From positions 1 through 33,976 of the forward strand of contig CAZRUW010000099.1 of assembly GCA_964603445.1 (NCBI GenBank): a DNA stretch of 33,976 nucleotides, given 5' to 3'. The notes under the pieces are model-generated. The model did not search any database, was not told where the DNA came from, and was given only the letters and a program-made list of their open reading frames with translations. The position numbers were made by a program, and so were the translations under genes. Positions 1 to 33,976 of the stretch are shown here, piece by piece. Each line of letters opens with the position of its first letter. Position 1 is the first letter of the stretch. This DNA is from an uncultured Gammaproteobacteria bacterium. GTDB taxonomy: Bacteria; Patescibacteriota; Microgenomatia; JAMCZE01.

Positions 1-3
1 TAA

Positions 4-708
4 TTAGTAGCCTTCGGCAGTGTATTTTTTCTCAATGAAGAGAACCTTGTTTTGGTCGTACCAGTCAAAAGCGGTTAAAATATCGGGGAAAATATTTGGC
101 AATTTCATAATTTCTTCTTTGGTGCACCAAAGATTCTTTCCACCCTCGATGGTCTCTACAAACTTCCCGGAAAACCGATCAATGCGAAGACGGAAGAAAT
201 ATTTGTCTTCCAGCAGTTCTTGTAAGTTATTGTAATCCATCTTGTGATAAACACCTAAAACTGTCATCTTTAGGGCAAGAAGTCCTGTTTCTTCTTGAAA
301 TTCTCGAGCGGCAGCTTCAGTTACTTTCTCTCCCCACCGAATTTTCCCAGTGACCACCCCGTGATAGCCAAAATATGGCTGTTTCAGTCGCTGTTGAATG
401 AGGTAGTACTTCTTACCTTTAATTATCTTTATTGCCGTGATGGCTAGAGCCAACTTTGCTTGGCGTTCCAGAACAATCTTTTCCGTGTCGAAACGGTTGG
501 CAAATTCTTTGCCCCGCAAGGTCAAGCCGTATTTTTGGCTTTTTAACTTTTCCAAAAGACCGGCGTCAAGAAGGGCTTTAAGATGAAAATTAAATTGGTC
601 TGTGGAGATTTTGTCGGGGTTAAGTTCTGTAAATCGGGCTTCTGTTTGAAAAAGAAGAACTTTGAGAATTTTCCCCTGAACCGGGTGGATCTCAAGAACA
701 GGTTTCAT
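4..708 (-). CDS. winged-helix (N-terminal) + Nudix hydrolase (C-terminal) protein
   Basis: 234-aa ORF with ATG at 706-708. It has a complete Nudix box, GKIRWGEKVTEAAAREFQEETGL (Gx5Ex7REUxEExGU). The N-terminal ~70 aa look wHTH-like. Confidence 0.8.
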   Translation of the reverse strand: MKPVLEIHPVQGKILKVLLFQTEARFTELNPDKISTDQFNFHLKALLDAGLLEKLKSQKYGLTLRGKEFANRFDTEKIVLERQAKLALAITAIKIIKGKKYYLIQQRLKQPYFGYHGVVTGKIRWGEKVTEAAAREFQEETGLLALKMTVLGVYHKMDYNNLQELLEDKYFFRLRIDRFSGKFVETIEGGKNLWCTKEEIMKLPNIFPDILTAFDWYDQNKVLFIEKKYTAEGY

Positions 709-715
709 TGACCAT

Positions 716-743
716 ATTCTACCTGATTAGATCTACTGTTCAA
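716..743 (-). promoter_or_regulatory. candidate sigma70-type promoter for the Nudix gene (TTGAAC-N16-TAGAAT)
   Basis: Minus strand reads TTGAAC (738-743), a 16-nt spacer, then TAGAAT (716-721), ending 7 nt before the ATG. This would give a near-leaderless transcript. Confidence 0.35.
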
Positions 744-760
744 GTGAAGTGAACTTCAGT

Positions 761-792
761 AAAATCTCGAGCGGGCGAAGCGACCCGAGGGA
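761..792 (-). terminator. candidate intrinsic terminator after rpsI
   Basis: Minus strand reads CCCTCGGGTCGCTTCGCCCGCTCGAG followed by ATTTT. This is a GC-rich imperfect hairpin plus a short U-run about 25 nt after the rpsI stop. Confidence 0.4.
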
Positions 793-818
793 TCTAGATT
801 CCTCCACTTCGGCCGGAA

Positions 819-1325
819 TTATCGTTTGGGAGATTGTTTTTGTTTTCTAGCTCCCATGAGGCCTGGCTTTTTGCGCTCCTTGGCCCGAGGATCACGAGTA
901 ATAAAGCCTTTTTTTCGAAGAATCGGCTTGAATTTGGGGTCAACAGTGCAGAGAGCTCGGGAAATAGCCAGAATGACAGCTCCCAGTTGACCACTTTTAC
1001 CGGAGCCTTCGACCAAAACGGTAGTGATAAACCGACTGGCAGTGTTGGTTGTCCGGAAAACCTCGGTGTACTGGGCCCTGGCAAATGGGTCGGGAAAGTA
1101 TTTTTCAATCGGAAGATTGTTAACATAGACATCCCCTTTGGAAAGCTTTTGCCCTCCGACGACAATTTCCTGGTTGGGAAGATAAAGCCTGGCCCGAGCG
1201 GTAGCGGTTTTCCGGCGCCCGTTTCCAAAATAGACACCGGGTTTTTTTGTTTTCCCAACAGCTCCCGCTTCCGGGTTTACTGCCGGGATGGAAGGGATTG
1301 GTTCTTCAAGTTTCTTTTTTGGCAT
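819..1325 (-). CDS. rpsI: 30S ribosomal protein S9
   Basis: Contains GRRKTATARARLY and a C-terminal basic ...SPKR end. It has a ~35-aa N-terminal extension and sits in the L13-S9 pair. Confidence 0.95.
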   Translation of the reverse strand: MPKKKLEEPIPSIPAVNPEAGAVGKTKKPGVYFGNGRRKTATARARLYLPNQEIVVGGQKLSKGDVYVNNLPIEKYFPDPFARAQYTEVFRTTNTASRFITTVLVEGSGKSGQLGAVILAISRALCTVDPKFKPILRKKGFITRDPRAKERKKPGLMGARKQKQSPKR

Positions 1326-1334
1326 ACTGGTATT

Positions 1335-1706
1335 TTAACCTTTTACTTCTAATCGGGAAATCCAAATCCGCTGTAATTTATTCTTTGGCAACATCCCCTC
1401 GACGGCGTGGTAAATAACTTCTGCTGGATTTTGCTCCCTCACAGTTTTGAGGGTTTTGGTTTTCAAACCCCCAGGGTAACCGCTGAATCGGGTGTAAGTT
1501 TTAGTGGTATCTTTCTTGCCGGTTGTTTTTACCTTGGAAGCATTGGTGACCGTGACGAAATCACCACAATCCAGGCGCCGGACAAAATAGGGCTTACCTT
1601 TACCGACAAGCAGAAGCGCCACTTGCGTGGCTAACCGGCCAAGAATTTTTCCTTTGGCATCAATTTCATGTTTCTCGTGTTTAATGTCAGACAACTTAGT
1701 AATCAT
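1335..1706 (-). CDS. rplM: 50S ribosomal protein L13
   Basis: Contains KGKILGRLATQVALLLVGKGKPYF and lies directly upstream of rpsI. Confidence 0.95.
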   Translation of the reverse strand: MITKLSDIKHEKHEIDAKGKILGRLATQVALLLVGKGKPYFVRRLDCGDFVTVTNASKVKTTGKKDTTKTYTRFSGYPGGLKTKTLKTVREQNPAEVIYHAVEGMLPKNKLQRIWISRLEVKG

Positions 1707-1715
1707 ACGAAAAAG

Positions 1716-2177
1716 CTATAAATCTTTCTTTTTGACGGTTCTCTTTTTTCCTGTTTCTGCCTTCTTAACTTGGATCTCACCACTTGAATCTTTTGTCGCG
1801 TTCTTCGTGGGTGGAATCTCTACTCCTTCAACCAACTCTAGAATGACTTTCTCCGTGGTGTCGGAAAAACGCTGCCCCAGGCGAATTATTCGGGTGTAGC
1901 CGGAATTACGATTAGAAAACTTCGGAGCAACCTCCGAAAATAATTTTTTGGAAAGTTTGTCATCGCCCATGATTTTGACAACCTCACGCTTTGCCGAGAT
2001 GGTATTTTTCTTGGCAAAGTTTAAAACATGGTCAATCAAACCGGTTACAGATTTTGCTTTCGCCAGAGTCGTTTCAATTTTGCCATGGTCCAAGAGCTCG
2101 AAAACAAGACTGCGATACAGGGCTCTCGCCTGCTTCATGTTTCGACCCAACTGATTTCCAAAAACTTTATGCCTCAT
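1716..2177 (-). CDS. rplQ: 50S ribosomal protein L17
   Basis: N-terminus is MRHKVFGNQLGRNMKQARALYRSL, and the gene follows rpoA. It has a Lys-rich C-terminal tail. Confidence 0.95.
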   Translation of the reverse strand: MRHKVFGNQLGRNMKQARALYRSLVFELLDHGKIETTLAKAKSVTGLIDHVLNFAKKNTISAKREVVKIMGDDKLSKKLFSEVAPKFSNRNSGYTRIIRLGQRFSDTTEKVILELVEGVEIPPTKNATKDSSGEIQVKKAETGKKRTVKKKDL

Positions 2178-2184
2178 AAATCAT

Positions 2185-2297
2185 GAGTAATCTCGAATAC
2201 ATGAATCTAAAACCGATATACAAATATACTAATATACTAATCTGTCGTTATTCGTATATTGGTATATCGGAATAAATTAGAATATTAGAGATTACTC
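2185..2297. repeat. long imperfect inverted repeat filling the rpoA-rplQ spacer
   Basis: Outer arms are 2185-2199 GAGTAATCTCGAATA and the reverse complement of 2283-2297 (14/15 match). Inner arms are 2213-2229 CCGATATACAAATATAC and the reverse complement of 2254-2270 (16/17 match). Confidence 0.85.
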
Positions 2298-2298
2298 T

Positions 2299-3219
2299 TT
2301 ATACTGTCAGAGCGACTCCTTTTTCCCGGAGTTTCTCCTCAACAATGGAAAGAGATTTGCCACCCAGATTTTTGATCTTTAACAGATCCTTTCTGGGTGT
2401 CCCGAGGAGCTGTCCCACGGTTTCTATGCCGCCGTTTTTCAGCGCGTTCTCCAGTCTGGTCGGCAGGTCCAATTCCTCGATGAGCATTTTGAGAACGTCA
2501 TCGGAAACTGTCGGGCTGACAGCCACATTGGCTTCCTGAGCCTCCGCTTTGGGTTCATAAATCTGGAGGAAATAGGAAACCAGGATTTTGGCCGCCTGCT
2601 TAAGGGCATCGGCCGGGGTGATAGTCCCGTCAGTCCAGATTTCCATGACCAAACGGTCCAGGTTGGTTTGCCGGCCTACCCGAGTGGCTTCCTGGCGATA
2701 GTTAACCCTAAGCACAGGTGTAAAGGCCGCGTCCAAAGGGATAAGACCGATCTGGCCGGTCCGGCGTTCTTCACTTGGAGAATAGCCGTAGCCGCTTTCC
2801 ACCGTCATTTCGGCGGAAATCTTTGACTTTTTGTCAGCCAAAGTTCCCAGATAAAGGTCGAGGTTGGCAATCTCGACACTGGACGGGACAGTGATATCTT
2901 TGGCAGTGACCTTACCTGGGCCGGTGGCTTCAAGGCGCAAAACAGCCTTGTTGCCATCAACCAGACGAACACGGAGTTTTTTCAAATTGAGGACAAACTC
3001 CACGATATCTTCCTTCAATCCCTCAAGGGACTGAAATTGATGCCGGACCCCTTCAATGGTGACACTGGTGACAGCCGCCCCGGGAAGGGAAGATAAAAGA
3101 ACGCGCCGAAGCGCGTTGCCCAAAGTATGGGCATAGCCGGTTTCCAGAGGTTCAATAATGAAACGGCCATAGGTCTCGGTTGTTTCCTCGGTCTTGACCT
3201 TAAAAATGGGATCTAACAT
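2299..3219 (-). CDS. rpoA: DNA-directed RNA polymerase alpha subunit
   Basis: 306 aa. The N-terminal domain has GYAHTLGNALRRVLLSSLPGAAV and the C-terminal domain has ELDLPTRLENALKNGGIETVGQL. Confidence 0.96.
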   Translation of the reverse strand: MLDPIFKVKTEETTETYGRFIIEPLETGYAHTLGNALRRVLLSSLPGAAVTSVTIEGVRHQFQSLEGLKEDIVEFVLNLKKLRVRLVDGNKAVLRLEATGPGKVTAKDITVPSSVEIANLDLYLGTLADKKSKISAEMTVESGYGYSPSEERRTGQIGLIPLDAAFTPVLRVNYRQEATRVGRQTNLDRLVMEIWTDGTITPADALKQAAKILVSYFLQIYEPKAEAQEANVAVSPTVSDDVLKMLIEELDLPTRLENALKNGGIETVGQLLGTPRKDLLKIKNLGGKSLSIVEEKLREKGVALTV

Positions 3220-3270
3220 ACATTCAAGAGTAATCTCGAATATAAGAACCTTGAGCTTTCGTTCAAGAAC

Positions 3271-3302
3271 CTTGCGGTCCTCGGCTTCGCCTGCGGGCCT
3301 AA
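3271..3302 (+). repeat. copy of the GNUCC/GGGNC hairpin element, in inverted orientation relative to the other copies
   Basis: The plus strand reads CTTGCGGTCCTCGGCTTCGCCTGCGGGCCTAA. This is the form the other copies show on the minus strand. Confidence 0.75.
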
Positions 3303-3326
3303 CAAATTTATTTGAAAATTGATTTG

Positions 3327-3376
3327 TTAGCCCTGAACACGATTAGTGCTCAGGCGCAAGCAACAAAGTTGCTTAT
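3327..3376 (-). repeat. divergent copy of the hairpin element
   Basis: The plus strand reads TTAGCCCTGAACACGATTAGTGCTCAGGCGCAAGCAACAAAGTTGCTTAT. It shares the TTAGCCC..GCGCAAGC..GCTTAT flanks with the 29772 copy and has its own apical stem. Confidence 0.55.
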
Positions 3377-3392
3377 ATTAGCGATTACTCTT

Positions 3393-3998
3393 TCATCTTG
3401 AATAATGCTCAATAATTAACTGTTCGTTTACTTCGGTCGGAATTTCATCACGGGAAGGAATTTTGACAAGCCTTCCGGCGCCAGCTTTCCTTTCGTAATA
3501 ACTGGGGACTTTTGGCTCTTCGACTTCCAATAGTTTTTTGACAGCAGGAATTTCCAAAGCCTTAGAAGAAAGGGAGACAACCTGATTGACTTTTAAAAGA
3601 TAGGAGGGAATGGCCATCTTTTTCCCATCGACCTGGACATGGCCATGGGAGACAATCTGTCTGGCCAAGTTCCGGGATGGAGTAAACCCGAGTCGATAGA
3701 TGGCGTTGTCGAGACGTCTTTCTAAAAGCTGGAGGAGAGCCTCGCCGGTTTTTCCTTTGACTTTGGTGGCCACGGAAAAATAGTTTCGAAACTGCTTTTC
3801 CATGAGTCCGTAGATTTTCTTAGCTTTTTGTTTTTCTCGAAGCTGAGAAGCAAATTCGGAAGGTTTTCGGTGCCCTTTAACACCATGAGCTCCCGGAGGA
3901 ACGTTAAGCCTGCGGGCAAGCGAGTTGCTGTCCTTTTCCAGAACATTAAAATTTTCCCTTCTGGCTAGTCGGTGTTTTGGTCCCGTATACCTTGCCAT
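3393..3998 (-). CDS. rpsD: 30S ribosomal protein S4
   Basis: N-terminus is MARYTGPKHRLARR. I chose the ATG at 3996-3998; the ORF track starts 2 codons earlier at a TTG. Confidence 0.95.
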   Translation of the reverse strand: MARYTGPKHRLARRENFNVLEKDSNSLARRLNVPPGAHGVKGHRKPSEFASQLREKQKAKKIYGLMEKQFRNYFSVATKVKGKTGEALLQLLERRLDNAIYRLGFTPSRNLARQIVSHGHVQVDGKKMAIPSYLLKVNQVVSLSSKALEIPAVKKLLEVEEPKVPSYYERKAGAGRLVKIPSRDEIPTEVNEQLIIEHYSR

Positions 3999-4051
3999 CA
4001 ACAAAAAATTCTAAGAAACAAGAAACAAACTTGAAAATTAATTATTGATTA

Positions 4052-4141
4052 TATTCATCAGCCTCTAATTTACAAAGGTCTTGATGAATAATACCCATCG
4101 AAATGCGGGAAACGCCTGACAGTTTACCTTATGATGGGTAT
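4052..4141 (-). promoter_or_regulatory. two 9-bp stem-loops in the rpsK-rpsD spacer, a possible rpsD leader structure
   Basis: Stem 1 pairs 4052-4060 TATTCATCA with 4082-4090 TGATGAATA. Stem 2 pairs 4091-4099 ATACCCATC with 4133-4141 GATGGGTAT and encloses GCG-GGAAA-CGC. Confidence 0.5.
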
Positions 4142-4173
4142 ATTACTTTGTATCTTGTATCTTGGTTATTTAA

Positions 4174-4590
4174 TTAAACGCGCCTTTTCTTCTTTGGTCT
4201 TGGCCCATTGTGCGGAATCGGCGTCACATCAGCGATTAAAGTGATGGAAAAGCCAATGGTTTTCAAAGCCCGCAGGGCGGCGTCTCTTCCCGCACCGGGA
4301 CCTTTAATATAGACCTCCACTTCCCTGACTCCCATGTCCCAAGCTTTCCGACCCACATTTTCGACAGCGGTAGTGGCCGCAAACGGGGTCGATTTTCGAG
4401 CTCCTTTAAACCCTGAGGCCCCGCTGCTTCCGGACAAGACGGTGTTTCCAGAAGGATCGGTAACGGTCACCAAAGTATTGTTGAAGGTCGCGGTGACGTA
4501 AACTCGAGCCGCTGTCAGCTGCCTGGCCGAACGGGATTTTTTAATGACAGTTGTTTCCTCTTTTTTTGTTTTCTCCTTTGCTTTAGGCAT
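4174..4590 (-). CDS. rpsK: 30S ribosomal protein S11
   Basis: Contains TATFNNTLVTVTDPSGN...GSSGASGFKGARKSTPFAA. I chose the ATG at 4588-4590; the track ORF extends 6 codons into the repeat spacer. Confidence 0.94.
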   Translation of the reverse strand: MPKAKEKTKKEETTVIKKSRSARQLTAARVYVTATFNNTLVTVTDPSGNTVLSGSSGASGFKGARKSTPFAATTAVENVGRKAWDMGVREVEVYIKGPGAGRDAALRALKTIGFSITLIADVTPIPHNGPRPKKKRRV

Positions 4591-4596
4591 ATTTCG

Positions 4597-4647
4597 GTCA
4601 TTTGTCATTCGTCATTGGTCATTGGCAAATGACTAGTAACTAGTGAC
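4597..4647. repeat. 7-nt-periodic array GTCATTN x4 followed by inverted copies
   Basis: GTCATT starts at 4597, 4604, 4611 and 4618. Inverted copies follow: AATGAC at 4628-4633, then TAGTAAC and TAGTGAC (4641-4647). Confidence 0.85.
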
Positions 4648-4657
4648 TAATCCCGGT

Positions 4658-5086
4658 TCATTTCTTTGTTTCTTTCTCTCCCGGCGTTTCTTTAGCAATT
4701 ATTCCCATTTTTTCTGCCAGTTCTTTCTTGATGGCGCCGATGGTTACCCGCTTTCCCCGCTTCGTTCGGGCGTTAGACCGGGTTCGTTGACCTCTGACCG
4801 GCAGATTGCGGGAGTGACGAATCCCCCGGTAACTGCCAATCTGTTTAAGAGCGGCGATATTGGCATGCACTTCGGATCGCAAGTCTCCCTCTACTTTGAC
4901 AGTGTCCAGGACTTTCTGAATTCGGGCAACTTCCTCTTCAGTTAAATCCTTGACTCTTTTGGCCGGATCGACTTCGGCTGTGCTCAGAAATCCGACCACA
5001 TTCGACCTGCCTACTCCGTAGAGCCGGGTCAGGGCAATATCCACTCGTTTGTTGTTGTCTAAGTCCAGTCCAGAAATTCTTGGCAA
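4658..5086 (-). CDS. rpsM: 30S ribosomal protein S13
   Basis: Begins (M)PRISGLDLD...ALTRLYGVGRS. The start codon is TTG at 5084-5086, with no in-frame ATG nearby. Confidence 0.94.
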   Translation of the reverse strand: MPRISGLDLDNNKRVDIALTRLYGVGRSNVVGFLSTAEVDPAKRVKDLTEEEVARIQKVLDTVKVEGDLRSEVHANIAALKQIGSYRGIRHSRNLPVRGQRTRSNARTKRGKRVTIGAIKKELAEKMGIIAKETPGEKETKK

Positions 5087-5090
5087 TTTA

Positions 5091-5156
5091 GTTCACGGTT
5101 CACTGTTCACGGTTCACGGTAATTTTTATCTACTGTGAACCCGGTTTACTGTGAAC
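5091..5156. repeat. 7-nt-periodic array GTTCACN x4 followed by inverted GTGAAC copies
   Basis: GTTCAC starts at 5091, 5098, 5105 and 5112. GTGAAC occurs at 5135-5140 and 5151-5156. Confidence 0.85.
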
Positions 5157-5164
5157 TCGGTTTA

Positions 5165-5278
5165 CTACCCTTGACGCTGTTTATGTCTTGGGTTCTCACA
5201 AATGACATAAATTCGCCCTTTGCGGCGAATAATTTTGCACTTAGCACATCTGGGTTTTACGCTGGCTTGTACCTTCAA
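5165..5278 (-). CDS. rpmJ: 50S ribosomal protein L36 (absent from the ORF track)
   Basis: Hand translation of the minus strand gives [42 protein letters not shown] (37 aa). It has the CxxC...C...H zinc motif and the canonical infA-rpmJ-rpsM position. Confidence 0.92.
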
Positions 5279-5319
5279 TTCACTAGACAATAGAGGATCG
5301 AAGATTGAAAATAGTAGTA

Positions 5320-5397
5320 GACGATGGAAGACAGAGGATAGACTTTTTCTATCTTCTACTTTCTATCATCTCGACCTATCTTCCACCTTCTATCATC
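5320..5397. repeat. three copies (one inverted, two direct) of a ~22-nt unit with 7-nt sub-periodicity
   Basis: 5349-5370 CTATCTTCTACTTTCTATCATC and 5376-5397 CTATCTTCCACCTTCTATCATC are direct copies. 5320-5341 GACGATGGAAGACAGAGGATAG is the inverted copy. The heptads follow CTAYCWT. Confidence 0.85.
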
Positions 5398-5406
5398 TAT
5401 CGTCCA

Positions 5407-5625
5407 TTACTTTGATCTATATACGATTCTTCCCCTCGTCGTGTCGTAAGGTGTCATTTCCACTTTGACTTTGTCTCCGGGAATAATTTTGATGTGATGC
5501 AGGCGCATTTTTCCGGAAAGCACACCAAGAATAATTCTTCCGTCCACAAGTTGAATCTTGAACATCGTGTTGGGCAAATTCTCCAGGACTGTCCCGTCAA
5601 ATTCCGTCGTTCCTTGGTGGGCCAT
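5407..5625 (-). CDS. infA: translation initiation factor IF-1
   Basis: 72 aa with the S1-like motif [24 protein letters not shown]. Confidence 0.95.
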
Positions 5626-5679
5626 TTCTTGTGAACAAAAAAACCTGGCCCAAGTATTCCTATTCTTAGGCTAGGCGAT

Positions 5680-5736
5680 TTAGGCCCGCACCCTGAGACA
5701 TCTCGAAGGGGAGGACCGCAATCACGAAGTGATTAT
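5680..5736 (-). repeat. copy of the GNUCC/GGGNC hairpin element (map|infA junction)
   Basis: The plus strand reads TTAGGCCCGCACCCTGAGACATCTCGAAGGGGAGGACCGCAATCACGAAGTGATTAT. The second hairpin (AATCAC-GAA-GTGATT) overlaps the map stop codon. Confidence 0.8.
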
Positions 5737-6527
5737 ATTGTATTTGCCACCTTGTTGGCAAGAGTCAGTATCTGGGGGCCGTTTTCGGTCACCGCGACGG
5801 TGTGCTCAAATAATCCGGAGGGCAGCCCGTCCCGGGTAACGATAGTCCAGCCGTCATTATTGTCATAAACTACGGCGGATGCGCCCATGTTGTAAATGAC
5901 TTCGACTGCAAAAACCATCCCTTTCTTAATTTCCGGAGTGTTTTCGATGCGACCCCGGAGGTAACAGGGAATTTCCGGATCCTCATGAAGCTGCCTGCCA
6001 ACCCCATGGCCGACCAGTTGTTTGACACAACTGTATCCTCCACCTTCAATGGTATCCTGAATAGCTTTGGAGATGTTACCAATGTGGTTTCCCGGGACAC
6101 ACTTCTTTATGGCCTCTTTGAGAGCATTCTCTCCAACCTTTAAAAATTTCTCTATTTCTTCATTCTTTCTTCCCTCTTCTCTTTTCTCTTTTATTTGTGT
6201 GGTCCAGCTGGCATCAGTGTGGAAACCCTGGTAGAAAACCCCTAAGTCTACCCCCAAAACATCACCCTCCTGTAATTTATAGTCAGTAGGTATTCCGTGA
6301 ACCACCATATCATTGACGCACATGCAGGAGGCAAAATGATACCCTTGTTCCATTTTAAAGGAGGGTTTAGCCCCGGCGGAGATAATTAAATCCTCGGCGT
6401 ACCTGTCCAGTTCCAGGGTGGTTACGCCAGCAACAGCTTTTTTTAAAACCTGACGAACCACGTCCCCCAGAATTCTTCCTCCAGAATGCATAATTTTAAT
6501 TTCAGTAGGAAATTTTATATTAATCAT
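5733..6527 (-). CDS. map: type I methionine aminopeptidase
   Basis: 264 aa with MetAP metal-ligand blocks (VVHGIP, DLGV, GHGVG, FAVEV, EHTVAVT). Confidence 0.93.
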   Translation of the reverse strand: MINIKFPTEIKIMHSGGRILGDVVRQVLKKAVAGVTTLELDRYAEDLIISAGAKPSFKMEQGYHFASCMCVNDMVVHGIPTDYKLQEGDVLGVDLGVFYQGFHTDASWTTQIKEKREEGRKNEEIEKFLKVGENALKEAIKKCVPGNHIGNISKAIQDTIEGGGYSCVKQLVGHGVGRQLHEDPEIPCYLRGRIENTPEIKKGMVFAVEVIYNMGASAVVYDNNDGWTIVTRDGLPSGLFEHTVAVTENGPQILTLANKVANTI

Positions 6528-6629
6528 TATTGACTTTATTGTTTGTATTGGGCTTTTTTTGGCGGCTCATGTCTGACCCGCAGTCGAAAAGTATTCTCAG
6601 TTCTTATGCCCAATCTATAGACCCAATCT

Positions 6630-6657
6630 GGTTTCCTTCCGGGAGGAACGGGAAACC
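6630..6657. other. 11-bp bulged hairpin in the adk-map spacer
   Basis: GGTTTCC-TTCC-GGGA-GGAA-CG-GGAAACC. The outer stem is 7 bp and the inner stem 4 bp. Confidence 0.6.
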
Positions 6658-6711
6658 TTTGATGTCTATTCCAAGCGGCTTCTGCTTCTTTATCATCCGG
6701 ACGCAGTACTG

Positions 6712-7275
6712 TCATTGGGAGTTGAGGGCAGAAATAATTAGGTTATGGACTTCTTCAATTGTTCCTGAACCGTCAACCTCGACCACTTTTCCCAGTTTTT
6801 TAAAATAGTCAATAATTGGCACGGTTTGCTGATGGTAAAGTTCTAAACGTCTCCTAATACTTTCAGGGGTATCGTCTTTCCGACCCTCAATTTTGGCCCG
6901 GGCCAGAATTCTTTCAACCCCTTCTTTTTCCGACAGGTTAATTATTATAACTTTAGAAACATCCCAATGGTAGCTGGCAACGGCGGCAACTAAAGATTCA
7001 ATTTGTTGGGCGTAACGGGGATAGCCGTCGAAAACAAAGCCGTTCCCGTTTTTATTTTTTTCCATGACGGCATTGATGGCGGGGGCAATTATTTCCTGGG
7101 GAGTGGGTTCCCCACGATCTATCAAATTTCTTACCGTCTCATTGGTTTTCGCGATATCGCGGCTGATGTGGCCGGCGGAAATAAAGATGAGGTTAAACTG
7201 TTGTGCCAGAAGCTTTGCTTGAGTGGTTTTGCCTGAGCCTTGCGGCCCGTAGATTAAGTAAATTAGCATAGGCAT
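6712..7275 (-). CDS. adk: adenylate kinase
   Basis: Has the P-loop GPQGSGKTTQA. I chose the ATG at 7273-7275, 16 nt after the secY stop and preceded by GGAAGCGAAGGA. The track ORF's 40-aa extension overlaps secY. Confidence 0.92.
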   Translation of the reverse strand: MPMLIYLIYGPQGSGKTTQAKLLAQQFNLIFISAGHISRDIAKTNETVRNLIDRGEPTPQEIIAPAINAVMEKNKNGNGFVFDGYPRYAQQIESLVAAVASYHWDVSKVIIINLSEKEGVERILARAKIEGRKDDTPESIRRRLELYHQQTVPIIDYFKKLGKVVEVDGSGTIEEVHNLIISALNSQ

Positions 7276-7291
7276 GAGATCCTTCGCTTCC

Positions 7292-8578
7292 TCAGGATGA
7301 GAATTTTTCGTAAGACCTGGTGACCAGCATTGTTTCAAACTGACGGGCAGTTTCCAAAACGACAGAGACAACAATGAGAATACCGGTGCCCCCAATAGTC
7401 AGGGTGGCGACGTTGCTTATGCCCTGTACGAAAGATGGCAGAACAGCAATCAGTCCCAGAAAAACAGCCCCGGCCAAAGTGATGCGGGTAATTATATAGT
7501 TGAGATAGTTTGAGGTGGGAGTGCCGGGACGAATCCCGGGGATAAAGCCGCCGAATTTTTGGATTTCGGAGGATATTTTGGCGGGATTAAAAATGATGGC
7601 CGTGTAGAAATAGGTGAAACCGATGACCAAAAAGAAGTAGACAAGGTTGTAGACAAGGCTGCTTGGCTGGAAAAGCCGGGATAAGGCTTGGGCGGTTTGG
7701 GAGATAAAAGGATTGGGAACCTGGCTAAGGTATTGGCCCAAAAGGGAGGGAATTAAAACCAGGGAAACGGCAAAGATTATGGGGATAACCCCGGCCTGGT
7801 TGACCCGAAGGGGCAAAAAAGTTGACTGGCCGCCGTACATTTTGTTTCCCCGGACACGGCGGGCGTAAATGATGGGGATTTGGCGAGTGGCTTCATTAAC
7901 CAGAACAATGCCGGCAATAACCAGAAAACCAACCCCGGCAAAAGCCAAGAGATTTAGGAATTGCTCGCCGGTGACGACGGAAACTGTCTGGCCAACAATC
8001 ACCGGGAAGCGGCCAATGATGCCGCCAAAAATCAACATGGAAATGCCGTTGCCGATGCCGTACTCGGTAATGAGTTCCCCAAGCCACATGAGGAGAACGG
8101 TGCCGGCGCAAAGCGTGAGAATCAAAGAAATCAAGGTGATTGGTGAAAGGACGGAGATTATATTCTGGTTTTTCAAAAGAGCGTAGGTCCCCAAAGCCTG
8201 AAGAGCGGCCAGAGGAACCGTGATCATGCGGGCATACTGGTTAATTTGCCTTTGGCCATATTCCCCTTCTTTGGAAAGAGCTTCCAGTTTGGGAAAAACC
8301 ATCTGGAGAAGTTGAAGAATAATAGTAGCATTTATATAGGGGTTAAGGCCCAGAGCCATAACGGAAAAATTGGCCAGAGTGCCCCCGGAAAAAATGTCCA
8401 GAAGGCCCAGAAACTGGTTCTGATTGAAAAGCTGTTTTAAGGCCACCAGGTCAATGCCCGGTACGGGAATGTGGGCAAACAGCCGGAAGACAAAAAAAAT
8501 CAGCGCGGTGAAAATGATTCTTTTGCGCAGTTCGGGCGTTCGCCAAGCTGAGACTATTGGAGTTAGGATTTTATTCAC
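7292..8578 (-). CDS. secY: preprotein translocase subunit SecY
   Basis: 428 aa, multi-TM and SecY-like throughout. The start codon is GTG at 8576-8578. Confidence 0.94.
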
Positions 8579-8617
8579 AGGCTATATCTTAGCACAAAAT
8601 CAGGCAGGTTTTTGTTC

Positions 8618-9625
8618 TCAAATATTTTTCGGAGCATATAATGCTCCCCGCGTCTTCCCCACTTTGACTATAAGACTTTCATCCATTAGAGCTTTGAGGT
8701 CGTAACGAAGCATCCGCGGGTCAATTTGCAGAAAACGGCGGCGCAGAAAATCTAAGGAAACCAATCGGTGGTCTCTGATTGTGTCGAGCAGTTCGCGACG
8801 GCGAGGAGGAAGCAGATCCTCGTCGGTGAATCTCCTCTTAGCAATAATTTTATCTTTGGCCTTTTTTGAAGCACTGACCAGAAATTCGAGCATAAGTTCC
8901 AAAAAGGCGGTAGCGTCGGAAGCGGCAGAATCCTCAATCGCATTGTAATAGAGAGTGCGGTTTTTTTCGATTTCTTCCTCAACAACCGTCAATCCTTTCA
9001 TTGAATAACCATTTCTAGTGAGAATAGCCAGTTGTAACAGTCGTCCCACGCGCCCGCTGCCATCCACGAATGGGTGGATTTTCTCCATAGTCAGGTGGGA
9101 AAGGACAGCTCGGACTGGAATAAGTTTTTCCCTGGAACTGTTAGCATAGGCAAGAAGGGTCAGAACCAAACCGGGAACTTCGCTTGGCGGTGGCGCGTGA
9201 TAAATCAATGTACCAGCTTGGTCAAATATTCCTTCCTGACTCTGGCGAAAAATACCAGTATATTCACTCGACAGAATGTTTCTCATTGCCCTTTCGTGAA
9301 GTTTGAGAAGGTGCTTTACCGTTATTTCTCTTTTCTTCATATATGTTTGAAGTACGTCAGTTATACAATGGGTAAGATTGGCTACCTCAACTTTTTTCTT
9401 TTCCTTGCCAGTCAAATCACGGAAACTGCTTACTTGTGCCCTGGTCAGAGGATTGCCCTCCACTCGGGCAGAATATAGAGAACTTCCCAGAATTGATTCC
9501 CGGCGAAAATTTTCTTCAACTTTAACCGGAACGTTGACGGAATCAATAGTAGCTCGATTGGCTTCGAGTTCGAGTAATAGGCCGGTAATTTTCTTGGTGA
9601 GCCGGTATTTAGGAGGAATTATCAT
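8618..9625 (-). CDS. Fic/DOC-family protein with an N-terminal inhibitory motif and a C-terminal winged helix
   Basis: Fic motif HPFVDGSGRVGR, SxxxEG motif SARVEG, and a C-terminal LLDTIRDHRLVSLDFLRRRF...LRYDLKAL wHTH. I chose the ATG at 9623-9625 (MIIPPKYRL...), giving 335 aa. Confidence 0.85.
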   Translation of the reverse strand: MIIPPKYRLTKKITGLLLELEANRATIDSVNVPVKVEENFRRESILGSSLYSARVEGNPLTRAQVSSFRDLTGKEKKKVEVANLTHCITDVLQTYMKKREITVKHLLKLHERAMRNILSSEYTGIFRQSQEGIFDQAGTLIYHAPPPSEVPGLVLTLLAYANSSREKLIPVRAVLSHLTMEKIHPFVDGSGRVGRLLQLAILTRNGYSMKGLTVVEEEIEKNRTLYYNAIEDSAASDATAFLELMLEFLVSASKKAKDKIIAKRRFTDEDLLPPRRRELLDTIRDHRLVSLDFLRRRFLQIDPRMLRYDLKALMDESLIVKVGKTRGALYAPKNI

Positions 9626-9689
9626 GTCACCAAATATTTCCAGATTTCTCCAGATAATGCAATATAGATTTAGTGTTACAATCTGTCTC

Positions 9690-10139
9690 ATGGTGCATGT
9701 TGCCATCATGAAGAGGTCCTGGGGGATGATTCCCAAGATTTTGTCCGGAGAAAAGACCATTGAGAGCCGGTGGTATAAAACAAGACGAGCACCGTGGGAT
9801 AGGATAAAGGAGGGAGAAGAAATCTATTTCAAAAATTCTGGGGAAATGGTAACTATCAAAGCTGTGGTGTCCGGATTACTTCAGTTCTCGGATCTCACAC
9901 CAAGAAAAATCAGAGAGATTCTGGATAAATTCGGACATGACGACGGTATCAAGCAAGAAAAGATTCCGTATTTTGCCAAGCTCTTTGCTGACAAAAAATA
10001 TTGCCTTCTGGTTTTTCTCAAAAATCCTCGGAGAGTTAAACCTTTTGAGGTAGACAAAACCGGTTTTGGAGCAATGAGCGCGTGGATTACTGTTGACTCG
10101 ATTGTTGAAGTGATTTCCGAGATTCATTCATCACCTTAA
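9690..10139 (+). CDS. ASCH (PUA-like fold) domain protein
   Basis: Starts MVHVAIMKRSWGMIPKILSGEKTIESRWYK..., carrying the ASCH signature I..G.KT.E.R. It is ~149 aa. The only plus-strand gene; divergent from Fic across 64 nt. The track ORF's 5' extension runs antisense to Fic and is spurious. Confidence 0.75.
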   Translation: MVHVAIMKRSWGMIPKILSGEKTIESRWYKTRRAPWDRIKEGEEIYFKNSGEMVTIKAVVSGLLQFSDLTPRKIREILDKFGHDDGIKQEKIPYFAKLFADKKYCLLVFLKNPRRVKPFEVDKTGFGAMSAWITVDSIVEVISEIHSSP

Positions 10140-10314
10140 CTGATATTTTTACGACTTTTCTTATCTCCCAAAAACTTATGCGTCTTTTATCGAGGCCATA
10201 GGCATGAAATTCCGTTGTTTTAAGATCTCTCCATTCTTGAGGCCTTACACCTAACCTGAGAGCAGTAAGTGTATCAGAATGCCAAACCTGTTTTAGAACA
10301 TCCACGCCAATCAT
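10087..10314 (-). CDS. small hypothetical protein, possibly an excisionase/MerR-type HTH
   Basis: 75 aa from the ATG at 10312-10314. LRLGVRPQEWRDLKTTEFHAYGLDKRRISFWEIRK resembles the excisionase-family pattern LGVs..t.yRw...g.lpAy..G.r..f...ei. Its 3' end overlaps the ASCH 3' end antisense by 53 nt. Confidence 0.35.
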   Translation of the reverse strand: MIGVDVLKQVWHSDTLTALRLGVRPQEWRDLKTTEFHAYGLDKRRISFWEIRKVVKISVKVMNESRKSLQQSSQQ

Positions 10315-10321
10315 TGCTGTT

Positions 10322-10327
10322 ATTATA
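10322..10327 (-). promoter_or_regulatory. -10 box TATAAT placed 7 nt before the small-ORF ATG (leaderless configuration)
   Basis: The minus strand reads GTAGTATAATAACAGCAATG. No convincing -35 was seen. Confidence 0.35.
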
Positions 10328-10440
10328 CTACTTTTCTGCAAAGCATCTTATTGTGCTCCAAAATAGGGTCCGACCCTGCAAAGACACAGCCTTCCAGATA
10401 TTACGAGGTCTTTCGAGAAGTTTCGAGATATTACAAGATA

Positions 10441-10878
10441 CTATTTTTCCACTTTTCCTCCGGCTTTTTCGATTTTTTCAGCAGCACTTTTAGAAGTGGG
10501 AAGTTTGATTGTTAGAGGAATTGTTAGATCGCCGTCGCCGAGGATTTTTACTTTGGTGACTTTTTTGTCAACAATATTGGCTTCCTGAAGAGTTTTCAGG
10601 GTTACTTCAGTATTAGGTTTGAGCGGGTTGAGATATTTGACGTTAACAACGGTTGGTCCTTCACGGAAGGATTTGTTTTTGCCTTTGCCCCGCATTAAAG
10701 GCAGTCTTTTCAGCCAGGAAGCCTGAAGGGAAGAACCGGCAAATTTCAAGCCGACAGTTTCCCGGGCTTTTTGGCCTTTAGTGCCCCGGCCGGAGGTTTT
10801 GACTTTGCCGCTGCCATGGCCTCGTCCGAGACGCTTTTTGGGCCGTTGCACAATTTTGGGAAGATTGTTCAAACTCAT
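10441..10878 (-). CDS. rplO: 50S ribosomal protein L15
   Basis: Contains RLGRGHGSGKVKTSGRGTKGQKAR. Confidence 0.95.
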   Translation of the reverse strand: MSLNNLPKIVQRPKKRLGRGHGSGKVKTSGRGTKGQKARETVGLKFAGSSLQASWLKRLPLMRGKGKNKSFREGPTVVNVKYLNPLKPNTEVTLKTLQEANIVDKKVTKVKILGDGDLTIPLTIKLPTSKSAAEKIEKAGGKVEK

Positions 10879-10897
10879 AGGTTTTAAGTGACTTAAG

Positions 10898-11440
10898 TTA
10901 CATAGGGCTCTTAGGAATTTTCTTGCTTCTTTTTCCCGGTTCTTTTTCTTTCATCTCGCCACTTTGATCTTTTGTCTCGTTCTTTGTAGTTTTGTTTACC
11001 GGTCTTAGCCTTCTTAAGGCTTCCATTGTAGCATAGACGTTATTAGCTTGATTGTTTGTCCCTAACACTTTGCTGGAAATATCTTTAATCCCGGCGGCAT
11101 TAGCCACAGCCCTGACAGCACCACCGGCAATAACGCCGGATCCCGGCGGGGCGGGCATCAAAAGAACCTTGGCCGCTCCCACTTTGACCAGAACTTGATG
11201 CGGAATAGTTGTGCCCTTCATTGGAACAGTCAGCAAGTGTTTCTTGGCATAGGTAACCGCCTTTTGGATCGAGCTTTGGACTTCGGGGCCTTGACCCAAA
11301 CCAACGCCGACACGGCCCTTCTTATCTCCAACGACCACTAAAACGCTGAAGCCGATCTGGTTTCCCCCGGCCGTTTTTTTGGACACACGATTGACCTGGA
11401 CAACTTTTTCTTCGAATTCTTTTGGCTCCTGTGAATACAT
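10898..11440 (-). CDS. rpsE: 30S ribosomal protein S5
   Basis: Contains VVVGDKKGRVGVGLGQG...APPGSGVIAGG. It has a ~35-aa Lys/Glu-rich C-terminal tail. Confidence 0.95.
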   Translation of the reverse strand: MYSQEPKEFEEKVVQVNRVSKKTAGGNQIGFSVLVVVGDKKGRVGVGLGQGPEVQSSIQKAVTYAKKHLLTVPMKGTTIPHQVLVKVGAAKVLLMPAPPGSGVIAGGAVRAVANAAGIKDISSKVLGTNNQANNVYATMEALRRLRPVNKTTKNETKDQSGEMKEKEPGKRSKKIPKSPM

Positions 11441-11478
11441 ACGAATTTACACGAATTTGTTACTAATTAACACGAATG

Positions 11479-11784
11479 TTAGAACTTAAGACCGTTTTCT
11501 CTGGCGGCGTCGGCAAATTTTTTGACGTTGCCATGATATTTATAACCGGCCCGGTCAAAGACAACAGTGGATATTTTTGCTTTCAACGCCTTTTGGGCAA
11601 TTTCTCTTCCGGCAGCGACCGGATCAACCGTTTTATTGACAGAAACCAGGGTTTGATTCTTAGTGTCATCGATTATCTGACCATAAAGATAGCGGTTGGA
11701 ACGAAAAATGACCAGACGGGGCTTTTGTGATGTACCCCGGATGGTCCTTTTGGTTTTGGCTCGTCTTTCTTGTCTGGTATTCAT
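11479..11784 (-). CDS. rplR: 50S ribosomal protein L18
   Basis: Contains RLVIFRSNRYLYGQIIDD...GYKYHGNVKKFADAAR. Confidence 0.95.
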   Translation of the reverse strand: MNTRQERRAKTKRTIRGTSQKPRLVIFRSNRYLYGQIIDDTKNQTLVSVNKTVDPVAAGREIAQKALKAKISTVVFDRAGYKYHGNVKKFADAARENGLKF

Positions 11785-11820
11785 GTATTTTATTACTAGA
11801 TCTTTTGCTTTGCTCAGGAT

Positions 11821-11840
11821 GATCCGCCAGTTGGCGGATC
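11821..11840 (-). other. perfect 8-bp hairpin overlapping the rplF stop codon
   Basis: GATCCGCC-AGTT-GGCGGATC. No U-run follows it in mRNA sense. Confidence 0.6.
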
Positions 11841-12399
11841 ACTTTGCTCCTGCTGCACCTGCAGCTTTGGCCGCCTTGCCGGCCTTACGGCGAATTGCTT
11901 CCCCAATGTAGCGTATTCCCTTTCCTTTATATGGCTCCGGCGGCCGGATCCGCCGTACCTGGGCAGCTGCTTCCCCAACCAACTGCTTATCAATTCCTCG
12001 GATATTAATTTTCGTGTTATCAAAAACCTCAAAAGTTATTCCTTCCGGGGCAGGAAACTTGACAGGATGAGAAAAACCGACGTTAAGAACCAGAGTGTTT
12101 CCTTCAAGAGCGGCGCGATAGCCAACTCCCACTAATTCCAGTCCTTTATTCCAACCCTGAGTAGCGCCCAGAATCATGTTGGCTAAGAGAGTCCTGGTTA
12201 ACCCATGGAGGGCCTTGGCTTTTGGCGTTTCGGTTACTCTTTCAACAAGTACGTCCGACCCGGCGACACGAACCTTGACTTCAGGCCGAAATTCCTGACT
12301 CAAAGTACCCTTCGGCCCGGTAACCGAAACATGATTATTATCAATTTTAATAGTAATTTCTGAAGGAATTTTTACCGGTTTTGTGCCTATCCTGCTCAT
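11839..12399 (-). CDS. rplF: 50S ribosomal protein L6
   Basis: Starts MSRIGTKPVKIPSEITI at the ATG 12397-12399. The track ORF's 27-aa extension lies in a repeat spacer. The C-terminal tail is Ala/Lys-rich (KAGKAAKAAGAAGAK). Confidence 0.93.
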   Translation of the reverse strand: MSRIGTKPVKIPSEITIKIDNNHVSVTGPKGTLSQEFRPEVKVRVAGSDVLVERVTETPKAKALHGLTRTLLANMILGATQGWNKGLELVGVGYRAALEGNTLVLNVGFSHPVKFPAPEGITFEVFDNTKINIRGIDKQLVGEAAAQVRRIRPPEPYKGKGIRYIGEAIRRKAGKAAKAAGAAGAK

Positions 12400-12550
12400 A
12401 ATGTTCTTGATATTTTGAAGATGGAAATTCTCGATATTCTTGAACTTGATGTCTTGATTTCTTGAGATATTGCTATTCAAAAAGTCAAGAATTCAAAAAC
12501 TCCAGATCAAAATATCCATTTTTTTACTTTAGGATTTCCGTAACATTTAT

Positions 12551-12946
12551 CTACCATACTTCGCAAATAACTTCGCCGCCAAGGCCCCGGTGTCTGGCTT
12601 CATTATCAGTCAAAAGGCCGGCCGGTGTGGAAACTATGGCTATTCCCAAACCACCAAGGACTCGGGGAAGTTGGGATCTTTTGACATAAATTCGCAATCC
12701 TGGTCGGCTGACGATCTTGACGTCTGTCAGGGCACTTTTTTTGTGATCATACTTCAGTTTGAGAGTCAGTTCTTTTTTAGAGCCGTCGGTTGAAATTTCC
12801 TGACTGTCCAGGAAGCCTTGTTTTATAAGCAAATTGGCAACCGACTCCTTGGTTTTTGACCATGGAACCGGAACCTCGCTTTTATTGGCAAGATAACCAT
12901 TTTTAATTCTTATTAACATGTCCCCGACAGGATTATTTGTTACCAT
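12551..12946 (-). CDS. rpsH: 30S ribosomal protein S8
   Basis: Contains [12 protein letters not shown] and ends ...GGEVICEVW. Confidence 0.95.
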
Positions 12947-13128
12947 GATGCACGAACAACACCCGGAAGTTCACCCCGATGGGCCAATTCCCGGAAACAT
13001 AACCGGCAAAGACCAAACCGACGCATATAAGACCGGCTCCGACCACACAACTTGCACCGGTTTTTAAACCGGACAGTATATTTTTGTTTTCCGGTTGTAA
13101 ATTTGACGATGTCAGAAACCTTGGCCAT
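12940..13128 (-). CDS. rpsN: 30S ribosomal protein S14, type Z (zinc-binding)
   Basis: 62 aa with [23 protein letters not shown] (CxxC...CxxC). It overlaps the rpsH start by 7 nt. Confidence 0.94.
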
Positions 13129-13143
13129 AATTTGATATTGATC

Positions 13144-13680
13144 TTATTTTTTAAATGGCATCCCTAAAGCCTTAAGTAATGCTTCTGCTTTGGTATCTTC
13201 TTTTGCTGAAGTGACGATCGTCACTTCCAGACCGCGTATTTTATCAATTTTTCCGTAATCAATCTCGGGAAAGACGATTTGTTCGGCAAATCCAAGGCTA
13301 TAGTTCCCCTGACCATCAAAGCTGTCAGCGGGAACACCATGAAAGTCTCTCACCCTGGGAAGAACAATTGTTGTCAGTTTCTCCAGAAAGTCGTACATTC
13401 GGCTGCCGCGAAGAGTGACAGAAAGGCCAACCGGCTCGCCCTCGCGCAGCTTGAAGGCGGCAATAGACTTCCGGGCTTTTCTGACGACAGGTTTTTGGCC
13501 GGTGATAGTCATTAGCTGTTCAGAAACAACATCCAAAACTTTTTTGTCACTTAGGGCTTCCTTGAGACCAACACTGACCACAACCTTAGTAATCCCGGGC
13601 ACAGCCATAATATTTTGGAGTTTTAACCCCTCCTTAAGTTTTGGTCTGATTTCCTGATAATATTTTTGTTTAAGATTCAT
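13144..13680 (-). CDS. rplE: 50S ribosomal protein L5
   Basis: Contains SLGFAEQIVFPEIDY. I chose the ATG at 13678-13680 (MNLKQKYYQEIRPKL); the track starts 5 codons earlier at a TTG. Confidence 0.93.
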   Translation of the reverse strand: MNLKQKYYQEIRPKLKEGLKLQNIMAVPGITKVVVSVGLKEALSDKKVLDVVSEQLMTITGQKPVVRKARKSIAAFKLREGEPVGLSVTLRGSRMYDFLEKLTTIVLPRVRDFHGVPADSFDGQGNYSLGFAEQIVFPEIDYGKIDKIRGLEVTIVTSAKEDTKAEALLKALGMPFKK

Positions 13681-13719
13681 TCTCTTCAATATCAAAAATT
13701 AAATATCTTTGATATTTTG

Positions 13720-14025
13720 TTATATTTCCTGCCCGCATTTTCGACAGATCCGCACTTTTTCTTTTTCGGTCAGTTTATATCCGACCCTGGTTACCTGTTT
13801 ACACTTTGGACAGATTAAGGCAACATTGGCAACAGGCAAGGGCCGGACAAAATCAACAATGCCCCCCTTTTGCCCATCACCGCGGGGTTTGAGATGTCTT
13901 TTAAAGACATTCACTCCGGCGACAGTGACCCTGTTGTCTTTGGGCCAAATTTTCTCCACAACACCTTCCTTGCCCAGATCTTTGCCGGCCGTTATTTTGA
14001 CTTTATCACCTTTTTTTAATTTCAT
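13720..14025 (-). CDS. rplX: 50S ribosomal protein L24
   Basis: Starts MKLKKGDKVKITAGKDLGKEG (KOW motif) at the ATG 14023-14025. The C-terminal region has CPKC...CRKC. Confidence 0.93.
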   Translation of the reverse strand: MKLKKGDKVKITAGKDLGKEGVVEKIWPKDNRVTVAGVNVFKRHLKPRGDGQKGGIVDFVRPLPVANVALICPKCKQVTRVGYKLTEKEKVRICRKCGQEI

Positions 14026-14075
14026 AGAGTAATCGTTAATATACAAATCTTATTTCAATATACGAATATACAAAT

Positions 14076-14450
14076 TTATAAGACTTCGGACGCCATGGAA
14101 ATAATTTTATTAAACCCTCTGTCTTTTAATTCCCGCGCTACCGGACCAAAGACCCTGGTGCCGATGGGATCTTTATTTTCCAGACCGTTGATTACAATCC
14201 CGGCGTTGTCGTCAAACCGGATATAGCTGCCGTCAGTCCGGCGATGTTCTTTGTGAACCCGGGCAACAACAACAAAGACAGATTGGGAATCTTTAACCAT
14301 CCCGTTGGGATCCGCCCCGTCCACGACACAACGGACAATATCACCAAGGTAGGAAAACTTTCGCGTGGAACCCCCGTATAAATGGATCACCCGGAGCTTG
14401 TGGCCCCCGGTGTTATCGGCTGGTTTTAAGATAGTTCGGCGTTGAATCAT
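14076..14450 (-). CDS. rplN: 50S ribosomal protein L14
   Basis: Starts MIQRRTILKPADNTGG and contains ...VFGPVAREL. Confidence 0.95.
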   Translation of the reverse strand: MIQRRTILKPADNTGGHKLRVIHLYGGSTRKFSYLGDIVRCVVDGADPNGMVKDSQSVFVVVARVHKEHRRTDGSYIRFDDNAGIVINGLENKDPIGTRVFGPVARELKDRGFNKIISMASEVL

Positions 14451-14619
14451 AAACTTCCCCGATTCTACGATCGGGGTTTTCTAGAGCCCCAGTTTAATGA
14501 GGCTCACGAAAACTCCAACATTATCTGATTTTGTTTCCAGTATATTAGTCAAGGTTTTAGAAAGTATCGCCTTCATCTCCAAGCTCACGCTTGGAGTTTT
14601 CTGCGAGCCGATTTTAAAT
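14451..14619 (-). promoter_or_regulatory. structured leader element, copy A (rpsQ|rplN spacer), beginning at a -10-like TAAAAT
   Basis: It is alignable to 21376-21540. Conserved blocks are shared, and three helices have different sequences in the two copies but preserved pairing (see findings). The minus-strand TAAAAT is at 14611-14616. Confidence 0.65.
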
Positions 14620-14865
14620 TTAACTTTTGGCAGTGGCAGAGAGTACCTCGAGAACCCTAAAGTGTTTTGTTTTACTGTAGGGTCGGGACTTAACAAGCCG
14701 GACTTTGCTTCCGACCTGAATGTTGGCAATCTGGTTATGGGCAACTATCTTAGTCGTCCGCTTCAAGATTTTCTTGTACCTGGGATGGCGAAAAACATAG
14801 TTAATGGCGACGGTGACCGTCTGAGGTGTTTTATTTGAGATGACAGTTCCATCAAGAGTTTGCAT
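14620..14865 (-). CDS. rpsQ: 30S ribosomal protein S17
   Basis: Contains GTVISNKTPQTVTVAINYVFRHPRYKKILKRTTKIVAH. Confidence 0.94.
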   Translation of the reverse strand: MQTLDGTVISNKTPQTVTVAINYVFRHPRYKKILKRTTKIVAHNQIANIQVGSKVRLVKSRPYSKTKHFRVLEVLSATAKS

Positions 14866-15061
14866 AAAGTTCCTTTCCTTTTTTGATACTTAATATCCTT
14901 GCCAGATCGCGACAGAGGTTTTTGGCCAGGTTGGTGTTTTTGGCTTTCCTGGTCGCTATTTCCATTTTGGCTTTAACAATTTGGGCACGTAAATCCCCCG
15001 AGAGCTTCTCCAGTTCCGGAATGGTTTTATTATTAAGATCAGTAACGTCCTTTTTCTTCAT
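14852..15061 (-). CDS. rpmC: 50S ribosomal protein L29
   Basis: 69 aa and helical (ELEKLSGDLRAQIVKAKMEIATRK). It sits between rplP and rpsQ and overlaps rpsQ by 14 nt. Confidence 0.9.
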   Translation of the reverse strand: MKKKDVTDLNNKTIPELEKLSGDLRAQIVKAKMEIATRKAKNTNLAKNLCRDLARILSIKKGKELYANS

Positions 15062-15069
15062 ATTCAGGA

Positions 15070-15483
15070 TTACTCTTTCTGAATGAATTTAGTTCTCACG
15101 GATAGTTTGTGACCGGCGCGCCGCATGGCTTCCTGAGCCATTTCTTTGGTAATTCCTCCCATTTCAAAGAGAACCAGGCCGGGTCGGGCCACCGCTACAT
15201 AAACGGCTACTTCACCTTTTCCGCCGCCACCACGGTGATCAAGCGGCTGTTTAGTAACGGGCTTATTGGGAAACATCCGAACCCAGACCCGGCCGCCTTT
15301 AGCCGTAAAATGGGTCAGAGTCTTACGGGCAGATTCTATCTGATTGGCACTGACCCAGCCGCGGGTCTGAGCAACCAGACCAAAGTCCCCAAAAGCCAAA
15401 GTATTGCCGCGAGCGGCCATCCCCGGCATTTGTCCTTTAAAAGTTTTTCGATATTTAACTCGTCTTGGTGCTAAAAGCGGCAT
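15070..15483 (-). CDS. rplP: 50S ribosomal protein L16
   Basis: Starts MPLLAPRRVKYRKTFKG and contains ...RMGGGKG-like GGGGKGE. Confidence 0.95.
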   Translation of the reverse strand: MPLLAPRRVKYRKTFKGQMPGMAARGNTLAFGDFGLVAQTRGWVSANQIESARKTLTHFTAKGGRVWVRMFPNKPVTKQPLDHRGGGGKGEVAVYVAVARPGLVLFEMGGITKEMAQEAMRRAGHKLSVRTKFIQKE

Positions 15484-15486
15484 AGT

Positions 15487-16221
15487 TTAGTTACTGATTG
15501 TTTGTGTTACTGGTTGCTGATTACTGGTTGCCGGCAGACATATCCAGACTTTGACTCCGACATAACCGGAGCGGGTGTACGCCGGGTAGGCAGCAAAGTC
15601 AATTTTTTCCTTAACAGAACTTAGGGGGACTACTCCGGCCTGCTCATGTTCCACCCGAGCGATTTCCGCTCCGCCAATACGGCCCCCAAGCCGAACACGA
15701 ACACCTTTCGCTCCGGCGGCCATAACTCTTTCAACCGTTTGTTTGAGAACTCTTTTTGCAGGAAGTCTTTTCGCCAGTTGATCAGCAATGCTCACAGCCA
15801 CAAGTTGAGCATCAAGATTTGGCTCTTTTATCGGTTCGACTTTGATATCAACCTTGGGGGCGTTTTTTAGGCCCGCATCCCGCCGGCTGGCGGGAGAGGA
15901 CCGCAAGCTCTGCTTATCGCTGGTTTTGACTTTTAATAGTTGAGTCATAATATATTTTTTAAGGTCTTCCATTCCGGTCCCGCCGCGGCCAATGACAACC
16001 CCGGGCCTGGAAACATAGAGAATCAGGCCAATGCGATTAATTGACCGTTCTATTTCCACCCTGGCAATACCAGCCGGCTTGAGGCGGGTCATCAAGGCTT
16101 TGCGAATGCGCACGTCATCAAGCAGGAGGTTTTGGTACCTTTTGTCGGTGGCGAACCAACGGGACGTCCAGGTGTAGACTGGACCTAAACGAAAAGCGAT
16201 GGGATGAACTTTGTTACCCAT
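15487..16221 (-). CDS. rpsC: 30S ribosomal protein S3, carrying an in-frame repeat-element insertion
   Basis: Contains MGNKVHPIAFRLG and GGRIGGAEIAR. The extra segment DKQSLRSSPASRRDAGL is encoded by 15867-15918. Confidence 0.95.
   Translation of the reverse strand: MGNKVHPIAFRLGPVYTWTSRWFATDKRYQNLLLDDVRIRKALMTRLKPAGIARVEIERSINRIGLILYVSRPGVVIGRGGTGMEDLKKYIMTQLLKVKTSDKQSLRSSPASRRDAGLKNAPKVDIKVEPIKEPNLDAQLVAVSIADQLAKRLPAKRVLKQTVERVMAAGAKGVRVRLGGRIGGAEIARVEHEQAGVVPLSSVKEKIDFAAYPAYTRSGYVGVKVWICLPATSNQQPVTQTISN
15867..15918 (-). repeat. copy of the GNUCC/GGGNC hairpin element inside the rpsC coding sequence
   Basis: The plus strand reads TTAGGCCCGCATCCCGCCGGCTGGCGGGAGAGGACCGCAAGCTCTGCTTATC. It matches the 33433 copy at 21/22 over GAGGAYCGCAAGCTCTGCTTAT. 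Confidence 0.8.
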
Positions 16222-16284
16222 ACGTTCCCGACCGAACGAAGTGCGTGGCGAGATCTCGCTATTTTGACAAGATCCTTCGACTCG

Positions 16285-16620
16285 CTACCGCTCGCTCAGG
16301 ATTACAGTAATATGTGATGTTCTCTTTTGAATCAGGCCTTCCCGACCAGGCCGGTGACTGGTGTCACGCCGTTTCATTTTTATCCCCTCGTCAACCAAAA
16401 TATTCTTAATTTTCAAGTCTTCGACTTTTACTTTTCCGGTTTGTGTCGCGTTAGCAATAGCCGACTGCAAAGTTTTGAGAACCGGAAGGCTGGCGGATCG
16501 GGCCGTAAAGGTCAATTTTTCCATAACCTTCGCCGGGGGCAACTTTTTTAAGGCTGCCACAATAAGCCGAATTTTCCTGGGGCTGACACGAATGTTTTTT
16601 GACTTCGCGACAAATTCCAT
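16285..16620 (-). CDS. rplV: 50S ribosomal protein L22
   Basis: Contains KNIRVSPRKIRLIVAAL. Confidence 0.94.
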   Translation of the reverse strand: MEFVAKSKNIRVSPRKIRLIVAALKKLPPAKVMEKLTFTARSASLPVLKTLQSAIANATQTGKVKVEDLKIKNILVDEGIKMKRRDTSHRPGREGLIQKRTSHITVILSER

Positions 16621-16622
16621 AT

Positions 16623-16907
16623 TTAAGTTTTGGTTAATACCCGAGCAACAATTCGACCATGAGTATGGAAGGTCCGTGTCGGGGCAAATTCGCCGAGCCG
16701 ATGGCCGACCATAGCCTCAGTAATAAAGACCGGTATGTGCACCCGACCGTTATGGACAGCAAGAGTGACCCCCACAAAATCCGGCGGAATTTGACAGTCC
16801 CGAGACCAGGTTTTTATGGGAGTTTTATCCCCGGTGTTCTTGGCACTGATTACTTTGGCCAAAAGTTTTTGGTCAACATAGGGTCCTTTTTTGCTTGATC
16901 TGGCCAT
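16623..16907 (-). CDS. rpsS: 30S ribosomal protein S19
   Basis: Starts [16 protein letters not shown] and contains ...[28 protein letters not shown]. Confidence 0.95.
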
Positions 16908-16918
16908 TTTTGTTTACA

Positions 16919-16958
16919 GTTCAGAGTTCACGGTTCACAGAAAGTTTTCAGTGTGAAC
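16919..16958. repeat. GTTCAS heptad array plus inverted GTGAAC, the same heptamer as at 5091-5156
   Basis: GTTCAG is at 16919, GTTCAC at 16926 and 16933, and GTGAAC at 16953-16958. GTTCACGGTTCAC is shared verbatim with 5091-5103. Confidence 0.8.
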
Positions 16959-16973
16959 GCGATCTGCTGCGAA

Positions 16974-17798
16974 CTACCGTTTTCTCCTTTCGACGATGTA
17001 TTTATCACTGTATTTGCCTTTTTTTCTTGTCAGTTTGCCCCGGGCGGGTTTACCCCAAGGTGTTTTCGGATTCATTCCCTCACCACTGCGTCCCTCCCCG
17101 CCACCATGAGGATGGGTTCGGGGGTTTTGGGCCGTGCCCCGAACTTTGGGTCGTATCCCCAGGTGCCGACTGCGTCCCGCTTTTCCCAGGGTAATATTTT
17201 TCCACTCGACGTTATCCAAAGCCCCAACAGTGGCAAAACAGTCTTTATTTATGAGTCTTGTTTCTCCAGAAGGGAGCTTTATTGTAACGTAATCTCCCTC
17301 TTTTGCCAATATGACAGCTCCGGTTCCGGCCCCCCGGACTATTTGACCTCCCTGACCAGGGATAATTTCGATATTGTGAATTGCCGTTCCAATTGGGAGT
17401 TGGGAGAGAGGAAGGGCGTTGCCTATTTTGTTTTCGGCCTCTTTCCCTGACCCCACTGTTTCCCCAACTTTGAGCCCTTCGGGGTGAAGGATGTAACGCT
17501 TTTCCCCGTCACTGTATTGGACAAGAGAGATGTTGGCCGTCCTGTTGGGATCATATTCCACGGAAACAACCTCGCCGGTAATGCCATATTTGTCTCTTTT
17601 GAAGTCAATAAGACGATAGAGTCTTTTCTCCCGGCCACCAATATGGCGGCTGGAAATGTGGCCGCTCTGATCACGACCGGATCTTTTGGGTAAGGTCTGG
17701 GTCAGACCCTTTTCCGGAACTGCCGCCGTCAAAATTGAACGGTAGTTTAAACCGGTCATGAAACGCCTGGTCATGGTGCCTCGTAATTTTTTAAGCAT
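16974..17798 (-). CDS. rplB: 50S ribosomal protein L2
   Basis: Contains [10 protein letters not shown] and is 274 aa. Confidence 0.96.
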
Positions 17799-17799
17799 A

Positions 17800-18102
17800 C
17801 TATTTCGGGCTTGGGCTCTCAGTCACGTCAAAAAGTTCAATTTTTTGTCCTTCGGCTACTTGGACTACAGCTTTTTTCCAAGGACTGGTCTTTACTTCTT
17901 GGCGCGTTTTGCCGGTCCGTCTGTTTTTGCCTTTAAAAATCATTGTTTTAACACCGAGAGCTTTAACTCCAAAACCACTAGTGACATCGTGGGCAATTTC
18001 TGCCTTGTTCGCTTCCTTTTTAACCATAAAAGTATAACGGCCAATGGAGGCATCCTGCATGGATTTTTCAGTAATAATAGGTTTAATTAAAACACTGGTC
18101 AT
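17800..18102 (-). CDS. rplW: 50S ribosomal protein L23
   Basis: Contains [10 protein letters not shown] and sits between rplD and rplB. Confidence 0.92.
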
Positions 18103-18839
18103 TTTTTCAAAGAGACTTTTTTAACTTTAACAGGTCTTGGTTCAACCGTCTTTTTAGTTTGGATATTTTTATCAAGCTTTATTGGAGAGTTCTTAGTCCT
18201 AGTCTTTGATACTATTTTTTTAGTATTTTTAATTTGGGCAGGCCCTCGCAAAGCAGAGACAGCCTCTTCCATAAAGAGGACTTTTCCGGCTTTGAGGACT
18301 TCATAAGGGTAGAGCCGGTTGATGTAATTAACAGTGACTCCTGGGATGTTTTGAGCGGCACGGCGGACATTTTCTCTGGGAATATCGGTAACCACCAACA
18401 AAGGTTTTTGTTCCCCATTGAGGCCGGTGAGAAACTTTGCCAGTTCGGCTGTTTTTCCACTGAGTTTTTCCAGGCCGGAAACAACAGACAGGTTTTTATT
18501 TTTCACTTGCGCACTGAGGGCTCCAAACAGAGCCCTTTTTTTCATCCTTTGGGGGAAAGAAAGAGAGTAATCCCGAGGTTTGGGAGCAAAAGCCACTCCG
18601 CCGCCGACAAAGATGGGGGCCTTTCGATCACCGTGTCTGGCACCGCCGGTGCCTTTTTGTTTGTAAAGTTTTTTTCTGGTTCTTTCCACCTCAGCGCGGG
18701 TTTTAGCGCTTTGAGTTCCTTGTCTCTGGTTGGCCAAAAAGATACGAACGGCCTGAGCCAGAAGTTGTGGAGTTGCTTCGGCTTGGAAAATTTCCTCGGG
18801 TAATTCTGGTTTCTCAACAATTTTGAGCATAAGTTTCAC
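18099..18839 (-). CDS. rplD: 50S ribosomal protein L4
   Basis: Contains KQKGTGGARHGDRKAPIFVGGGVAF. The start is either GTG at 18839 or ATG at 18830. It has a long Lys-rich C-terminal tail and a 4-nt overlap with rplW. Confidence 0.93.
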   Translation of the reverse strand: MKLMLKIVEKPELPEEIFQAEATPQLLAQAVRIFLANQRQGTQSAKTRAEVERTRKKLYKQKGTGGARHGDRKAPIFVGGGVAFAPKPRDYSLSFPQRMKKRALFGALSAQVKNKNLSVVSGLEKLSGKTAELAKFLTGLNGEQKPLLVVTDIPRENVRRAAQNIPGVTVNYINRLYPYEVLKAGKVLFMEEAVSALRGPAQIKNTKKIVSKTRTKNSPIKLDKNIQTKKTVEPRPVKVKKVSLKK

Positions 18840-18864
18840 TTGAGAAAGTCTGACCTTTTAAAGA

Positions 18865-19470
18865 TCAAGCCTTTTTTATTCTTAAGAAAGTATTCCTCCC
18901 TCCGGGAACAAGTCCTTTAATTAACAACAAATTTTCTTCCGGTTTGACCGCAAAAATTTCAAGATTGGGAACAGTTGTTTGGGTATTTCCCATGTGTCCG
19001 GCCATTCTTTTGCCTTTGTAGACTCGGCCCGGGGTGGTGGTTTGGCCAATAGATCCGGGGTGGCGCAGCCTGTCTGATTGGCCGTGAGTTTTTGGCCCGC
19101 CAGCAAAGCCGTGGCGGCGAACCACACCCTGAAAGCCTTTACCCTTAGTTGTTCCGGTGACTTTGACCTTATCCCCGGAGTTAAAAACGTCGGAGATGGT
19201 TATTTTTTCTCCGACGGGTTTGTTTTCGAAATTCATTTCTCGGATATATTTAGGGGAAATTTTTTCAGGCTTGCCCTGGACGGAGTCGAAGGGGAGGTTT
19301 TTGAGAAGGCCGGTGAGGGGTTTAGAGAGGGTTTTTTTGTGGCCAAAAGCAACTTGTCTATTATTAACCACAATCATCGGTTCCACTTTGACCATGGTAA
19401 TCGGCCACCGTCGTCCAACGGAGTCATAATCCTGTGATTGACCAAGCTTGAAACCGTAAAATGTATCCAT
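18865..19470 (-). CDS. rplC: 50S ribosomal protein L3
   Basis: Contains GKGFQGVVRRHGFAGGPKTHGQSDRLRHPGSIG. I chose the ATG at 19468-19470; the track extension MAPSGAIFLS is a read-through of the terminator-like hairpin. Confidence 0.93.
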   Translation of the reverse strand: MDTFYGFKLGQSQDYDSVGRRWPITMVKVEPMIVVNNRQVAFGHKKTLSKPLTGLLKNLPFDSVQGKPEKISPKYIREMNFENKPVGEKITISDVFNSGDKVKVTGTTKGKGFQGVVRRHGFAGGPKTHGQSDRLRHPGSIGQTTTPGRVYKGKRMAGHMGNTQTTVPNLEIFAVKPEENLLLIKGLVPGGRNTFLRIKKA

Positions 19471-19473
19471 AGA

Positions 19474-19498
19474 CAAAAAAATAGCCCCGGATGGGGCC
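19474..19498 (-). terminator. terminator/attenuator-like hairpin immediately upstream of the rplC ATG
   Basis: The minus strand reads GGCCCC-AUCC-GGGGC-UAUUUUUUUGUCU-AUG. The stem is 5 GC pairs and is followed by a 7-U run. Confidence 0.55.
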
Positions 19499-19562
19499 AT
19501 CAGGCTTCCCTACATCCGACTAAGTCAGTTAGTGAGTTTAGGGCTTACTAACATGTAGGGGA

Positions 19563-19592
19563 ATTATACCCCACGGGGTTAGGGGATTGCAA
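19563..19592 (-). promoter_or_regulatory. candidate promoter TTGCAA-N18-TATAAT in the rpsJ-rplC spacer
   Basis: On the minus strand, TTGCAA is at 19587-19592 and TATAAT at 19563-19568. The hexamers and spacing are identical to the candidate upstream of the tuf leader. Confidence 0.55.
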
Positions 19593-19719
19593 GGGCGGAG
19601 AGAAAAAATTTGGTCAGCAGTCGGTTATTTAGGCTCTAACCTTTCCCTTTGGAGAAATAACTATTACTGTGCCAAAGAATGGGTCTACTAACGTTTGAGT
19701 GCCATCAGACTGAAGACTA

Positions 19720-20028
19720 CTACATTTTAATTTCGATGTCTACCCCCGCCGGGAGTTCCAGGTGCATGAGGGAATCAATGGTTTTGTCGGTGGGTTCGAT
19801 AATGTCGATGAGACGTTTGTGAACTTTGATCCAGAAGTGCTCCTGGGAATCTTTATCAGTGAAAGGTGATTGACCAACAGTGATGAGGCTTTTTTCAGTG
19901 GGAAGAGGCACGGGACCAACAACCTTGGCGCCGGTACGAACGGCAGTGTCAAGAATTTGCTGGCAGGTAGAGTCCAGAACGCGGCCGTCGTAGGCCTTGA
20001 GCCGGACGCGAATTCTTCCTTTCGGCAT
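19720..20028 (-). CDS. rpsJ: 30S ribosomal protein S10
   Basis: Contains IRVRLKAYD...VGPVPLPT and is 102 aa. Confidence 0.95.
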
Positions 20029-20134
20029 TTGTCAAAAGGTCCTTTACCCTAAGGCCCAAGTCCAAAGGGCAAGTTCCACTTTCAAAGAGCAAAGTGTAAG
20101 TAACTTAAGTTACTTAAGAATCTTAAGGAACTTA

Positions 20135-21322
20135 TTAGGCAATAATTTTTGTCACGGCACCGGCCCCAACTGTTTTACCGCCTTCGCGGATGGCAAAACG
20201 CATGCCGTCCTCCATGGCGACAGGCTGGATTAATTTGACCTTCATTTTGGCGTTGTCGCCCGGCATGACCATCTCCACACCTTCCTGCAAGGTCACTTCA
20301 CCCGTCACATCCGTGGTGCGGATGTAGAACTGTGGCCGGTAACCGGAAAAGAACGGGGTGTGCCGCCCGCCCTCTTCTTTGGCCAGGATATAGACCTGGG
20401 CTTCAAACTCAGTGTGGGGGGTGATTGACCCGGGTTTGGCGATAACCTGGCCCCTTTCAACCTGCTCCTTTTCGATGCCCCGAAGCAAAAGGCCGACGTT
20501 ATCGCCAGCTTGACCTTCGTCAAGTTGTTTTCGGAACATTTCAACCCCGGTAACAACAGTTTTCTGGGTCGGTTTGAGGCCAACAATTTCGACCTCCTCA
20601 TTGACTTTAACGACACCGCGCTCAATTCGGCCCGTGACGACAGTTCCGCGTCCCTTGATGGAAAAGACGTCCTCAATGGGCATGAGGAAGGGTTTATCCA
20701 GCTCGCGAACCGGGGTAGGAATATAGCTGTCAACGGCATCCATGAGTTCCATAATGTGCTTTTCCTCTTCCGGGTCACCTTCAACAGCTTTAAGAGCTGA
20801 CCCTTTAATCACCGGGGCTTTTTCGCCGTCAAAACCATATTTAGTCAAGAGTTCCCGGACCTCAACCTCGACAAGATCAAGAAGTTCCTTATCGGTAACC
20901 ATGTCAACCTTGTTAAGGAAGACAACAATAGCCGGGACATTAACCTGTTTTGCCAACAGCAAATGCTCCCGGGTTTGAGCCATGGGACCATCAGCGGCGG
21001 AAACCACCAGGCTGGCACCGTCGACCTGAGCAGCGCCGGCGATCATGTTTTTGATGTAGTCGGCGTGGCCCGGCATGTCAATGTGGGCATAGTGTCTTTT
21101 GTCGGTTTCGTATTCGACGTGGGCGATGTTAATGGTGACGCCACGGGCTTTTTCTTCAGGAGCGCTGTCAATGTCCTCGTAATTCATCGCCTTGGCGAAG
21201 CCTTTTTTGGCGAGAACCTTAGTGATGGCTGAAGTGAGGGTAGTTTTACCGTGGTCGACGTGACCCATGGTCCCAATGTTAACGTGGGGTTTGTCACGGA
21301 TGAATTTTGCTTGATCAGCCAT
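20135..21322 (-). CDS. tuf: elongation factor Tu
   Basis: Has the GTPase motifs [18 protein letters not shown] and NKVD, and is 395 aa. Confidence 0.97.
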
Positions 21323-21375
21323 ATTTTTTTAAGACAAAAATATATAACTCCTTATTAAGGTTCAACCTTGATTGT

Positions 21376-21540
21376 AAACTTCTTTGGACTGAAAGTCCAA
21401 AGTCTTCCCCGGAAGTTTAATGAAGCTCACGGAAACTCTGGCATCACTAAACGGCACTTTTTGCCTTCGGCAGAAGTTTTAATCTGTTCGCATTTACCTC
21501 TTGTCTAAAGACAAGAGTTTCCTGCGAGTTGATTATAAAA
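21376..21540 (-). promoter_or_regulatory. structured leader element, copy B (fusA|tuf spacer)
   Basis: It is the paralogue of 14451-14619, with the same conserved blocks and covarying helices. A further 53 nt separate it from the tuf ATG. Confidence 0.65.
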
Positions 21541-21561
21541 TAGCCTCGTTAACCTTTGCAA
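21532..21561 (-). promoter_or_regulatory. candidate promoter TTGCAA-N18-TATAAT for tuf
   Basis: On the minus strand, TTGCAA is at 21556-21561 and TATAAT at 21532-21537. The -10 box coincides with the conserved end block of the leader element. Confidence 0.55.
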
Positions 21562-21569
21562 GACCCAAA

Positions 21570-23660
21570 TTACTTCTTGGTGATAATCTGCTCCTGAATA
21601 TTTTTGGGGACTTCTTCGTAGTGAGAAGGCTCCATATAGTAAGATGCTCGGCCCTGAGACATGGAGCGAAGTTTGGTGGAATAGCCTGAGAGTTCAGCCA
21701 AAGGAACCATGGCTAAAATGATGGTGGCATTGGCGCGATTACTGGTTCCCAGAATTTGAGCCCGTTTGGCGGAAAGGTCGCCAATGACATCACCCATAAA
21801 CTCGTCAGGGGTAGTCACTTCGACCTTCATAATTGGTTCCAAAAGGGTCAATTCTGCCTTTTTGCAGGCATCCTGAAGAGCTATGGAACCGGCAATTTGA
21901 AAGGCGACATCGGAAGAATCAACATCATGATAAGAGCCGTCATAGAAAGTGACTGTGAGATCGGTTAGGGGGAAGCCGGCCAAAATTCCGTTAGCGGCAC
22001 ATTCCTTGGTCCCCTTTTCAACTGAAGGAATAAATTCGGCCGGAACAGCTCCGCCTTTAATAGCGTTAATAAATTCCCAGCCTTCACCCCGGGGCTTGGG
22101 AGAAACTTTGACGAGAGCGTGGCCATATTGTCCCCGGCCGCCGGTTTGACGAATGTATTTGCCTTCTCCGGTGGCATCTTTTTTGATGGTTTCCTTATAG
22201 GCCACCTGGGGAGCACCAACATTGGCATCAACGTTCATTTCCCGTTTCATGCGGTCAACCAAAACCTCAAGGTGAAGCTCCCCCATGCCGGAGATGATGG
22301 TCTGGCCGGTTTCTTTGTTACTTTTGACTCGAAAGGTGGGGTCTTCTTCCATCAGGCGCTGAAGAGCATAGCCCAGTTTCTCCTGGTCGGCTTTGGTCTT
22401 GGGTTCAATGGCCAGAGAAATGACCGGTTCGGCAAAAGATATACCTTCCAGGACGAGAGGATTATTTTGGTCACACAAGGTATCGCCGGTGCGGGTGTCT
22501 TTAAGTCCCACGACGGCCACAATTTCTCCGGCGTAGGCTTCCGGAATCTCCTCCCGCTGGTTGGCGTGCATTAAAAGAAGCCGGCCGATGCGTTCTTGCT
22601 GGCCCCGGGTGGCGTTGTAGACATAGGAGCCGGATTTGATAGTGCCGGAATAGATGCGGACGTAATAGAGCTTTCCGACGTGAGGGTCGAGTTGCACTTT
22701 GAAAGCCAAGCCGGCCAAGGGAGCTTCTTTGTTTGTTCCCCGGGTTTCCTCCTGGTTTATTTTTGGATTAAGGCCGGTGACTGCCGGCCGATCCAGAGGT
22801 GAGGGTAAATAGTCAACAATGGCATCCAAAAGGGGTTGAACCCCTTTATTGCGCAAACTGGTGCCGGTGTAAACCGGAACGAGTTGGTAGGAGATAACAG
22901 CCTGGCGCAGAGCTTTTTGCAGTTCCGCAACTGCCGGTTGAGTACCATTAAGATATTTTTCCAAAAGCCCCTCGTCGGTTTCAGCGATTTGTTCCACCAG
23001 AAGATGGCGGTATTTTTCTACCTCGGTAGCGTCCAGTTCCGGGGGAATTTCTTTTTTAATTTCAAATTTAGCTCCCAGCTCATCACTGCCCCAGACGTAG
23101 GCTTCTTCTTTAATCAGGTCATAAACTCCCCGAAAATTGTTTTCCACGCCAATAGGAAGGACCATAACGGCCGGCTTGACTCCCAGACGCTCTTTGATTG
23201 CTTCCACGGTTTTATAGAAATTGGCGCCAAGTTTATCAATTTTATTGACAAAAATAAGCCTGGGAACTTTGTATTTATCAGCCTGACGCCAGACAGTCTC
23301 GGTTTGTGATTGGACTGTTTCTTCGGCATCGAGGATGGTTACCGCACCGTCCAAAACGCGCAATGAGCGTTCAACCTCGGCGGTAAAGTCCACGTGGCCG
23401 GGGGTATCGATAATATTAATCCGGAAATCACGCCAGAAAGTGGTAGTGGCAGCAGAGACAATGGTAATGCCCCGTTCTCTCTCCTGGGGCATCCAATCCA
23501 TCTGGGTGGTACCTTCATCAATGTCCCCGATTTTGTAAGTTTTGCCAGTATAAAAGAGAATCCGCTCGGTGGTGGTAGTTTTTCCCGCGTCAATATGGGC
23601 AATAATGCCGATGTTGCGGATTTTATCCAAAGGAAGTGACCGGGTTTTTGTGTCAGCCAT
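21570..23660 (-). CDS. fusA: elongation factor G
   Basis: Contains AHIDAGKTTTTERIL and DTPGHVDF. I chose the ATG at 23658-23660 (MADTKTRSLPLDKIRNIGI), giving 696 aa. Confidence 0.96.
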   Translation of the reverse strand: MADTKTRSLPLDKIRNIGIIAHIDAGKTTTTERILFYTGKTYKIGDIDEGTTQMDWMPQERERGITIVSAATTTFWRDFRINIIDTPGHVDFTAEVERSLRVLDGAVTILDAEETVQSQTETVWRQADKYKVPRLIFVNKIDKLGANFYKTVEAIKERLGVKPAVMVLPIGVENNFRGVYDLIKEEAYVWGSDELGAKFEIKKEIPPELDATEVEKYRHLLVEQIAETDEGLLEKYLNGTQPAVAELQKALRQAVISYQLVPVYTGTSLRNKGVQPLLDAIVDYLPSPLDRPAVTGLNPKINQEETRGTNKEAPLAGLAFKVQLDPHVGKLYYVRIYSGTIKSGSYVYNATRGQQERIGRLLLMHANQREEIPEAYAGEIVAVVGLKDTRTGDTLCDQNNPLVLEGISFAEPVISLAIEPKTKADQEKLGYALQRLMEEDPTFRVKSNKETGQTIISGMGELHLEVLVDRMKREMNVDANVGAPQVAYKETIKKDATGEGKYIRQTGGRGQYGHALVKVSPKPRGEGWEFINAIKGGAVPAEFIPSVEKGTKECAANGILAGFPLTDLTVTFYDGSYHDVDSSDVAFQIAGSIALQDACKKAELTLLEPIMKVEVTTPDEFMGDVIGDLSAKRAQILGTSNRANATIILAMVPLAELSGYSTKLRSMSQGRASYYMEPSHYEEVPKNIQEQIITKK

Positions 23661-23666
23661 TTTAAA

Positions 23667-23695
23667 ATGCCGTTTTCCGGCACAAGGCAATTATA
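23667..23695 (-). promoter_or_regulatory. weak candidate: a TATAAT -10 box plus a small hairpin before fusA
   Basis: On the minus strand, TATAAT is at 23690-23695, followed by UGCCG-GAAAA-CGGCA-UUUUAAA-AUG. No good -35 is present (TTCCTC at 17 nt). Confidence 0.3.
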
Positions 23696-23734
23696 GCGCA
23701 AAATCGTCGCGCGAGGAATACTTACTTTTTTCTC

Positions 23735-24139
23735 CTAAGTTAAATCAGTGAATGGGTTATATGCTACTTCCCACAAATAGTCATCGGGGTCAGCAAAGTA
23801 ACCTCCATACCCGCCCCAAAAAACATCTTGGGGTTTTTTAACCATCTTGGCCCCAACAGAAACGGCTTTTTTAATGATTTCGTCCACTTCTTCTTTAGAG
23901 CTAACATTATGAGAAAGGGTAACTCCAGAAAAACCTGAGCCCTCTTTTGAAACGGTGGCGTCTTTAGCCAATCGATCTTTAGGATATAAGCAAAGCCAAG
24001 TTCCCTCCAATTCGAACATGGCGAAGCCGTCACTTTCTTTGTAATTATGAGTTTTAAACTTTAAACCATCTTTATAGAAGCGAAATGATTTATCGAAATT
24101 GGAAACGCCAAGGGTTATTAAACTAATTTTTGGCTTCAC
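23735..24139 (-). CDS. VOC (glyoxalase/bleomycin-resistance/dioxygenase) family protein
   Basis: 134 aa. It starts ISLITLGVSNFDKSFRFYKDGL and ends WGGYGGYFADPDDYLWEVAYNP. The start codon is GTG at 24137-24139, 7 nt after the upstream stop. Confidence 0.8.
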   Translation of the reverse strand: MKPKISLITLGVSNFDKSFRFYKDGLKFKTHNYKESDGFAMFELEGTWLCLYPKDRLAKDATVSKEGSGFSGVTLSHNVSSKEEVDEIIKKAVSVGAKMVKKPQDVFWGGYGGYFADPDDYLWEVAYNPFTDLT

Positions 24140-24146
24140 AACTTGA

Positions 24147-24992
24147 TTATATCTCTTTTAGAAACTTACTGAGGCAAACACCTTGCGATTTTTTGATTTC
24201 CCATTCGTCCAGATGTATTGTTTGGAAACCATGATCAGTCAAAAACTCCTCGCGCTTTTGGTCTTTTTCTTTTGCCCCCGGGATATTGTGCCAATAGGAG
24301 CCGTCGCACTCGATTAGAAGGTTTGTCCCTTTTATCTGAAAATCAGCGTGATATTTGCCAATGTGGACTTCTTGATCGAATGAAATATTTTTATTTGTTA
24401 AGTAGTCACGGACAATTTTCTCAATAGAGGTCTCACCCTTAAACCGGATATAACAGCGTCGCGAACAAAAAGTGCCCTTGCCTTTGTTTGTCTCCCAAGT
24501 TGGAAGTTGAAATTCTTTGTGGCAATTTTTACAAATTTTGGAAACATAGTCCCGTTCAAAATTATCTTTGCACACCTTGCTACAAAAAACTGCTTTAGTG
24601 GCAAAAGCGGGGGCTCTTTCCATTAATTTTTCGCACTGTTTACAAGTCAAGTGGACGTGTTTTTCTTGACGAGATTTTTGGAAGCATTCAAAGCTACAAA
24701 AGAAACCGAAACCTTGTTCAACTAAGTAGGCTTTTACTTCAAATTTCTTGCCGCATCTTTGACAAGTTTTAATCTGCTTTCTTTTTGTAGAAGAATGGTA
24801 ACAATCGCTAGAGCAATAGTTAATTTTGTGTTTTTGAAACGGCCACAAATTAATATTCTTGCCACAACCAAAACAAGTTGTCAAAACGCGACGTTTTTGA
24901 CTCTCCGATTTACATTTTCGCGAGCAAAATTTTCGGTGTCGTTGAATTTGCTCGCTAGTTAGTAAGTTAGAACAAAATTGACATTTTATCAT
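24147..24992 (-). CDS. five tandem Cys4 (TRASH/FCS-like) zinc-ribbon repeats fused to a DUF559/Vsr-like PD-(D/E)XK endonuclease domain
   Basis: There are 5 repeats of C-x2-C-x15-17-(F/Y)C-x3-C. The C-terminus is IVRDYL...YHADFQI...LLIECDGSYWHN...EKDQKREEFLTDHGFQTIHL. I chose the ATG at 24990-24992. Confidence 0.75.
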   Translation of the reverse strand: MIKCQFCSNLLTSEQIQRHRKFCSRKCKSESQKRRVLTTCFGCGKNINLWPFQKHKINYCSSDCYHSSTKRKQIKTCQRCGKKFEVKAYLVEQGFGFFCSFECFQKSRQEKHVHLTCKQCEKLMERAPAFATKAVFCSKVCKDNFERDYVSKICKNCHKEFQLPTWETNKGKGTFCSRRCYIRFKGETSIEKIVRDYLTNKNISFDQEVHIGKYHADFQIKGTNLLIECDGSYWHNIPGAKEKDQKREEFLTDHGFQTIHLDEWEIKKSQGVCLSKFLKEI

Positions 24993-25048
24993 CAAATACC
25001 AGCGTAAATCCGAAAAGAAGACGAATCAAGAAGTAATATACTACAGGT

Positions 25049-25531
25049 CTACCAGCGAAGGTGACTGAAAACTTTATTCGCTTCTGCCATTTTGTGAACC
25101 ATGTCGCGTTTCTTGATGGCGTTACCGGTATTATTTAGAGCATCCTGGATTTCTGCTGCCAGTTTTTCGGCAAAAACATGATATTCCTTATTCGACCTTG
25201 ACCGGGCCGCTTCCAAAAGCCATTTTAAGGCTAAGTGGGTCTTGCGGTCACCACGAACTTCGGAGGGAACCTGATAGGAAGCGCCACCGACCCGCCGGGG
25301 GCGAACTTCCATTTTAGGAGCAATTGTACTGACTGCCTGTTCCAGAACCTTGTCCGGTTCCTGATCCGGGAGTTTAGTTTTTAACAGTTCCAGGGTTTTA
25401 TAGATTTGCCCTGCAGCCACGGATTTTTTTCCGTCCCGCATAGTCTTATTGATCAGCTTAGTCACAAGACGGCTGTTATAGACCGGGTCACCTTGAGTTT
25501 GGCGCTTGATGGCTTGTTTACTTCTGGGCAT
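25049..25531 (-). CDS. rpsG: 30S ribosomal protein S7
   Basis: 160 aa. It follows rpsL, contains ...VRPRRVGGASYQVP and ends ...SHLRW. Confidence 0.95.
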   Translation of the reverse strand: MPRSKQAIKRQTQGDPVYNSRLVTKLINKTMRDGKKSVAAGQIYKTLELLKTKLPDQEPDKVLEQAVSTIAPKMEVRPRRVGGASYQVPSEVRGDRKTHLALKWLLEAARSRSNKEYHVFAEKLAAEIQDALNNTGNAIKKRDMVHKMAEANKVFSHLRW

Positions 25532-25535
25532 AGTT

Positions 25536-26006
25536 TTAGGCAGCCGGCGCTGATGGCGCAGGGGTGGGAGCCGCCGCGGCTGTTGTTCTTATTCCTGCCT
25601 CACCTGCCTTTGTACCGTATTTGCTTCGCGATTGCTTCCGGCCGACGACGCCGCCGGTATCAAATTTCCCCCGGACAATGTGATATTTCACTCCGGGGAG
25701 ATCCCGAACCCGGCCACCGCGAACCAGAACAATGGAGTGTTCGGCCAGAGTGTGGCCGACCCCTTGAATATAGGCAGTGACTTCCTGCTTGTTGGACAGT
25801 CTGACCCGGGCCACTTTTCTCAAGGCGGAATTAGGTTTCTTGGGGGTCATTGTCTTGACGATAGTACAGACTCCCCGCTTGAAAGGAGCAGCGATAGTTT
25901 TCATTTGGCGGTCTTTAGCGTTAAAAAACTTCCGCAGGACCGTAGCCCGGATTTTTTTAGGCTTATTTTTTCGCCCTTTTTTGATAAGTTGATTGATTGT
26001 TGGCAT
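25536..26006 (-). CDS. rpsL: 30S ribosomal protein S12
   Basis: Contains [12 protein letters not shown] and [18 protein letters not shown]. It has a ~23-aa Ala/Pro-rich C-terminal tail. Confidence 0.95.
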
Positions 26007-26029
26007 AAACCGGATTTTTTATATCTGTT

Positions 26030-29000
26030 CTAGGTTTCAGTAACAAGCTTTTGAACTTCATTTCCTTCCAGACTGGCTCTTTCGGGAGATGTCGGAATTA
26101 GGCGGCCAATTATGACATTTTCTTTCAGGCCAATCAAATTGTCCTGGCCGGCACGAATAGCGACATCGGAAAGAACTTCGGTGGTGCGTTCAAAGGAAGC
26201 CGCCGAGAGCCAAGAGTCAGTGTAAAGAGCGGCCCGAGAAATACCAAGAATGGTTATCTGAGCCGTGGCCGGTTCTCCCCCGGCGGCGATGACCCGGGCA
26301 TTTTCGGCTTCAAACGCGGCTTTGTCCACAAACTCCCCAGGAAGGAAAACTGTGTCTCCGGAAGTGTCAATGCGCACTTTGTCAGACATTTTGCGGACAA
26401 TAACCTCAAAATGTTTGTCATTAATGGGGATTCCCTGAGATTCGTAAACAACCTGGAGCTCGTCAATAAGGTAGTGCTGGGCTCCAAAGAGACCACGGGT
26501 GGCCAAGACGTCTTTGATATCCAAATAGCCGGAGGTCAATTGAGTCCCGGCCGCAACAAGATCACCGTTGTCAACGCTGAGGGTCGCGGTCAAGGGAACA
26601 ATATATTCGCGCTCTTCAACGGGTTTGACACCGTGGCTGCGAACCCGAATTTTGAAGCCCTCCTCGGTCTCGATGACCTCAACCTTACCGGCAATCTCGG
26701 CAACGGGCGAAAGGATCTTTGGCGATCTGGTTTCAAAAATTTCTTCCACTCTAGGCAAACCTTGAGTCACGTCCTGAGCCACTACCCCTCCGGTGTGTTT
26801 GGTCCGCAGTGTCAGTTGGGTTCCCGGTTCGCCAATGGATTGGGCAGCCACAATGCCTACCGGAGTTCCAAGTTCGACCAGCTTTCGAGAGCTGAAGTCC
26901 CGACCATAACAAAGCTGGCAGAGACCATACTTGGCCTGACAGGTTAAAGGTGAACGAACCAAAACGGAGGTAATTTTTTCCTTCTCAATCTGGGGGAGAA
27001 GGTCTTCGGTAATTTCCTGACCGGCTTTGGCCAGAACCTTTTTCCCGGACTTGAGATCAACAGCCAAAATACGACCTAAAATGCGCTGGGGAAAAGTTGC
27101 GGCCCGTTTATCAGCAGCCGAGATTTCAATACCGTTTTTAGTGCCGCAGTCAGATAGACGAATGATGGCGTCGTGAGAAACGTCCACTAACCGGCGGGTA
27201 AGGTAACCGGCGTCGGCGGTTCTGAGGGCGGTATCAGCCAGACCTTTTCGTGATCCTCTGGTTCCGGTGACGTACTCAAACACTGACAGGCCTTCCCGGA
27301 AATTGGATTTGGTGGGAAGAGGCACAATTCTTCCGGTAGGGTCGTTCATCAGTCCCCGCATGCCGGAAATTTGCTTGACATTATCCTTGCTGGACTTGCC
27401 TGCCCCTGATTGGAGAATAACTTTCACAGCGTTGTCCAGCGGATAGGCCTCCCAGGTCAGGTCGGCAATTCTGTTAGTAATGTCAATCCATATGTCGATT
27501 TGCAGTTGGCGCATTTCTTCGGCAGTTATAAGACCGTTCTTGTAGTTTTCTTCCACCTCGGCACTCTCTTTTTCTCCTTGGGCGATAATTTCCTGTTTGT
27601 TACCGATCATAACCAGATCAAAAATGCCCACGGAAACTCCGGATTCCATGGAGCCGGTGAAACCAATTTCCTTAAGGTTATCCAAAAGGGACACCAGCTC
27701 CGAACGGGTGCAGACATCCATCGCCTGGTTGAGAAGAGATTTCAGCCGTGACAGATTGATAGTTTCGTTGACAAAACCAATAACCGGGGGAAGTTTTTCG
27801 CAGAGAAGGATTCGGCCGACAGTGGTTTCGACAATCGACTTATTTTGCCAAACTTTTATTTTTTGACGAAGAGCAATCTTTTTTTCCTGATAGGCTAGAA
27901 TCGCTTCGGCCATGTCAGCAAAAACGGTGGGGACAACAGCTTTTGATTCGTCGAGAGAAGTGTAGTAATAAATTCCCAGAATCATCTCCTTGTTGGGGAA
28001 GGCCACGGGCATGCTGTCAGCCGGTTTTAAGAGATTGTGTTCTGCCATCATTAAATTAACAGCTTCGCTTTTGGATTGAGAGGACAAGGGGACATGAACG
28101 GCCATTTGGTCGCCGTCAAAATCAGCGTTGTAGCCGGTGCAAACTAACGGGTGAACCTGGATAGCGGCACCCTCGATTAGAACAGGGAAAAAGGCCTGAA
28201 TTCCCAACTTGTGCAAAGTGGGCGCCCGATTGAGGAGAACCGGATGGTTTTTGGTAATTTCTTCCAAAATATCAAAAACTTCAGGGACTCTTTTTTCAAG
28301 AACGTACTTAGCCGAGCGAACATTGGGAGCAATCCCCCGAATAATCAGTTCCCGAAGAACAAAGGGCTTAAACATTTCCAGGGCCATTTCTTTGGGAAGA
28401 CCACACTCGGAAAGTTTCAGTTTGGGACCAACAACAATGACTGAGCGTCCGGAATAGTCAACACGTTTTCCCAAAAGATTCTGGCGGAACCTCCCTTGCT
28501 TGCCACGGAGCATATCCGAAAGACTTTTAAGTTCAGCCACGTTGGCCCGGGTGCTGGTTCGCTGGGTGGAATCAATTAAAGAATCGACAGCCTCCTGAAG
28601 CATGCGCTTTTCATTGCGCAAAATAATCTCCGGAGCTCCCAGATCAATCAGGTGTTTGAGACGGTTATTGCGGTTGATAACCCGACGGTAGAGGTCATTC
28701 AGATCAGAAGTGGCAAACCGACCGCCGGAGAGCTGAACCATAGGACGAAGATCGGGAGGAATAACCGGAAGAGTTTCCAGAACCATCCACTCCGGCCGGA
28801 CACCAGAGCGGCGCATACCATCAATCACCCGCAGCCGTTTGGTGGCTTTGACCTTTTTTTGGCTGGAGGAATCAAGGATTTCCTGACGCAGATCGGCAGT
28901 CATTTTTTCCAGATCCATCCGCCGAAGGATAGAAAGAATGGACTCCGCGCCCATAGAAACTTCGATAAAGTCAGCGGCATCGTATTCCGAAAGCTTGAGA

Positions 29001-29764
29001 TATTCTTCCTCTGTAATTTCAGTTACCGGTTTGACGCTTTTGACCAGATCCAGAAGAGCCCGATAAATTTCCGCGAGGCGGTTTTTTTCCAAAGCCAGAT
29101 CACTTTCCAGTTGGGCAATCTTTTGTTTGGTAGAAAGTTCTATCTCTTTGACAATGAGGTCGAATTGAGCTTTATCCTTGACTTTAGATTGTTGTTCTTT
29201 AACTTTGGCTTCCTGGTCATCTTCCTCTTTTTGAATTCTATTTTCATAATCGGCGATGAGGGATTTCTGACGTTCCTCCATCGTTTCTTTGAGATGGCCA
29301 ACGACTTTGTCTCTGGCAGATTCGTCAACGGAAAGGACTAAATAGGAAGCAAAATAGATGACATTCGAAAGAGATTTCGGGGAGAGATCCAGGATGAGAG
29401 AAAGCTTGGACGGGGCTCCCTTGAAGTACCAGACATGGGCAATGGGAACAGCCAAAGTAATGTGTCCCATCCGTTCACGACGAACTTTCGATTGAGTGAC
29501 TTCAACACCACATTTGTCACAGATTATCCCGCGGTAGCGGATCCGTTTGTATTTGCCACAGTAACATTCCCAGTCTTTGGTCGGACCAAAAATCGTTTCC
29601 GAAAAGAGGCCGTCCTTTTCGGGTTTAAGAGTGCGATAGTTAATCGTTTCCGGCTTAGTGACCTCGCCATGTGACCACGAGAGGATATCCTGGGGCGAGG
29701 CGAGGGAAATTTTTAACCCCTTAAAGTCGACAATATGATCGATGGTATCCTGTGGTTTATTCAT
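26030..29764 (-). CDS. rpoC: DNA-directed RNA polymerase beta' subunit
   Basis: Has the catalytic motif [16 protein letters not shown] chose the ATG at 29762-29764 ([16 protein letters not shown]); the track's 16-codon extension translates the spacer repeat element. Confidence 0.96.
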
Positions 29765-29771
29765 AATGGTT

Positions 29772-29826
29772 TTAGCCCCGCACCGAGTCTGACTCGGGAG
29801 GAGCGCAAGCACGCAAGCGCTTATTC
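29772..29826 (-). repeat. copy of the GNUCC/GGGNC hairpin element filling the rpoB|rpoC spacer
   Basis: The plus strand reads TTAGCCCCGCACCGAGTCTGACTCGGGAGGAGCGCAAGCACGCAAGCGCTTATTC. Its end overlaps the rpoB stop codon (29821-29823). Confidence 0.8.
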
Positions 29827-32800
29827 ATGAGACTCCTCAACTATTTCCTGGTCAGATTTTACTTCGGATATTTCAACGCCGCCGGTATCGGCTTCATGGG
29901 CAGATGTTTCTTCAGTATCAGTTTTGGCTTCGAGAACTTCCTCAAGTTGTTTTACTTCGACAGCAATTTTTTCCTCGGCTTTGTCATCGATGGGGGTAGA
30001 AATGGTAGTAGTAGTGGTAACGGGCGAAGCCGTAACCACTCCGGTCGGAGTCACAGAGAGAGCCAGGCTTTGAAGCTCCTTGACCAAGACTTTGAAGGAC
30101 TCCGGCACGGTGGACTGGGGAATATCCGTCCCTTTAACAATAGCCTCGAAAGCTTTGGCCCGGCCGACGACGTCGTCAGACTTAATAGTCAGCATTTCCT
30201 GAAGGGTATAAGCCGCCCGGTGGGCTTCCAGCGCCCAGACTTCCATTTCGCCAACCCGCTGGCCGCCCATCTGGGCTTTGCCACCAAGAGGTTGTTGGGT
30301 CACTAAAGAGTAAGGGCCGGTCGAGCGGGCATGGGTTTTGTCCTCGACCATGTGAATGAGTTTAACAATATAGCTTGTCCCGACAACCACTTTCTGGTCA
30401 AACGGTTCACCGGTGCGACCATCATAGACAACAGTCTTGCCGTCGGCGGGAAGATTAGCGTCGTGGAGAGCCTGAGTAATTTTTCCTTCCTGAGCTTTTT
30501 CAAAGACTGGGACATAGACCCTCTTTCCCAGCTTGTTCATGGCCCAACCAAGATGGGCTTCCAGGAGCTGGCCCAGGTTCATACGACCCAGGACAGAAAG
30601 GGGAGAAATAATAATGTCTATTGGGGTCCCATCGGCCAGGTGCGGCATGTCTGCCAGACTGACAATTCGGGAAATGACCCCTTTGTTCCCGTGGCGACCG
30701 GCGACTTTATCACCGACAGAGACCTTGCGCATTTGGGCCACTTTGACCTTTATCAATTTGTTTGTTCCTGGGGAAAGTTCATCGCCGGCTTCCTTATCAA
30801 GAATGGAGATGTCAATGACAGTACCTTTTTCCCCGTGAGGAACACGAAGAGAGGTGTCGCGAACTTCGCGGGCTTTCTCGCCAAAAATTGCCCGGAGGAG
30901 CCTTTCTTCAGCAGACAGTTCGGTTTCCCCTTTAGGAGCGATTTTTCCTACCAAAATGTCATTCGGGCCGACTTCAGCACCAATAACGACAATGCCGTTT
31001 TCATCCAGATTGGCCAGGTCTGATTCCCCGACATTAGGAATATCCCGAGTGATTTCTTCCGGCCCCAATTTAGTGTCGACGACTTCGCACTCATATTCCT
31101 CAATATGAATGCTGGTTAAGAGATCATCACGGACCAGGCGGTCGGACACAATAATGGCGTCTTCATAACCAAAGCCTTCAAAATGCATGTAGGCAATAGT
31201 TAGGTTGGTTCCCAGGGCCAGCTCCCCATTTTTGGCAGCCGGGCCATCAATAAGAAGAGAACCGGGCTGTATCTTGTCTCCAACGTTAACCAAAGGACGC
31301 TGGGTGTAACAAGCTCCGTTGGGATTGGTTCGCTGGAACTTGGTAATAAAGTACGTTTCCAGATTGCCATTGATCTTAATCTTGTCCTCGTCAGATTTCC
31401 TGTCCAAATCCTGCCTCACTTTGGGGTCTTTGGGGTCAATTTTAACGACTACTTTGCTGCCGTCAACATAGACCACTTCCCCAGCATGGCGGGCTCGGAC
31501 AACCCAACCCATAGACTGGGCCACAGCAGGCTCAACACCGGTTCCGACCAGCGGTGATTGGGGATTAACCAGAGGGACTGCCTGAGCTTGCATGTTAGAA
31601 CCCATGAGAGCACGAATGCCGTCGTCATGCTGTAAAAACGGGATAAGAGCGGCAGCTGTACCGACAACTTGGCGGGGAACACAGTCCACAAGATCCACTT
31701 CCACGCTGTCTACTTCCATAAATTCCCCTTTATATCGAACCGGGACCCGGGCATTTTGGAGAAAACCGTCATCGTCAATGGTCACTTCGGCGTGGGTAAT
31801 TTTGAGGTCACGCTCGTCATCGGCAGCCAGGTAAACAATGTCATCAGTGGCCCGAACTTTATTGTCGTTTTTTTCCACACGCCGATAAGGGGCAAGGAGA
31901 AAACCGTATTCGTCAACCTTGGCATAAAGACTCATGAAGGTGACCAAACCGATGTTCGGCCCTTCCGGAGAACGAACGGGGCAGATGCGGCTGTATTGCG
32001 AGGAGTTAATGTCGCGGATGGAAAAACTGGCCCGATCCCGAGAAATACCGCCAATCCCCATAACCGTAAGTTTTCGCAGATTGTCAACTTCGGAGAGGGG
32101 GTTGGTTTGGTCAAGAATGGAAGAAAGCTGGGAAGTGCGAAAAAATTCATTAATGGCAGAAATAATCGGCCGGGCATTAATAACCTGATTGGGCATAACC
32201 TTGCTCTTGGGATCCAGGAGGCTCATGCGCTCTTTAACCGCCCGCTCAAGGCGGAGAAGGCCGTCGCGAAAAGCCACGTTGCCAACCAGCTCTCCAACCC
32301 GGCGCAGCCGGCGATTGGCCAAATTATCGATGTCGTCGGTATAGGCTTGGGGGTCACCCTTTTGAAGTTTGATAAGGTATTTGATGGTGGCAATCAGGTC
32401 TTCCCGGGTGAGAACATGATTTTGGGCAATATTCTCCAAGTTGAGACCGAGACGCTTGTTCATTTTGTAGCGGCCGACCCGGCCGAGGTGATAACGGCGG
32501 GGGGAGAAAAACAGACCGTTAATGTAATCAATGGCGGTTTCAATGACAGCCGGTTCACCGGGGCGCATCTTTTTGTAGATTTCCATCGCACCCTCGCTTG
32601 ATCCGTGAGTGACATCCTTTTTCAAAGTGGCCTCGATATAGGAGTCGTCACCTGCGGGATCAACGTCAGAAAAGATCTTACGGATTTCTTCGTCAGAACC
32701 GATACCCACCGCCCGAAGAAAAGTGGTGACGGGAAATTTCCGGCGGCGATCAATACGTACCGAAAGAACGTTACTGCGGGAAACGTTAAACTCCAGCCAA

Positions 32801-33369
32801 CTGCCACGAAGAGGCCGGACTTCAGCAAAATAGAGCATCCGGCCGGTGACAGGATCAACATCACCCAAGAAATAGACACCGGCGGAGCGAACAAGTTGAT
32901 GAATGACAGCCCGTTCAATGCCGTTTATGATAAAAGTTCCGGCCGGAGTCATCACCGGCAGTTCGCCGAAGAAAACCTCCTGAGAAGTCACTTCGCCAGT
33001 TTGTTTGTTTAAGAGCCGGGCGGCAATACGAACTGGAATATCGAAAGTGACTCCCTTAGCAGCCGCAGTGGCGGCAGTGTATTTGGGGCTGCCGAAAGAG
33101 TATTGGCCCAGAGTGAGTTCCCAGTTTTTCCCGGTAAAGTCAGAAATGGGGGAAATTTCGGAAATCAGTTCGGTAATCCCTTCTTCCAAAAACTGCCTAT
33201 AAGAATCTTGTTGAACGGAGAGGAAGTTGAGTTCGGGAAGAGCACGGAAGTGATGACCCCAATAAAGACGCTCCTGAGGACTAGTTTCCGCAGACAAAAA
33301 CCGTCCTTCAAAGGACTTTTTAGCCGACGGATTGCTTTCAATAGTCGGTTTGGGTGATCTTCTCGCCAT
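29821..33369 (-). CDS. rpoB: DNA-directed RNA polymerase beta subunit
   Basis: 1182 aa with conserved blocks such as [12 protein letters not shown] and [15 protein letters not shown]. It has a ~72-aa Thr- and acid-rich C-terminal tail. Confidence 0.96.
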
Positions 33370-33432
33370 TACAGGGTGATTTTGGCAGACACGACAAAAT
33401 CAAGCGAACCCACAAAATGTTCGCCTAAAATT

Positions 33433-33473
33433 TTAGACCCGCAGCGCTAGCGAGGATCGCAAGCTCTGCTTAT
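33433..33473 (-). repeat. short copy of the GNUCC/GGGNC hairpin element in the rpoB 5' leader
   Basis: The plus strand reads TTAGACCCGCAGCGCTAGCGAGGATCGCAAGCTCTGCTTAT. Confidence 0.75.
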
Positions 33474-33486
33474 TCAGTTGAGAAGA

Positions 33487-33514
33487 AGTTTAGCAGAAAA
33501 ATATTAAGAGTCAA
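33487..33514 (-). promoter_or_regulatory. candidate rpoB promoter TTGACT-N16-(TGC)TAAACT
   Basis: On the minus strand, TTGACT is at 33509-33514 and TAAACT at 33487-33492, preceded by TGC (extended -10-like). It lies 10 nt after the mltG stop. Confidence 0.5.
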
Positions 33515-33523
33515 TAGAGAAAA

Positions 33524-33976
33524 TTACTGGAGGTATTTGGCCACGTTTTGATTGTGCTCGTCAATTGTCCTGGCGAAGTGCATGACGCCGTTTTTGTCGG
33601 AAAGATAAAAAAGATAGTCGGTTTGGGCCGGGTGAACGGCTGCCTGAAGAGAAGAGAGACCGGGATTACTAATGGGACCGGGCGGGAGACCGGGATTAAG
33701 ATAGGTGTTATAAGGCGAGTCAATTTTCAGATCTTCGGCAGTGAGATTTTTTTTCCACCAGCCGTCATTGGGAACTTTTCCCAGGGCATACTGAACAGTA
33801 GCATCAATGTCCAGGGCCATCCCGGCGGCAAGACGATTATAAATGACTGAGGCGACCAACGGACGGTCAGCGGCGGTTTTAGCCTCGCGCTCGATCATGG
33901 AAGCAACAATCAACTGCTGCGAAGTTACCGGGAAATCTGCTTTTCGGGAGAAGTTCTGGGCCATTAAATTGAGTAC
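33524..33976 (-). CDS. mltG: endolytic murein transglycosylase MltG/YceG family, C-terminal part (gene runs off the window)
   Basis: Contains YNTYLNPGLPPGPISNPGLSSLQAA, and the frame is open to the window edge. Confidence 0.85.
   Translation of the reverse strand, partial: VLNLMAQNFSRKADFPVTSQQLIVASMIEREAKTAADRPLVASVIYNRLAAGMALDIDATVQYALGKVPNDGWWKKNLTAEDLKIDSPYNTYLNPGLPPGPISNPGLSSLQAAVHPAQTDYLFYLSDKNGVMHFARTIDEHNQNVAKYLQ

Follow-up and report, generated by a model that had tools for sequence, protein, structure and literature searches.

Experimental work from 2022 to 2026 on the Fic enzymes CccR, CbFic2 and SoFic has described DNA binding by these proteins (PMC9755527, PMC10628234, bioRxiv 10.64898/2026.07.09.737422). 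SoFic of Shewanella oneidensis (SO_4266, or MloA; PDB 3EQX, 3ZCN and 9TCH) combines an N-terminal inhibitory helix (SxxxEG), a Fic core and a C-terminal winged helix. On DNA it occupies the first 100 bp before its own start codon, and it inhibits translation and modifies EF-Tu by AMPylation (bioRxiv 10.64898/2026.07.09.737422); it also protects against phage (bioRxiv 10.1101/2022.05.11.491447, PMC12249575), and EcSofic has a small partner protein, AS1 (PMC12249575). CccR, a Fic-HTH effector and autorepressor of Yersinia pseudotuberculosis, uses 10-bp repeats to repress its own promoter (PMC9755527), and the activity of CbFic2 from Coxiella burnetii is regulated by DNA binding via its C-terminal HTH domain (PMC10628234). 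CbFic2, FICD and EfFic are class II enzymes with an inhibitory glutamate (PMC10628234), which implies switchable AMPylation and deAMPylation. In the class I FicT/FicA pairs (VbhT/VbhA) and in Doc/Phd, a small gene lies near the Fic gene. Among ASCH proteins, the amidohydrolases E. coli YqfB, T. thermophilus TthASCH and human EOLA1 and TRIP4-ASCH share the GKER octapeptide GxKxxExR (bioRxiv 10.64898/2026.02.27.708502, PMC6972931).

A Fic gene and an ASCH gene lie between rplO and secY in the window, the 33,976-nt stretch of DNA analysed here, which comes from a member of the Microgenomatia (Patescibacteria). An initial annotation had suggested that these two genes and a small ORF could form one module, either a toxin- or defence-like cassette or the remnant of a mobile element. 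The features of the locus are as follows.

7292-8578, minus strand: secY (Pfam SecY, 9.9e-101), heading the downstream unit secY-adk-map-infA
8586-8594, minus strand: predicted extended -10 element of secY, TGCTAAGAT, 7 nt before the secY GTG (8576-8578)
8618-9625, minus strand: Fic, 335 aa (Pfam Fic, 1.9e-15); the start agrees with the N-termini of orthologues
9630-9655, minus strand: array 1, three 10-nt units ATCTGGAGAA ATCTGGAAAT ATTTGGTGAC, abutting the Fic ATG
9674-9682, plus strand: predicted extended -10 element of ASCH, TGTTACAAT, 7 nt before the ASCH ATG
9690-10139, plus strand: ASCH, 149 aa; the start MVHVAIMK is common to homologues
10087-10314 or 10087-10341, minus strand: small ORF, 75 or 84 aa
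10094-10450, no strand: lineage-variable segment of about 357 nt that the closest relatives, L046 and L048, lack (blastn break points)
10322-10327, minus strand: candidate -10 hexamer TATAAT of the small ORF, 7 nt before its ATG (10312-10314)
10394-10439, minus strand: array 2, five 10-nt repeat units that follow immediately on the rplO stop and precede the small ORF
10441-10878, minus strand: rplO (ribosomal protein L15; Pfam Ribosomal_L27A (L15), 1e-14), the last ribosomal protein gene before the interruption

The anatomy given in the initial annotation was confirmed: three genes occupy the 1862 nt between rplO and secY, at the coordinates it had described. Fic and ASCH diverge across 64 nt (9626-9689) that contain direct CCAGAT repeats at 9640-9645 and 9650-9655 and a CCAAAT at 9630-9635, with a 10-nt period. 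The small ORF and ASCH are convergent and overlap by 53 nt (10087-10139), and any read-through from rplO would indeed be antisense to ASCH. ASCH is the sole supported gene on the plus strand; none of the other plus-strand ORFs tested matched a family, and two overlap the S9 and S13 genes of the minus strand. The 39 nt from the Fic stop to the secY start hold no ORF, and no Rfam RNA was matched in the rplO-secY stretch.

The lineage-variable segment is unique within the genome and contains array 2 and the small ORF, and the last 15 ASCH codons come from it. Relative to L046 and L048, the closest relatives, the rplO product has a C-terminal tail reduced by 16 aa. By synteny, locus L170 has an equivalent small-ORF segment. 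The orphan stretch 10140-10393 was considered as a decayed copy of mscL, Fic or ASCH, or as a genome repeat, and each of these was rejected.

Age and predicted promoters of the rplO-secY break

All assessable genomes of the order/family (16 species, 13 genera) have a broken rplO/secY junction. It is intact in 25/25 other Microgenomatia families, where the gap ranges from 0 to about 290 nt and holds no inserted gene. The adjacency is thus an otherwise conserved junction, as had been stated initially, and related genomes with an uninterrupted junction were not found in the order/family, where the position is occupied throughout. Among the 16 family genomes, counting the window (one was not assessable, and related genomes are not independent samples), five carry both Fic and ASCH (G000, G002, G003, G007 and G011, the last with a frameshifted ASCH), five Fic only (G001, G005, G006, G010 and G015), two ASCH only (G009 and G013) and two only a C-terminal, winged-helix remnant of Fic (G008 and G012); G004 has neither gene at the junction. 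Fic and ASCH have been lost independently within the family, and the existence of Fic-only and of ASCH-only genomes indicates that each can do without the other. The G002 operon is in two separate pieces, with rplO on contig C1 and ASCH-Fic-secY on C4. Other cargo of the junction, assigned with Pfam, comprises mscL, a SpoU methylase, a GATase, ABC-2 permeases, a HAD protein, PIN/NikA and Bro-N.

Outside the family, Fic orthologues have unrelated neighbours without ASCH and ASCH homologues have unrelated neighbours without Fic, so that a neighbourhood survey found no pairing of the two elsewhere. Within it, the divergent ASCH-Fic pair is present in at least eight loci, with spacers of 64-135 nt and, in most, a conserved spacer block; this persistence could reflect shared regulation and not descent alone. 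The proposed origin from a mobile element is not supported: the window contains no tRNA genes, Fic, ASCH and the small ORF match no integrase or transposase family in Pfam, NCBIfam, PADLOC or PHROGs, no direct or inverted repeats were found to bound the insert, and the insertion is as old as the order/family.

Genome-wide, the pattern TAnnnT peaks 6-7 nt before start codons (98/759 ORFs at 6 nt, versus about 18 at other offsets), and no SD signal is used. On this pattern, ASCH, secY and the small ORF each read as having a predicted leaderless extended -10 promoter. Near the ASCH element, a block is conserved in relatives (GAnnCAGATTGTAnCACT on the opposite strand). A TGnTAAGAT-type element stands 6-8 nt before the secY start codon in 12/14 family loci with a readable upstream region, a geometry seldom seen in 16 other families. 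With the spc promoter out of reach behind genes on the opposite strand, secY would use this leaderless promoter of its own (TGnTAAGAT-N6/7-GTG), which would in turn make the gap a permissive site.

All together, these results lead us to favour, with a probability of about 0.7, an ancient, vertical break in the spc operon that holds three functionally independent units, not a cassette. The break would define one order or family of Microgenomatia, and the insert would be, as part of this reading, an old trait that one clade of ultra-small bacteria has passed on vertically. Fic, ASCH and the 75-aa ORF would form three separate transcription units: Fic would keep its own cis element wherever the gene is located, ASCH would be transcribed divergently from its leaderless extended -10 promoter, and the small ORF would encode a rare protein, possibly with an HTH, from a leaderless promoter of its own. 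The genera would later have gained and lost the other cargo listed above.

Three unrelated products

The Fic protein is class II and SoFic-type. The PADLOC SoFic model matches residues 11-332 (3.4e-41), and the PDB matches include 4rgl (2.4e-20), FICD and SoFic itself (E 7e-6, residues 135-293). The relation to SoFic is remote, since the NCBIfam equivalog NF046030 gave 40.9 bits for a cut-off of 550, below equivalog level. An inhibitory motif (S/T)xxxE(G/N) is present in cis (S52-A-R-V-E56-G57-N58, with S52, E56, G57 and N58 invariant), as in SoFic and the other class II enzymes. The catalytic loop H184-PFVDGSGRVGR-195 fits HxFx(D/E)GNGRxxR apart from the Asn position; H184, D188, G189, R192 and R195 are invariant in 21 orthologues, whereas the Asn position holds Ser both in the window and in 12/20 other orthologues and Asn in the rest, so that the window has GSG where SoFic has GNG. 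A putative C-terminal winged-helix domain (about residues 265-335) is suggested by HMM alignment to SoFic, with weak Pfam matches (HVO_A0114 at 0.061; HTH_DeoR at 0.0086 on the G012 remnant), in line with the original description of a 335-aa Fic protein ending in a winged helix. From these motifs, the protein would be a self-inhibited AMPylase/deAMPylase. CbFic2, FICD and EfFic differ from it in being host-directed effectors or ER and Enterococcus enzymes with other targets. In the winged-helix remnants of G008 and G012 the reading frames are open and conserved; their pN relative to full-length copies is 0.20-0.29 in the closest comparisons, and that of full-length pairs is 0.26-0.33, only pN being compared because synonymous sites are saturated and dN/dS is unusable.

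The ASCH protein carries the GKER octapeptide as G20-E-K22-T-I-E25-S-R27. K22, E25 and R27 are invariant, among them the catalytic Lys and Glu of the known amidohydrolases, and G20 is at least 90% conserved. Its match to Pfam PF04266 (17.6 bits, E 0.0066) falls below the gathering threshold of 21.2 bits; 15/21 close homologues match Pfam ASCH at E <= 0.01 (best 2e-5), and a profile search gave weak matches to the PH0355 and PF0455 structures. Unlike the described amidohydrolases, it belongs to a distinct, highly conserved 143-aa subfamily shared by Patescibacteria and DPANN archaea, where about 2000 homologues have 60-70% identity. The AF2 model (pLDDT 58) was too poor to confirm ASCH, with its PUA-like beta-barrel, on structure: Foldseek returned nothing at E <= 0.001, and TRIP4-ASCH and EF3133 appeared only among insignificant matches. 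Going by the octapeptide, the protein is probably an N4-acetylcytidine / N4-acylcytosine amidohydrolase. As the ac4C writers TmcA and TmcAL were not found in the genome, it may serve nucleoside salvage, and tRNA erasing is less likely.

The small ORF has an HTH-like N-terminal motif, W.SDT..A.RLG(V/I). A word search of 5.8e9 proteins retrieved only the ORF itself, tblastn found no homologue in 15 relatives, and the coding score is ambiguous (-0.03 to -0.06 per codon). It was first read as a non-gene, a view that was dropped when a full HMMER scan returned one homologue, P0244 (76 aa, 34% identity, E 3.2e-4), which is similar in length, occupies the same slot and shares the motif SDT..A.RLG(V/I). 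The ORF occurs in only 2 of about 21 loci; in L170 it adjoins an ASCH remnant and Fic. It matched no family in Pfam, NCBIfam, PADLOC or PHROGs, hence no HTH_17 or excisionase, and the AF2 model (pLDDT 58.9) is all-helical without wing strands; the best Foldseek E value was 3.1, and several of the insignificant matches are HTH proteins. It is plausibly a rare small protein of two known lineages, for which an HTH fold is possible. Of the three family assignments made initially, therefore, that of Fic stood at family level, ASCH stayed below threshold and the small ORF was unmatched.

Ten-bp repeats before the Fic start codon

The repeat noticed in the Fic/ASCH spacer is one of two arrays. The pattern ATYTNGNNNNATYTNG has three matches in the window versus 0.40 expected, all within the rplO-secY stretch, which argues against chance. 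The first 20 nt of array 2 are 95% identical to the Fic-proximal array of the relative L048. Arrays are visible in the Fic spacers of eight loci, and Fic orthologues in general are preceded by 3-8 tandem 10-bp repeats (approximately ATCTKGnAAn) that stop 0-15 nt short of the start codon. A lag of 10 is the best self-similarity lag at 26/26 orthologue loci, 0/11 paralogues and 2/74 distant Fic loci, the last being a control set from a Fic-alignment search of genome contigs with generic peptide patterns; in the orthologue arrays identity is 0.61-0.68 at lag 10 versus 0.33-0.35 at other lags. The array also precedes Fic in 12/12 out-of-family orthologues (L049 and L051 included) and in 0/11 paralogues, and is absent from the Fic-less junctions G004, G009 and G013, while in G012 two arrays precede the gene of the winged-helix-only remnant. 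Within the genome the array is specific to the locus. Further copies were sought as a possible regulon, and the four degenerate matches, all inside coding regions, look like chance.

By analogy to SoFic and CccR, we read the array as a candidate operator, or promoter element, of Fic itself, which the winged helix would bind to autoregulate the Fic gene. [quoted passage not shown] Unlike SoFic, which has no defined site, the Fic locus offers a tandem direct-repeat array as operator candidate; unlike CccR, whose two 10-bp boxes are inverted and 26 bp apart, it has 3-8 direct repeats at 10-bp spacing. CccR is moreover a T6SS-secreted toxin that targets FtsZ, and nothing points to secretion of Fic.

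Since the array units also look like the extended -10 element of the lineage (TGnTAnnAT), they might instead represent promoter-like sites in tandem or part of a 5'-UTR. The array would then be a set of extended -10-like elements or an A/U-rich leader that tunes Fic, not a protein operator. Units such as TGGTAATAT and TCGTAAGAT fit the leaderless consensus TGnTAnnnT, the last unit stands 6 nt before the start codon in L049, L055, L138 and G001, and the lack of a used SD signal is in keeping with this. However, the window units AGAAAT and AAATAT lack the T1 of a -10 element and are spaced 8 nt from the ATG. Moreover, 3-8 copies at exactly one helical turn, conserved across families, are more typical of cooperative protein binding, and the winged-helix-only gene of G012 keeps its two arrays. 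We regard this alternative as possible, though on the unlikely side.

Other explanations and what the locus means

Could Fic be a single-gene abortive-infection defence of the SoFic type, lying in a hotspot for defence and toxin-antitoxin genes between core genes? The phage protection by SoFic, the full-length PADLOC match and a variable cargo with PIN/NikA, a Bro-N protein and, nearby, a DUF433/DUF5615 pair would fit. The PADLOC model, however, spans the whole architecture of class II Fic and C-terminal domain, and the match therefore does not by itself show a defence role; the NCBIfam equivalog score is far lower than its cut-off. Unlike SoFic, the window Fic sits inside a ribosomal gene cluster, among ribosomal and secretion genes, and no AS1-like gene follows it in the short interval to secY. 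The cargo is mostly housekeeping-like (mscL, SpoU, GATase, HAD), and Fic has been inherited vertically at one position in 13 genera, at odds with the rapid turnover of defence islands. A defence role is thus unlikely.

The position itself might be functional, with Fic modifying a component of translation or secretion (EF-Tu, SecY or ribosomal proteins) under co-regulation with secY. In eight genomes and in L048, secY follows Fic directly on the same strand, 15-82 nt away, the linkage outlasts the operon split of G002, the Fic-secY interval has no convincing terminator, and SoFic does act on EF-Tu. But T65 of EF-Tu, the main SoFic site and one that is needed for T62 modification, is not available: the window EF-Tu keeps T62 and has Ile at the equivalent of T65, as do 14/14 family genomes examined, with or without Fic. 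In addition, secY appears to have its own promoter, other genes are inserted between Fic and secY in about six loci, in other families the Fic orthologues have no translation or secretion genes close by, and the adjacency is explained by descent. We consider a positional role quite unlikely.

A bolder proposal joins the winged helix and the 10-bp array into a self-contained, portable autoregulatory switch that would gate secretion and translation genes. The protein would polymerise head-to-tail along one face of the DNA, and the switch would sit at the cut between the ribosomal protein operon and secY, and in the window also after rplO (array 2). Once bound, the protein would serve as roadblock or gate to read-through, so that expression of the secretion and translation genes would follow the AMPylation or ATP state. 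Where only the winged helix is left, in two genera, a regulator would have outlived the loss of the enzyme. Taken as a whole, this is very unlikely.

Least probable, and highly so, is the single toxin- or defence-like cassette or mobile-element remnant of Fic, ASCH and the small HTH ORF: the recurrent divergent pair with its conserved spacer block, the small ORF beside Fic in L170 and the AS1 partner of EcSofic speak for it, but the Fic-only and ASCH-only genomes, the absence of co-occurrence outside the family and of mobile-element marks, the rarity of the small ORF, and the lack of PADLOC or PHROG matches for ASCH and the small ORF do not bear the module out. Although a small gene lies near Fic, as in FicT/FicA and Doc/Phd, the window Fic differs from these pairs in having its inhibitory helix in cis; the small ORF is not adjacent to Fic and is missing from most Fic-bearing loci, and by eye neither it nor ASCH has an (S/T)xxxE(G/N) motif.

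The ancient break with three independent units thus remains our preferred reading, and we suggest that names such as Fic-ASCH system, toxin cassette or island be avoided for the locus. New here is the tandem 10-bp array abutting the Fic start codon in 26/26 orthologues, unrelated contexts included, which provides a sharply defined and comparatively supported candidate operator for a SoFic-type Fic/winged-helix protein. The clade does not have the EF-Tu residue that is the main target of SoFic. For the family, the locus illustrates cleanly how one of the most conserved operon junctions of bacteria can be broken, and the break may have been tolerated for the whole history of the clade because secY, the gene downstream, acquired a leaderless promoter of its own.

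The broken rplO-secY junction

In the window, the rpoB-rpoC-str-S10-spc-alpha genes follow one another, all encoded on the minus strand. Between rplO and secY, three ORFs were seen at the positions where the initial annotation had placed them:

Genes at the rplO-secY junction of the window.
7292-8578, minus strand: secY
8618-9625, minus strand: Fic, 335 aa (Pfam Fic, 1.9e-15)
9690-10139, plus strand: ASCH-like gene (Pfam ASCH, E 0.0066, below cut-off)
10087-10314, minus strand: small ORF, 75 aa counted from ATG, 84 aa if an upstream TTG is used, without family match
10441-10878, minus strand: rplO

The start codons of Fic and ASCH are backed by the N-termini of their orthologues. The sequence also shows the 64-nt spacer between the divergent Fic and ASCH genes, the CCAGAT repeats and, where the small ORF and ASCH converge, their 53-nt overlap. 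Searches of the stretch between rplO and secY found neither a tRNA nor bounding repeats nor a match in Rfam. Elsewhere in the window, a 113-aa plus-strand ORF without family match (14497-14838) lies in a spacer, and a 282-aa ORF inside the rpo/str genes (24147-24995, minus strand) is another insert of foreign appearance in this conserved cluster. It carries a DUF559/REase_MTES_1575 (Vsr-like endonuclease) domain; the GC of this stretch is 0.35-0.39 and its coding score is low.

By the names that its homologues bear, the genome belongs to Patescibacteria, class Microgenomatia. We mapped Fic, ASCH, secY and rplO across a survey of 16 species in 13 genera of the window's family (also its whole order), to which 25 other families of the class contributed one genome each. 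In 25 of the 25 other families, the distance from rplO to secY is 0 to about 290 nt and no gene intervenes. Within the family, the junction is occupied or broken without exception, G014 falling outside the assessment:

Content of the rplO-secY junction in the family (G000, the window's genome; G001-G015, the other genomes).
Fic and ASCH: G000, G002, G003, G007, G011 (ASCH frameshifted in G011)
Fic only: G001, G005, G006, G010, G015
ASCH only: G009, G013
C-terminal part of Fic only: G008, G012
Neither Fic nor ASCH, but a membrane protein, a SpoU methylase and a GATase: G004
Cut by contig breaks: G014

Further cargo includes mscL, which G002, G006 and G013 have and of which G010 keeps a fragment. 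A SpoU methylase lies at this junction in G010, two ABC-2 permeases in G007 and a Bro-N protein in G012; among closer metagenomic relatives, a HAD hydrolase and a PIN/NikA pair also occur there. The spc operon of G002 is physically split at this point: rplO lies on one contig (C1:184371-184799), where unrelated genes follow it, and ASCH-Fic-secY on another (C4:297470-300295), with mscL and an NRAMP-like transporter upstream. Because the junction is occupied or broken family-wide, with varying cargo, and intact in the other families, the break is an old, clade-defining one, now a permissive site with variable cargo and not a recent island. A mobile-element remnant, as proposed initially, is not supported, given this distribution and the lack of a tRNA or bounding repeats, and the uninterrupted junction sought in related genomes was encountered only outside the family.

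ASCH and the small ORF

The insert had also been proposed as a possible toxin-like or defence-like cassette. The insert itself stands, but its reading as one system is not supported: Fic and ASCH were each lost independently of the other within the family, Fic orthologues of other families (37-47% identity) are solitary genes in unrelated neighbourhoods, and Fic is absent from the three outside ASCH contexts examined; no co-occurrence of Fic and ASCH was seen in these contexts outside the family. Moreover, ASCH and the small ORF gave no match among defence or phage families.

Its GxKxxExR octapeptide, in which Lys and Glu are invariant, places the ASCH protein in the GKER group, whose members tested so far all deacetylate N4-acetylcytidine (bioRxiv 10.64898/2026.02.27.708502, PMC6972931). 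Since the genome, 94% complete, yielded no writer of the TmcA or TmcAL type, nucleoside salvage would be the more likely role. About 2000 ASCH homologues at 60-70% identity come from Patescibacteria and DPANN archaea. The 143-aa subfamily (proteins P0002-P0121) shows 60-70% identity between these two groups, and one copy (locus L043) adjoins the archaeal ribosomal protein S6e; such cross-domain identity could reflect either unusually high conservation or transfer between domains.

The small ORF first gave the impression of being spurious, which was dropped once a HMMER scan (1.8e9 proteins) returned a homologue in the same slot. This single homologue, P0244, has 76 aa and is 34% identical to the small ORF over 70 residues (E 3.2e-4). 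Its contig is a related one, on which rplO is followed by the small ORF, an ASCH remnant, an array and Fic. In the window, the ORF is carried by a segment at 10094-10450 (about 357 nt), which opens with a 5-unit array, the second of the 10-nt repeat arrays described below, and is missing from the closest relatives. We take the small ORF to be a genuine gene, though a rare one. With P0244 it shares an HTH-like motif, W.SDT..A.RLG(V/I); the earlier call of an HTH-type gene is plausible in view of this motif, but its excisionase or MerR assignment is not backed by any family or fold match.

Predicted promoters and secY

The whole G000 genome has 759 ORFs that reach at least 120 aa; in 98 of them a TAnnnT hexamer is placed exactly 6 nt ahead of the start codon, where other offsets give about 18 each. 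TGn comes before the hexamer in 31 of the 98, and no Shine-Dalgarno-like peak precedes start codons. Together, the TAnnnT peak and the missing Shine-Dalgarno peak suggest that leaderless extended -10 promoters are common in this genome. Three are predicted at the junction:

Predicted leaderless promoters in the window (element, spacing, start codon).
8576-8594: secY, TGCTAAGAT, 7 nt, GTG
9674-9692: ASCH, TGTTACAAT, 7 nt, ATG
10312-10327: small ORF, TATAAT, 7 nt, ATG

The secY element was found in 12 of 14 family loci, whereas of 16 other families only about 2 show a similar geometry, suggesting that secY gained its own predicted promoter where the operon was cut. Such a promoter would account for the gap's tolerance of insertions, and makes a functional coupling of Fic to secY less favoured. 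In two genomes of other families (G029, locus L171; G031, locus L179), the conserved C-terminal codons of rplO (GGT AAA AT and GGT AAG AT) themselves read as a -10-like hexamer, 6-9 nt ahead of the secY start; an internal promoter for secY may lie there, within rplO.

Fic and its 10-nt repeat array

The solved structures matched by the Fic sequence are class II enzymes (4rgl, FICD and SoFic), and the PADLOC SoFic model covers residues 11-332 (3.4e-41); the score on the NCBIfam SoFic equivalog is far under the cut-off. Both S52xxxE56-G-N, in the inhibitory helix, and HPFxDG(S/N)GRxGR are invariant among 21 orthologues, the canonical Asn of the catalytic motif being Ser in the window's protein and in most others. 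SoFic AMPylates EF-Tu at T65 (and T62) and also deAMPylates it (bioRxiv 10.64898/2026.07.09.737422). In contrast, the equivalent of T65, the main site, is Ile in the EF-Tu of the window (20135-21322, minus strand) and of 14 of 14 family genomes (loci L155-L168), with or without Fic; the residue after this Ile varies between A, S and T, and T62 is conserved (E. coli numbering). The SoFic target is therefore not simply transferable to this Fic. EcSofic has a 47-aa antitoxin encoded downstream (PMC12249575), whereas the window's Fic leaves no room for such a gene, the Fic-secY gap being 39 nt.

The CCAGAT repeats are the reverse complement of tandem 10-nt units, about ATCTKGnAAn:

9630-9655, minus strand: array of three units, abutting the Fic start codon

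Such an array, of 3-8 units, precedes Fic in all Fic-bearing family genomes and metagenomic relatives and in 12 of 12 out-of-family orthologues, whose neighbourhoods are unrelated. When the strongest self-similarity lag (range 5-15) was determined for the 100 nt preceding the start codon, it was exactly 10 in 26/26 orthologue loci (identity 0.61-0.68, against 0.33-0.35 at other lags), in 0/11 loci of a paralogous Fic of about 360 aa from the same genomes and in 2/74 distant class II Fic loci. Arrays were not found at Fic-less junctions, nor elsewhere in a search of the whole G000 genome. As this distribution over orthologues, paralogues and Fic-less junctions shows, the array travels with this Fic orthogroup. 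It is non-coding, since its 10-nt period does not divide by three and, in relatives, the upstream frames are closed.

The array units resemble the extended -10 element of the lineage, and could thus be tandem promoter-like sites, a real alternative. The simplest reading, however, is that the array is a candidate operator for the enzyme's own predicted winged-helix domain, because the 100 bp ahead of the SoFic start codon are bound by SoFic itself (bioRxiv 10.64898/2026.07.09.737422) and CccR autorepression acts through 10-bp boxes (PMC9755527); CbFic2 is likewise controlled by DNA binding (PMC10628234). Following two independent Fic truncations, what survives is an intact ORF for the predicted C-terminal winged-helix domain alone, located just ahead of secY: 108 aa in G008 (locus L029, about 1594-1920, minus strand), start/stop-coupled to rplO as TAATG, and 70 aa in G012 (locus L032, 333-545, plus strand), with two 10-bp arrays directly upstream. 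Both remnants keep all conserved C-terminal residues and diverge no more than full-length copies. The operator reading would fit these conserved residues and the two arrays retained in G012. The window's Fic belongs to the SoFic-type Fic/winged-helix kind; its candidate operator is well defined, and the position that it occupies is unusual and shared across the clade.

Follow-up and report, generated by a model that had tools for sequence, protein, structure and literature searches.

The window (the whole stretch of DNA that was analysed, 33,976 nucleotides in length) contains a ribosomal-protein, rpoBC and str/S10/spc/alpha gene cluster, in which every gene is encoded by the minus strand and the GC content is 47%. 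The gene for L30 is absent from the cluster, and almost no gene in the window is preceded by a Shine-Dalgarno sequence. The nearest relatives of the organism are labelled Patescibacteria/Microgenomates. Two intergenic spacers of the cluster are of interest here: the one between rpsQ (gene call at 14620–14865) and rplN (14076–14450), and the one between fusA (21570–23690) and tuf (20135–21322), all four genes being called on the minus strand. Both spacers contain one shared sequence of about 160 nucleotides, again on the minus strand, the copies of which are named A (rpsQ–rplN) and B (fusA–tuf).

The rpsQ–rplN spacer can be aligned over its full length with part of the fusA–tuf spacer, with a mean column identity of 74%, which bears out the original prediction of a two-member family in the window. 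The limits assigned to the two members (14451–14619 and 21376–21540) captured the similarity, but the exact boundaries are at 14450–14614 and 21375–21535. The conserved block CGTGAGCNTCATTAAACT, allowing up to three mismatches, is found in the window only at positions 14491–14508 and 21414–21431, against a chance expectation of 0.07. When folded and compared with shuffled sequences, copies A and B have z-scores of -5.1 and -5.2, with none of 200 shuffles equally stable.

Copy A (14450–14614, minus strand, 165 nucleotides, AAATCGGCTCGC...GGGGAAGTTTA) was delimited by alignments and has a cmsearch score of 134 bits. Its left junction is with a flanking target sequence TTTA (14615–14618), read directly from the sequence; flank and first element bases together form TAAAAT (14616–14611), which is part of a promoter-like CTGCCA-17-TAAAAT. 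The 5' strand of a long-range helix follows (GGCTCGC AG AAAACTCC, 14593–14609), contributing to 15 base pairs and overlapping the 5' arm of hairpin H3. This hairpin (14577–14596, CTCCAAGC GTGA GCTTGGAG), identified by folding, has AGAAAA just 5' of it, and four of its ten pairs show compensating changes in the family alignment. The 3' strand of the long-range helix (GGAGTTTTCGTGAGCC, 14501–14516), located by the family helix test, is followed by the junction TCATTAAACT (14491–14500), within which TCATTAAAC is identical in all five known copies and the AAACT is able to pair with the 3'-terminal AGTTT. Hairpin H1 (14457–14476, CCCCGAT CGTAGA ATCGGGG) also has AGAAAA on its 5' side, with AAGTTTA on its 3' side, and has six of eight pairs compensated in the family alignment. 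The rplN ATG codon takes its A from the final base of the copy (14450). The conserved blocks and helices described from copies A and B in the original prediction, with H1 at 14457–63/14470–76, H3 at 14577–84/14589–96 and the long-range helix at 14508–16/14593–14601, are thus real, although the last of these had been drawn with nine base pairs.

Copy B (21375–21535, minus strand, 161 nucleotides, TAATCAACTCGC...CCAAAGAAGTTTA), also delimited by alignments, has a cmsearch score of 164.8 bits. It is located within the native tuf promoter, TTGCAA-N18-TATAAT (21532–21561, 10/12 matches), the same promoter being present in relatives. The -35 box TTGCAA occupies 21561–21556 and TATAAT follows 18 nucleotides downstream (21537–21532); the first two bases of this -10 box belong to the host, while TAAT (21535–21532) is the start of copy B. 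It had been suggested that the element may be a complete promoter plus 5' leader. The -10 box at the 5' edge is indeed there; in copy B it follows the native tuf -35 box TTGCAA, which is conserved in relatives. The 5' strand of the long-range helix (AACTCGC AG GAAACTCT, 21514–21530) has A-U and G-C pairs replacing G-C and A-U in two places. H3 (CTCTTGTC TTTA GACAAGAG, 21498–21517), the 3' strand of the long-range helix (AGAGTTTCCGTGAGCTT, 21423–21439) and H1 (CTTTGGACT TTC AGTCCAAAG, 21382–21402) were assigned by the family helix test, the two hairpins also by folding. Between H3 and the 3' strand, alignments and folding place a middle block (GCGAACAGATTAAAACTTCTGCC, 21469–21491) and a small hairpin (21462–21472). 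The CAGATTA of this block partly pairs with the 5' end (TAATC/GATTA), and its AAACTTC with the 3' end. The middle block, and with it both of the stems that close the ends, has been lost from copy A, in which the long-range helix, H3, H1 and the AAACU/AGUUU pairing are intact.

A scan of a genome collection with the rplN protein yielded 23 loci from relatives, with rplN identities of 55–86%. The element is missing from the rpsQ–rplN junction of all 23, where the genes are separated by 1–36 nucleotides or overlap (98 nucleotides in locus L024); in loci L002 and L005 the junction reads TAATTTATG. When 14450–14614 is removed from the window, TAA-ATTT-ATG remains (TAAATTTATG), an arrangement as found in the relatives. 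The fusA–tuf spacer of the relatives consists of CTTGCAA/T-N17-18-TATAAT/TATACT/TAAAAT, followed by a 5' untranslated region of about 55 nucleotides with a CCTTGACAAAAGG-type hairpin, and likewise does not contain the element. Removal of 21375–21535 from the window generates TTGCAA-N18-TACAAT, with TACAAT aligned under the -10 box of the relatives; the reconstructed empty-site allele at the tuf promoter is TTTACAAT. The native tuf 5' untranslated region beyond copy B (21323–21374, minus strand, CAATCAAGGTTGAACCTT...ATATG) is collinear with those of the relatives. Given the empty sites in relatives and the native arrangement restored by deletion, copies A and B are clean lineage-specific insertions. 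As the rplN ATG begins with the last base of the element, the insertion of copy A split T-T-T-A/T-G and the start codon was rebuilt by the terminal TTTA of the element. Searches with a hidden Markov model (HMM) and a covariance model revealed no further copies in about 430 kb of related loci. The designation as a conserved leader of rplN is consequently abandoned: the site is empty in every relative, and the other copies precede unrelated genes. Exact look-up of the rplN and rpsQ proteins found a single short Logan contig, in which the element is identical; exact look-up of the tuf protein returned no record, and a search for rpsQ homologues gave nothing nearer than 51%. With no closer relatives from these look-ups, no orthologous, slightly diverged copies of the element were obtained.

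Copies at other loci were found in metagenomes. One pattern with 20 specified bases retrieved 13 loci, to which an HMM made from copies A and B only was applied. Four of the 13 are full-length matches, two of them identical to each other, and the remaining loci are chance matches. The three new distinct copies have E-values of 8e-31, 4e-27 and 8e-27, and their recovery by a model of the window copies establishes that the similarity defines a real family. This family now has five distinct members, including A and B, with lengths of 158–165 bp and pairwise identities of 60–82%; in a global alignment, copy B is 73–76% identical to the copies of other organisms and 60% identical to copy A. The L031 copy ends 12 nucleotides upstream of mreC, with a junction that, read from the sequence, is TTGAAA-16-TATAAT and a reconstructed empty site that would be TATACT. 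The L029 copy (identical to that of L032) is directly upstream of a gene for a DUF5667 secreted protein, which is followed by nrdR; it is identical in ten more contigs (L042–L051). A look-up of the DUF5667 neighbour in ten places showed the same element throughout and no second copy within 20 kb. The L036 copy is situated between the stop codon of a 465-residue ORF and a tRNA-Thr gene, antisense to both neighbours; its palindromic junction also gives a TATAAT on the opposite strand, 16 nucleotides upstream of the tRNA. The other four copies are co-oriented with the downstream gene and end 0–22 nucleotides 5' of its start codon.

The edges are the same in all five copies, NTTA–(T/A)AATCGGCTCGCAG...GAAGTTTA–flank, with the similarity stopping at both. 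Each copy begins (T/A)AATC immediately 3' of a flanking TTA, which makes the left junction read TATAAT (four copies) or TAAAAT (copy A). The left flanks are TTTA in three copies, CTTA in one and ATTA in one, and every copy ends in TTTA; the TTA before and the TTTA at the end of each copy fit either a target-site duplication of 3–4 bp or an end encoded by the element. No conserved ORF is present across the copies, and a translated-frame search for miscalled ORFs over the other copies gave no candidates. Terminal inverted repeats are absent: TAATCGGC... at one end is not repeated in inverted form by ...GAAGTTTA at the other, and all inverted repeats are internal. Viral contigs, searched with three patterns, gave four chance matches or none, and phage and plasmid collections gave no blastn match. 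With three distinct copies from a single exact-pattern metagenome scan and none from the phage, plasmid and viral collections, the family appears to be rare, known to date from just a few Microgenomates-type (CPR) bacteria.

Several other types of sequence do not fit. In a template/variable repeat pair of a diversity-generating retroelement (DGR) the differences would be confined to adenines, which they are not, and the frames of small ORFs are not conserved. Resemblances to hammerhead or hairpin ribozymes are short chance strings without an Rfam hit, and the motifs of integron attC sites, dif/Xer sites and group I or II intron ends do not match. Both a classical MITE and a TA-duplicating MITE of the IS630/Tc1 type are discounted by the lack of terminal inverted repeats at the element ends.

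RNAalifold and single-sequence folding predict a two-domain structure. Domain I would be a long 5' hairpin, made up of UAAUCGG/CUGAUUA, then CUCGCA/UGCGAA and then H3. The closing pairs of domain II would be formed by AAAACUUC and the 3'-terminal GAAGUUUA, with H1 and the small hairpin CUGCCGAAGGCA inside. Through its complementarity to both termini, the middle block CUGAUUA-AAACUUC would bring them side by side. The competing long-range helix is formed by GGCUCGC/AG/AAAACUCY with RGAGUUUU/C/GUGAGCC. It contains 15 pairs rather than the nine originally proposed, with 98.7% of the alignment cells paired, and the compensation noted for it from copies A and B holds, now for three pairs (G-C to A-U, A-U to G-C, and U-A/C-G in a 3:2 split). 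Its competitors, the outer stems of domain I, are 86.7% paired and have one compensated pair (A-U to U-A, in L029); the long-range helix is thus the better supported of the two. At the foot of H3, a C/U position covaries with each of the two bases with which it can alternatively pair. Among the copies, the sequences of H3 and H1 are nearly completely rewritten with pairing retained, in agreement with the proposal that the helices change sequence and keep their pairing; over the five copies, stems have been replaced through compensating changes. These counts come from five sequences with relatedness uncontrolled and few independent events, and are suggestive only. The unpaired blocks are nearly invariant across organisms. 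In all five copies the local state is the minimum, and forcing the long-range helix costs 2.2–10.5 kcal/mol.

A rival explanation is a cis-regulatory leader RNA with two states, similar to a riboswitch or bound by a protein, which may have been mobile in origin and would now be exapted; the UCGC/GCGA stem with H3 would alternate with the long-range helix according to a signal, and thereby determine how strongly the downstream genes (the rplN operon, tuf, mreC) are expressed. The extent and compensation of the long-range helix, the compensated local stem of L029, the position covarying with both partners, the folding z-scores of about -5 and the near-invariant unpaired blocks all speak for this reading, as do the co-orientation of four of the five copies close to a start codon and the fixed transcript start that the junction -10 box would provide. 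Against it, the orthologous sites are empty in all relatives and the downstream genes are unrelated (rplN, tuf, mreC and the DUF5667 gene), while the antisense L036 copy has no downstream gene at all. Terminator scans of 1 kb around copies A and B revealed no hairpin-plus-U-run in the sense direction, the matches inside the copies being antisense only, so no expression platform is visible. The proposed burial by H1 of the SD-like stretch GGGGAAG carries no weight, since Shine-Dalgarno sequences are all but missing from the genes of the window, which makes sequestration moot; the genome offers essentially none for a switch to sequester. A transcript starting about seven nucleotides past the junction -10 box would begin inside CUCGCAG, so that some of the 5' strand would be missing from each of the two competing outer stems. 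Of the two-state regulatory RNA of the original prediction, the competition for the same nucleotides and the covarying partners stand, but with the local state 2–10 kcal/mol more stable in every copy a switch is only possible; considering also how few independent events the five sequences represent, we regard a dedicated regulatory leader as improbable. A conventional riboswitch, with functionally unrelated downstream genes and alternative helices lacking a terminator or Shine-Dalgarno platform, was rejected. The element had not been recognised as any known ribosomal-protein leader or riboswitch, and an Rfam scan of the whole window concurs, with no match at the gathering thresholds; for the four element regions, at E-values up to 10, only scattered chance-level matches were found (miRNA and snoRNA families, a 12-bit group II fragment and one L10_leader at E = 1.4). 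It does resemble Rfam ribosomal-protein leaders and riboswitches in being a structured segment with alternative helices upstream of ribosomal-protein and EF-Tu genes, but differs from them in that it does not occupy an orthologous site, precedes no single class of genes and has neither an expression platform nor an Rfam match.

The strand that folds can be judged from the wobble pairs: the proposed helices contain 26 G-U and 6 A-C pairs, and the gene-sense strand has the more stable fold in all five copies. For structures that were themselves predicted on the sense strand, this favours sense as the folding strand. The opposite reading, in which the antisense strand is functional and H1' and H3', each followed by TTTTCT, serve as intrinsic terminators or as an insulator against antisense or convergent transcription, draws on the fact that H1 and H3 are each preceded by AGAAAA and are hence terminator-like on the antisense strand only. 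On the plus strand, H1 and H3 of copy A both have terminator-like scores, and, as read from the sequences, the reverse complement of H3 is followed by a T-run in every copy, and that of H1 in copies A, L029 and L031. Read on the antisense strand, the small hairpin of the middle region is capped by a cUUCGg loop in three copies, and the L036 element lies in the corresponding orientation right after the stop codon of the convergent 465-residue ORF. Besides the wobble pairs and the sense-strand stability, however, several antisense hairpins contain C-A mismatches (L036, L031), the tRNA-Thr gene of L036, downstream on that strand, would lose upstream transcription, and neither the invariant unpaired blocks nor the long-range helix would be explained. 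We therefore consider an antisense function very improbable.

We conclude that the rpsQ–rplN spacer is a copy of a small (158–165 bp), ORF-less, non-autonomous mobile DNA element from a rare CPR family, a reading to which we assign a probability of roughly two in three. Its occurrence at several non-homologous loci, the empty sites of the relatives and the lack of an ORF are the general marks of small mobile elements. The element represents a new family within a familiar kind, that of small gene-less mobile elements, and not a dedicated ribosomal-protein regulator. Insertion would take place after TTA in a T-rich, often -10-like sequence, and the terminal TTTA restores the sequence that was split, supplying the TA of the tuf -10 box (copy B) and the A of the rplN start codon (copy A). 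Such an insertion is "scarless" for the host, which explains why it is tolerated inside essential, highly expressed operons. The element would be co-transcribed with the host mRNA in gene sense, by read-through in copy A and from the junction promoter in copy B, L031 and probably L029, and would become a structured intercistronic or 5' untranslated segment that does not terminate sense transcription; as hairpin-plus-U-run signals, the two hairpins preceded by AGAAAA may terminate antisense transcription only. Several points weigh against a mobile element: only five distinct copies are known, no transposase gene was seen in the examined sequences, the two mutually exclusive helices both have compensated changes, and copy A, without the middle block, has kept its long-range helix, H3 and H1. 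The stems are perfect or near perfect at 60–82% identity, unlike those of a purely selfish, decaying insert, an indication that structure is still under selection, possibly as RNA. The conserved, covarying structure could reflect selection on transposability, on harmlessness or on both, and not on regulation of rplN.

Among known elements, the Correia elements of Neisseria (CREE/NEMIS) and ERIC- and RUP-type repeats are of about 100–170 bp, gene-less, intergenic and co-transcribed, fold in the mRNA, and have ends that can create -10 or -35 boxes at insertion junctions. The element resembles them in its size, its intergenic location and lack of genes, its predicted co-transcription and folding in the mRNA, and its junction promoter boxes. 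They differ in having 20–30-bp terminal inverted repeats and a TA duplication, whereas the element has no such repeats and a very low copy number. A promoter hexamer assembled across an element end also recalls the circle junction promoters of IS911, IS30 and IS110/IS621: if the right end were joined to the left end, the junction would read GTTTA/TAAT, containing TATAAT. The IS promoters, however, drive an adjacent transposase or bridge RNA, while here no gene follows and the -35 box comes from host DNA.

The closest parallel is with elements of the IS200/IS605 group, which insert 3' of a tetranucleotide that is kept in the left flank, and have subterminal hairpins on the top strand with a guide sequence 5' of each hairpin base (PMC5934647). 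Palindrome-associated transposable elements (PATEs), derived from IS200/IS605, are gene-less (PMC10055086). Like PATEs, the element is short, without ORF or terminal inverted repeats, is dispersed with empty sites in relatives, and lies immediately 3' of a short, T-rich motif that remains in the left flank. It has hairpins on the same (gene-sense) strand near both ends, with the foot of H3 18 nucleotides from the left end and that of H1 seven nucleotides from the right; a short A-rich sequence precedes the foot of each hairpin, opposite the putative T-rich cleavage motifs. The AAAA/GAAA/AAGA motifs preceding both hairpins are nearly invariant and face TTTA, the complementarity being partial under IS608 rules (PMC5934647). 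GC skew, inspected for a lagging-strand bias, is flat across the window, and both window copies have the orientation of the ribosomal-protein genes. In contrast to PATEs, the element has no Y1 transposase or autonomous partner among the examined sequences, the two hairpins of a copy share only their foot (CUC...GAG) and not their whole sequence, the strongly conserved middle and the 15-bp long-range helix would not be needed for transposition, and the right-end motif equals the target motif, compatible with a 3–4-bp duplication. A transposase was detected neither among the tested non-ribosomal-protein ORFs of the window nor among the genes with Pfam hits of the 20-kb L042 contig, many of whose genes have no hits. 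An autonomous element with the same ends was not present among the examined sequences, the metagenome scan having given complete small copies only. By analogy with PATEs, transposition as single-stranded DNA by an IS200/IS605-type HUH (Y1) transposase acting in trans may be put forward tentatively, as a mechanism we think rather unlikely to be the right one; given the lack of a cognate Y1 transposase and the compatibility with a 3–4-bp duplication, the element is filed under the general kind only.

Omega-RNAs working in trans with TnpB are often encoded by PATEs, and the TAMs include TTTAT (PMC10055086). The family might on this precedent be a mobile non-coding RNA gene whose trans-acting product, similar to a TnpB or IscB omega-RNA guide, would be expressed from the rebuilt -10 box and run with its 3' end into the flanking DNA as guide. 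The TTTAT-type TAMs, the TATAAT-like -10 box created at every 5' junction, the conserved multi-helix core with its invariant junctions and the 3' end abutting the flank are all in line with this, but no Rfam family is matched even at E-values up to 10, and tnpB, iscB and tnpA were found neither in the window nor among the Pfam-hit genes listed for the 20-kb L042 contig. The -35 box is outside the element, and poor in L029, L036 and copy A; neither a terminator nor a defined 3' end was detected. A guide-RNA gene is in our view even less probable than a regulatory leader. An intermediate form can be imagined, a mobile structured RNA module that is transcribed from host promoters through the rebuilt -10 box, its mutually exclusive folds acting either as a switch or stabiliser in cis (tuf, spc) or as an omega-RNA-like guide in trans; we rate this about as improbable as the leader.

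Other intergenic spacers of the cluster are expanded as well. The rpoA–rplQ spacer is 121 nucleotides in the window and 2–11 in near relatives, the rpsD–rpoA spacer 173 and 11–14, and the rpsK–rpsD spacer 169 and -4 to -1. Terminal inverted repeats of about 17 nucleotides, AGAGTAATC(T/G)CTAATAT, bound two of these three spacers. The same cluster thus carries other lineage-specific intergenic inserts of 120–170 nucleotides, including one family with terminal inverted repeats. In the light of these expansions, the rpsQ–rplN insert is one case of a general invasion of the intergenic junctions of this organism by small elements, and with several such inserts in the same cluster the genome is a good place to study the process.

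The analysis removes a false lead, as the element is not an undiscovered ribosomal-protein leader or riboswitch, and replaces it with a previously undescribed family of small mobile elements in CPR bacteria, the mobile DNA of which is poorly known. Its interest rests mainly on the scarless insertion and on the covarying two-state fold. The insertions lie within the -10 box and the start codon of essential genes, both repaired by the ends of the element, and show neatly how a parasite can settle harmlessly in the best-conserved operons of a tiny genome. Diverged copies have kept perfect stems, both alternative helices covary and the unpaired blocks are invariant; with such continuing selection on structure, a role at the RNA level may still exist. 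If the covarying alternative folds do act at that level, the element would be a transposable regulatory or guide RNA, a riboregulator in reduced CPR genomes.

The spacers at two further gene junctions, rpoA-rplQ (positions 2178–2298, 121 nt) and rpsD-rpoA (3220–3392, 173 nt), are both bounded by terminal inverted repeats of about 17 nt. Each starts with AGAGTAATC(T/G)CTAATAT and ends with ATATTCGAGATTACTC, and partial matches are located at 14012–14043 and 15060–15088. In near relatives the same two junctions measure 2–14 nt, as opposed to the 121 and 173 nt present here. The two inserts look like a second MITE family, of the terminal-inverted-repeat type, in the same gene cluster as the element (the ORF-less family of about 160 nt with copies before rplN and tuf). 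The rpsK-rpsD spacer (4005–4173, 169 nt) has AAGATACAAGATACAAAG and CAAGTTTGTTTCTTGTTTCTT at its two ends, and these are rough inverted repeats of each other; in near relatives these genes overlap (–4 to –1), whereas here they are separated, and the spacer is probably an insert of a third kind.

Short repeats are also present in the spacers. The heptads GTGAACC/GTGAACA occur in tandem directly 5' of rpsM and rpsS (5087–5130 and 16908–16950; repeat family D7), and a palindrome, TAAGT(G/A)ACTTAAGTTAC, is found in the rpsE-rplO (10884–10924) and tuf-rpsJ (20097–20136) spacers (repeat families D14/I11).

Additional genes are present in the spc and str operons. At the rplO-secY junction (8618–10440), an ORF of 380 amino acids with a Fic/DOC domain is accompanied by 680 nt that are largely non-coding; because the distance between these genes varies from 6 nt to 3.9 kb among relatives, the junction is a variable insertion hot spot within the spc operon. 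The rpsG-fusA junction of the str operon (23735–24995) contains two inserted genes, encoding a DUF559/REase-like endonuclease (282 amino acids, with a zinc-ribbon-like stretch at the amino-terminus) and a glyoxalase-family protein (134 amino acids). Relatives lacking the element have additions of their own at the tuf promoter and untranslated region, unrelated to it: in locus L012 the fusA-tuf spacer (around 3010–3215) has the hairpin AGCCGATTGCGATCGGCT directly 3' of TATAAT, while those of L004 and L009 (606 and 475 nt) contain ORF-sized inserts 5' of the promoter.

In the metagenome locus L036, the element copy (region 1–402) lies on the opposite strand to both neighbours, a minus-strand tRNA-Thr gene (145–217) and a minus-strand ORF of 465 amino acids (400–1797), the stop-codon end of which adjoins it; Pfam comparison of this ORF gave no match. 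The element junction also forms TATAAT on the tRNA strand, 16 nt 5' of the tRNA. Further tRNA-like sequence, not called by ARAGORN, is present at about 62–135. In L042, a 20-kb locus with an L029-type copy, a nearby ribonucleotide reductase gene (11386–15147) contains an intein with a LAGLIDADG domain, and toxin-antitoxin pairs are abundant (PIN, BrnT/BrnA, Phd, MazE, Fic).

The 219-nt rpsJ-rplC spacer (19501–19719) contains CCCTTGCAATCCCCTAACCCCGTGGGGTATAAT, a CTTGCAA-N17-TATAAT arrangement of the promoter type found 5' of tuf, and therefore a putative internal promoter within the S10 operon. When the 30 nt 5' of 36 start codons were inspected, a Shine-Dalgarno sequence was absent before nearly all genes, the sole AAGGAG being located before tuf, 27 nt from the ATG. 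Judged from these upstream stretches, the organism evidently initiates translation independently of Shine-Dalgarno sequences.

Follow-up and report, generated by a model that had tools for sequence, protein, structure and literature searches.

Short palindromic repeats that lie within coding sequences have been described in bacteria and in organelles. The Rickettsia palindromic elements, RPE-1 to RPE-10, are defined by their in-frame presence inside unrelated housekeeping genes (PMC10969869, whose summary draws on Ogata et al. 2000, 2002). In yeast mitochondrial DNA, optional GC clusters are found in frame in VAR1/rps3, which encodes uS3m (PMC4464245), and MITEs are sometimes co-transcribed and sometimes fused to open reading frames (PMC10969869). 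Below, we describe a GC-rich double hairpin within rpsC of a 33,976-nt stretch of DNA, all of which was analysed and which we call the window. This segment is likely one copy of a non-autonomous mobile DNA repeat family. The features at rpsC are as follows.

15487 to 16221, minus strand: rpsC (ribosomal protein uS3), the host gene, 244 aa in the ORF list
15868 to 15915, minus strand: 48-nt insert, AAGCAGAGCTT GC GGTCC TC TCCCGCCAGCCGGCGGGA TGC GGGCC TA, delimited by comparing filled and empty sites (L002/L003)
15905 to 15915, minus strand: hairpin 1, AAGC-AGA-GCTT, which folds and has an AAG/CTT foot conserved family-wide
15870 to 15902, minus strand: long hairpin 2, supported by RNA and DNA folds and by covariation

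The minus strand from 15918 to 15867 reads GATAAGCAGAGCTTGCGGTCCTCTCCCGCCAGCCGGCGGGATGCGGGCCTAA, and the surrounding rpsC ORF encodes ..SDKQSLRSSPASRRDAGLKNAPKV.. with no stop. The in-frame, stop-free palindromic repeat reported here by an earlier, sequence-only reading is therefore present exactly as read. Its extent, given there as 15867-15918 and 17-18 residues, is revised to 48 nt, 15868-15915 (16 codons); because the placement is uncertain by 2 nt, 15866-15913 is equally possible. The piece AAG...CTA sits between the T and the AAA of the GAT AAA codons and encodes KQSLRSSPASRRDAGL; apart from it, the gene is intact. A covariance-model match spans 15864-15918 (70.4 bits, E = 1.2e-14). The insert falls between the KH and C-terminal domains (PF07650 and PF00189 in the homologue table), the linker position originally assigned to it, and PDB alignments agree. 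In these alignments the linker exceeds that of Thermus or Firmicute S3 by ~25 residues, with nearly the same offsets for E. coli chains, and the element supplies only 16 of the extra residues; this slightly corrects the earlier estimate of a linker about 20 residues shorter in E. coli. Residues 102-118 of the AF2 model score below 50 in pLDDT and lack secondary structure. Judging by the reading frame, the insert is probably transcribed and translated, its 16 residues forming a disordered loop in the solvent-exposed KH/C-terminal linker of uS3, a loop that appears to be tolerated rather than useful.

Comparison with orthologues defines the insertion site. About 97 of 101 measurable close S3 orthologues are without the insert; in four of the 101 the same codon is occupied by the insert or by a remnant of 24-27 nt (P0011, P0061). 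An alignment of this kind had been proposed with the original observation, and it shows that the linker is not shared by the orthologues. At 88% identity, the closest orthologue is without exactly these 48 nt. Empty sites read GAT AAA AAC (L002) and GAC AAA AAC (L003), and the filled site in the window reads GAT [AAG..CTA] AAA AAC. In a distant clade, the same S3 codon holds an element with a different hairpin 2. Measured against the empty GATAAAAAC, two S3 inserts are 48 nt and 39 nt long with only a 2-nt (AA) ambiguity. In a neighbour-joining tree of S3, P0001, P0005 and P0011 fall into three clades with insert-free sisters in each; gain or loss has occurred at exactly this codon in three separate S3 clades. 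Assembly error does not explain the insert, since the insert-bearing gene is identical in two independent assemblies, SRR12217121 and SRR12217123. Metagenome scans for this species' rpsC with an empty site, and for sequences identical to the rpsC subfamily, each gave 0 matches, in data from which the species may be absent.

Five further copies lie elsewhere in the window.

33430 to 33474, minus strand: copy in the rplL-rpoB spacer, with the same hairpin 1 as the rpsC copy (57.1 bits, E = 1.4e-11)
29769 to 29825, minus strand: copy in the rpoB-rpoC spacer (covariance model, 50.1 bits)
5677 to 5737, minus strand: copy directly 3' of map (covariance model, 43.4 bits)
3241 to 3305, plus strand: copy in the rpsD-rpoA spacer, with a long hairpin 1 and in opposite orientation (43.3 bits)
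3324 to 3377, minus strand: degenerate copy with an eroded basal helix (17.5 bits, E = 0.02)

The further copies listed in the first reading are thus all present, at 33433-33473(-), 29772-29826(-), 5680-5736(-) and 3272-3302(+), with the degenerate one at 3327-3376(-), and the 21/22 match between the rpsC and rplL-rpoB copies is correct. As suggested at that time, the similarity was set against dinucleotide-preserving shuffles and against a covariance model. The pattern TTGCGNNCCTCN{3,33}TGCGGGNCTAA has 5 matches in the window and none in 100 shuffles. Trained on copies from other genomes, the covariance model picks out these six sites in the window (E = 1e-14, 1e-11, 6e-10, 2e-8, 2e-8 and 0.02) and no others at E < 1; it has 104 matches in 675 kb of loci. 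Compensatory changes are seen in the basal helices of the rplL-rpoB copy (GATCC/GGGTC) and the rpoB-rpoC copy (GCTCC/GGGGC). The stop codons of rpoB and map are the 5' TAA of the copies that follow them (29823-29821 and 5735-5733, respectively), and the orthologous map-infA spacer of L003 is without the post-map copy. The copies at 3241..3305 (+) and 3324..3377 (-) form a tail-to-tail inverted pair. Hairpin 2 differs in all six copies; nothing in the window thus points to a recent burst, which counts against the mobile reading.

Element density is 6 per 34 kb in the window and 3 per 10 kb in L001, with about one extra copy per 65 kb elsewhere. Enrichment in ribosomal-protein operons was considered and rejected: the apparent secY cluster proved to consist of Fic paralogues, leaving only the higher density of the window and L001. 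The C-terminus of L22 (..RTSHITVILSER) was suspected at first of being repeat-derived and was dropped for its resemblance to what we take to be the native C-terminus of E. coli L22. ARAGORN finds no tRNA and no tmRNA in the window.

The copies share a common fold in which hairpin feet and junctions are conserved and covarying stems are hypervariable, in support of the hairpin architecture as first described. Hairpin 1 has its AAG foot in 79-92% of 85 copies, and its distal sequences vary yet stay paired. Hairpin 2 of the rpsC copy has a basal helix of GGTCC (15902-15898) with GGGCC (15874-15870), including a conserved T.G wobble, and above it a C-G pair, small internal loops and a variable stem, TCCCGCC/GGCGGGA (15895-15878). 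The basal N/N' pair is GC in 63 copies, AU in 9, CG in 5 and GU in 5, and A.C in only 2 cases, which are chance matches in non-CPR genomes. The 81 distinct distal stems have Watson-Crick pairs at 377 of their 481 positions, compared with 136 in shuffles. In alignment A2, 94.9% of cells are paired (20-55% in slid controls), and there are 39 double-change cells, compared with 10.7 in shuffles. Hypervariable stems beside conserved unpaired bases are a signature of selected structure, for which RNA is equally possible. Folded as single-stranded DNA, the two strands are nearly equal in energy, with modest z-scores; the active strand is therefore not assignable from folding. Rfam 15 gives no match to the whole window at gathering thresholds and only chance-level matches (E >= 1) to the element region at permissive thresholds. 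On its 5' side the element is flanked by A/T before the AAG, and on its 3' side CTAA is followed by A and then G/A; comparison of L032 with L050 assigns the bases before AAG to the flank. The insertion target is (A)T^AAA(G/A).

The family comprises at least 97 copies, nearly all from MAGs of Candidatus Curtissbacteria, which are tiny, uncultured members of the CPR, and more than 112 genomic stretches carry it, again almost all from Curtissbacteria. Copies are 36-94 nt long (median 54). Subfamilies defined by hairpin 2 recur across loci and genomes. The best explanation of these observations is that the family has spread among Candidatus Curtissbacteria and a small number of neighbouring CPR lineages. 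A search of 2.9 M viral contigs returned 0 matches and hence no evidence of phage carriage. At least 15 sense and at least two antisense in-frame copies lie inside genes with Pfam domains, and other copies lie in spacers. Sense hosts include an HhH-GPD glycosylase, transketolase, an MBL-fold protein, a class I aaRS, dCTP deaminase, GMP synthase and, in two species, trigger factor; the antisense hosts are an RnfD-like protein and the LepA GTPase domain. These copies are read as ..SLRSS..AGLK in the sense orientation and as LGP..RTASFAY in the antisense orientation.

How such a repeat might move can be outlined from its structure. We infer a hairpin-recognising, single-strand (HUH-like) mechanism of spread. 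The element would fold as a single strand, and a trans-acting enzyme would read the hairpin feet and junction bases, namely AAG/CTT, GC, GGTCC.GGGCC with its T.G wobble, and the TAA tail. The enzyme would then paste the element at T^AAA without target duplication, by an HUH/Y1-type 'peel-and-paste' reaction like that of IS200/IS605-derived or REP-like elements. Each insertion would re-form the target ..CTA^AAA at its 3' end, which would explain head-to-tail arrays. In coding DNA, selection would spare only copies of length 3n, in xxT^AAA contexts and in flexible loops. Together with a single open sense frame, such selection would account for the constant SLRSS..AGLK peptide and for the reused S3 site. 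In 53 of the 71 loci where skew could be measured, the sense strand of the element is also the G-rich one, a bias expected of strand-specific ssDNA insertion and confounded with gene orientation.

The loci were also searched for a mobilising enzyme. No transposase, HUH, Y1/RAYT or TnpA gene is seen among the neighbours of copies or arrays in the loci; the arrays in L037, L067, L115 and L076 adjoin genes for a sigma factor, nusG-rplKA, GlmS and succinyl-CoA synthetase. A search of the 675 kb of loci with unpaired 5' and 3' halves, for a full-length version carrying an ORF, found only diverged small copies. Clustering of 2119 ORFs from the loci returned recurrent clusters of orthologous housekeeping genes (glycosyltransferases, a PHP-like protein, a ligase, Fic paralogues) and no transposases. 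Hairpins 1 and 2 are unlike each other, in contrast to IS200/IS605 ends, and a guide sequence would not fit 5' of hairpin 1; both points speak against the proposed mode of spread. It is conceivable, if on the doubtful side, that the family represents a new structure-guided class of mobile DNA: a minimal unit of two hairpins whose distal stems can be exchanged, which inserts at T^AAA with no duplication, is perhaps precisely excised, and is moved by a CPR enzyme that could be of a novel HUH type or RNA-templated. Such a class, hitting the same codons, would be a systematic maker of lineage-specific surface loops in CPR proteomes, the ribosome included.

A different view of the same structure is that the family acts mainly in RNA, as an RNase III/processing site or an mRNA-stabilising hairpin kept by selection, with the rpsC copy as a by-product or as a modulator of S3 translation. 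Several observations agree with it. Five of the six window copies are in mRNA sense, in spacers of the rplL-rpoBC, str, S10/spc and alpha operons, and between co-directional genes family-wide there are 28 sense and 15 antisense copies. RNA folding energies reach -12 to -27 kcal/mol (four of the seven copies folded have z near -3), a U.G wobble is retained in the basal helix, where 5 copies have G.U intermediates, trigger-factor copies of two species differ by compensatory pairs, and covarying stems with conserved unpaired bases resemble functional RNA. However, one in three spacer copies runs antisense to the genes beside it, and others have convergent or divergent neighbours. The copies in LepA and the RnfD-like gene are antisense as well, G.T is not favoured over A.C in distal stems (19 and 13, respectively), and there is no Rfam match. 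Presence is patchy among close relatives in the same operon, with copy positions differing among the window, L001 and L003, and this counts against a universal regulatory role because such a role predicts conserved positions. We therefore regard a primarily RNA-level function as unlikely, and mobile DNA as the better reading.

Spread as mobile DNA could in principle also follow the classical MITE route, in which a deletion derivative of a DDE-transposase IS is cut and pasted and leaves a target-site duplication of TAA, TA or AAR. Such a derivative would be small, dispersed, AT-targeted and free of coding sequence, as the element is, and TAA stands at both ends of the element (..ATAAG...CTAA..). 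However, there are no terminal inverted repeats: neither 5' AAGC..GCTTGCGG nor the 5' end taken as AAGCAGAGCTTGCGG resembles the reverse complement of the 3' end, TAGGCCCGCA. A TA, TAA or TAAA duplication was rejected on length, with TA or TAA predicting 47 and 38 nt for the two S3 inserts rather than the measured 48 and 39 nt; an imperfect 3-nt duplication of an AAR triplet is possible in the S3 inserts and would fit the 48-nt length. The 5' AAG is far more conserved than the 3' flank, and a parent IS with these ends was not found in 675 kb. A MITE origin is accordingly very improbable.

Two further explanations can be dismissed. Removal of the 48 nt as a mini-intron, or ribosome bypass, has in its favour a stable two-hairpin structure between similar short flanks (T AAG .. 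CTA AAA), but its probability is negligible: in either orientation the coding copies run through the host frame with no stop, and 14 of 15 have a length of 3n, which would be needed only if they were translated, and there is no match to a ribozyme or intron family. Native protein-level expansion of a linker that already varies among Microgenomates (18 or 24-26 residues), with coincidental spacer similarity, or else an assembly chimera, is effectively refuted by a nucleotide pattern far above chance, by the exact 48-nt difference from the nearest orthologue, by the filled codon with another hairpin 2 in a distant clade and by an identical allele in three assemblies.

A repeat in uS3 and a dozen other core proteins extends RPE-style invasion of coding DNA to CPR bacteria, by an apparently unrelated and much smaller family. 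This CPR family thus does the same as RPE and the VAR1 clusters, and selfish hairpin invasion of coding DNA therefore appears to be recurrent in small genomes rather than a one-off. Protein alignments on which CPR phylogeny relies, with uS3 as a standard marker, become inflated and distorted by the inserts, which also yield spurious 'lineage-specific' motifs such as SLRSS..AGLK. Gene callers can also be misled at stop and start codons, as the rpoB and map stops illustrate. The fixed feet and junctions, free distal stems, T^AAA target and lack of duplication provide a handle for finding the mobilising enzyme.

Among known systems, MITEs such as Correia/NEMIS, ERIC, BOX and Nezha share with this family a small size, non-coding nature, dispersal and RNA-foldability. 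They are DDE-derived, with terminal inverted repeats and target-site duplications, and neither of these features was found here when tested. REP/REPIN-RAYT systems and IS200/IS605-derived PATEs are closer in design: they are hairpin-based, have no terminal inverted repeats, need no target duplication, are recognised through hairpin feet and short flanking single-stranded motifs, are strand-asymmetric, and are non-autonomous and mobilised in trans. REP/REPIN elements, however, have a GTAG head and a single imperfect palindrome, are extragenic and usually form inverted doublets, and REPs typically flank the cognate RAYT (Y1 HUH) gene; the Curtissbacteria family has no GTAG, two hairpins, many coding copies and mostly singletons (the sole inverted pair in the window is at 3241-3377). 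IS200/IS605 elements insert 3' of a fixed 4-5-nt target and can be excised precisely. The PATE-like traits seen here are subterminal hairpins, absence of inverted repeats and duplication, a fixed short target and a G-rich/sense strand bias. In IS200/IS605, left and right hairpins are alike and bound by one TnpA dimer, guide tetranucleotides lie 5' of each foot, and there is a cognate TnpA. Here, hairpin 1 (AAG/CTT foot) differs from hairpin 2 (GGTCC/GGGCC foot), the target abuts hairpin 1, and a typical IS200/IS605 end pair is larger than the whole element.

A literature search found no paper on such palindromic elements in CPR bacteria; this and the Rfam result agree with the original statement that the element was not recognised as any named family. 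On the best reading, the Curtissbacteria family is an analogue of RPE and of the GC clusters that yeast mitochondria have in VAR1/uS3m, apparently unrelated in sequence and much smaller. Like the GC clusters, it consists of short, GC-rich, palindromic mobile units in an AT-richer background, mostly in spacers and also in frame in the uS3 gene, where they alter protein size, and tandem arrays occur in both. M-class yeast GC clusters sit at short AT-rich target repeats. The yeast clusters differ in their eukaryotic organelle host, their site in uS3 and their own class consensus sequences, with no sequence relation. RPE and the Curtissbacteria family both consist of palindromic repeats that are scattered through spacers and also, with unusual frequency, lie in frame in unrelated housekeeping genes, each adding a family-specific peptide at fold-compatible places; both have hosts with small, reduced genomes, and a transposase is known for neither. 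They are set apart by their descriptions, with RPE of ~100-150 bp confined to Rickettsia (Alphaproteobacteria) and the present elements of 36-94 nt in CPR bacteria. Unlike RPE, the latter have two short hairpins, hypervariable distal stems, fixed feet and junctions, and a sharp T^AAA target. The likeness to RPE suggested by the sequence-only reading thus holds for behaviour, through in-frame copies in unrelated housekeeping genes, and not for membership, given the differences in size, host and apparently sequence: it is a functional likeness.

The window is a super-operon of ribosomal-protein and RNA-polymerase genes from Microgenomates (CPR), all on the minus strand, in which rpsC (15487..16221, minus strand, an ORF of 244 aa) is interrupted in frame by a palindromic element. 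The segment at 15918..15867 reads GATAAGCAGAGCTTGCGGTCCTCTCCCGCCAGCCGGCGGGATGCGGGCCTAA in mRNA sense, identical to the sequence picked out by the sequence-only reading, and codes for ..SDKQSLRSSPASRRDAGLKNAPKV.. within the rpsC frame, as that reading had claimed. In an alignment of 36 S3 orthologues, the nearest proteins (P0002 at 88%, P0003 and P0004) carry ..DDKNAPKV.. in its place. The corresponding empty-site DNA is GAT AAA AAC in locus L002 and GAC AAA AAC in locus L003, and the filled site in the window is GAT [AAG CAG ... GGC CTA] AAA AAC. The segment is an insertion of 48 nt, with a placement ambiguity of only 2 nt (AA). Two further sequencing runs gave the same assembled rpsC, insert included, which rules out a chimera. 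The loop is presumably translated.

Every other copy that the sequence-only reading had listed was found in the window. The generalised pattern TTGCGNNCCTCN{3,33}TGCGGGNCTAA has five matches in the window and none in 100 dinucleotide-preserving shuffles, so the similarity is significant against shuffled controls. When a covariance model made from 31 copies (29 taken from other loci, the remaining two being the window's rpsC and rplL-rpoB copies) was run on the window, it matched six sites and no others:

15864-15918, minus strand: rpsC copy, E = 1e-14
33430-33474: rplL-rpoB copy, E = 1e-11
29769-29825: element copy, E = 6e-10
5677-5737: element copy, E = 2e-8
3241-3305: element copy, E = 2e-8
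3324-3377: degenerate element copy, E = 0.02

Copies occur about once per 5.7 kb in the window and three times per 10 kb in locus L001; the other loci (L005-L116) hold only about one additional copy per 65 kb across 675 kb of element-bearing sequence. Either a genome rich in copies or a hot spot at the ribosomal super-operon may lie behind this difference.

A scan of species-representative genomes returned more than 112 element-bearing stretches among the matches listed, overwhelmingly in Candidatus Curtissbacteria MAGs, with a few from Levyibacteriota, WWE3 and Saccharimonadales. Some of the matches listed come from MAGs under the name ‘uncultured Gammaproteobacteria’, with the same elements; such TPA_asm entries with canonical copies include L008, L010, L019, L023, L029, L032, L034, L037 and others, and they were probably given placeholder or erroneous taxonomic names. 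A handful of matches in unrelated bacteria are obvious chance matches, and 2.9 million viral contigs yielded no copy.

With ^ marking the element boundaries, the sense consensus is (A)T ^ AAG-[hairpin 1]-CTT GC GGTCC T C-[hairpin 2]-T G C GGGCC TA ^ A A(G/A). The foot of hairpin 1 is AAG/CTT; hairpin 2 stands on a 5-bp basal helix, GGTCC/GGGCC, in which a T.G wobble is invariant. Further out, both hairpins are free to differ in sequence and length: hairpin 2 exists in 81 distinct versions of 6 to 30 nt with pairing kept, its symmetric positions being Watson-Crick at 377/481 versus 136 in shuffles. Covariation is also seen at the variable basal-helix pair (GC 63, AU 9, CG 5, GU 5). Pairing holds in 94.9% of the cells of the 31-sequence alignment, and 39 cells show double changes, against 10.7 in shuffles, a value that 0/500 shuffles reach; sliding the partners by 1-3 columns lowers pairing to 20-55%. 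The structure is thus backed by covariation. Hairpin-2 subfamilies such as GGCTTCGCC, GTCCTTCGGAC, CCCCGCAAAGCGGGG, GTCCGCCAGCTGGCGGAC and GTCCTTCGATGAACTCAGGAC recur at unrelated loci in different genomes, as expected from several proliferating lineages. Another small palindrome, CCCTTCGACTTCGCTCAGGGCA, is in frame in L005 (DNA ligase) and L044 (NUDIX protein), two unrelated genes, where it reads LRLRSGQA; many copies of the family (e.g. window 5680-5721, L028, L072 and L101) have the same CCTTCGA..CTCAGG unit as the distal stem of their hairpin 2, a sign that the hairpin elements of these genomes may be modular or nested.

Further filled/empty pairs bear on the ends. In GMP synthase, L113 is filled, AAT [AAG..CTA] AAG GTA, and L039 is empty, AAT AAA GTG; in a small ORF, L032 reads ATT [AAG..CTA] AAG and L050 ATT AAA, a comparison that assigns the base before T to the flank rather than to the element. 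The map-infA spacer is likewise filled in the window and empty in L003. All of these pairs are as expected if AAG...CTA goes into T^AAA. Enrichment before AAG is limited to T (67%) and the A in front of it (62%), and after CTAA to A (69%) followed by G/A; beyond these bases the flanks are random. Terminal inverted repeats are absent from the family. Simple models with TA, TAA or TAAA duplications are each one base off the observed lengths; an imperfect AAR triplet duplication is conceivable but would require parallel mutations. Since the target contains TAA, stop codons are frequent sites for copies: two copies in the window have as their 5' TAA the stop codons of rpoB (29823-29821) and map (5735-5733). 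Each insertion also recreates ..CTA^AAA at its own 3' end, which explains the head-to-tail arrays in L037 (1690-1950) and L067 (177-310), with periods of 60 nt and 82 nt; the latter array is immediately upstream of nusG-rplK-rplA. Copies are often preceded or followed by an additional module, AAGCAAAGCTTTTCTGCGAAT, which is a hairpin 1 on its own (L044, L061, L069, L007).

At least 15 sense copies are contained in long ORFs, every one of them read as ..(K)(Q)SLRSS...AGLK.., and several antisense coding copies read LGP(Q/H)...R(T/K)ASFAY. Pfam identifies the following hosts as real proteins, with domains either side of or around the insert:

HhH-GPD glycosylase
transketolase
MBL-fold protein
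class I aminoacyl-tRNA synthetase
trigger factor, at the same site in two species
dCTP-deaminase fusion
GMP synthase
RnfD-like membrane protein, antisense
LepA, GTPase domain, antisense

The length is 3n in 14/15 coding copies. The peptide frame is constant because the element leaves one open sense frame; in the other sense frames 3n copies meet the 5' or 3' TAA, so only xxT^AAA contexts survive. This frame filter, together with the need for a tolerant loop, would also account for S3 being hit at one codon. Across the family, elements are 36-94 nt long (median 54), and 34/68 copies classed as non-coding have 3n length, where one third would be expected; the excess might come from master copies compatible with coding or from coding tails that went unrecognised.

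Linker length was measurable in 101 of the best 120 S3 homologues and is 18 or 24-26 residues in 97 of these and longer in four. The two classes, which differ by the presence or absence of LLKIKxDDKNAP, are found in Microgenomates independently of the element. The window's S3 (P0001) has 16 extra residues. P0005 has 13 element-derived residues plus four more, at the same codon, with hairpin 1 identical to that of the window's rpsC copy and a different, shorter hairpin 2; P0011 and P0061 hold an eroded 24-27-nt remnant, again at this codon. In a neighbour-joining tree, P0001, P0005 and P0011 fall into three different clades, all of which contain insert-free sisters, so the codon was either hit several times independently or cleared by many precise losses. 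The C-terminal tail of P0039 contains ..DKSLRSSAFSQPAADSL.., which looks like another element-derived segment. The linker had been put at about 20 residues longer than in E. coli. It is indeed longer, but by about 25 residues, only 16 of them element-derived: residues 92-122 (31 aa) correspond to 6 residues in Thermus/Firmicute S3 in solved ribosome structures, and E. coli chains give nearly the same alignment offsets. An AlphaFold2 model of modest overall confidence (mean pLDDT 67) leaves residues 102-118, between the last KH helix and the first C-terminal-domain strand, below pLDDT 50 and without secondary structure.

The family is dispersed and coding-compatible, with a defined target and neither inverted repeats nor target duplication. 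L001 has copies in the fusA-tuf spacer, the rplD-rplW spacer and rpsC; in the same operon L003 has none, and the window has six, elsewhere than those of L001, so relatives have gained or lost elements. Because the feet, junction bases and tail are conserved while the stems are free, a protein may recognise a folded single strand of the element. ‘Peel-and-paste’ movement by an HUH/Y1 enzyme of the IS200/IS605 or REP-RAYT kind is a tentative candidate, and would fit the fixed short target, the orientation bias (28:15 sense between co-directional genes; sense strand on the G-rich strand in 53/71 loci) and the lack of duplication and inverted repeats better than DDE cut-and-paste. Against it, the two hairpins are unlike each other and the target abuts hairpin 1 directly; no gene for such an enzyme was seen near copies or arrays. 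The main rival is an RNA-level role in operon transcripts, which would explain the conserved structure and draws on the sense bias, the U.G wobble in the basal helix and stronger RNA folds. As a primary explanation it sits poorly with antisense copies inside genes, copies between convergent or divergent genes, and patchy presence among close relatives. As single-stranded DNA, both strands fold about equally.

The window holds other repeats and accessory genes. A second structured repeat of ~140 nt is shared by the rplN-rpsQ and fusA-tuf spacers (14451-14619 and 21380-21569, minus sense) and reads ..CTCGCAG(A/G)AAACTC[covarying hairpin]..GAGTTT(T/C)CGTGAGC(C/T)TCATTAAACT.., with compensatory differences between its inner hairpins (CTCCAAGC..GCTTGGAG vs CTCTTGTC..GACAAGAG) and no Rfam match at gathering thresholds. 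Short tandem motifs of the GTGAACCGTGAAC type at 5078-5127 and 16899-16948 (minus sense; 78% identity over 50 nt) lie directly upstream of two gene starts, and several other spacers contain short local direct repeats (e.g. 4005-4173, 4609-4657, the 5087-5732 spacer and 20029-20134). The accessory genes are:

24147-24995, minus strand: 282-aa ORF with a DUF559 / REase_MTES_1575 (Vsr-like endonuclease) domain, in the str operon between rpsG and fusA
23735-24139: 134-aa ORF, after the DUF559 ORF
8618-9760: Fic-domain gene homologue between rplO and secY, 55% identical to the L003 Fic gene in the same place

In L006, the rpsG-fusA interval has a ~1.8-kb gap and one element copy where the window has the DUF559 ORF. 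The 680-nt stretch after the Fic homologue (9761-10440) contains no convincing minus-strand ORF, and a plus-strand ORF at 9378-10139 has no Pfam match.

Among known systems, the element is not a MITE, failing on both inverted repeats and duplication, nor a REP/REPIN, failing on GTAG head, extragenic location and doublets. It shares the general features of IS200/IS605 and lacks the specific ones (like hairpins, guide sequences, TnpA). In full-text literature searches, nothing on such elements turned up for Curtissbacteria, Patescibacteria or CPR. Rickettsia palindromic elements are in-frame repeats in unrelated genes, at fold-compatible sites and with no known transposase (PMC10969869), and yeast mitochondrial GC clusters insert into the uS3 gene (VAR1/rps3), altering protein size (PMC4464245). 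The Curtissbacteria family resembles the former in entering unrelated genes in frame at fold-compatible sites and in having no known transposase, and the latter in entering the uS3 gene and altering protein size, but differs from both in size, sequence and host and belongs to neither. The likeness to Rickettsia palindromic elements drawn by the sequence-only reading therefore holds for behaviour, not membership. The S3 element is a compact form of the ‘protein-coding palindromic repeat’, found here in a phylum new to the phenomenon and inside a ribosomal protein that is universal, with an unusually well-defined anatomy and evidence for recurrent use of one codon.

Follow-up and report, generated by a model that had tools for sequence, protein, structure and literature searches.

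A promoter-leader-terminator module directly upstream of rplC, a probable transcription attenuator in a Microgenomatia order

We find that, in a 33,976-nt stretch of DNA (the window), the spacer separating rpsJ from rplC carries a module that is most likely a cis-acting transcription attenuator of the large r-protein operon starting with rplC. The ~85-nt leader of this module is predicted to form two mutually exclusive helix sets, and we consider it very probable that the element is a terminator/antiterminator switch. The ON set would consist of a GUUAGU:ACUAAC 5′ hairpin together with an antiterminator, GGAUG-UA-GGG:CCC-CAUCC, and the OFF set of helices P1 and P2 together with the terminator hairpin and its U7. 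We suggest that the switch is most likely set by ribosomes translating a mini-ORF within the leader, a reading to which we assign a probability of about 0.4. Because every sampled relative has the module, it most likely controls the amount of transcription of the main r-protein operon. The module is compact and has well-delimited helices, a mini-ORF and compensatory variants that occur in nature, which makes it testable in vitro or in reporter fusions.

Table 1. Features of the rpsJ-rplC region, in window coordinates
Feature	Position	Strand	Description
rpsJ (S10)	19720-20028	minus	ORF and translation; last gene of the fusA-tuf-rpsJ block
rpsJ-rplC spacer	19471-19719	minus	249 nt
Spacer part between rpsJ stop and -35 box	19593-19719	minus	non-conserved
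-35 hexamer TTGCAA	19587-19592	minus	promoter scan; conserved position in relatives
-10 hexamer TATAAT	19563-19568	minus	promoter scan; predicted transcript start ~19554-19556
Mini-ORF MLVSPKLTN*	19525-19554	minus	AUG UUA GUA AGC CCU AAA CUC ACU AAC UGA
Segment A (GUUAGU)	19547-19552	minus	5′ competitor; pairs with ACUAAC (19528-19533), excludes P2
P1 5′ strand CCCUA	19539-19543	minus	pairs with UAGGG (19508-19512); covariation
P2 hairpin	19519-19533	minus	ACUAA (19533-19529), loop CUGAC, UUAGU (19523-19519)
Segment B′ (C-GGAUG-UAGGG)	19508-19518	minus	nearly invariant; two alternative pairings
Antiterminator partner CCC-CAUCC	19489-19496	minus	terminator 5′ arm and loop; complements GGAUG-UA-GGG
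Intrinsic terminator	19475-19501	minus	9-pair hairpin overlapping a seven-U run; predicted -14.7 kcal/mol
rplC (L3)	18865-19470	minus	first gene of the operon rplC-rplD-rplW-rplB-rpsS-rplV-rpsC-rplP-rpmC...

The rplC leader and its distribution

The spacer has the length and limits given in the preliminary description (249 nt, 19471-19719). The same description held that the S10 and L3 genes are normally adjacent, which fails in this lineage; throughout the class the two genes are as a rule 52-1100 nt apart. S10 shows an identity of 63-92% in 40/40 relatives. Upstream of the -35 box, the segment that follows the rpsJ stop varies in length from 0 to >1300 nt in relatives; no repeat of it was found elsewhere in the genome, and it folds no better than shuffled sequences. 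Comparison with relatives places the conserved L3 N-terminus, MDTFYGFK, at 19470. The 211-aa L3 of the gene caller (P0001, ATG at 19500) was rejected because its N-terminal extension is not conserved and its start lies inside the terminator hairpin; the annotation is corrected here, gene callers having extended rplC into the terminator. No Shine-Dalgarno sequence was found upstream of rplC, and the same holds for the r-protein genes of this genome.

A promoter scan confirmed the TTGCAA-N18-TATAAT promoter (19563-19592) that had been proposed from the first reading of the sequence, and its position is kept in 32/33 related leaders, where 6-9 nt separate the -10 hexamer from the leader start codon. 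Most related leaders also have TTGnnn 17-18 nt before the -10 box. Taken together, promoter-like sites show no enrichment in the region (12 found, 10.8 expected). The predicted sigma-70-type promoter would start the transcript at, or 1-2 nt before, the AUG of the mini-ORF. At the other end of the module, the terminator hairpin, GAUGGCCCC-AUCC-GGGGCUAUU (19501-19480), together with U7 (19481-19475) ranked first among the terminator-like sites of an 11-kb scan. Its location had been described correctly, but it ends 4 nt (GUCU) before the AUG at 19470, not 3. No related leader lacks the terminator, and the hairpin and U run were looked for in close relatives and found in every one. In most members the U run stops 4-10 nt short of the rplC AUG, and ~30-140 nt separate the two in four members (L005, L012, L018/L037 and L179).

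Genomes were searched with a model of the leader core, R1. The core of ~55 nt was found exactly once per genome in 16/16 genomes of the order, always directly before rplC, and also on 18 metagenomic contigs. A first metagenome set gave seven distinct contigs with the leader, an eighth match (L111) being a duplicate of the leader of G014, and a second set gave 10 new contigs that carry the leader and encode L3 homologues. Outside the family, R1 matched nothing convincing in 143 genomes. Over the whole window no Rfam 15 model matched at the gathering threshold, and with E values up to 10 the spacer returned chance-level matches only, with no r-leader, riboswitch or T-box model among them.

In the S10-L3 spacers of related genomes the module is conserved and P1 and P2 covary. 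The promoter-leader-terminator layout of an attenuator, as recognized in the preliminary description, occurs in every family genome and moves with rplC. In relatives without an upstream rpsJ, the leader stays with rplC, not rpsJ, and the DNA upstream of the leader in some relatives is a phosphoglucomutase gene, a reverse-transcriptase gene or >1.3 kb of other DNA. No other conserved promoter serving rplC was found, even where rpsJ is not upstream.

Alternative folds of the leader

The conserved structure of the leader consists of P1 (CCCUA/UAGGG) and P2 (ACUAAC/GUUAGU), for which 90.7% of alignment cells are paired and seven pairs show double changes, values that 0/500 shuffles reached. Covariation in P1 is exemplified by CUCUA/UAGAG (L045) and GUCUA/UAGAC (L266), and compensatory variants of P2 include GCUA/UAGC, GCCAA/UUGGC, GUUACU/AGUAGC, ACUAGC/GCUAGU and ACUAAA/UUUAGU. 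Almost no variation is seen in the internal-loop bases AAACUC and GGAUG. An 8-bp stem (19560-19553 with 19515-19508) had been described as enclosing a central segment of the leader; it is present in the window, but it is private to this lineage (the window and one or two close relatives), and the start predicted at 19556 in the preliminary description falls within its 5′ arm or downstream of it. The conserved outer helix is CCCUA/UAGGG.

The alternative hairpins noted earlier, in which ACUAA pairs with either flanking UUAGU, are present and correspond to the conserved P2 and to a 5′ competing helix. In the competing helix 90.9% of cells are paired, and no significant covariation was detected for it on the model-fitted alignment; divergent members keep a 5′ competing helix in other registers. 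A pseudoknot in which the P2 loop would pair with the 5′ segment was considered and rejected, as it fits some sequences but is incompatible with the tetraloop members, whereas the competing helix fits all.

Segment B′ pairs either with AAACUC/CCCUA, forming P1 and its extension, or with the 5′ arm and loop of the terminator, forming the antiterminator. The antiterminator duplex has a mean energy of -7.65 kcal/mol with a leader's own terminator and -4.18 kcal/mol with foreign terminators (Mann-Whitney p = 3 × 10−9). Compensatory cases are GGACG:CGUCC (L181) and GGAAG:UUCC (L038). In L181 the A27-U52 pair is also replaced by G-C, and the compensation there is three-way. When transcripts were truncated at the terminator loop, the minimum free energy (MFE) fold in most leaders was the 5′ hairpin plus the antiterminator, and full-length transcripts folded into P1/P2 plus the terminator. 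For the window, the calculated energies are -8.9 kcal/mol for the antiterminator, -8.4 kcal/mol for P1/P2 and -14.7 kcal/mol for the terminator.

The mini-ORF and a possible ribosome input

The mini-ORF has nine codons, begins 8 nt downstream of the -10 box and is effectively leaderless by the predicted start. Its start codon is present in 33/33 leaders (31 AUG, 2 GUG), and start and frame are kept in 32/33, the exception being L182, in which the ORF is frameshifted and has five codons. Among the indels before CCU-AAA-CUC, the +3, +6, -3 and -3 events and a +1/-1 pair keep the frame and one +1 breaks it; the frame is thus kept in 5/6 indel lineages, with a binomial p of ~0.02 calculated over six events that are non-independent. 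The competing helix, P1 and P2 all have their 5′ strands within the mini-ORF. Its stop codon, which in the window lies in the P2 loop CUGAC, is always at or before the P2 3′ strand, and GGAUG is found 5 or 9-11 nt downstream of it.

Most of the mini-ORF conservation could follow from RNA constraints because the wobble positions of CCU AAA CUC are invariant. Variation in the mini-ORF is not concentrated at third codon positions, no regulatory codon runs were found in the leader peptides (MLVSPKLTN, MVSKPKLTN, MFEFPKLTSFS and others), and no Shine-Dalgarno sequence was found for the mini-ORF. Genome-wide, -10 boxes are strongly over-represented at 6-10 nt ahead of start codons, a spacing peak which suggests that leaderless mRNAs are common in this genome.

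We propose that on a nascent leader without a ribosome the 5′ hairpin and antiterminator would form, and RNA polymerase would read into rplC. A ribosome initiating on the leaderless AUG would prevent the 5′ hairpin and, once at the stop codon, would cover GGAUG, so that the antiterminator could not form and the terminator would win. The outcome would be a negative feedback of translation capacity on r-protein transcription. We infer the direction of control, with translation turning transcription off, from footprint geometry and folding energies only. Against a ribosome input, readthrough transcripts from tuf-rpsJ would not be leaderless, two leaders start with GUG, which is a poor leaderless start codon, and the ORF of L182 is frameshifted.

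Other readings and known leaders

The same switch could instead take as its input an r-protein encoded downstream (uL23, uL22, uL4 or uL3), which would bind the P1/P2 form or the 5′ segment and favour the terminator, giving autogenous control by rRNA mimicry. We regard this as possible but somewhat unlikely. In its favour, GUUAGUnGGCCCUAA of the leader agrees at 14/15 bases with the domain III junction that precedes H52 in the 23S rRNA of the family member G008, a score reached by 1/300 dinucleotide shuffles in an ungapped test, and the Rfam LSU consensus at this 23S site is GGGUuAGuCGggaCCUAAG-[H52]-CGAUGG. The H49-H53 region is seeded by uL23 (PMC9935924), and H51 contacts uL23, H50 contacts uL22 and H52 contacts bL34 (bioRxiv 10.1101/2024.05.08.593220). 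Both rplW and rplV are in the operon. The near-invariance of AAACUC and GGAUG also speaks for this reading.

However, the rRNA-like 5′ segment is lost in L044, L045, L091, L266, L267 and L268, where the ORF and a competing helix are kept, the 3′ half is out of register with H52, and the 23S site gives no match to model R1. A lenient gapped alignment for rRNA mimicry was not significant, with 42/200 shuffles scoring as high, and no likeness to the family's own 16S was found, the S8 site included. An r-protein input also leaves the invariant start codon, the fixed distance to the -10 box and the frame-keeping indels unexplained, and no Rfam r-leader model matches. The 23S rRNA of the source genome is not in the assembly. 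An apparent second match, in the 23S of G011, lies inside an insert.

It is unlikely that the module is an unregulated leaky terminator behind a promoter, which would shield rplC from tuf-rpsJ transcription and keep its level constant, the helices serving RNA stability or processing only. Such a reading would accommodate the terminator-like sites that lie ≤60 nt from rplC in 50 of the 78 other class genomes, irrespective of which leader sequence precedes them, as well as the inclusion of the terminator in the full-length MFE fold. A fixed leak, however, needs no nearly invariant 55-nt core, and it has no need for a terminator loop complementary to GGAUG, the three-way compensation of L181 or a conserved 5′ competing helix. 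We consider it quite unlikely that the switch responds to another input, such as the level of initiating NTP or ppGpp, a small molecule, a tRNA, or NusA/NusG-dependent pausing. The antiterminator and P1/P2 are iso-energetic by the values given above, which would render them sensitive to any small bias, but the structure is one irregular stem with no junction resembling a ligand pocket, no Rfam riboswitch or T-box model matches, and the ORF features would be left unexplained.

The unit from promoter to terminator might also be a stand-alone small RNA gene of ~80 nt that merely adjoins rplC, as it has its own promoter and terminator and its terminated product would be a stable structured RNA. 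This is very unlikely, given that the unit ends 4-10 nt from the rplC AUG in most members and that no other conserved promoter serves rplC, so that readthrough would be obligatory for an essential operon. A copy of a small mobile element, or a chance arrangement, is scarcely credible: the element is single-copy in its own genome by both model and BLAST, and therefore not mobile, and it occurs once per genome at the same place in 16/16 relatives.

Read as a ribosome-set attenuator, the module has the parts of the leader-peptide attenuators (trp, his, thr and pheA; pyrBI; leaders with antibiotic-sensing ORFs) in the same order: the promoter is followed by a very short ORF, which overlaps the first in a series of helices that exclude one another, and an antiterminator and an intrinsic terminator come next, ahead of the first structural gene. 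In contrast to those systems, the rplC leader has no regulatory codon run or amino-acid logic, its mini-ORF is predicted to lie at the extreme 5′ end of the transcript as a leaderless ORF, and an extra 5′ competing helix makes it a four-helix cascade. It would also control an r-protein operon, and translation is predicted to favour termination.

The E. coli S10-operon leader is subject to L4- and NusA-dependent attenuation and to translational control (cited in PMC7247131). As is proposed for the rplC module, termination in a 5′ leader controls transcription into rplC-rplD-rplW-rplB-..., but the E. coli leader lies upstream of rpsJ, whereas the rplC leader lies after rpsJ and moves with rplC. 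The two have no similarity in sequence or structure and share no Rfam match, and the E. coli leader lacks the antiterminator and mini-ORF logic, so a link of the rplC leader to L4 is only an analogy. If ribosomes rather than an r-protein set the switch, translation capacity would feed back directly on r-protein transcription, unlike in the E. coli L4 paradigm. The infC operon of B. subtilis has an L20 leader (RF00558) in which, as in other terminator-bearing r-leaders of Firmicutes, an rRNA-like fold bound by the protein allows the terminator to form. The L20 leader is likewise an r-protein operon leader with a terminator; the rplC leader differs in having a mini-ORF, an rRNA likeness that is partial and not conserved across the family, and no match to the model. 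The only published candidate listed directly before rplC is the L4-Archaeoglobi r-leader, upstream of rplC, rplD, rplW and rplB (PMC7247131). It has the same position as our leader, but it is archaeal and unrelated in structure, and cmscan gave no match to it in the rplC leader.

More broadly, we tentatively put forward the rplC leader as a free-ribosome sensor that throttles ~25 r-protein genes, with sequence-unrelated versions replacing L4-type autoregulation across much of Microgenomatia. Initiation-competent ribosomes would load on the 5′-terminal AUG of the nascent leader, which would block the 5′ hairpin and antiterminator and lead to termination, and spare translation capacity would in this way directly throttle r-protein transcription. 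To our knowledge, the r-protein leaders described so far mostly have narrow distributions, and no CPR example is among them. Ribosome-set control may be widespread, as terminators adjoin rplC in about two thirds of the sampled class genomes. Elsewhere in the class, the design would comprise a promoter, a tiny ORF or Shine-Dalgarno-like box, and a terminator adjoining rplC.

A conserved leader in front of rplC

Our analysis supports the preliminary description of the rpsJ-rplC spacer, made from this sequence alone, as a predicted transcription attenuator; the helix model has been corrected and a mini-ORF added. Every element described there is in place, and a consensus scan finds the promoter and, of the terminator-like sites across 11 kb, ranks the hairpin before rplC highest. 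The source genome is of about 1 Mb and belongs to CPR/Patescibacteria, and its L3 homologues bear the name 'Candidatus Microgenomates bacterium'. Searched against Rfam 15, the window gave no match at the gathering score and the spacer only chance-level matches, and no second copy of the spacer was found in the 0.98-Mb assembly. L3 was called as 211 aa (P0001) from an ATG at 19500, within the terminator hairpin (window 19471-19500), and the conserved L3 N-terminus MDTFYGFK begins at 19470; the rplC gene calls of two related loci (L180 and L268) are likewise over-extended into the leader.

Features of the rplC locus and leader, all on the minus strand, with folding energies for the window
Feature	Coordinates	Sequence or remark	Energy (kcal/mol)
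fusA		first in gene order, before tuf	
tuf	20135-21322		
rpsJ	19720-20028		
Spacer	19471-19719	249 nt	
First spacer segment (RNA strand)		127 nt, unremarkable sequence	
Promoter, -35 box	19592-19587	TTGCAA, then 18 nt (consensus scan)	
Promoter, -10 box	19568-19563	TATAAT (consensus scan)	
Leader start codon	19554	AUG, 8 nt past -10 box, then AUGUUAGUAAGCCCUAAACUCACUAACUGACUUAGUCGGAUGUAGGGAAGCCU	
Mini-ORF	19554-19525	MLVSPKLTN* (asterisk, stop)	
5' competing strand	19552-19547	GUUAGU	
5' hairpin			-3.4
P1	19543-19539 with 19512-19508	CCCUA with UAGGG	
P1 extension		A27-U52, C29-G50, U30-G49	
P2	19533-19529 with 19523-19519	ACUAA with UUAGU	
P1/P2			-8.4
Antiterminator	19517-19508 with 19496-19489	GGAUG-UA-GGG with CCC-CAUCC (terminator 5' arm plus loop)	-8.9
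Terminator	19501-19475	GAUGGCCCC-AUCC-GGGGCUAUU, overlapping a run of seven U	-14.7
Last spacer bases		GUCU, between U run and rplC AUG (19470)	
rplC	18865-19470		
Downstream genes		rplD, rplW, rplB, rpsS, rplV, rpsC, rplP, rpmC onward	

In 30 relatives the rpsJ-rplC spacer measures 52-1100 nt or rplC is absent within 1.5 kb, which indicates that the long spacer is a trait of the lineage and not an oddity of this genome. In members of the family, the 140 nt upstream of rplC hold a near-invariant core, AAUGUUAGUnnGCCCUAAACUCACUAAC-loop-GUUAGUCGGAUGUAGGG, followed by a GC hairpin and U run. A covariance model built on the 55-nt leader core (R1) has a single match in the window's own genome, exactly one per genome in 16/16 genomes of the order, and no convincing match among 143 genomes from elsewhere in the class. 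Metagenome contigs added seven distinct leaders by pattern scan (an eighth, L111, repeats the leader of genome G014 exactly) and contigs encoding L3 homologues added ten; with L269 and L087 excluded as duplicates of the G008 and G001 leaders, respectively, the set totals 33 distinct leaders.

The leader lies directly upstream of rplC in every member. The gene upstream of leader and rplC is a phosphoglucomutase gene at four loci (L184, L185, L266, L267), a reverse-transcriptase gene (RVT_1) directly precedes the L183 leader promoter, and in genomes G007, G006 and G005 rpsJ is 1.3-2.6 kb from rplC or on another contig, with the leader still before rplC. Since the leader stays in place despite different upstream genes or a distant rpsJ, we conclude that the module belongs to rplC.

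The promoter is conserved as well. In 32/33 leaders the start codon follows the end of a -10 hexamer (mostly TAnAAT) by 6-9 nt, with TTGnnn 17-18 nt further upstream in related leaders; where spacers are short, the -35 box lies inside rpsJ. The conserved distance from -10 box to start codon predicts a transcript start at the AUG (19554) or 1-2 nt earlier. A second TTGCAA-N18-TATAAT, with identical hexamers and spacing, stands before tuf (window 21532-21561), and comparison of the two upstream spacers in the window found no common sequence beyond it.

Predicted competing RNA folds

The 8-bp stem of the preliminary description (19560-19553 with 19515-19508) is present in the window, but otherwise occurs only in one or two near relatives, and its 5' arm precedes the predicted transcript start. 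The conserved fold is instead one irregular stem, P1/P2. Across 30 leaders in a model-fitted alignment, 90.7% of its cells are paired and 7/14 pairs have changes on both sides; 0/500 shuffles reached any of five measures, in an alignment that itself leans toward the P1/P2 structure. Compensations in P1 include CUCUA/UAGAG (L045) and GUCUA/UAGAC (L266); in the P1 extension, A27-U52 is replaced by G-C (L181). Those in P2 are GCUA/UAGC, GCCAA/UUGGC (L118), GUUACU/AGUAGC (L044), ACUAGC/GCUAGU (L267) and ACUAAA/UUUAGU (L268).

The alternative hairpin proposed earlier corresponds to the 5' GUUAGU, which is complementary to the P2 5' strand ACUAAC and 90.9% paired across leaders. This helix gave no significant covariation in the model-fitted alignment, in which the model aligns the 5' ends of divergent members poorly. 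A 5' competing helix persists in the divergent members, in different registers: AGUAAU:GUUACU (L044), GAGUUU:AAACUC (L044, L045, L267), GGUGA:UCACU (L266) and AGACAC:GUGUCU (L091).

The polymerase decision point was mimicked by folding leaders only as far as the terminator loop. Ended there, most of 32 sequences had a minimum-energy fold of 5' hairpin plus antiterminator; full-length leaders fold as P1/P2 plus terminator. The energies in the window suggest that the switch is finely poised. Unusually little variation is seen among the family's terminator loops (AUCC, AUCG, AGCC, UCC). Duplexes of the leader segment GGAUGUAGGG with its own terminator arm plus loop average -7.65 kcal/mol, compared with -4.18 kcal/mol when the partners are 52 terminators of unrelated families in the class (Mann-Whitney p = 3e-9, which is overstated because kin are not independent). 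U52 is changed in four leaders, two of which carry a matching change in the terminator loop (GGACG/CGUCC in L181, GGAAG/UUCC in L038).

The mini-ORF and the predicted switch

All 33 leaders open with AUG (GUG in two) and read as a short ORF. Peptides of relatives include MLVGPKLAN*, MLLSPKLTNSR*, MVSKPKLTN* (L179), MLVSPRLTN* (L181), MIREFPKLVT* (L044), MFEFPKLTSFS* (L267) and MVMSKLTKA* (L266). In the L183 leader (metagenome contig, 1041-1132) a hairpin of 36 nt is inserted in frame after AAACUC and before P2, and a 21-codon ORF reads through it. The stretch from start codon to CCU-AAA-CUC block contains indels in six lineages, five of which keep the frame (binomial p ~0.02), by +3 (L044), +6 (L091), -3 (L266 and L268) or a +1/-1 pair (L179); the frame is broken by +1 in L182, giving MVSRP*. 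Every stop codon falls within the P2 loop or at the UAG in the 3' strand of P2, and its distance from the downstream GGAUG is 5 nt in 13 leaders and 9-11 nt in 17.

No Shine-Dalgarno sequence was found at the r-protein genes of the window. Among 1275 ORFs of at least 100 aa in its genome, the spacing between TAnAAT and the first in-frame ATG has a sharp maximum at 6 nt (36 cases), with 8-14 cases at each of 7-10 nt and a background of about 2; leaderless mRNAs thus seem common there, with this spacing as their signature. Both observations suggest that the mini-ORF may be translated. The wobble bases of CCU AAA CUC are invariant and third codon positions show no excess of variation, which argues that RNA constraints dominate its conservation; the peptide itself is probably unimportant.

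Demonstrated at the sequence level are a covarying P1/P2, an antiterminator complementarity specific to the family, and conservation of the promoter, the terminator and the 5' ORF. By default, the 5' hairpin and antiterminator would form and allow readthrough into rplC. A ribosome loading on the 5' AUG would prevent the 5' hairpin and, on reaching the stop codon, would cover GGAUG with its footprint (which extends ~12-14 nt beyond the A site on the downstream side) and preclude the antiterminator; the terminator would then form, and after ribosome release P1/P2 would lock the OFF state. If this is correct, free ribosomes exert negative feedback on r-protein transcription. The leader is a new sequence family of known regulatory design, its unusual twist being the predicted leaderless mini-ORF ahead of a ribosomal-protein operon.

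The main alternative, that the OFF form of the same RNA switch is stabilised by a ribosomal protein, appears to us somewhat less likely than ribosome input. The leader segment GUUAGUnGGCCCUAA agrees at 14/15 bases with the G008 23S junction that precedes H52, a score equalled by 1/300 shuffles, and the region around this junction is contacted by uL23 and uL22 (PMC9935924; bioRxiv 10.1101/2024.05.08.593220), both encoded in the rplC operon. However, the rRNA-like segment is missing from six divergent members, which retain the ORF and competing helix; R1 gives no match at the 23S site, and the leader bears no likeness to the family's 16S.

Other rplC leaders and neighbouring sequences

Upstream regions of rplC were compared in 80 genomes of the class (loci L186-L265). 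In 50/78 genomes from other families, a terminator-like hairpin plus U run lies within 60 nt upstream of rplC, with 1-5 per 60-nt window further upstream. In many, a -10 box before rplC is followed after 8-14 nt by an AUG, with an ORF of 5-12 codons, and an antiterminator-terminator logic of CGGAU...GGG / CCC-AUCCG is common to several families. A different rplC leader, AUGGAGGUGA ... GUGCCUCCnGGCAC followed by a U run, is conserved in about a quarter of the genomes and has no Rfam match. Its layout is a -10 box, the SD-like AUGGAGGUGA 8-14 nt later, a GGCAC box and the terminator GUGCCUCCnGGCAC plus UUUUUGGUGG, in which a loop CCUCC could pair with the GGAGG box. Its loci include L187, L190, L198, L204, L206, L234, L238 and L254; an ATGGAGG, TGGAGGT or GGAGGTG word occurs no more than 220 nt upstream of rplC in 19/80 genomes, with the full layout seen in those inspected. 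In the literature consulted, only one leader candidate lies immediately upstream of rplC, the archaeal L4-Archaeoglobi motif; the S10 leaders of Firmicutes and E. coli are found ahead of rpsJ (PMC7247131).

The 16S gene of the window's own genome (contig C27, L170 about 1380-1600) no longer matches the canonical sequence beyond AAGUCGU, apparently due to an insertion before the 3' end, and 23S was not detectable in that assembly; the 23S of G008 (L171) is 3.6 kb long, with inserts. An AT-rich palindrome, TAAGTAACTTAAGTTACTTAAG, lies in the tuf-rpsJ spacer (window 20097-20136) and recurs at 75% identity 9.2 kb away (10885-10924), possibly as another small repeat family.

Follow-up and report, generated by a model that had tools for sequence, protein, structure and literature searches.

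The window, by which we mean the whole analyzed stretch of 33,976 nucleotides, carries a translation gene cluster on its minus strand. Its ORF list gives the order rpoC-rpsL-rpsG-nuclease-VOC-fusA-tuf, with a nuclease of 281 or 282 amino acids and a VOC protein of 134 amino acids lying between rpsG and fusA. The features of the locus are as follows.

26030-29812, minus strand: rpoC.
25536-26006, minus strand: rpsL.
25049-25531, minus strand: rpsG (ribosomal protein S7), the left anchor of the insert.
25032-25048, minus strand: native flank 3' of rpsG, which aligns with the empty allele of relative L010.
25001-25029, minus strand: promoter-like element of the nuclease gene (TTGATT, N17, TACGCT).
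24147-24995, minus strand: nuclease ORF from a TTG start, 282 amino acids.
24147-24992, minus strand: nuclease coding sequence from the ATG at 24992, 281 amino acids, identical to database entry P0001.
24426-24989, minus strand: five predicted tandem C4 zinc fingers (residues about 3-190), assigned from cysteine conservation, repeat layout and weak profile matches.
24150-24437, minus strand: Vsr-like EDxHD nuclease domain (residues about 187-282), assigned from profile and Foldseek matches to 3R3P.
23735-24139, minus strand: VOC/glyoxalase-fold coding sequence from a GTG start, 134 amino acids.
23664-23695, minus strand: fusA -10 box, leader hairpin and T-run, at the right edge of the insert.
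21570-23660, minus strand: fusA (EF-G), the right anchor, with a likely ATG start at 23660.
20135-21322, minus strand: tuf.

A preliminary description of this DNA had placed a 281-residue nuclease and a 134-residue VOC protein on the same strand between rpsG and fusA, and both the ORFs and the Pfam matches agree with it (the nuclease having 282 residues when read from the TTG). The coordinates likewise reproduce the GTG start of the VOC gene and the 7-nt gap between the nuclease stop (24147-24149) and that codon (24137-24139). The fusA start is most likely the ATG at 23660 (MADTK...) rather than an upstream TTG at 23690, so that the TATAAT (23690-23695) and small hairpin (TGCCG/CGGCA, 23668-23682) already recognized ahead of fusA, together with a T-run (23664-23667), would form a noncoding 5' leader. 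The layout of -10 box, hairpin and U-run is kept among genomes with or without the nuclease, and the stem sequences differ. An Rfam scan of the whole window returned no known RNA family, which leaves the fusA leader hairpin uncatalogued.

Comparison with the empty allele of L010 placed the insert at about 23696-25031. Its left edge was set at 25032-25048 because homology with L010 continues for approximately 17 nt past the rpsG stop in a local alignment, and on the right the alignment picks up again at the TATAAT. GC content is 0.35-0.39 across 24001-25000 versus 0.47-0.53 in the flanks, and the junction is split by foreign-looking genes. No terminal inverted repeats, target-site duplication or other boundary repeats were found at the edges, and a tRNA search found none. 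The nuclease and VOC genes are the only ORFs in the insert, with no transposase or integrase ORF among them. An IS element, a transposon and an integrative element were each rejected on these grounds.

The nuclease matched two Pfam families above their cut-offs, REase_MTES_1575 (PF18741; 41.5 bits, cut-off 38.2) and DUF559 (PF04480; 37.5 bits, cut-off 20.6). A profile built from 21 homologues had as its best match 3R3P, the catalytic domain of I-Bth0305I (E=2.6e-13), followed by a DUF559 structure and Vsr. The AlphaFold model (pLDDT 89) gave the same top match in Foldseek (3r3p, target TM-score 0.73, rmsd 2.9 Å). Residues E192, D218, E229, D231, H236 and D245 are invariant in the 21 sequences, and the catalytic residues are thus not degenerate. 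Four of them (E192/D218/H236/D245) align with E170/D196/H213/D222 of I-Bth0305I, E229 aligns with the acidic residue of its IEVNG motif, and D231 occupies the position of N208, the family residues being those defined by Taylor et al. (PMC3239194). Within the restriction-endonuclease fold the domain falls in the Vsr-like (EDxHD) branch, and it does not have the canonical PD-(D/E)XK motif that was first proposed.

The N-terminal part, initially taken for a zinc ribbon, forms a separate module, in which five C4 zinc fingers in tandem each follow the pattern C-x2-C...(F/Y)C(S)-x2-C. They resemble FCS/MYM fingers and not the NUMOD/HTH type of described EDxHD members. Each of the five repeats shows the signature C-x2-C...F-C-S-x2-C (as in KFCSRKC and TFCSRRC), 17 of the 20 cysteine positions are invariant in the 21 sequences with two more at least 90% conserved, and the coding region has an internal direct repeat with a 111-nt period. 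Profile matches for the fingers are weak (MYM 2DAS, E=0.013; FCS 2L8E, E=0.019; also FCS 2W0T), and PF06467 (zf-FCS/MYM) has been recorded in just two relatives, P0019, where the match is faint, and P0024. The same finger array occurs in the phage 'HNH endonuclease' families phrog_1271 and phrog_559. The array is presumed to be the DNA-recognition module.

The family is large, with about 1,200 clusters at 50% identity matching the nuclease profile strongly and 455 matches in IMG/VR. The catalytic motif was kept in all of 65 distinct IMG/VR proteins, 48 of which have four to five fingers. Phage relatives adjoin portal, prohead-protease or terminase genes, and other homing-endonuclease genes lie beside them in two of the three phage contigs examined. 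A distant, cellular-looking homologue (L040) adjoins a DnaB-like helicase gene and ORFs of unknown function, probably in a mobile element. A literature search of incomplete coverage, which does not prove absence, found neither an FCS-finger EDxHD enzyme nor an insertion between rpsG and fusA; the combination of zinc fingers with an EDxHD domain is apparently a large, undescribed architecture. Taken on its domains, the 281/282-residue protein would be the product of a free-standing homing-endonuclease-type gene, one that may cleave DNA and home.

This fold would also suit a very-short-patch mismatch-repair endonuclease of the Vsr type or some other generic DUF559 repair nuclease, as the matches to 1VSR and 1CW0 and weak matches to Pfam Vsr and TIGR00632 attest. 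These scores nevertheless fall well short of the family cut-offs (TIGR00632, 20.3 bits versus 97.85; PF03852, 15.4 versus 27), and no cytosine-methyltransferase domain was found in the 22 window ORFs scanned with Pfam (4-14450 and 23735-24995). The five-finger array and the phage head-module relatives also fit a repair enzyme poorly, and we regard such a function as very unlikely.

The rpsG|fusA spacer holds the nuclease in 16 lineages from two bacterial phyla. All 15 distinct homologues of 36-61% identity, from Patescibacteria, directly follow rpsG and precede fusA, and a homologue of 32% identity fills the same gap in an Anaerolineales (Chloroflexota) contig. The gene starts 21-126 nt past the rpsG stop in all 16 lineages. 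Its presence is patchy. The five closest relatives are 74-75% identical in rpoC, and only one of them carries it; it is also missing from L011 and L012, and decayed copies have an internal TAA (L029) or an N-terminal frameshift (L039). The gene order rpsG-fusA had been described as almost invariant, which does not hold in this clade: four of six nuclease-less relatives have other inserts of 0.8-6.9 kb, and only two retain an intact junction of 90-150 bp, including a clean 90-bp empty site in L010. The nuclease-less inserts of L007-L009 and L011 contain no nuclease remnants (all E > 0.1). Exact copies of the S7 protein of the window, sought for within-population polymorphism, are not on record.

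The VOC gene has a different distribution. Its product matches Glyoxalase/VOC (PF00903) at 53 bits (cut-off 20.6) and aligns over its full length with its best solved relative, the 'glyoxalase-related enzyme' 3BQX (E=2.9e-15). Against the NCBIfam models of the fosfomycin-resistance thiol transferases (FosA/FosB) its best score is 36.7 bits, far below the equivalog cut-off of 180. The preliminary description had raised the idea of a functional two-gene cassette, whether a mobile pair or a toxin together with a protein for immunity or sequestration, and the short gap, the common strand and the similarly low GC3 (0.37 for the nuclease, 0.36 for VOC) agree with this. Yet none of the 15 other nuclease loci at the rpsG site has a VOC homologue, and in L036, L039 and L191 nothing but the nuclease gene separates rpsG from fusA. 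More than 4000 VOC homologues of about 134 amino acids are approximately 70% identical to this one, both of the two contexts examined having unrelated neighbors and no nuclease, and the VOC protein has no match in PADLOC. The preliminary description had itself stated that its claim would fall if the pair never occurred together elsewhere; on that criterion the cassette and toxin-immunity reading fails, and a joint function is most improbable. The selfish or homing layout suggested at first led to the right neighborhood for the nuclease, but not for a gene pair. The constant element of the locus is the nuclease; the VOC gene is an unrelated passenger beside it, and the 7-nt spacing, through which the two are probably co-transcribed here, is a local accident of insertion. 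In annotation the VOC gene should not be taken as a partner or immunity factor of the nuclease.

Upstream of the nuclease, the weak promoter noted previously (TTGATT at 25024-25029, N17, TACGCT at 25001-25006) is present and belongs to a motif, TTGAYT-N17-TAnnnT, found in all 13 homologous loci; a generic promoter and terminator scan flagged neither this element nor the fusA hairpin, and the promoter-like sites it returned were no commoner than in shuffled sequence. It is cross-locus conservation that marks the element as a candidate promoter. The spacers between rpsG and the nuclease gene were compared by anchoring on the -35 hexamer, a MAFFT alignment being out of register. The 3' end of the motif lies 5-11 nt ahead of the start codon in 10 of 13 loci, and since the element in the window ends 8 nt before the ATG, the nuclease mRNA is apparently leaderless or near-leaderless. 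The window spacer also contains TTCG (25022-25025) and TTCGG (25010-25014) with starts 11 nt apart, and 11 of the 13 spacers compared contain TTCGG, with 11-nt phasing, against a mean of 0.6 and a maximum of 3 in shuffled sequence.

The nuclease has the lowest GC3 among window ORFs of at least 150 amino acids, and of nine loci compared, eight show a lower GC3 in the nuclease than in any of the housekeeping genes around it. In the Anaerolineales copy GC3 is 0.50 versus 0.83-0.88 in rpsL, rpsG and fusA. Weak expression beside highly expressed genes could be a partial cause of the low values. Estimates of dN/dS were 0.10-0.13 for the nuclease and 0.03 for the nuclease domain, which points to purifying selection. 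Within Patescibacteria the nuclease tree largely follows that of rpsL+rpsG (pairwise identities correlate with Pearson r=0.85) and the nuclease clade was monophyletic in 100 of 100 bootstraps. Neither result points directly to recent exchange of the gene between these lineages, and the pattern is explained equally well by vertical inheritance accompanied by losses. The Anaerolineales copy grouped with this clade in only 22 of 100 bootstraps, and common ancestry of the site preference is tentative.

Long persistence under purifying selection is also expected of a domesticated gene. The gene could be that of a former homing endonuclease which the host has taken over as part of its str region, kept by selection on the host and no longer homing, with site-specific DNA binding or cleavage used in defence against phages or competing DNA, in repair, or in regulation of the fusA-tuf promoter region. 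Congruence with the host tree over class-level divergence, the monophyly of the Patescibacteria clade, the low dN/dS, the conserved promoter with its phased TTCGG repeats, and weak PADLOC matches to nuclease domains of defence proteins are all in keeping with domestication. The gene is nonetheless dispensable, since L011, L012 and four of the five closest relatives do without it, and it has decayed in L029 and L039. Its foreign composition in Anaerolineales, its phage relatives in classic homing-endonuclease niches and its lack of a conserved partner gene argue in the same direction, and domestication seems to us unlikely, if worth weighing.

FCS fingers can bind RNA, and the Vsr-like fold is also found in RAP/FASTK-type organellar RNA-binding proteins, some of them within mitoribosomes. 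A factor that binds or processes RNA for the translation operon was considered for this reason; Foldseek matches to mitoribosomal proteins of Toxoplasma and Tetrahymena (E about 3e-3 to 5e-2), the position in a translation gene cluster and the co-divergence with the host would suit it. The full catalytic set of a DNA endonuclease is invariant, however, and a DNA homing endonuclease is the top match by both sequence and structure. With relatives in phage head modules and a gene that close relatives dispense with, such a factor is scarcely plausible.

The interpretation we favor, and consider probable, is that of a homing-endonuclease-type gene that arose in a mainly phage-borne radiation, settled in the rpsG-fusA spacer and was later inherited mostly vertically, with VOC as its passenger. 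In the proposed scheme, the five FCS/MYM-like fingers would read a long DNA site and the Vsr-like EDxHD domain would cut it. The lineage would stem from that radiation, most of it carried by phages, with its members placed between conserved head genes, and would then have settled in the rpsG-fusA spacer of a Microgenomates-type Patescibacteria clade with its own promoter aboard. The enzyme would cut alleles that lack the nuclease gene, either at the 3' end of rpsG or close to it, and repair from a nuclease-bearing copy would bring in the gene with adjacent DNA. Since then the gene in Patescibacteria would have passed mostly by vertical inheritance, under purifying selection and with repeated loss or decay. 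A separate promoter and leader for fusA-tuf may make the junction tolerant of inserts, which would let unrelated cargo build up between the nuclease gene and fusA, the VOC gene being one such passenger.

A bolder extension of this interpretation, in our judgment rather doubtful, is that the zinc-finger lineage is still homing in cellular chromosomes of at least two phyla, at the rpsG 3' end or the adjoining spacer. It would repress its own leaderless promoter through the 11-nt-phased TTCGG repeats as operators, and its breaks would make the spacer a hot spot for the capture, and the co-conversion between strains, of accessory genes such as VOC. If true, genes would be shuttled by this mechanism within the operon region that streamlined bacteria conserve most.

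Most of the free-standing homing endonucleases known come from phages and organelles. In Patescibacteria, which are ultra-small and uncultured, and in a Chloroflexota bacterium, the lineage described here keeps to a single spacer with a universal translation gene on either side. The finding accounts for variation at the rpsG-fusA junction in this clade and provides a testable case for the long persistence of selfish nucleases and for whether they promote the capture of accessory genes. The protein may also offer a modular scaffold of zinc fingers and an EDxHD nuclease for long-site recognition.

Among known systems, the EDxHD homing endonucleases, including I-Bth0305I (PMC3239194; Dassa et al. 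2009, PMC2677866), share with the present protein a Vsr-like domain with the same E, D, acidic, H and D residues and a bipartite design in which an N-terminal DNA-binding module, here predicted, precedes the nuclease; members can be free-standing with their own control elements, as here. They differ in having NUMOD or helix-turn-helix modules in place of five FCS/MYM-like fingers and Asn208 in place of D231, and the present gene has no intron, intein or split-intein setting but lies between two housekeeping genes in bacterial chromosomes. The free-standing enzymes of T4-like phages and cyanophages (seg, mob and F-CphI; PMC2988022, PMC6083498) are likewise intergenic between conserved genes, with their own promoters, a modular DNA-binding and nuclease design, and presence/absence polymorphism among relatives, and phage members of the present family lie between portal and prohead-protease genes. 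Those enzymes use GIY-YIG, HNH or Endo VII domains in phage hosts, whereas the gene described here has a cellular host and has apparently been mostly vertical over class-level divergence. E. coli Vsr and bacterial DUF559 proteins (1VSR, 3HRL) have the nuclease fold and core catalytic residues in common with it, but not the large zinc-finger array; the protein scores below the Vsr family cut-offs, and mismatch-recognition features are not evident in it. The VOC protein resembles 3BQX-type proteins along its full length, a family without a link to nucleases. The LAGLIDADG enzymes in rRNA-gene insertions of CPR bacteria (PMC11270868) are similar in placing a homing-type nuclease at a highly conserved information-processing locus of Patescibacteria; they belong to another nuclease family and reside in intervening sequences within rRNA genes, whereas the present gene is free-standing between protein-coding genes.

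On the minus strand of the window the gene order is rpoB-rpoC-rpsL-rpsG-[282-aa ORF]-[134-aa ORF]-fusA-tuf-rpsJ-rplC, in which two ORFs separated by a gap of 7 nt lie between rpsG and fusA:

24147-24995, minus strand: nuclease ORF, 282 aa (281 aa if started at the ATG at 24992)
23735-24139, minus strand: VOC ORF, 134 aa, GTG start

Pfam assigned the former to DUF559/REase_MTES_1575 and the latter to the Glyoxalase/VOC family. GC content is 0.35-0.39 across 24001-25000 versus 0.47-0.53 on either side, and GC3 is 0.37 in the nuclease ORF, the minimum among window ORFs of at least 150 aa, and 0.36 in the VOC ORF. The split of the rpsG-fusA junction by two adjacent same-strand ORFs, reported in the preliminary description, was borne out by ORF order, Pfam and GC after correction of the fusA start. 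This start is most likely the ATG at 23660, and the TATAAT (23690-23695) and hairpin (23668-23682) therefore belong to the leader. Alignment with the empty allele of L010, a contig of a close relative, placed the insert at about 23696-25031; at its right edge, the -10 box of fusA is exactly where homology restarts. Boundary repeat and tRNA searches of the insert revealed neither terminal repeats nor target duplications, and no tRNAs.

Elsewhere in the window, rpsL/S12 (25536-26006) is extended at its C-terminus by an Ala-, Pro- and Thr-rich stretch (sequence of 23 letters not shown), and the S12 proteins of relatives match this S12 over residues 1 to about 130-149 only. The ribosomal gene cluster has another odd insertion, between rplO/L15 (10441-10878) and secY (7292-8578), which are usually neighbours in bacteria:

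8618-9760, minus strand: Fic/DOC-family ORF, 380 aa (PF02661, E=1.9e-15)
9761-10440: spacer of about 680 bp, low GC (0.40-0.41)

An alignment of 21 nuclease homologues supplied conservation counts and a search profile. The N-terminal part consists of five C4 zinc fingers in tandem, each following the pattern C-x2-C...(F/Y)C(S)-x2-C, with 17 of the 20 finger cysteine positions invariant and two further positions kept in at least 90% of the sequences. C-terminal to the fingers, E192, D218, E229, D231, G232, W235, H236 and D245 are invariant. The best profile match was the catalytic domain of the homing endonuclease I-Bth0305I (3R3P, E=2.6e-13), followed by the DUF559 structure 3HRL and then E. 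coli Vsr; MYM and FCS fingers were matched weakly. The AlphaFold model (mean pLDDT 89.2) likewise returned 3r3p as the top Foldseek match, with a target TM-score of 0.73, and Vsr and 3HRL ranked below. In the profile alignment the invariant residues map to E170, D196, the acidic residue of IEVNG, N208, H213 and D222 of I-Bth0305I, through which Taylor et al. defined the EDxHD family (PMC3239194). Because they fall on the family-defining positions, the active site is judged intact; degeneracy of the catalytic residues, named in the preliminary description as a possible objection, is not the case in these 21 sequences. The domain is thus assigned, by profile and model, to the EDxHD/Vsr-like homing endonucleases. 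The finger array also matches phage families labelled HNH endonucleases (phrog_1271 and phrog_559), and an HNH domain is present in one homologue (P0026); the array thus appears to behave as a shuffled putative DNA-binding module, typical of homing endonucleases.

All 15 distinct homologues of 36-61% identity directly follow rpsG, upstream of fusA where the contig extends that far. The distance from rpsG is confined to 21-126 nt and that to fusA varies from 42 nt to 5.3 kb, with the following content downstream of the nuclease gene in individual contigs:

L002: small ORFs
L021: radical-SAM, DUF3795 and SNase genes
L022: PMT-family glycosyltransferase gene, opposite strand
L003 (Collierbacteria): about 5.3 kb with aminotransferase, radical-SAM and MttB genes and a Gp49/HTH pair
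L030: 2.2 kb of uncharacterised sequence
L036, L039, L191: no cargo, fusA within 42-150 nt

The nuclease and VOC genes had been proposed to form a two-gene cassette. This was rejected: the VOC gene was absent beside the nuclease homologues in all 15 further distinct lineages whose gene surroundings were examined, so that the pair was never seen together elsewhere in this survey, and the downstream content differs each time. The close nuclease family is small (27 matches in 5.8 billion proteins); for the VOC protein, homologues of about 65-78% identity number more than 4000, and in the two contexts examined they adjoin genes for an RNase H-like protein, a flavin reductase or a short-chain dehydrogenase. 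Its best solved relative is 3BQX, an uncharacterised "glyoxalase-related enzyme", and it scores far under the Fos resistance cut-offs. The VOC gene is a passenger. Cargo is invariably on the fusA side of the nuclease gene, as would be expected if the nuclease were tied to a target at the 3' end of rpsG or close to it and co-conversion took adjoining DNA along.

A promoter-like sequence ahead of the nuclease gene, noted earlier in the window, gained support from its conservation: TTGAYT-N17-TAnnnT occurs in 13 of 13 loci with a complete upstream spacer, despite a generic promoter scan of the window having no hit there. The element ends 5-11 nt ahead of the start codon in 10 of these loci (8 nt in the window), and no Shine-Dalgarno sequence is visible, suggestive of a leaderless transcript. 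Inside the element the most frequent 5-mer is TTCGG, found in 11 of 13 spacers (shuffle mean 0.6, maximum 3), a count inflated by kinship among the loci. Direct TTCG(G) repeats are spaced exactly 11 nt apart (window 25010-25025) and keep their position in L002, L021, L022, L029, L030 and L034-L038. Speculatively, they are a candidate operator, perhaps bound by the nuclease's own finger array; I-TevI is reported to repress its own promoter in a comparable manner.

A -10 box belonging to fusA itself precedes this gene both in genomes that carry the nuclease and in those that lack it, and a hairpin followed by a U-run comes within about 7-20 nt:

23664-23695 in the window, also in L008, L009, L010, L011, L030, L036 and L038: fusA leader (-10 box, hairpin, U-run)

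The structure is kept and the stems vary by sub-clade (GUGCCG/CGGCAC, GCUUCC/GGAAGC, GAACCC/GGGUUC). The hairpin had no match in Rfam. The layout resembles a terminator-like leader or an attenuator; attenuator-like leaders have been predicted before fusA in streptococci (PMC2965389). Given this -10 box and leader, fusA-tuf would be expressed independently of rpsL-rpsG in the clade, so inserts at the junction would not be polar.

Five closest relatives were recovered, with rpoC 74-75% identical to that of the window, and only one (L002) carries the nuclease gene. L010 has a clean 90-bp rpsG-fusA junction, and L007, L008 and L009 have other inserts there. These comprise a 125-aa ORF preceded by a TTGAAC-N17-TATAGT element (L007 10557-10934), a 169-aa ORF on the other strand with a 519-aa membrane protein (L008 10484-12568), and two small genes of 87 and 84 aa resembling a toxin-antitoxin module (L009 11169-11683). 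Among farther relatives, the junction is empty in L012 and holds 6.9 kb of housekeeping-like ORFs in L011 (10466-17391); their translations, judged by eye only, are guaB-, guaA-, Xaa-Pro-peptidase- and cyclophilin-like. Two nuclease copies at the rpsG site look decayed, or alternatively misassembled: L029 has an in-frame TAA around 1551, between finger 5 and the nuclease domain, and L039 has an N-terminal frameshift, with a finger remnant (836-925) in a different frame upstream of a shortened 209-aa ORF (916-1545). Patchy presence, other inserts, decayed copies and empty sites are evidence for mobility or dispensability.

Evidence for long residence comes from the trees and from selection. The nuclease tree parallels that of rpsL+rpsG (Pearson r=0.85, 45 pairs), and all 100 of 100 bootstraps recover the Patescibacteria copies from the rpsG site as a monophyletic group, neighbouring a radiation of phage copies. 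The dN/dS ratio, 0.10-0.13 overall, is lower in the nuclease domain (0.03) than in the fingers (0.20). A more distant homologue (P0019, 32% identity, six fingers) also sits between rpsG and fusA, on contigs encoding an EF-G with 91% identity to the one from an Anaerolineales MAG (Chloroflexota):

L191 3219-4193 (also L192, L193): six-finger homologue, 21 nt after rpsG

Its GC3 is 0.50 versus 0.83-0.88 in rpsL, rpsG and fusA, a clear sign, as judged by composition, that in another phylum the gene entered the same spacer horizontally. This copy lacks the promoter found at Patescibacteria copies and groups with their clade in only 22 of 100 bootstraps.

Viral contigs are rich in more distant homologues that share the architecture (455 IMG/VR matches); the E.[DN]G..WH motif is present in 65 of 65 distinct IMG/VR proteins, 48 of which have 4-5 fingers. 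With proteins clustered at 50% identity, an exhaustive profile search returned 1,239 clusters at E <= 1e-30 and 14,161 at E <= 1e-10. Where examined, phage homologues adjoin portal, prohead-protease, capsid or terminase genes, and HNH or GIY-YIG endonuclease genes are adjacent in two of three phage contigs from one set. In the viral contigs L111, L121 and L138 (about 6001-6900 in each) the homologue lies between the portal and prohead-protease genes. The recurrence of this position suggests that the family has another conserved homing site. The simplest history would be a single ancient entry of the nuclease gene from a phage-type pool, then mainly vertical descent in Patescibacteria, during which copies were repeatedly lost or decayed; the gene would also have reached Anaerolineales at least once, separately or horizontally.

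Among known systems, free-standing EDxHD/Vsr-like members with their own control elements have been described from "fractured genes" (PMC2677866), I-Bth0305I is a characterised intron-encoded member (PMC3239194), and homing endonucleases of CPR bacteria have been described for rRNA-gene insertions (PMC11270868). A literature search returned no report of the rpsG|fusA insertion site or of the combined zinc-finger and EDxHD architecture. Compared with known EDxHD enzymes, this nuclease, predicted to be of the homing type, is new in its zinc-finger reading head, in its place on the chromosome, where it lies between two distinct universal genes of Patescibacteria and Anaerolineales, and in its apparent long residence under selection at rpsG|fusA.

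Follow-up and report, generated by a model that had tools for sequence, protein, structure and literature searches.

A probable homing endonuclease gene with an array of FCS-type Cys4 modules at the rpsG|fusA junction

A nuclease gene between rpsG and fusA

What could a protein that joins five Cys4 modules to a nuclease domain be doing between rpsG and fusA? The open reading frame (ORF) at positions 24147–24992 of the window (the whole stretch of 33,976 nucleotides of DNA that was analysed) is encoded on the minus strand, begins with an ATG at 24992, has its stop codon within the span, and gives a product of 281 amino acids. The five Cys4 modules are followed by a C-terminal DUF559/MTES_1575 nuclease domain. 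The gene is located between rpsG and fusA, and its immediate neighbours are rpsG and a VOC-family gene. We consider it quite probable that it is a free-standing homing endonuclease gene, a selfish gene for a site-specific DNA nuclease, which belongs to the EDxHD/Vsr-like class and comes from a phage-borne family. To our knowledge, a single Vsr-like homing endonuclease has been studied biochemically. The features of the locus are as follows.

21570..23690, minus strand: fusA (EF-G), the downstream flank
23735..24139, minus strand: glyoxalase/VOC-family gene, 7 nt downstream of the nuclease ORF
24147..24992, minus strand: complete ORF of 281 aa and a stop codon, the only copy in the genome; Vsr-like/EDxHD nuclease domain behind five Cys4 modules
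24150..24437, minus strand: nuclease domain, residues 186–281; DUF559/MTES_1575, Vsr-like fold; E191, D217, D230, H235, D244
24438..24539, minus strand: zinc module 5, residues 152–185; C154, C157, C176, C180; FCS
24540..24650, minus strand: zinc module 4, residues 115–151; C117, C120, C137, C141; FCS
24651..24770, minus strand: zinc module 3, residues 75–114; C77, C80, C99, C103; FCS
24771..24881, minus strand: zinc module 2, residues 38–74; C40, C43, C60, C64; YCS
24882..24992, minus strand: zinc module 1, residues 1–37; C4, C7, C23, C27; FCS
24993..25048, minus strand: spacer from the rpsG stop to the ORF start, 56 nt; aligns with a promoter-like motif common to CPR copies
25049..25531, minus strand: rpsG (S7), the upstream flank, kept in every cellular copy with rpsG in the fetched flank

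Structure of the zinc modules

Each module has the pattern C-x2-C-x15-18-C-x3-C, with F or Y before and S after the third cysteine. The gaps between the second and third cysteines of modules 1–5, with the F or Y counted, are 15, 16, 18, 16, and 18 residues. The initial annotation of this DNA, which named no strand, had described five modules with 20 cysteines, which the cysteine positions in the translation bear out; its spacing of x15-17 before the F or Y was one residue too long at the low end, and the rest of its pattern stands. Most of the 20 cysteines are invariant and the others are at least 90% conserved in alignments of 22 and 30 homologues, and all four cysteine columns are invariant among 97–101 aligned modules. 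Because of this conservation across homologues and aligned modules, the cysteine pattern cannot be attributed to chance. The modules are old and position-specific, not freely shuffled.

For the five-module region, AF2 predicts confident Cys4 knuckle-plus-helix folds (pLDDT ~90; 87 for one module modelled alone). The predicted helices begin at residues 25, 62, 101, 139, and 178, directly past each third cysteine. The AlphaFold model thus agrees with the earlier expectation that the repeats fold, but not as the zinc ribbons first named: the predicted topology is treble-clef-like, as in FCS and TRASH modules, rather than that of a classical two-hairpin ribbon. Each module presumably holds one zinc. 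The proposed match to TRASH/FCS modules is retained with respect to the [F/Y]CS signature, which is present in five of the five modules, but not with respect to the TRASH/YHS family models, which gave a YHS fragment as their sole match (11.8 bits against a cut-off of 30.3).

The window modules have the signature C-x2-C...[F/Y]-C-S-x2-C with, in the predicted structure, the last two ligands located where the helix begins, and FCS or YCS occurs in 67% of 389 distinct modules from 171 proteins extracted from the fetched loci. The window protein (P0001) has no match to zf-FCS (PF06467) at E ≤ 1. Homologous modules of proteins P0020, P0028, P0029, P0032, and P0033, which are 35–47% identical to it, score 28.9–32.1 bits against the PF06467 cut-off of 22.4, and the counterpart of module 3 in the 47%-identical P0020 scores above this cut-off. 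Module 1 weakly matches the polyhomeotic FCS finger 2l8e (E 0.2). A Foldseek search of the PDB with the single-module model gave nothing significant, and its top match was the Bcd1 zinc finger (E 4.1). Since that search was empty, the fold class of the modules was assigned from the sequence signature, the Pfam matches in homologues, and the predicted topology.

The modules share the cysteine signature, the knuckle-plus-helix fold, and, as in MYM proteins, the arrangement in tandem arrays with FCS/MYM fingers (PF06467; 2l8e) and the TRASH/eL24 motif; the FCSxxC half-site of eL24 is similar. In contrast, FCS/MYM fingers are eukaryotic, bind protein or RNA, and are not fused to nucleases, and the window protein itself is under the Pfam threshold. 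Polyhomeotic FCS fingers bind RNA, and we know of no record of FCS-type fingers as sequence-specific readers of DNA. As the initial annotation suggested, the array may serve a modular recognition of the target.

In concept, the protein resembles engineered zinc-finger nucleases (C2H2 array plus FokI), in which tandem zinc modules place a weakly specific or non-specific nuclease, and the first knuckle of the module resembles the CxxCGKxF of C2H2 fingers. Unlike C2H2–FokI proteins, it contains Cys4 fingers without a C2H2-type recognition helix, the finger type and the nuclease are both unrelated, and a base code of individual modules would be hypothetical. Comparison of the module profile with PDB sequences gave apparently strong matches to C2H2 arrays. 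These were not accepted as homology, because each match covers only the CxxCGKxF knuckle with an E of ~1 per stretch, summed over many repeats.

Structure of the nuclease domain

The nuclease domain passes the Pfam cut-offs of both MTES_1575 (PF18741; 41.5 against 38.2 bits) and DUF559 (PF04480; 37.5 against 20.6 bits), and the segments YHADF and LLIECDGSYWH were found as quoted in the initial annotation, which had correctly recognised a DUF559/Vsr-like C-terminal domain. The catalytic residues, on whose presence that claim depended, are in place: each of E191, D217, D230, H235, and D244 is either invariant or conserved to at least 90% in the alignments of 22 and 30 homologues.

The AF2 model has a pLDDT of 90.3. 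The top Foldseek match in the PDB is the catalytic domain of I-Bth0305I (3r3p; E 1.7e-4, prob 1.00, TM 0.74 on target), and the next are Vsr (1cw0; 1vsr was also matched) and the DUF559 protein 3hrl. The alignment to 3r3p pairs D217 with D196, D230 with N208, H235 with H213, and D244 with D222, and places E191 in the N-terminal helix. At the sequence level, the resemblance to 3r3p is weak (E 0.2, about 21% identity). The roles of residues D196, N208, H213, and D222 of I-Bth0305I have been described (PMC3239194). The domain also superposes on 3hrl with a TM of 0.78 on target. It resembles the DUF559/MTES_1575 proteins (NGO0050, 3hrl) in this superposition and in its scores above both cut-offs, whereas typical DUF559 proteins are single-domain, bacterial, of unknown function, and without a zinc array or a fixed insertion site.

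I-Bth0305I (PDB 3R3P) is the prototype of EDxHD/Vsr-like homing endonucleases (Taylor et al. 2011, PMC3239194), a family that includes free-standing members such as those of the phage Hef type (PMC3239194). The window protein shares with it the C-terminal Vsr-like fold, the same five motif residues, a separate N-terminal region, and an association with phages. [quoted passage not shown] The N-terminal region of the window protein gave no NUMOD or HTH match in the Pfam search and contains the Cys4 array instead.

Two homologues are named 'very-short-patch-repair endonuclease' by JGI. These names, together with weak matches to Pfam Vsr and TIGR00632, would fit an enzyme of Vsr mismatch repair, as which some homologues are annotated at source. 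The scores are far under the cut-offs (15.4 against 27 bits for PF03852 and 20.3 against 97.85 bits for TIGR00632), the structure is nearer to I-Bth0305I than to Vsr, and Vsr lacks a zinc-module array. A search for a Dcm-type methyltransferase (PF00145), which as a control matched 9 of 14 reference genomes, found none in the genome of the window (G000, 94% complete). With scores below the cut-offs and no Dcm found, a function in Vsr repair was rejected, and we consider it extremely improbable.

Phage relatives

The protein belongs to a large family: a threshold of E ≤ 1e-3 gives 7,306 matching clusters, and E ≤ 1e-10 gives 1,513. Relatives are encoded on 455 viral contigs of IMG/VR, 217 viral structures in BFVD match at E ≤ 1e-3, and the proteins contain two to seven modules each. 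The architecture is neither rare nor specifically bacterial, and the family is abundant and mainly phage-borne. A tblastn search of GenBank phages (E ≤ 1e-8) gave Microcystis phage MaeS as the sole record, in which the gene is 'hypothetical' and its context uninformative. The earlier remark that no characterised bacterial protein was known with this exact arrangement still holds, as no function of a zinc-array member was found in the literature searched; the nearest protein is I-Bth0305I, with the nuclease domain alone in common.

The zinc array matches PHROGs 1271 and 559, which are annotated 'HNH endonuclease', and the homologue P0045 contains the same nuclease together with NUMOD3 motifs. 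These combinations indicate domain shuffling, which is typical of homing endonucleases. Since P0045 joins NUMOD3 to the same nuclease, the arrangement is common with EDxHD members, whereas the module type is not.

The phage copies are located between portal, protease, and capsid genes and adjoin HNH-NUMOD4, GIY-YIG, and HNH-AP2 genes. In phage locus L011, the gene is positioned in a 7-nt spacer past the portal stop. Phage L202, which is 90–91% identical to L011 on both sides, is without exactly those ~950 bp. The two phages are a pair of an insertion and an empty site, which differ by a clean ~950-bp insertion. Free-standing homing endonucleases of phages include seg and mob of T4, the HNH, GIY-YIG, and Endo VII-type classes (PMC3943268), and F-CphI (PMC6083498). 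Like them, the gene is small, is located between adjacent conserved genes, is present or absent among close relatives, and combines modular binding with a nuclease. The Vsr-like nuclease, the FCS-type zinc array, and the chromosomal branch in CPR and Chloroflexi set the window family apart from these phage genes.

'Restriction enzyme' is the label given to relatives in giant viruses and phages. This label, the Pfam domain name 'REase_MTES_1575', and weak domain-level PADLOC matches to PDC-S37 and DpdF could reflect a domesticated nuclease whose zinc array recognises foreign DNA and which the host keeps for a restriction-like or anti-phage function. However, the PADLOC matches do not extend beyond the nuclease core and include one to the model 'HEase homing endonuclease' (weak, E 4.5e-4). 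Given only such matches and no partner genes beside the ORF, assignment to a defence system was rejected. Furthermore, no cytosine methyltransferase was found in the 94% complete genome, most of the relatives are in phages among structural genes, and the distribution is extremely sparse. A defensive function is therefore quite unlikely.

Cellular copies downstream of rpsG

The fetched flank includes rpsG in 18 distinct cellular loci (12 from Patescibacteria/CPR and 6 from Chloroflexota), and in all of them the gene is directly past rpsG. The order is rpsL, rpsG, and the nuclease gene; in loci that extend as far as fusA, 0 to ~5 kb of cargo follows. Other cargo never precedes the gene, which takes the first position past rpsG throughout. 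The bacterial branch is thus bound to one chromosomal site, rpsG|fusA. The rpsG-linked copies form one clade nested among viral sequences, with moderate support (SH-aLRT 82), and the CPR subclade has a support of 98. The CPR and Chloroflexi subclades are reciprocally monophyletic, which is also expected from old vertical descent with many losses.

The distribution is very sparse: of 15 further genomes from the same family, none was found to carry the gene, and 400 genomes sampled from the class yielded one full-length copy. Empty sites, in which rpsG and fusA are adjacent, occur in the same family. No close-range pair of empty and occupied sites was found for the CPR copies; the closest genomes with an empty site share only 65–77% identity in S7. 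A first metagenome search pattern for close relatives of the window organism found no loci, and a looser pattern gave 120 rpsG loci, all of them distant (S7 identity of 60% or less) and all lacking the gene. These metagenome loci, with the gene in 0 of 118 unrelated ones, serve as background only.

In the same family, the rpsG|fusA spacer also holds a large serine recombinase, a PIN toxin pair, a RelE-like pair, DUF3800 proteins, and unknown ORFs, and variable cargo is present between the nuclease gene and fusA at other occupied loci. The spacer is a general accessory-gene hotspot in the family of the window organism. Therefore, recombination between conserved flanks alone could place genes there, and a phage-derived nuclease gene could have entered by homologous recombination as passive cargo, without involvement of its own nuclease. 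Both the unrelated genes in the spacer and the variable cargo next to fusA fit such an entry. However, a hotspot alone leaves it unexplained why only one family recurs there. The constant first position past rpsG, the use of the same site in two phyla, the single clade of the copies, and the precise intergenic insertion in phage relatives also speak against passive entry, which we consider unlikely.

Mobility of the gene

The Chloroflexi loci L046 and L048 have S12+S7 proteins that are 94% identical and flanks with 79–84% nucleotide identity. From the rpsG stop to the fusA start, no DNA similarity between them is detectable, and the nuclease proteins are 43% identical. This sharp loss of DNA similarity, rather than the AU test, is the basis for the argument, and it points to allele replacement between the two loci. 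In AU tests, for which the groups were chosen after the tree had been seen, the S12+S7 data rejected the gene-tree groupings (p 1.8e-9 and 9e-37). The alignment of the gene itself rejected the host topology weakly (p 0.042 and 0.146), and L046 and L048 as sisters were not significantly rejected from the side of the gene (p 0.146). Locus L052 contains a frameshifted copy and L051 a minimal copy of 151 aa.

Traits of a mobile gene were thus found in the fixed site, the presence and absence between relatives (phages L011 and L202), and the allele replacement between L046 and L048. The cassette in the window has 38.0% GC, compared with 46.5% genome-wide (sd 3.2), which places it in the lowest 0.2% of genome windows. 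Its base composition is foreign, and this GC anomaly is indirect evidence for mobility of the window's own copy.

A role in translation was considered as an alternative. Foldseek also gave matches to RAP-domain proteins from the mitoribosome of Toxoplasma (E 9e-4 to 3e-3), and the gene is inside the str operon, where co-transcription with rpsG and fusA would reflect such a role. Combined with the FCSxxC half-site of eL24 and the RNA binding of polyhomeotic FCS fingers, this could indicate a ribosome- or RNA-associated protein, in which the FCS/TRASH-like modules bind RNA and the Vsr-like fold acts like a RAP domain. It is very improbable in view of the near-absence of the gene from the family (0 of 15 other genomes) and the class (one full-length copy in 400), its foreign base composition, and the replacement of alleles between near-identical flanks. 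The location of phage relatives in structural modules and the full conservation of the catalytic residues are likewise at odds with it.

Proposed mechanism of homing

Homing is the reading of the window gene that we prefer, and its steps may be outlined as follows. The five FCS-type Cys4 modules arrayed at the N-terminus would hold the protein on a long DNA target, and the C-terminal Vsr-like domain would cut the DNA via E191, D217, D230, H235, and D244. By analogy with I-Bth0305I, the nuclease probably acts as a dimer. The target would be the uninterrupted rpsG|fusA junction in genomes without the gene. When the break is repaired with an occupied copy as template, the gene, together with any neighbouring cargo, would be written into the short spacer right past the rpsG stop. 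Zinc binding, dimerisation, DNA cleavage, and the identity of the target as described are inferred, and the copy in the window may still be active.

Homing endonucleases of the EDxHD kind are known, and the window family would add to them the FCS-type zinc array and the chromosomal rpsG|fusA branch. If the proposed mechanism is correct, the tandem array of FCS-type Cys4 modules is a DNA-binding solution that has not been described for any nuclease in the literature searched, and the gene is a rare free-standing homing gene of bacterial chromosomes, inside a highly conserved operon and in two phyla. Thousands of calls that read 'DUF559', 'Vsr', or 'HNH endonuclease' in phage and metagenome data would also gain a concrete annotation, and the family may account for the variability of the rpsG|fusA junction in these small genomes.

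We further speculate that each FCS-type module reads a short stretch of DNA and that the rpsG-linked branch is a chromosomal homing element that moves from one to the other of CPR and Chloroflexi and seeds the hotspot. The two parts taken jointly are possible but doubtful. If they apply, the array may be a natural, evolvable 'zinc-module nuclease', and the ~1,500 diverged variants from phages and bacteria, which have two to seven modules, may constitute a ready-made library of long-target specificities. The breaks made by the element may seed the accessory genes at rpsG|fusA, carrying cargo such as the VOC gene. A regular reading of DNA by the modules would make the family of interest to nuclease designers.

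Spacer and downstream genes at the window locus

The promoter-like motif of the CPR copies consists of TTGAC-N17 containing TTTTCGG-TATTAT. In the 56-nt spacer of the window, its -10 part is degenerate, and the motif is clear only in other CPR copies; a consensus promoter scan of the window reported no promoter in this spacer. Downstream of the nuclease gene, the VOC-family gene has an atypically low GC content, like the nuclease ORF, and is not present at other occupied loci. It is therefore probably cargo that resides alongside the nuclease gene. The TTG start listed for fusA is probably too early, and the ATG of MADTKTRS is located near 23660.

Domain architecture and predicted structure

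The gene is likely a free-standing homing endonuclease gene of the EDxHD/Vsr-like class (prototype I-Bth0305I), whose DNA-binding array would be of a new kind and whose chromosomal site is lineage-specific. From the evidence below, we infer DNA cleavage, its target, the zinc content and the present activity of the window copy. The gene is a single ORF on the minus strand, a strand that the initial annotation did not state, within the same-strand order rpoB, rpoC, rpsL, rpsG, nuclease ORF, VOC gene, fusA, tuf and S10 operon. The features discussed here are:

23735–24139, minus strand: glyoxalase/VOC-family gene (134 aa), 7 nt downstream of the nuclease ORF
24147–24992, minus strand: nuclease ORF (281 aa)
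24993–25048, minus strand: spacer from the rpsG stop codon to the nuclease gene, with a promoter-like motif that is degenerate in the window

The 281-residue protein contains twenty cysteines in five units of C-x2-C-x15-18-C-x3-C, with the third cysteine of every unit located within an [F/Y]-C-S triplet. The cysteine pattern described previously was right overall, but its spacing was off by one residue. Across two alignments, with 22 and 30 homologues, the cysteines are mostly invariant and the remainder at least 90% conserved, and the four cysteine columns are all invariant across ~100 aligned single modules. Residues 186–281 pass the Pfam cut-offs of MTES_1575 and DUF559; Vsr models match the protein weakly, below threshold. 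The ORF reading, cysteine conservation and Pfam matches bear out the proposed array of five modules joined to a DUF559/Vsr-like domain, and this overall architecture is real.

The AlphaFold2 model of the whole protein, calculated from a 30-sequence alignment, has a mean pLDDT of 90.3 and a pTM of 0.46, as would be expected of well-folded units that are flexibly strung together. Each module in the model forms a short hairpin at the C-x2-C knuckle, followed by a helix starting directly after the third cysteine. This predicted topology is treble-clef-like, as in FCS/TRASH fingers, and not that of a classical two-hairpin zinc ribbon. Thus, of the suggestion that the repeats are zinc ribbons, the confident folding of the modules (pLDDT ~90) stands, but the ribbon topology does not. 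A single module modelled alone reached a pLDDT of 87 and had no significant neighbour among solved structures. The window protein did not reach the zf-FCS Pfam cut-off of 22.4 bits, which five homologues (35–47% identity) passed with 28.9–32.1 bits, and module 1 aligned weakly to the polyhomeotic FCS finger. In its first half (x-x-C-x-x-C-G-K-x-F) the module mimics a C2H2 knuckle, which inflated summed scores against poly-finger proteins when the module alignment was compared with PDB sequences; in its second half (FCSxxC) it is similar to ribosomal protein eL24.

The best solved-structure match of the whole model is the catalytic domain of I-Bth0305I (PDB 3r3p; E 1.7e-4, TM 0.74). Behind it rank E. 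coli Vsr bound to DNA (1cw0), 3hrl, which is a DUF559 protein, and RAP-domain proteins from a mitoribosome. In the HMMER alignment to 3r3p, D217, D230, H235 and D244 correspond to I-Bth0305I D196, N208, H213 and D222, and E191 is placed in the preceding helix. The four I-Bth0305I residues and an N-terminal glutamate form the EDxHD motif common to Vsr (Taylor et al., PMC3239194), and a survey of PD-(D/E)XK nucleases united VSR/DUF559 and the I-Bth0305I structure in one clade (PMC3424549). E191, D217, D230, H235 and D244 are invariant or nearly so in the 22- and 30-homologue alignments, so the catalytic residues expected in the C-terminal domain are present and conserved in the family. A Vsr-type repair function was rejected: the Vsr models score far under their thresholds, a search of the genome gave no Dcm, and Vsr lacks a zinc array.

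A large family of putative, mainly phage-borne endonucleases

A word-indexed search returned 53 relatives; those that carried a name were labelled 'Protein containing DUF559' (Candidatus Collierbacteria) or 'very-short-patch-repair endonuclease'. An exhaustive search of 1.84 billion representatives gave 7,306 clusters at E<=1e-3, of which 1,513 remained at E<=1e-10 and 36 at E<=1e-30; in many, the match spans both array and nuclease. Relatives are encoded on 455 viral contigs in IMG/VR; the 80 contigs fetched carry two to seven modules per protein, most commonly four or five. The model matched 217 predicted viral structures at E<=1e-3, with labels including 'DUF559', 'DNA mismatch endonuclease', 'Homing endonuclease' (a Staphylococcus phage) and 'Treble clef zinc finger domain-containing protein' (Listeria phage P70). 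The zinc array matches PHROGs annotated 'HNH endonuclease', and one relative has the same nuclease joined to NUMOD3 motifs. Therefore, phage endonucleases exchange binding and cutting parts, as is usual for homing enzymes. The mean best normalised module score is 0.55 against modules of other proteins versus 0.32 against neighbours in the same protein, and 71% of strong best matches occupy the same position counted from the nuclease. By these sequence comparisons, the arrays are old and position-specific, and they change mostly when single modules are gained or lost, not by free shuffling. In agreement with the initial annotation, which knew of no characterised bacterial protein of this exact arrangement, the literature searched yielded no paper on a zinc-array member or on a homing gene at the rpsG–fusA junction.

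Two distant homologues belong to phage contigs, where they lie amid portal, scaffold, protease and capsid genes, with HNH-NUMOD4, GIY-YIG and HNH-AP2 genes around them. One of the two is in L011; this phage and its relative L202 share 90–91% DNA identity on both sides of the gene, and positions 6000–6949 of L011 (the gene and ~80 nt) are missing from L202. The start codon of the gene overlaps the portal stop codon in L011, and 7 nt separate the portal stop from the next ATG in L202. The two phages are a clean occupied/empty pair, and the phage copies behave as free-standing homing genes. A role in defence or restriction is at odds with the lack of partner genes; the PADLOC matches cover the core domain only, and one is to a 'homing endonuclease' model. 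A second difference between the phages (L011:1450-2479 versus L202:674-2799) consists of unrelated DNA with a GIY-YIG-type ORF in L011 and looks like another endonuclease-linked indel.

A fixed but sparsely occupied chromosomal site

Wherever the fetched flank of a cellular locus with the full architecture includes rpsG, the genes run rpsL-rpsG-gene, and fusA, where in reach, lies 0 to ~5 kb beyond the gene. These loci belong to Patescibacteria (the window, L001/L040 from Collierbacteria, L004, L007, L038 (= L013), L039, L041, L042, L043 from Blackburnbacteria, L044, L199 and L200) and Chloroflexota/Anaerolineales (L045-L048, L051, L052). In the tree, the copies linked to rpsG group in a single clade (SH-aLRT 82) that is nested within viral branches, with Patescibacteria (98) and Chloroflexi (88) subclades. 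Five further 'cellular' loci that do not adjoin rpsG fall inside viral clades and are therefore probably prophages or binned phage contigs. The records of L038 and L042 are titled 'uncultured Gammaproteobacteria bacterium', probably wrongly; their S12/S7 and nuclease genes group with Patescibacteria, and L038 is the same locus as L013 from genome G237 of the window's class.

None of 15 further genomes from the window's GTDB family carries the gene, nor does any of 118 unrelated rpsG loci from metagenomes, and one of 400 genomes sampled from the class has a full-length copy. Empty sites exist in the same family, since fusA follows rpsG directly or almost directly in L026, L034 and L029. A ribosome- or RNA-linked role, which the operon position and the RAP-domain matches would favour, is hard to reconcile with a gene that is so sparsely distributed, has relatives in phages, keeps its catalytic residues intact and is foreign in composition.

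The most serious rival to homing is that the gene is passive cargo, placed at the junction by flank recombination alone. In the window's family the spacer is a general hotspot, with a large serine recombinase, PIN/RelE-type toxin pairs and DUF3800 proteins, but the nuclease gene always comes first behind rpsG; this holds in two phyla, whose copies at this site make up one clade. Across L024-L037 from the window's family, the spacer is variable, being empty or nearly so (~230 bp) in four genomes. The remaining genomes have unrelated cargo there: L025 a large serine recombinase, L030 a RelE/YafQ-like toxin pair, L035 a PIN toxin preceded by a small ORF, and L032 and L037 DUF3800 proteins, besides several ORFs without a Pfam match.

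Several Patescibacteria spacers (window, L001, L004, L038, L039, L041-L044) share a promoter-like motif of TTGAC, ~17 nt including TTTTCGG, and TATTAT, located a few bases before the start codon. The unit seems to bring its own expression signal, and the motif suggests a nearly leaderless transcript carried by a mobile unit. The window spacer has a degenerate -10 part, and a consensus promoter scan made no call there.

Signs of movement, decay and foreign origin

The Chloroflexi loci L046 and L048 are 94% identical in S12+S7 and 79–84% in flank DNA. Their DNA similarity ends at the rpsG stop codon and restarts at the fusA start, and the intervening nuclease proteins are only 43% identical, a pattern of allele replacement within nearly identical flanks. 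The host-marker alignment (S12+S7) strongly rejects the gene-tree groupings (AU p 1.8e-9 and 9e-37). In the opposite direction the test is weak (p 0.042 and 0.146), and the tested groups were named after the trees had been seen. Two Chloroflexi copies at the rpsG site are consistent with the decay stage of homing: that at L052:3807-4814 is split over three reading frames and is probably decaying, and that at L051:4025-4480 is a minimal 151-aa version keeping a single full Cys4 module.

The window nuclease and VOC genes have a GC content of 38.0%, compared with 46.5% for the genome (sd 3.2 for windows of equal size). This places the cassette within the lowest 0.2% of the genome, and by composition both genes look recently acquired. 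No VOC gene was found in the other occupied loci; therefore, it is local cargo and not part of the nuclease family's unit. The VOC gene alone has 39% GC, and its only relative in the genome, on contig C78, is 29% identical. As listed, fusA opens at a TTG (23660–23690, minus strand), giving MPCAGKRHFKMADTK... The true start is probably an ATG near 23660, because relatives begin at the methionine of MAD..., and would leave ~74 nt downstream of the VOC gene.

Follow-up and report, generated by a model that had tools for sequence, protein, structure and literature searches.

Our sequence comparisons indicate that the hairpin between rpoB and rpoC in this genome is very likely one landed copy of a miniature, non-autonomous, insertion-polymorphic mobile repeat. 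The hosts of this dispersed repeat are Candidatus Curtissbacteria and neighboring Microgenomates (CPR). The window, by which we mean the whole 33,976-nt stretch of DNA that was analyzed, contains a block of ribosomal-protein and RNA-polymerase genes on the minus strand, and Pfam supported the assignment of rpoB (29821-33369, minus strand), rpoC (26030-29764, minus strand), a YceG-like gene upstream of rpoB, map (Peptidase_M24), rpsD, and rpoA. The flank motifs TGCGGGNCTAA and TTGCGNTCCTC each occurred five times in the window with 0 mismatches, where we estimated that fewer than 0.1 chance matches would be expected (10 fixed bases, 2 x 34 kb), and all five copies in the original prediction were found where it had placed them. 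These copies share the pattern TTGCG-N-TCCTC-[variable hairpin]-TGCGGG-N'-CTAA (n = 5, plus one divergent copy), and their cores, defined by exact motif match, lie at 3272-3302(+), 5721-5680(-), 15906-15867(-), 29808-29772(-), and 33462-33433(-). In a covariance model trained on 19 equal-length copies, the five scored 32 to 61 bits (E 2e-13 to 3e-28), and a scan of the window with this model gave no further convincing match beyond them. Weak matches at 7417-7449, 19564-19592, and 11823-11838 were judged on inspection not to be copies. The solo hairpin at 11823-11842 is an example of the short GC-rich hairpins that are common after genes.

The full unit reads 5'-TAA-[P1 hairpin]-TTG-C-[GNTCC-TC-P2-TGC-GGGN'C]-TAA-3', is 45 to 75 nt long, and has a conserved core of approximately 20 nt and no terminal inverted repeats. 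Stem A pairs G-N-T-C-C with G-G-G-N'-C and is followed by an internal loop (TC/TGC) and the variable P2 hairpin, while P1 is a variable helix of 5 to 13 bp closed by TAA and TTG. When the best helix was anchored on the conserved TTG, P1 began with TAA in 86 of 113 distinct copies; shuffles averaged 26.7 such copies and never exceeded 38, and the rate for TTGs picked at random from the genomes was 17%. The helix reached 7 to 13 bp in 34 copies versus 8.3 in shuffles. The P1 arms are unrelated in sequence among copies (TAAGTAACC/GGTTACTTG, TAATCATC/GATGATTG, and TAAACAAGGTTTA/TAAACCTTGTTTG). Given this TAA/TTG closure, the unit is 5'-TAA-[P1]-TTG-C-[core]-TAA and is therefore larger than first described. 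In the window, the copy directly after map (5680..5735, minus strand; 45 bits) takes its 5' TAA (5735-5733) from the map stop codon and has the P1 TAATCAC-ttc-GTGATTG. The copy between the YceG-like gene and rpoB (33433..33472, minus strand; 36.3 bits) has an A:T pair at N:N' and the P1 TAAGC-aga-GCTTG. The copy that separates rpsD from rpoA (3243..3302, plus strand; 38.9 bits; P1 TAAG...CTTG) is antisense to the operon, so that the closing stem, which had been described as lying in the mRNA (minus) sense in all copies, does so in four of them and is on the plus strand at 3272-3302. Inverted-repeat analysis revealed the divergent sixth copy (3327..3375, minus strand), whose covariance-model score is marginal and which reads TAAGCAAC-ttt-GTTGCTTG-CGCC-TGAGCAC-taatc-GTGTTCA-GGGCTAA. 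This copy and the 3243..3302 (+) copy are arranged tail to tail and make up a palindromic doublet of approximately 167 nt (3226-3392).

At the rpoB-rpoC junction, the copy spans 29772..29823 on the minus strand (32.4 bits, E 2e-13; RNA MFE, -24.9 kcal/mol, z -2.85), starting on the rpoB stop codon TAA (29823-29821) and ending in the 3' TAA at 29774-29772. Its P1 is UAAGCGC/GUGCUUG (29823-29806) and includes the rpoB stop codon, its stem A pairs GCUCC (29804-29800) with GGGGC (29779-29775) around the internal loop UC/UGC, and its P2 is CCGAGU-cag-ACUCGG (29797-29783). DNA folding parameters gave weaker z-scores for this spacer on both strands than RNA parameters did. The original prediction, which had the element fill the whole 56-nt spacer, was right for 29823 through 29772, including the rpoB TAA, while the last 7 nt (aaccatt, 29771-29765) are residual native spacer outside the element and are followed by the rpoC ATG (29764-29762). 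The end that overlaps the rpoB stop was taken for the 3' end and is the 5' end in the mRNA sense, where TAA pairs with TTG in P1. Likewise, of the UCCUC said to be exposed beside the stem, only the UC is in the internal loop and the UCC is within the stem. In the mRNA sense, the spacer thus reads TAA gcgcttgcgtgcTTGCGCTCCTCCCGAGTCAGACTCGGTGCGGGGCTAA aaccatt ATG. The element was present in 0 of 80 related rpoB-rpoC junctions (rpoC N-termini 42 to 59% identical), which rules out a conserved feature of this junction, and the spacers of these 80 relatives are mostly -8 to +5 nt (e.g., TAA-aacat-ATG and TAA-aaatt-ATG). Given these short, element-free spacers, the 56-nt spacer is best read as TAA plus a 49-nt insertion plus aaccatt. 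We infer the insertion from these more distant relatives, a near-identical empty allele not having been recovered. The target here would have been the rpoB stop codon, and a 49-nt copy would have converted an ancestral spacer of approximately 7 nt into the present structured one.

What is conserved in the element is structure more than sequence. Across 125 covariance-model matches (105 distinct) from 100 sources (E 1e-5 to 1e-29), 95.9% of cells in the alignment were paired, the apical helix covaried in 7 of 7 pairs, and the observed covariation score was reached by 0 of 500 shuffles and was lost when partners were slid. The five window copies have G:C three times, C:G once (rpoB-rpoC), and A:T once (33433) at N:N', and among the 105 distinct copies this pair (6:72) was GC in 79, AU in 10, CG in 7, GU in 6, and other in 3. 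At least two Watson-Crick types were seen at N:N' in six of nine P2 subfamilies, one of which had GC, AC, and AT, suggesting that the double changes arose several times independently. The third pair, T.G in all five window copies, was invariant, and G:T intermediates exceeded A:C by approximately 6:1, which makes the fold specific to the top strand. The claims that three Watson-Crick types occur at N:N', that the U.G pair can form on one strand only, and that conservation is of structure, not of primary sequence, were therefore upheld, and the shuffle-based test across genomic copies showed covariation at all seven apical pairs and at N:N'. The apical hairpin, which was said to differ in each copy, does so within the window, while across genomes apical hairpins recur as subfamilies. 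P1 and P2 vary within a genome far more than do classical REPs. A known Rfam family, which the original prediction had asked to be excluded, was not found: Rfam gave 0 matches at the gathering score in the window, only tRNAs in 17 loci, none of them overlapping the element, and only sub-threshold noise with no ribozyme likeness in the rpoB-rpoC spacer at E up to 10.

Insertion polymorphism was seen in rpsC. The window copy (15867..15916, minus strand; 61.3 bits) is an in-frame 48-nt insertion compared to the closest orthologues, and multiple alignment showed that the S3 protein of the window has 16 residues, (K)QSLRSSPASRRDAGLK, that its nearest homologues lack. One of these, an 88%-identical orthologue (P0002/L114), has an empty site that reads GAT GAT AAA AAC, and the filled site reads GAT AAG CAG AGC TTG CGG ... 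GGC CTA AAA AAC (+48 nt). In L115, which is more distantly related, the same rpsC site is occupied by a copy of 39 nt with another P2, and L115 also has a copy at the rplD/rplW junction, where the window has an overlapping ATGA instead. In the locus L053, the P2 loop (..GATAA|ACTC..) is split by a nested 21-nt unit, GCAGAGCTTTTCTTCGAATAA, which we call unit A, and tandem arrays were found at L031, L058, and L104. Only two junctions were resolved, one in rpsC and one at the nested copy in L053; ATAA precedes both, and TAA(A) closes the unit. The microhomology differs between them (AA in rpsC and ATAA in L053), and the inserted length equals the TAA-to-TAA distance plus 1 nt, which no textbook cut-and-paste geometry matches exactly. 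Copies would land directly 3' of an existing (A)TAA. Stop-codon targeting was ruled out, given that the 5' TAA was the stop of an ORF of at least 80 codons in just 8 of 83 copies; the target is therefore TAA and not stop codons as such. Since the unit begins just past one TAA and has a second TAA at its end, a copy that lands behind a stop codon does no harm. Solo half-sites, considered as possible ends of a long autonomous element, were just degenerate copies and chance matches.

Copies are placed within and between genes in both orientations. In a census of 119 exact copies in CPR loci with an ORF cutoff of at least 120 aa, 34 (approximately 29%) were inside ORFs, 19 in the sense and 15 in the antisense orientation, and the intergenic copies included 16 sense and 8 antisense copies between co-directional genes, 10 between convergent genes, and 3 between divergent genes. 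The Pfam-backed host genes include those for transketolase, arginyl-tRNA synthetase (ArgRS), an EF-Tu-family GTPase domain, and a class-I aaRS; trigger factor is interrupted at the same site in two genomes (L073 and L075), and a family-2 glycosyltransferase (GT2) gene has an antisense copy at the same site in two genomes. For all 19 sense intragenic copies, the reading frame is TTG CGG TCC (..LRSS..AGLK..), the sole frame without a TAA stop at either end for a unit of in-frame length, and P2 length was divisible by three in 71 of 119 copies. Copies with lengths divisible by three survive in one reading frame inside genes.

An alternative is that the element is a cis-acting RNA of polycistronic mRNAs selected in place, for instance as an RNase processing or stability hairpin, as a device for translational coupling or decoupling, or as a Shine-Dalgarno (SD) mimic or sequestrator. 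The stable RNA fold of the rpoB-rpoC copy (-24.9 kcal/mol, z -2.85), pairing possible on the top strand only (the invariant U.G and the excess of GU over AC), and the many copies that begin 1 to 30 nt past a gene end are in keeping with such a role, and the trigger factor copies of L073 and L075 differ by compensatory changes that are compatible with selection after insertion. The folding (top) strand also coincided with the gene-rich strand in 81 copies versus 36 (n = 117) and with the G-rich strand in 78 versus 36 (n = 114). This bias of approximately 2:1 is as expected for lagging-strand-template targeting and is not specific to such targeting; the sense bias could instead stem from RNA-level selection. 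Against a role selected in place, orthologous junctions in relatives are without the element, copies occur within coding regions in both orientations, and tandem and nested copies exist. About one third of all copies, including 3243-3302(+) in the window, are antisense to the local genes, and these copies, in which the local mRNA carries the non-folding strand, retain the same conserved architecture, the fold being apparently equally conserved there. Spacing to the downstream start codon varies without constraint, no terminator-like T run follows the hairpin, and no Rfam family matches. We consider this alternative improbable. The suggestion of SD sequestration or mimicry as a general role was not sustained in view of the unconstrained start-codon distance, and antisense and intragenic copies carry UCCUC equally. 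Of the earlier claim of selection on an RNA structure in the operon transcript, selection on structure stands, while its tie to the operon transcript is not supported, given the absence of copies from orthologous sites and the proportions that are antisense or within ORFs. Individual sense copies may still act in regulation or processing, although none of our results calls for this. Within 29500-30100, no intrinsic terminator or promoter sites were found, and the sequence after the hairpin is A-rich rather than a T run.

We return to the mobile repeat as the preferred reading. The simplest reading of antisense copies that keep the architecture, together with absence from orthologous sites, is that the fold is needed for propagation and that each copy inherits it, and the conserved junction nucleotides with both helices covarying point most likely to a single-strand fold needed for mobilization. 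The covariation thus most likely reflects a fold requirement for mobilization and not a function at each site. By analogy with known systems, the top strand could be handled as single-stranded DNA by an HUH/Y1 enzyme of the IS200/IS605 or RAYT type, in which case the protein would bind stem A and the asymmetric loop, and the TTG that immediately precedes the hairpin foot would serve as the guide by pairing with TAA cleavage sites at both ends. We put this mechanism forward tentatively, at somewhat less than even chances.

A search for such an enzyme by tblastn, with TnpA and RAYT sequences as queries, found Y1_Tnp genes in 4 of about 105 element-bearing 8-kb loci. The candidates scored above threshold for Pfam PF01797 and at 3e-16, below the model cutoff, for NCBIfam REP_Tyr_transpos. 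They belong to three diverged types, all widespread in Microgenomates, and two of the types occur in conserved neighborhoods, either beside a UvrD/AddB-like helicase or after rplL. The Y1_Tnp gene of L087 has three element copies 100 to 600 nt away and is the sole such locus. Flanks of the gene were read at L062, L093, L087, L045, L197, L198, and L200-L204 (L199 duplicates L198), and at 10 loci the element was absent as a flank and other lineage-specific hairpins were found there. One of these, TAGGGG...CCCCTA (e.g., TTAGGGGTTTAACCCCTAA), occurred only beside the gene, 12 times in 1.17 Mb. A Y1_Tnp/RAYT enzyme flanked by its own element was therefore rejected, each of the three paralogue types being flanked by other hairpins. 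Given that Y1_Tnp genes are present in element-bearing genomes with other flanks, candidate enzymes exist, while the REPtron arrangement, a RAYT gene flanked by the same repeat, was not seen at these 10 loci. Mobilization in trans by a resident Y1_Tnp is possible and so far unsupported. ORF clustering over 105 loci returned housekeeping families and the 4-member Y1_Tnp cluster only, with no recurrent reverse transcriptase, and neither an autonomous partner nor a full-length IS with the element's ends was found in the loci examined.

We also considered an element that moves or acts at the RNA level, for instance an RNA that is retro-mobile or akin to a small ribozyme, with the junction nucleotides as catalytic or recognition cores and the helices as scaffolds. 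Invariant junctions with a freely covarying P1, stem A, and P2 are typical of structured RNAs, and a DNA transposase linked to the element was not found, both of which would fit. The TAA insertion geometry, however, has DNA-level precedents, the conserved core is only about 20 nt, Rfam showed no ribozyme likeness even at permissive thresholds, and the recurrent neighboring families include no reverse transcriptase, so that we regard this possibility as very unlikely. That the copies are unrelated chance hairpins or ordinary gene-end stem-loops can be dismissed, for although short GC-rich hairpins are common after genes (e.g., 11823-11842), five exact 10-base matches per flank pattern occur in 34 kb and 125 matches fit the covariance model (E 1e-5 to 1e-29; 0/500 shuffles).

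As a dispersed mobile repeat, the element resembles several known systems in part. Rickettsia palindromic elements (RPEs) colonize housekeeping genes in frame (PMC10969869), and the element, like them, is a small, palindromic, selfish repeat of a reduced-genome bacterium that often inserts in frame into unrelated housekeeping genes and yields a conserved peptide on translation. The in-frame insertion that characterizes RPEs was seen here in unrelated protein-coding genes as well. RPEs are set apart by size, host, and architecture, being approximately 100 to 150 bp long versus 45 to 75 nt for the element (three to four times smaller) and found in Rickettsia rather than the CPR, and we noticed no obvious sequence resemblance. 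The element differs further in its fixed junction, its two helices with hypervariable stems, its TAA at both ends, and its antisense in-frame copies, which are common. With the REP/BIME/REPIN-RAYT systems, it shares a short imperfect palindrome with a bulge or internal loop, many copies, a tag beside the hairpin foot, placement mostly just downstream of genes, inverted doublets (window 3226-3392), and Y1_Tnp genes in the same genomes. REPs are defined by a conserved GT[AG]G tetranucleotide 0 to 2 nt 5' of the hairpin foot (PMC6006769), whereas the element has TTGC on the top strand or TTAG on the bottom strand, the latter in the context TTAG-N'CCC with a C.A mismatch in the stem. In addition, REPs are extragenic, whereas 29% of the copies here (34/119) are intragenic, and the stems of the element are hypervariable within a genome with a junction conserved across genera, the opposite of what is seen in REPs. 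The original prediction was to fail if the element proved to be a known REP/MITE family; in kind the element is indeed a REP/RPE-like repeat, yet the family is not a known one.

In IS200/IS605 and REP/RAYT systems, cleavage sites are recognized through pairing with a guide beside the hairpin foot (PMC6006769). The element is like IS200/IS605 in having no terminal inverted repeats, no regular target duplication, a strand-specific fold, and apparent insertion (two resolved junctions) directly 3' of a short target (TAA) with the same motif at its own 3' end. The TTG that precedes its hairpin foot is complementary to the TAA at either end, a counterpart of the pairing between guide and cleavage site. 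It differs in being far shorter than an LE+RE pair and in that its hairpin sequence is not conserved. The Correia/NEMIS MITEs and MIRU, an operon-spacer repeat, are likewise non-autonomous, lie between operon genes, and are able to alter intercistronic spacing and mRNA structure, but the element lacks TIRs and a TSD of fixed length, and its composition is GC-rich instead of AT-rich. A MITE model with TIRs and TSDs was rejected, as the ends TAAGCAGAGC and TTAGGCCCGC match at 5/10 positions by eye, P1 is variable, and the duplication length is inconsistent. An integron attC site was also rejected by inspection, as most of the 119 copies have TTTAGGC and not GTTRRRY, the RYYYAAC partner is absent, and the copies are not in cassette arrays. 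The cyanobacterial SDR elements, reportedly described by Elhai et al. in 2008 as very small dispersed repeats, are tens of nucleotides long, are nested or in tandem, have hairpin potential, and have no known enzyme. The element is like them in the size class of the 21-nt unit A and in its nesting, tandems, and hairpins, and it is unlike them in sequence, in hosts, and in its two-helix junction and TAA boundaries. Four features distinguish the element from all of these analogues, namely its size, its TAA boundaries, a genus-spanning junction combined with hypervariable helices, and its host phylum.

A pattern scan over one genome per GTDB species gave at least 111 loci with exact matches, and among the matches listed, nearly all were from Candidatus Curtissbacteria MAGs, with a few labeled Levyibacteriota, Blackburnbacteria, Gottesmanbacteria, Roizmanbacteria, WWE3, or "Saccharimonadales." All of these data are MAG fragments, with 5 to 6 copies on the 34-kb contig and several loci per MAG. 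Many element-bearing MAGs are titled "uncultured Gammaproteobacteria," and some of their contigs also have a Microgenomates-type Y1_Tnp gene; we suspect that these titles are mislabeling. Six non-CPR matches (L008, L015, L021, L032, L069, and L083), which come from Planctomycetes, BRC1, Nanohaloarchaea, and Actinomycetes, were excluded as chance because the hairpin is absent. We did not find a description of the family in the literature on CPR, Microgenomates, or Curtissbacteria repeats or on comparable small-repeat families, and although an earlier description is possible, this family of very small mobile DNA repeats is apparently undescribed so far. A broader and rather doubtful proposal is that Curtissbacteria and related CPR bacteria host an unrecognized class of ultra-small (21 to 75 nt), structure-recognized, TAA-bounded mobile elements that colonize essential genes in frame (those for S3, L7/L12, aaRSs, and trigger factor) and that would move by a minimal single-hairpin mechanism with TTG as guide and TAA as cleavage site. 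The enzyme would be a resident Y1-HUH protein that works in trans on substrates different from the flanks of its own gene, or else one yet to be found.

For annotation, CPR intercistronic hairpins of this kind and the 13- to 16-residue "LRSS...AGLK" inserts would be repeat insertions and not lineage-specific regulatory RNAs or protein adaptations. After the RPEs, they would be the second example of in-frame colonization of housekeeping genes, in hosts phylogenetically remote from the first. Elements of approximately 50 nt with a conserved junction of approximately 20 nt and freely drifting helices offer a compact system for defining a minimal mobilizable structure, and they point to active genome parasites in CPR genomes of approximately 1 Mb that could serve as natural markers for strain-level population studies. 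Selfish repeats are ordinary in kind; what is unusual here is the smallness, the in-frame invasion of essential CPR genes, and the unexplained mobilization. In the present genome, the tight rpoB-rpoC coupling of relatives is replaced by a 56-nt structured spacer with no obvious SD sequence, and the insertion may influence the beta/beta' expression ratio. Effects on the rpoBC mRNA, where tight translational coupling would be lost and a stable intercistronic hairpin gained, would be side effects.

The 21-nt unit A that is nested in L053 is a repeat of its own. An (A)TAA precedes it in every case, and its own last bases are ATAA. It stands alone at some sites and forms tandems of period 21 at others; it also occurs directly against the main element and, in one case, in frame within rplL.

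The palindromic doublet of about 167 nt that lies between rpsD and rpoA (window 3226-3392) consists of two copies of the main hairpin element arranged tail to tail, and its outer flanks (AAGAGTAATC.CGAATATAAG) are inverted repeats as well. This layout is similar to that of a REPIN. The Y1_Tnp (PF01797) paralogues of Microgenomates, which encode candidate mobilizing enzymes, fall into three diverged types and were found in loci from other genomes at L062:2126-2776, L093:145-828, L045:6694-7341, L087:288-938, and in L197-L204. At the loci whose flanks were read, small, lineage-specific hairpins peculiar to each gene stand on both sides of it, and two of the three types have conserved neighborhoods, either adjoining a UvrD/AddB-like helicase gene or directly after rplL. 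These look like domesticated RAYT-type genes.

Many of the element-bearing MAGs (records CAY*/CAZ*), including those of L004, L006, L014, L018, L024, L026, L028, and L031, among others, are titled "uncultured Gammaproteobacteria." Their contigs bear the Curtissbacteria element, and some (L062, L087) also bear a Microgenomates-type Y1_Tnp gene. These taxonomy labels are probably wrong.

We also identified a 21-nt micro-repeat, GCA(A/G)AGCTTTTCT(G/A/T)CGAATAA (L031:1652-1968, L037, L044:3422-3484, L053:1559-1579 and 2140-2181, L105:6977-7018, and L202:2020-2040), which is always preceded by (A)TAA and itself ends in ATAA. It occurs as single units or as tandems with a period of 21, and it can also adjoin the main element or nest within the loop of its apical P2 hairpin. 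One copy lies in frame within rplL, where it reads DKQSFSTNK.

Upstream of rplC (window ~19508-19592, minus strand), a promoter-like TTGCAA-18-TATAAT is followed by a leader stem, CCCTACAT...ATGTAGGG, which is conserved in the relative L115, where the corresponding site and stem lie at ~2890-2950. The stem had no match in Rfam and may represent an r-protein leader. Between rpsJ and rplC, L115 carries an additional 117-aa ORF (2400-2753) with no Pfam match, in place of which the window has a noncoding spacer of ~220 nt.

A solo perfect hairpin, GATCCGCCAACTGGCGGATC (window 11823-11842, minus strand), directly 3' of a TGA stop, is similar to P2 hairpins of the TCCGCCAGCTGGCGGA subfamily, but the conserved flanks are missing. 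A second recurrent hairpin family, ...ATATCAGCAGGTCGC...GCGCTCCTCTGATAT..., is present in several Curtissbacteria loci (L010, L043, L053:576, L110:4047, and L009:2991 on the minus strand) and is separate from the rpoB-rpoC-type main element.
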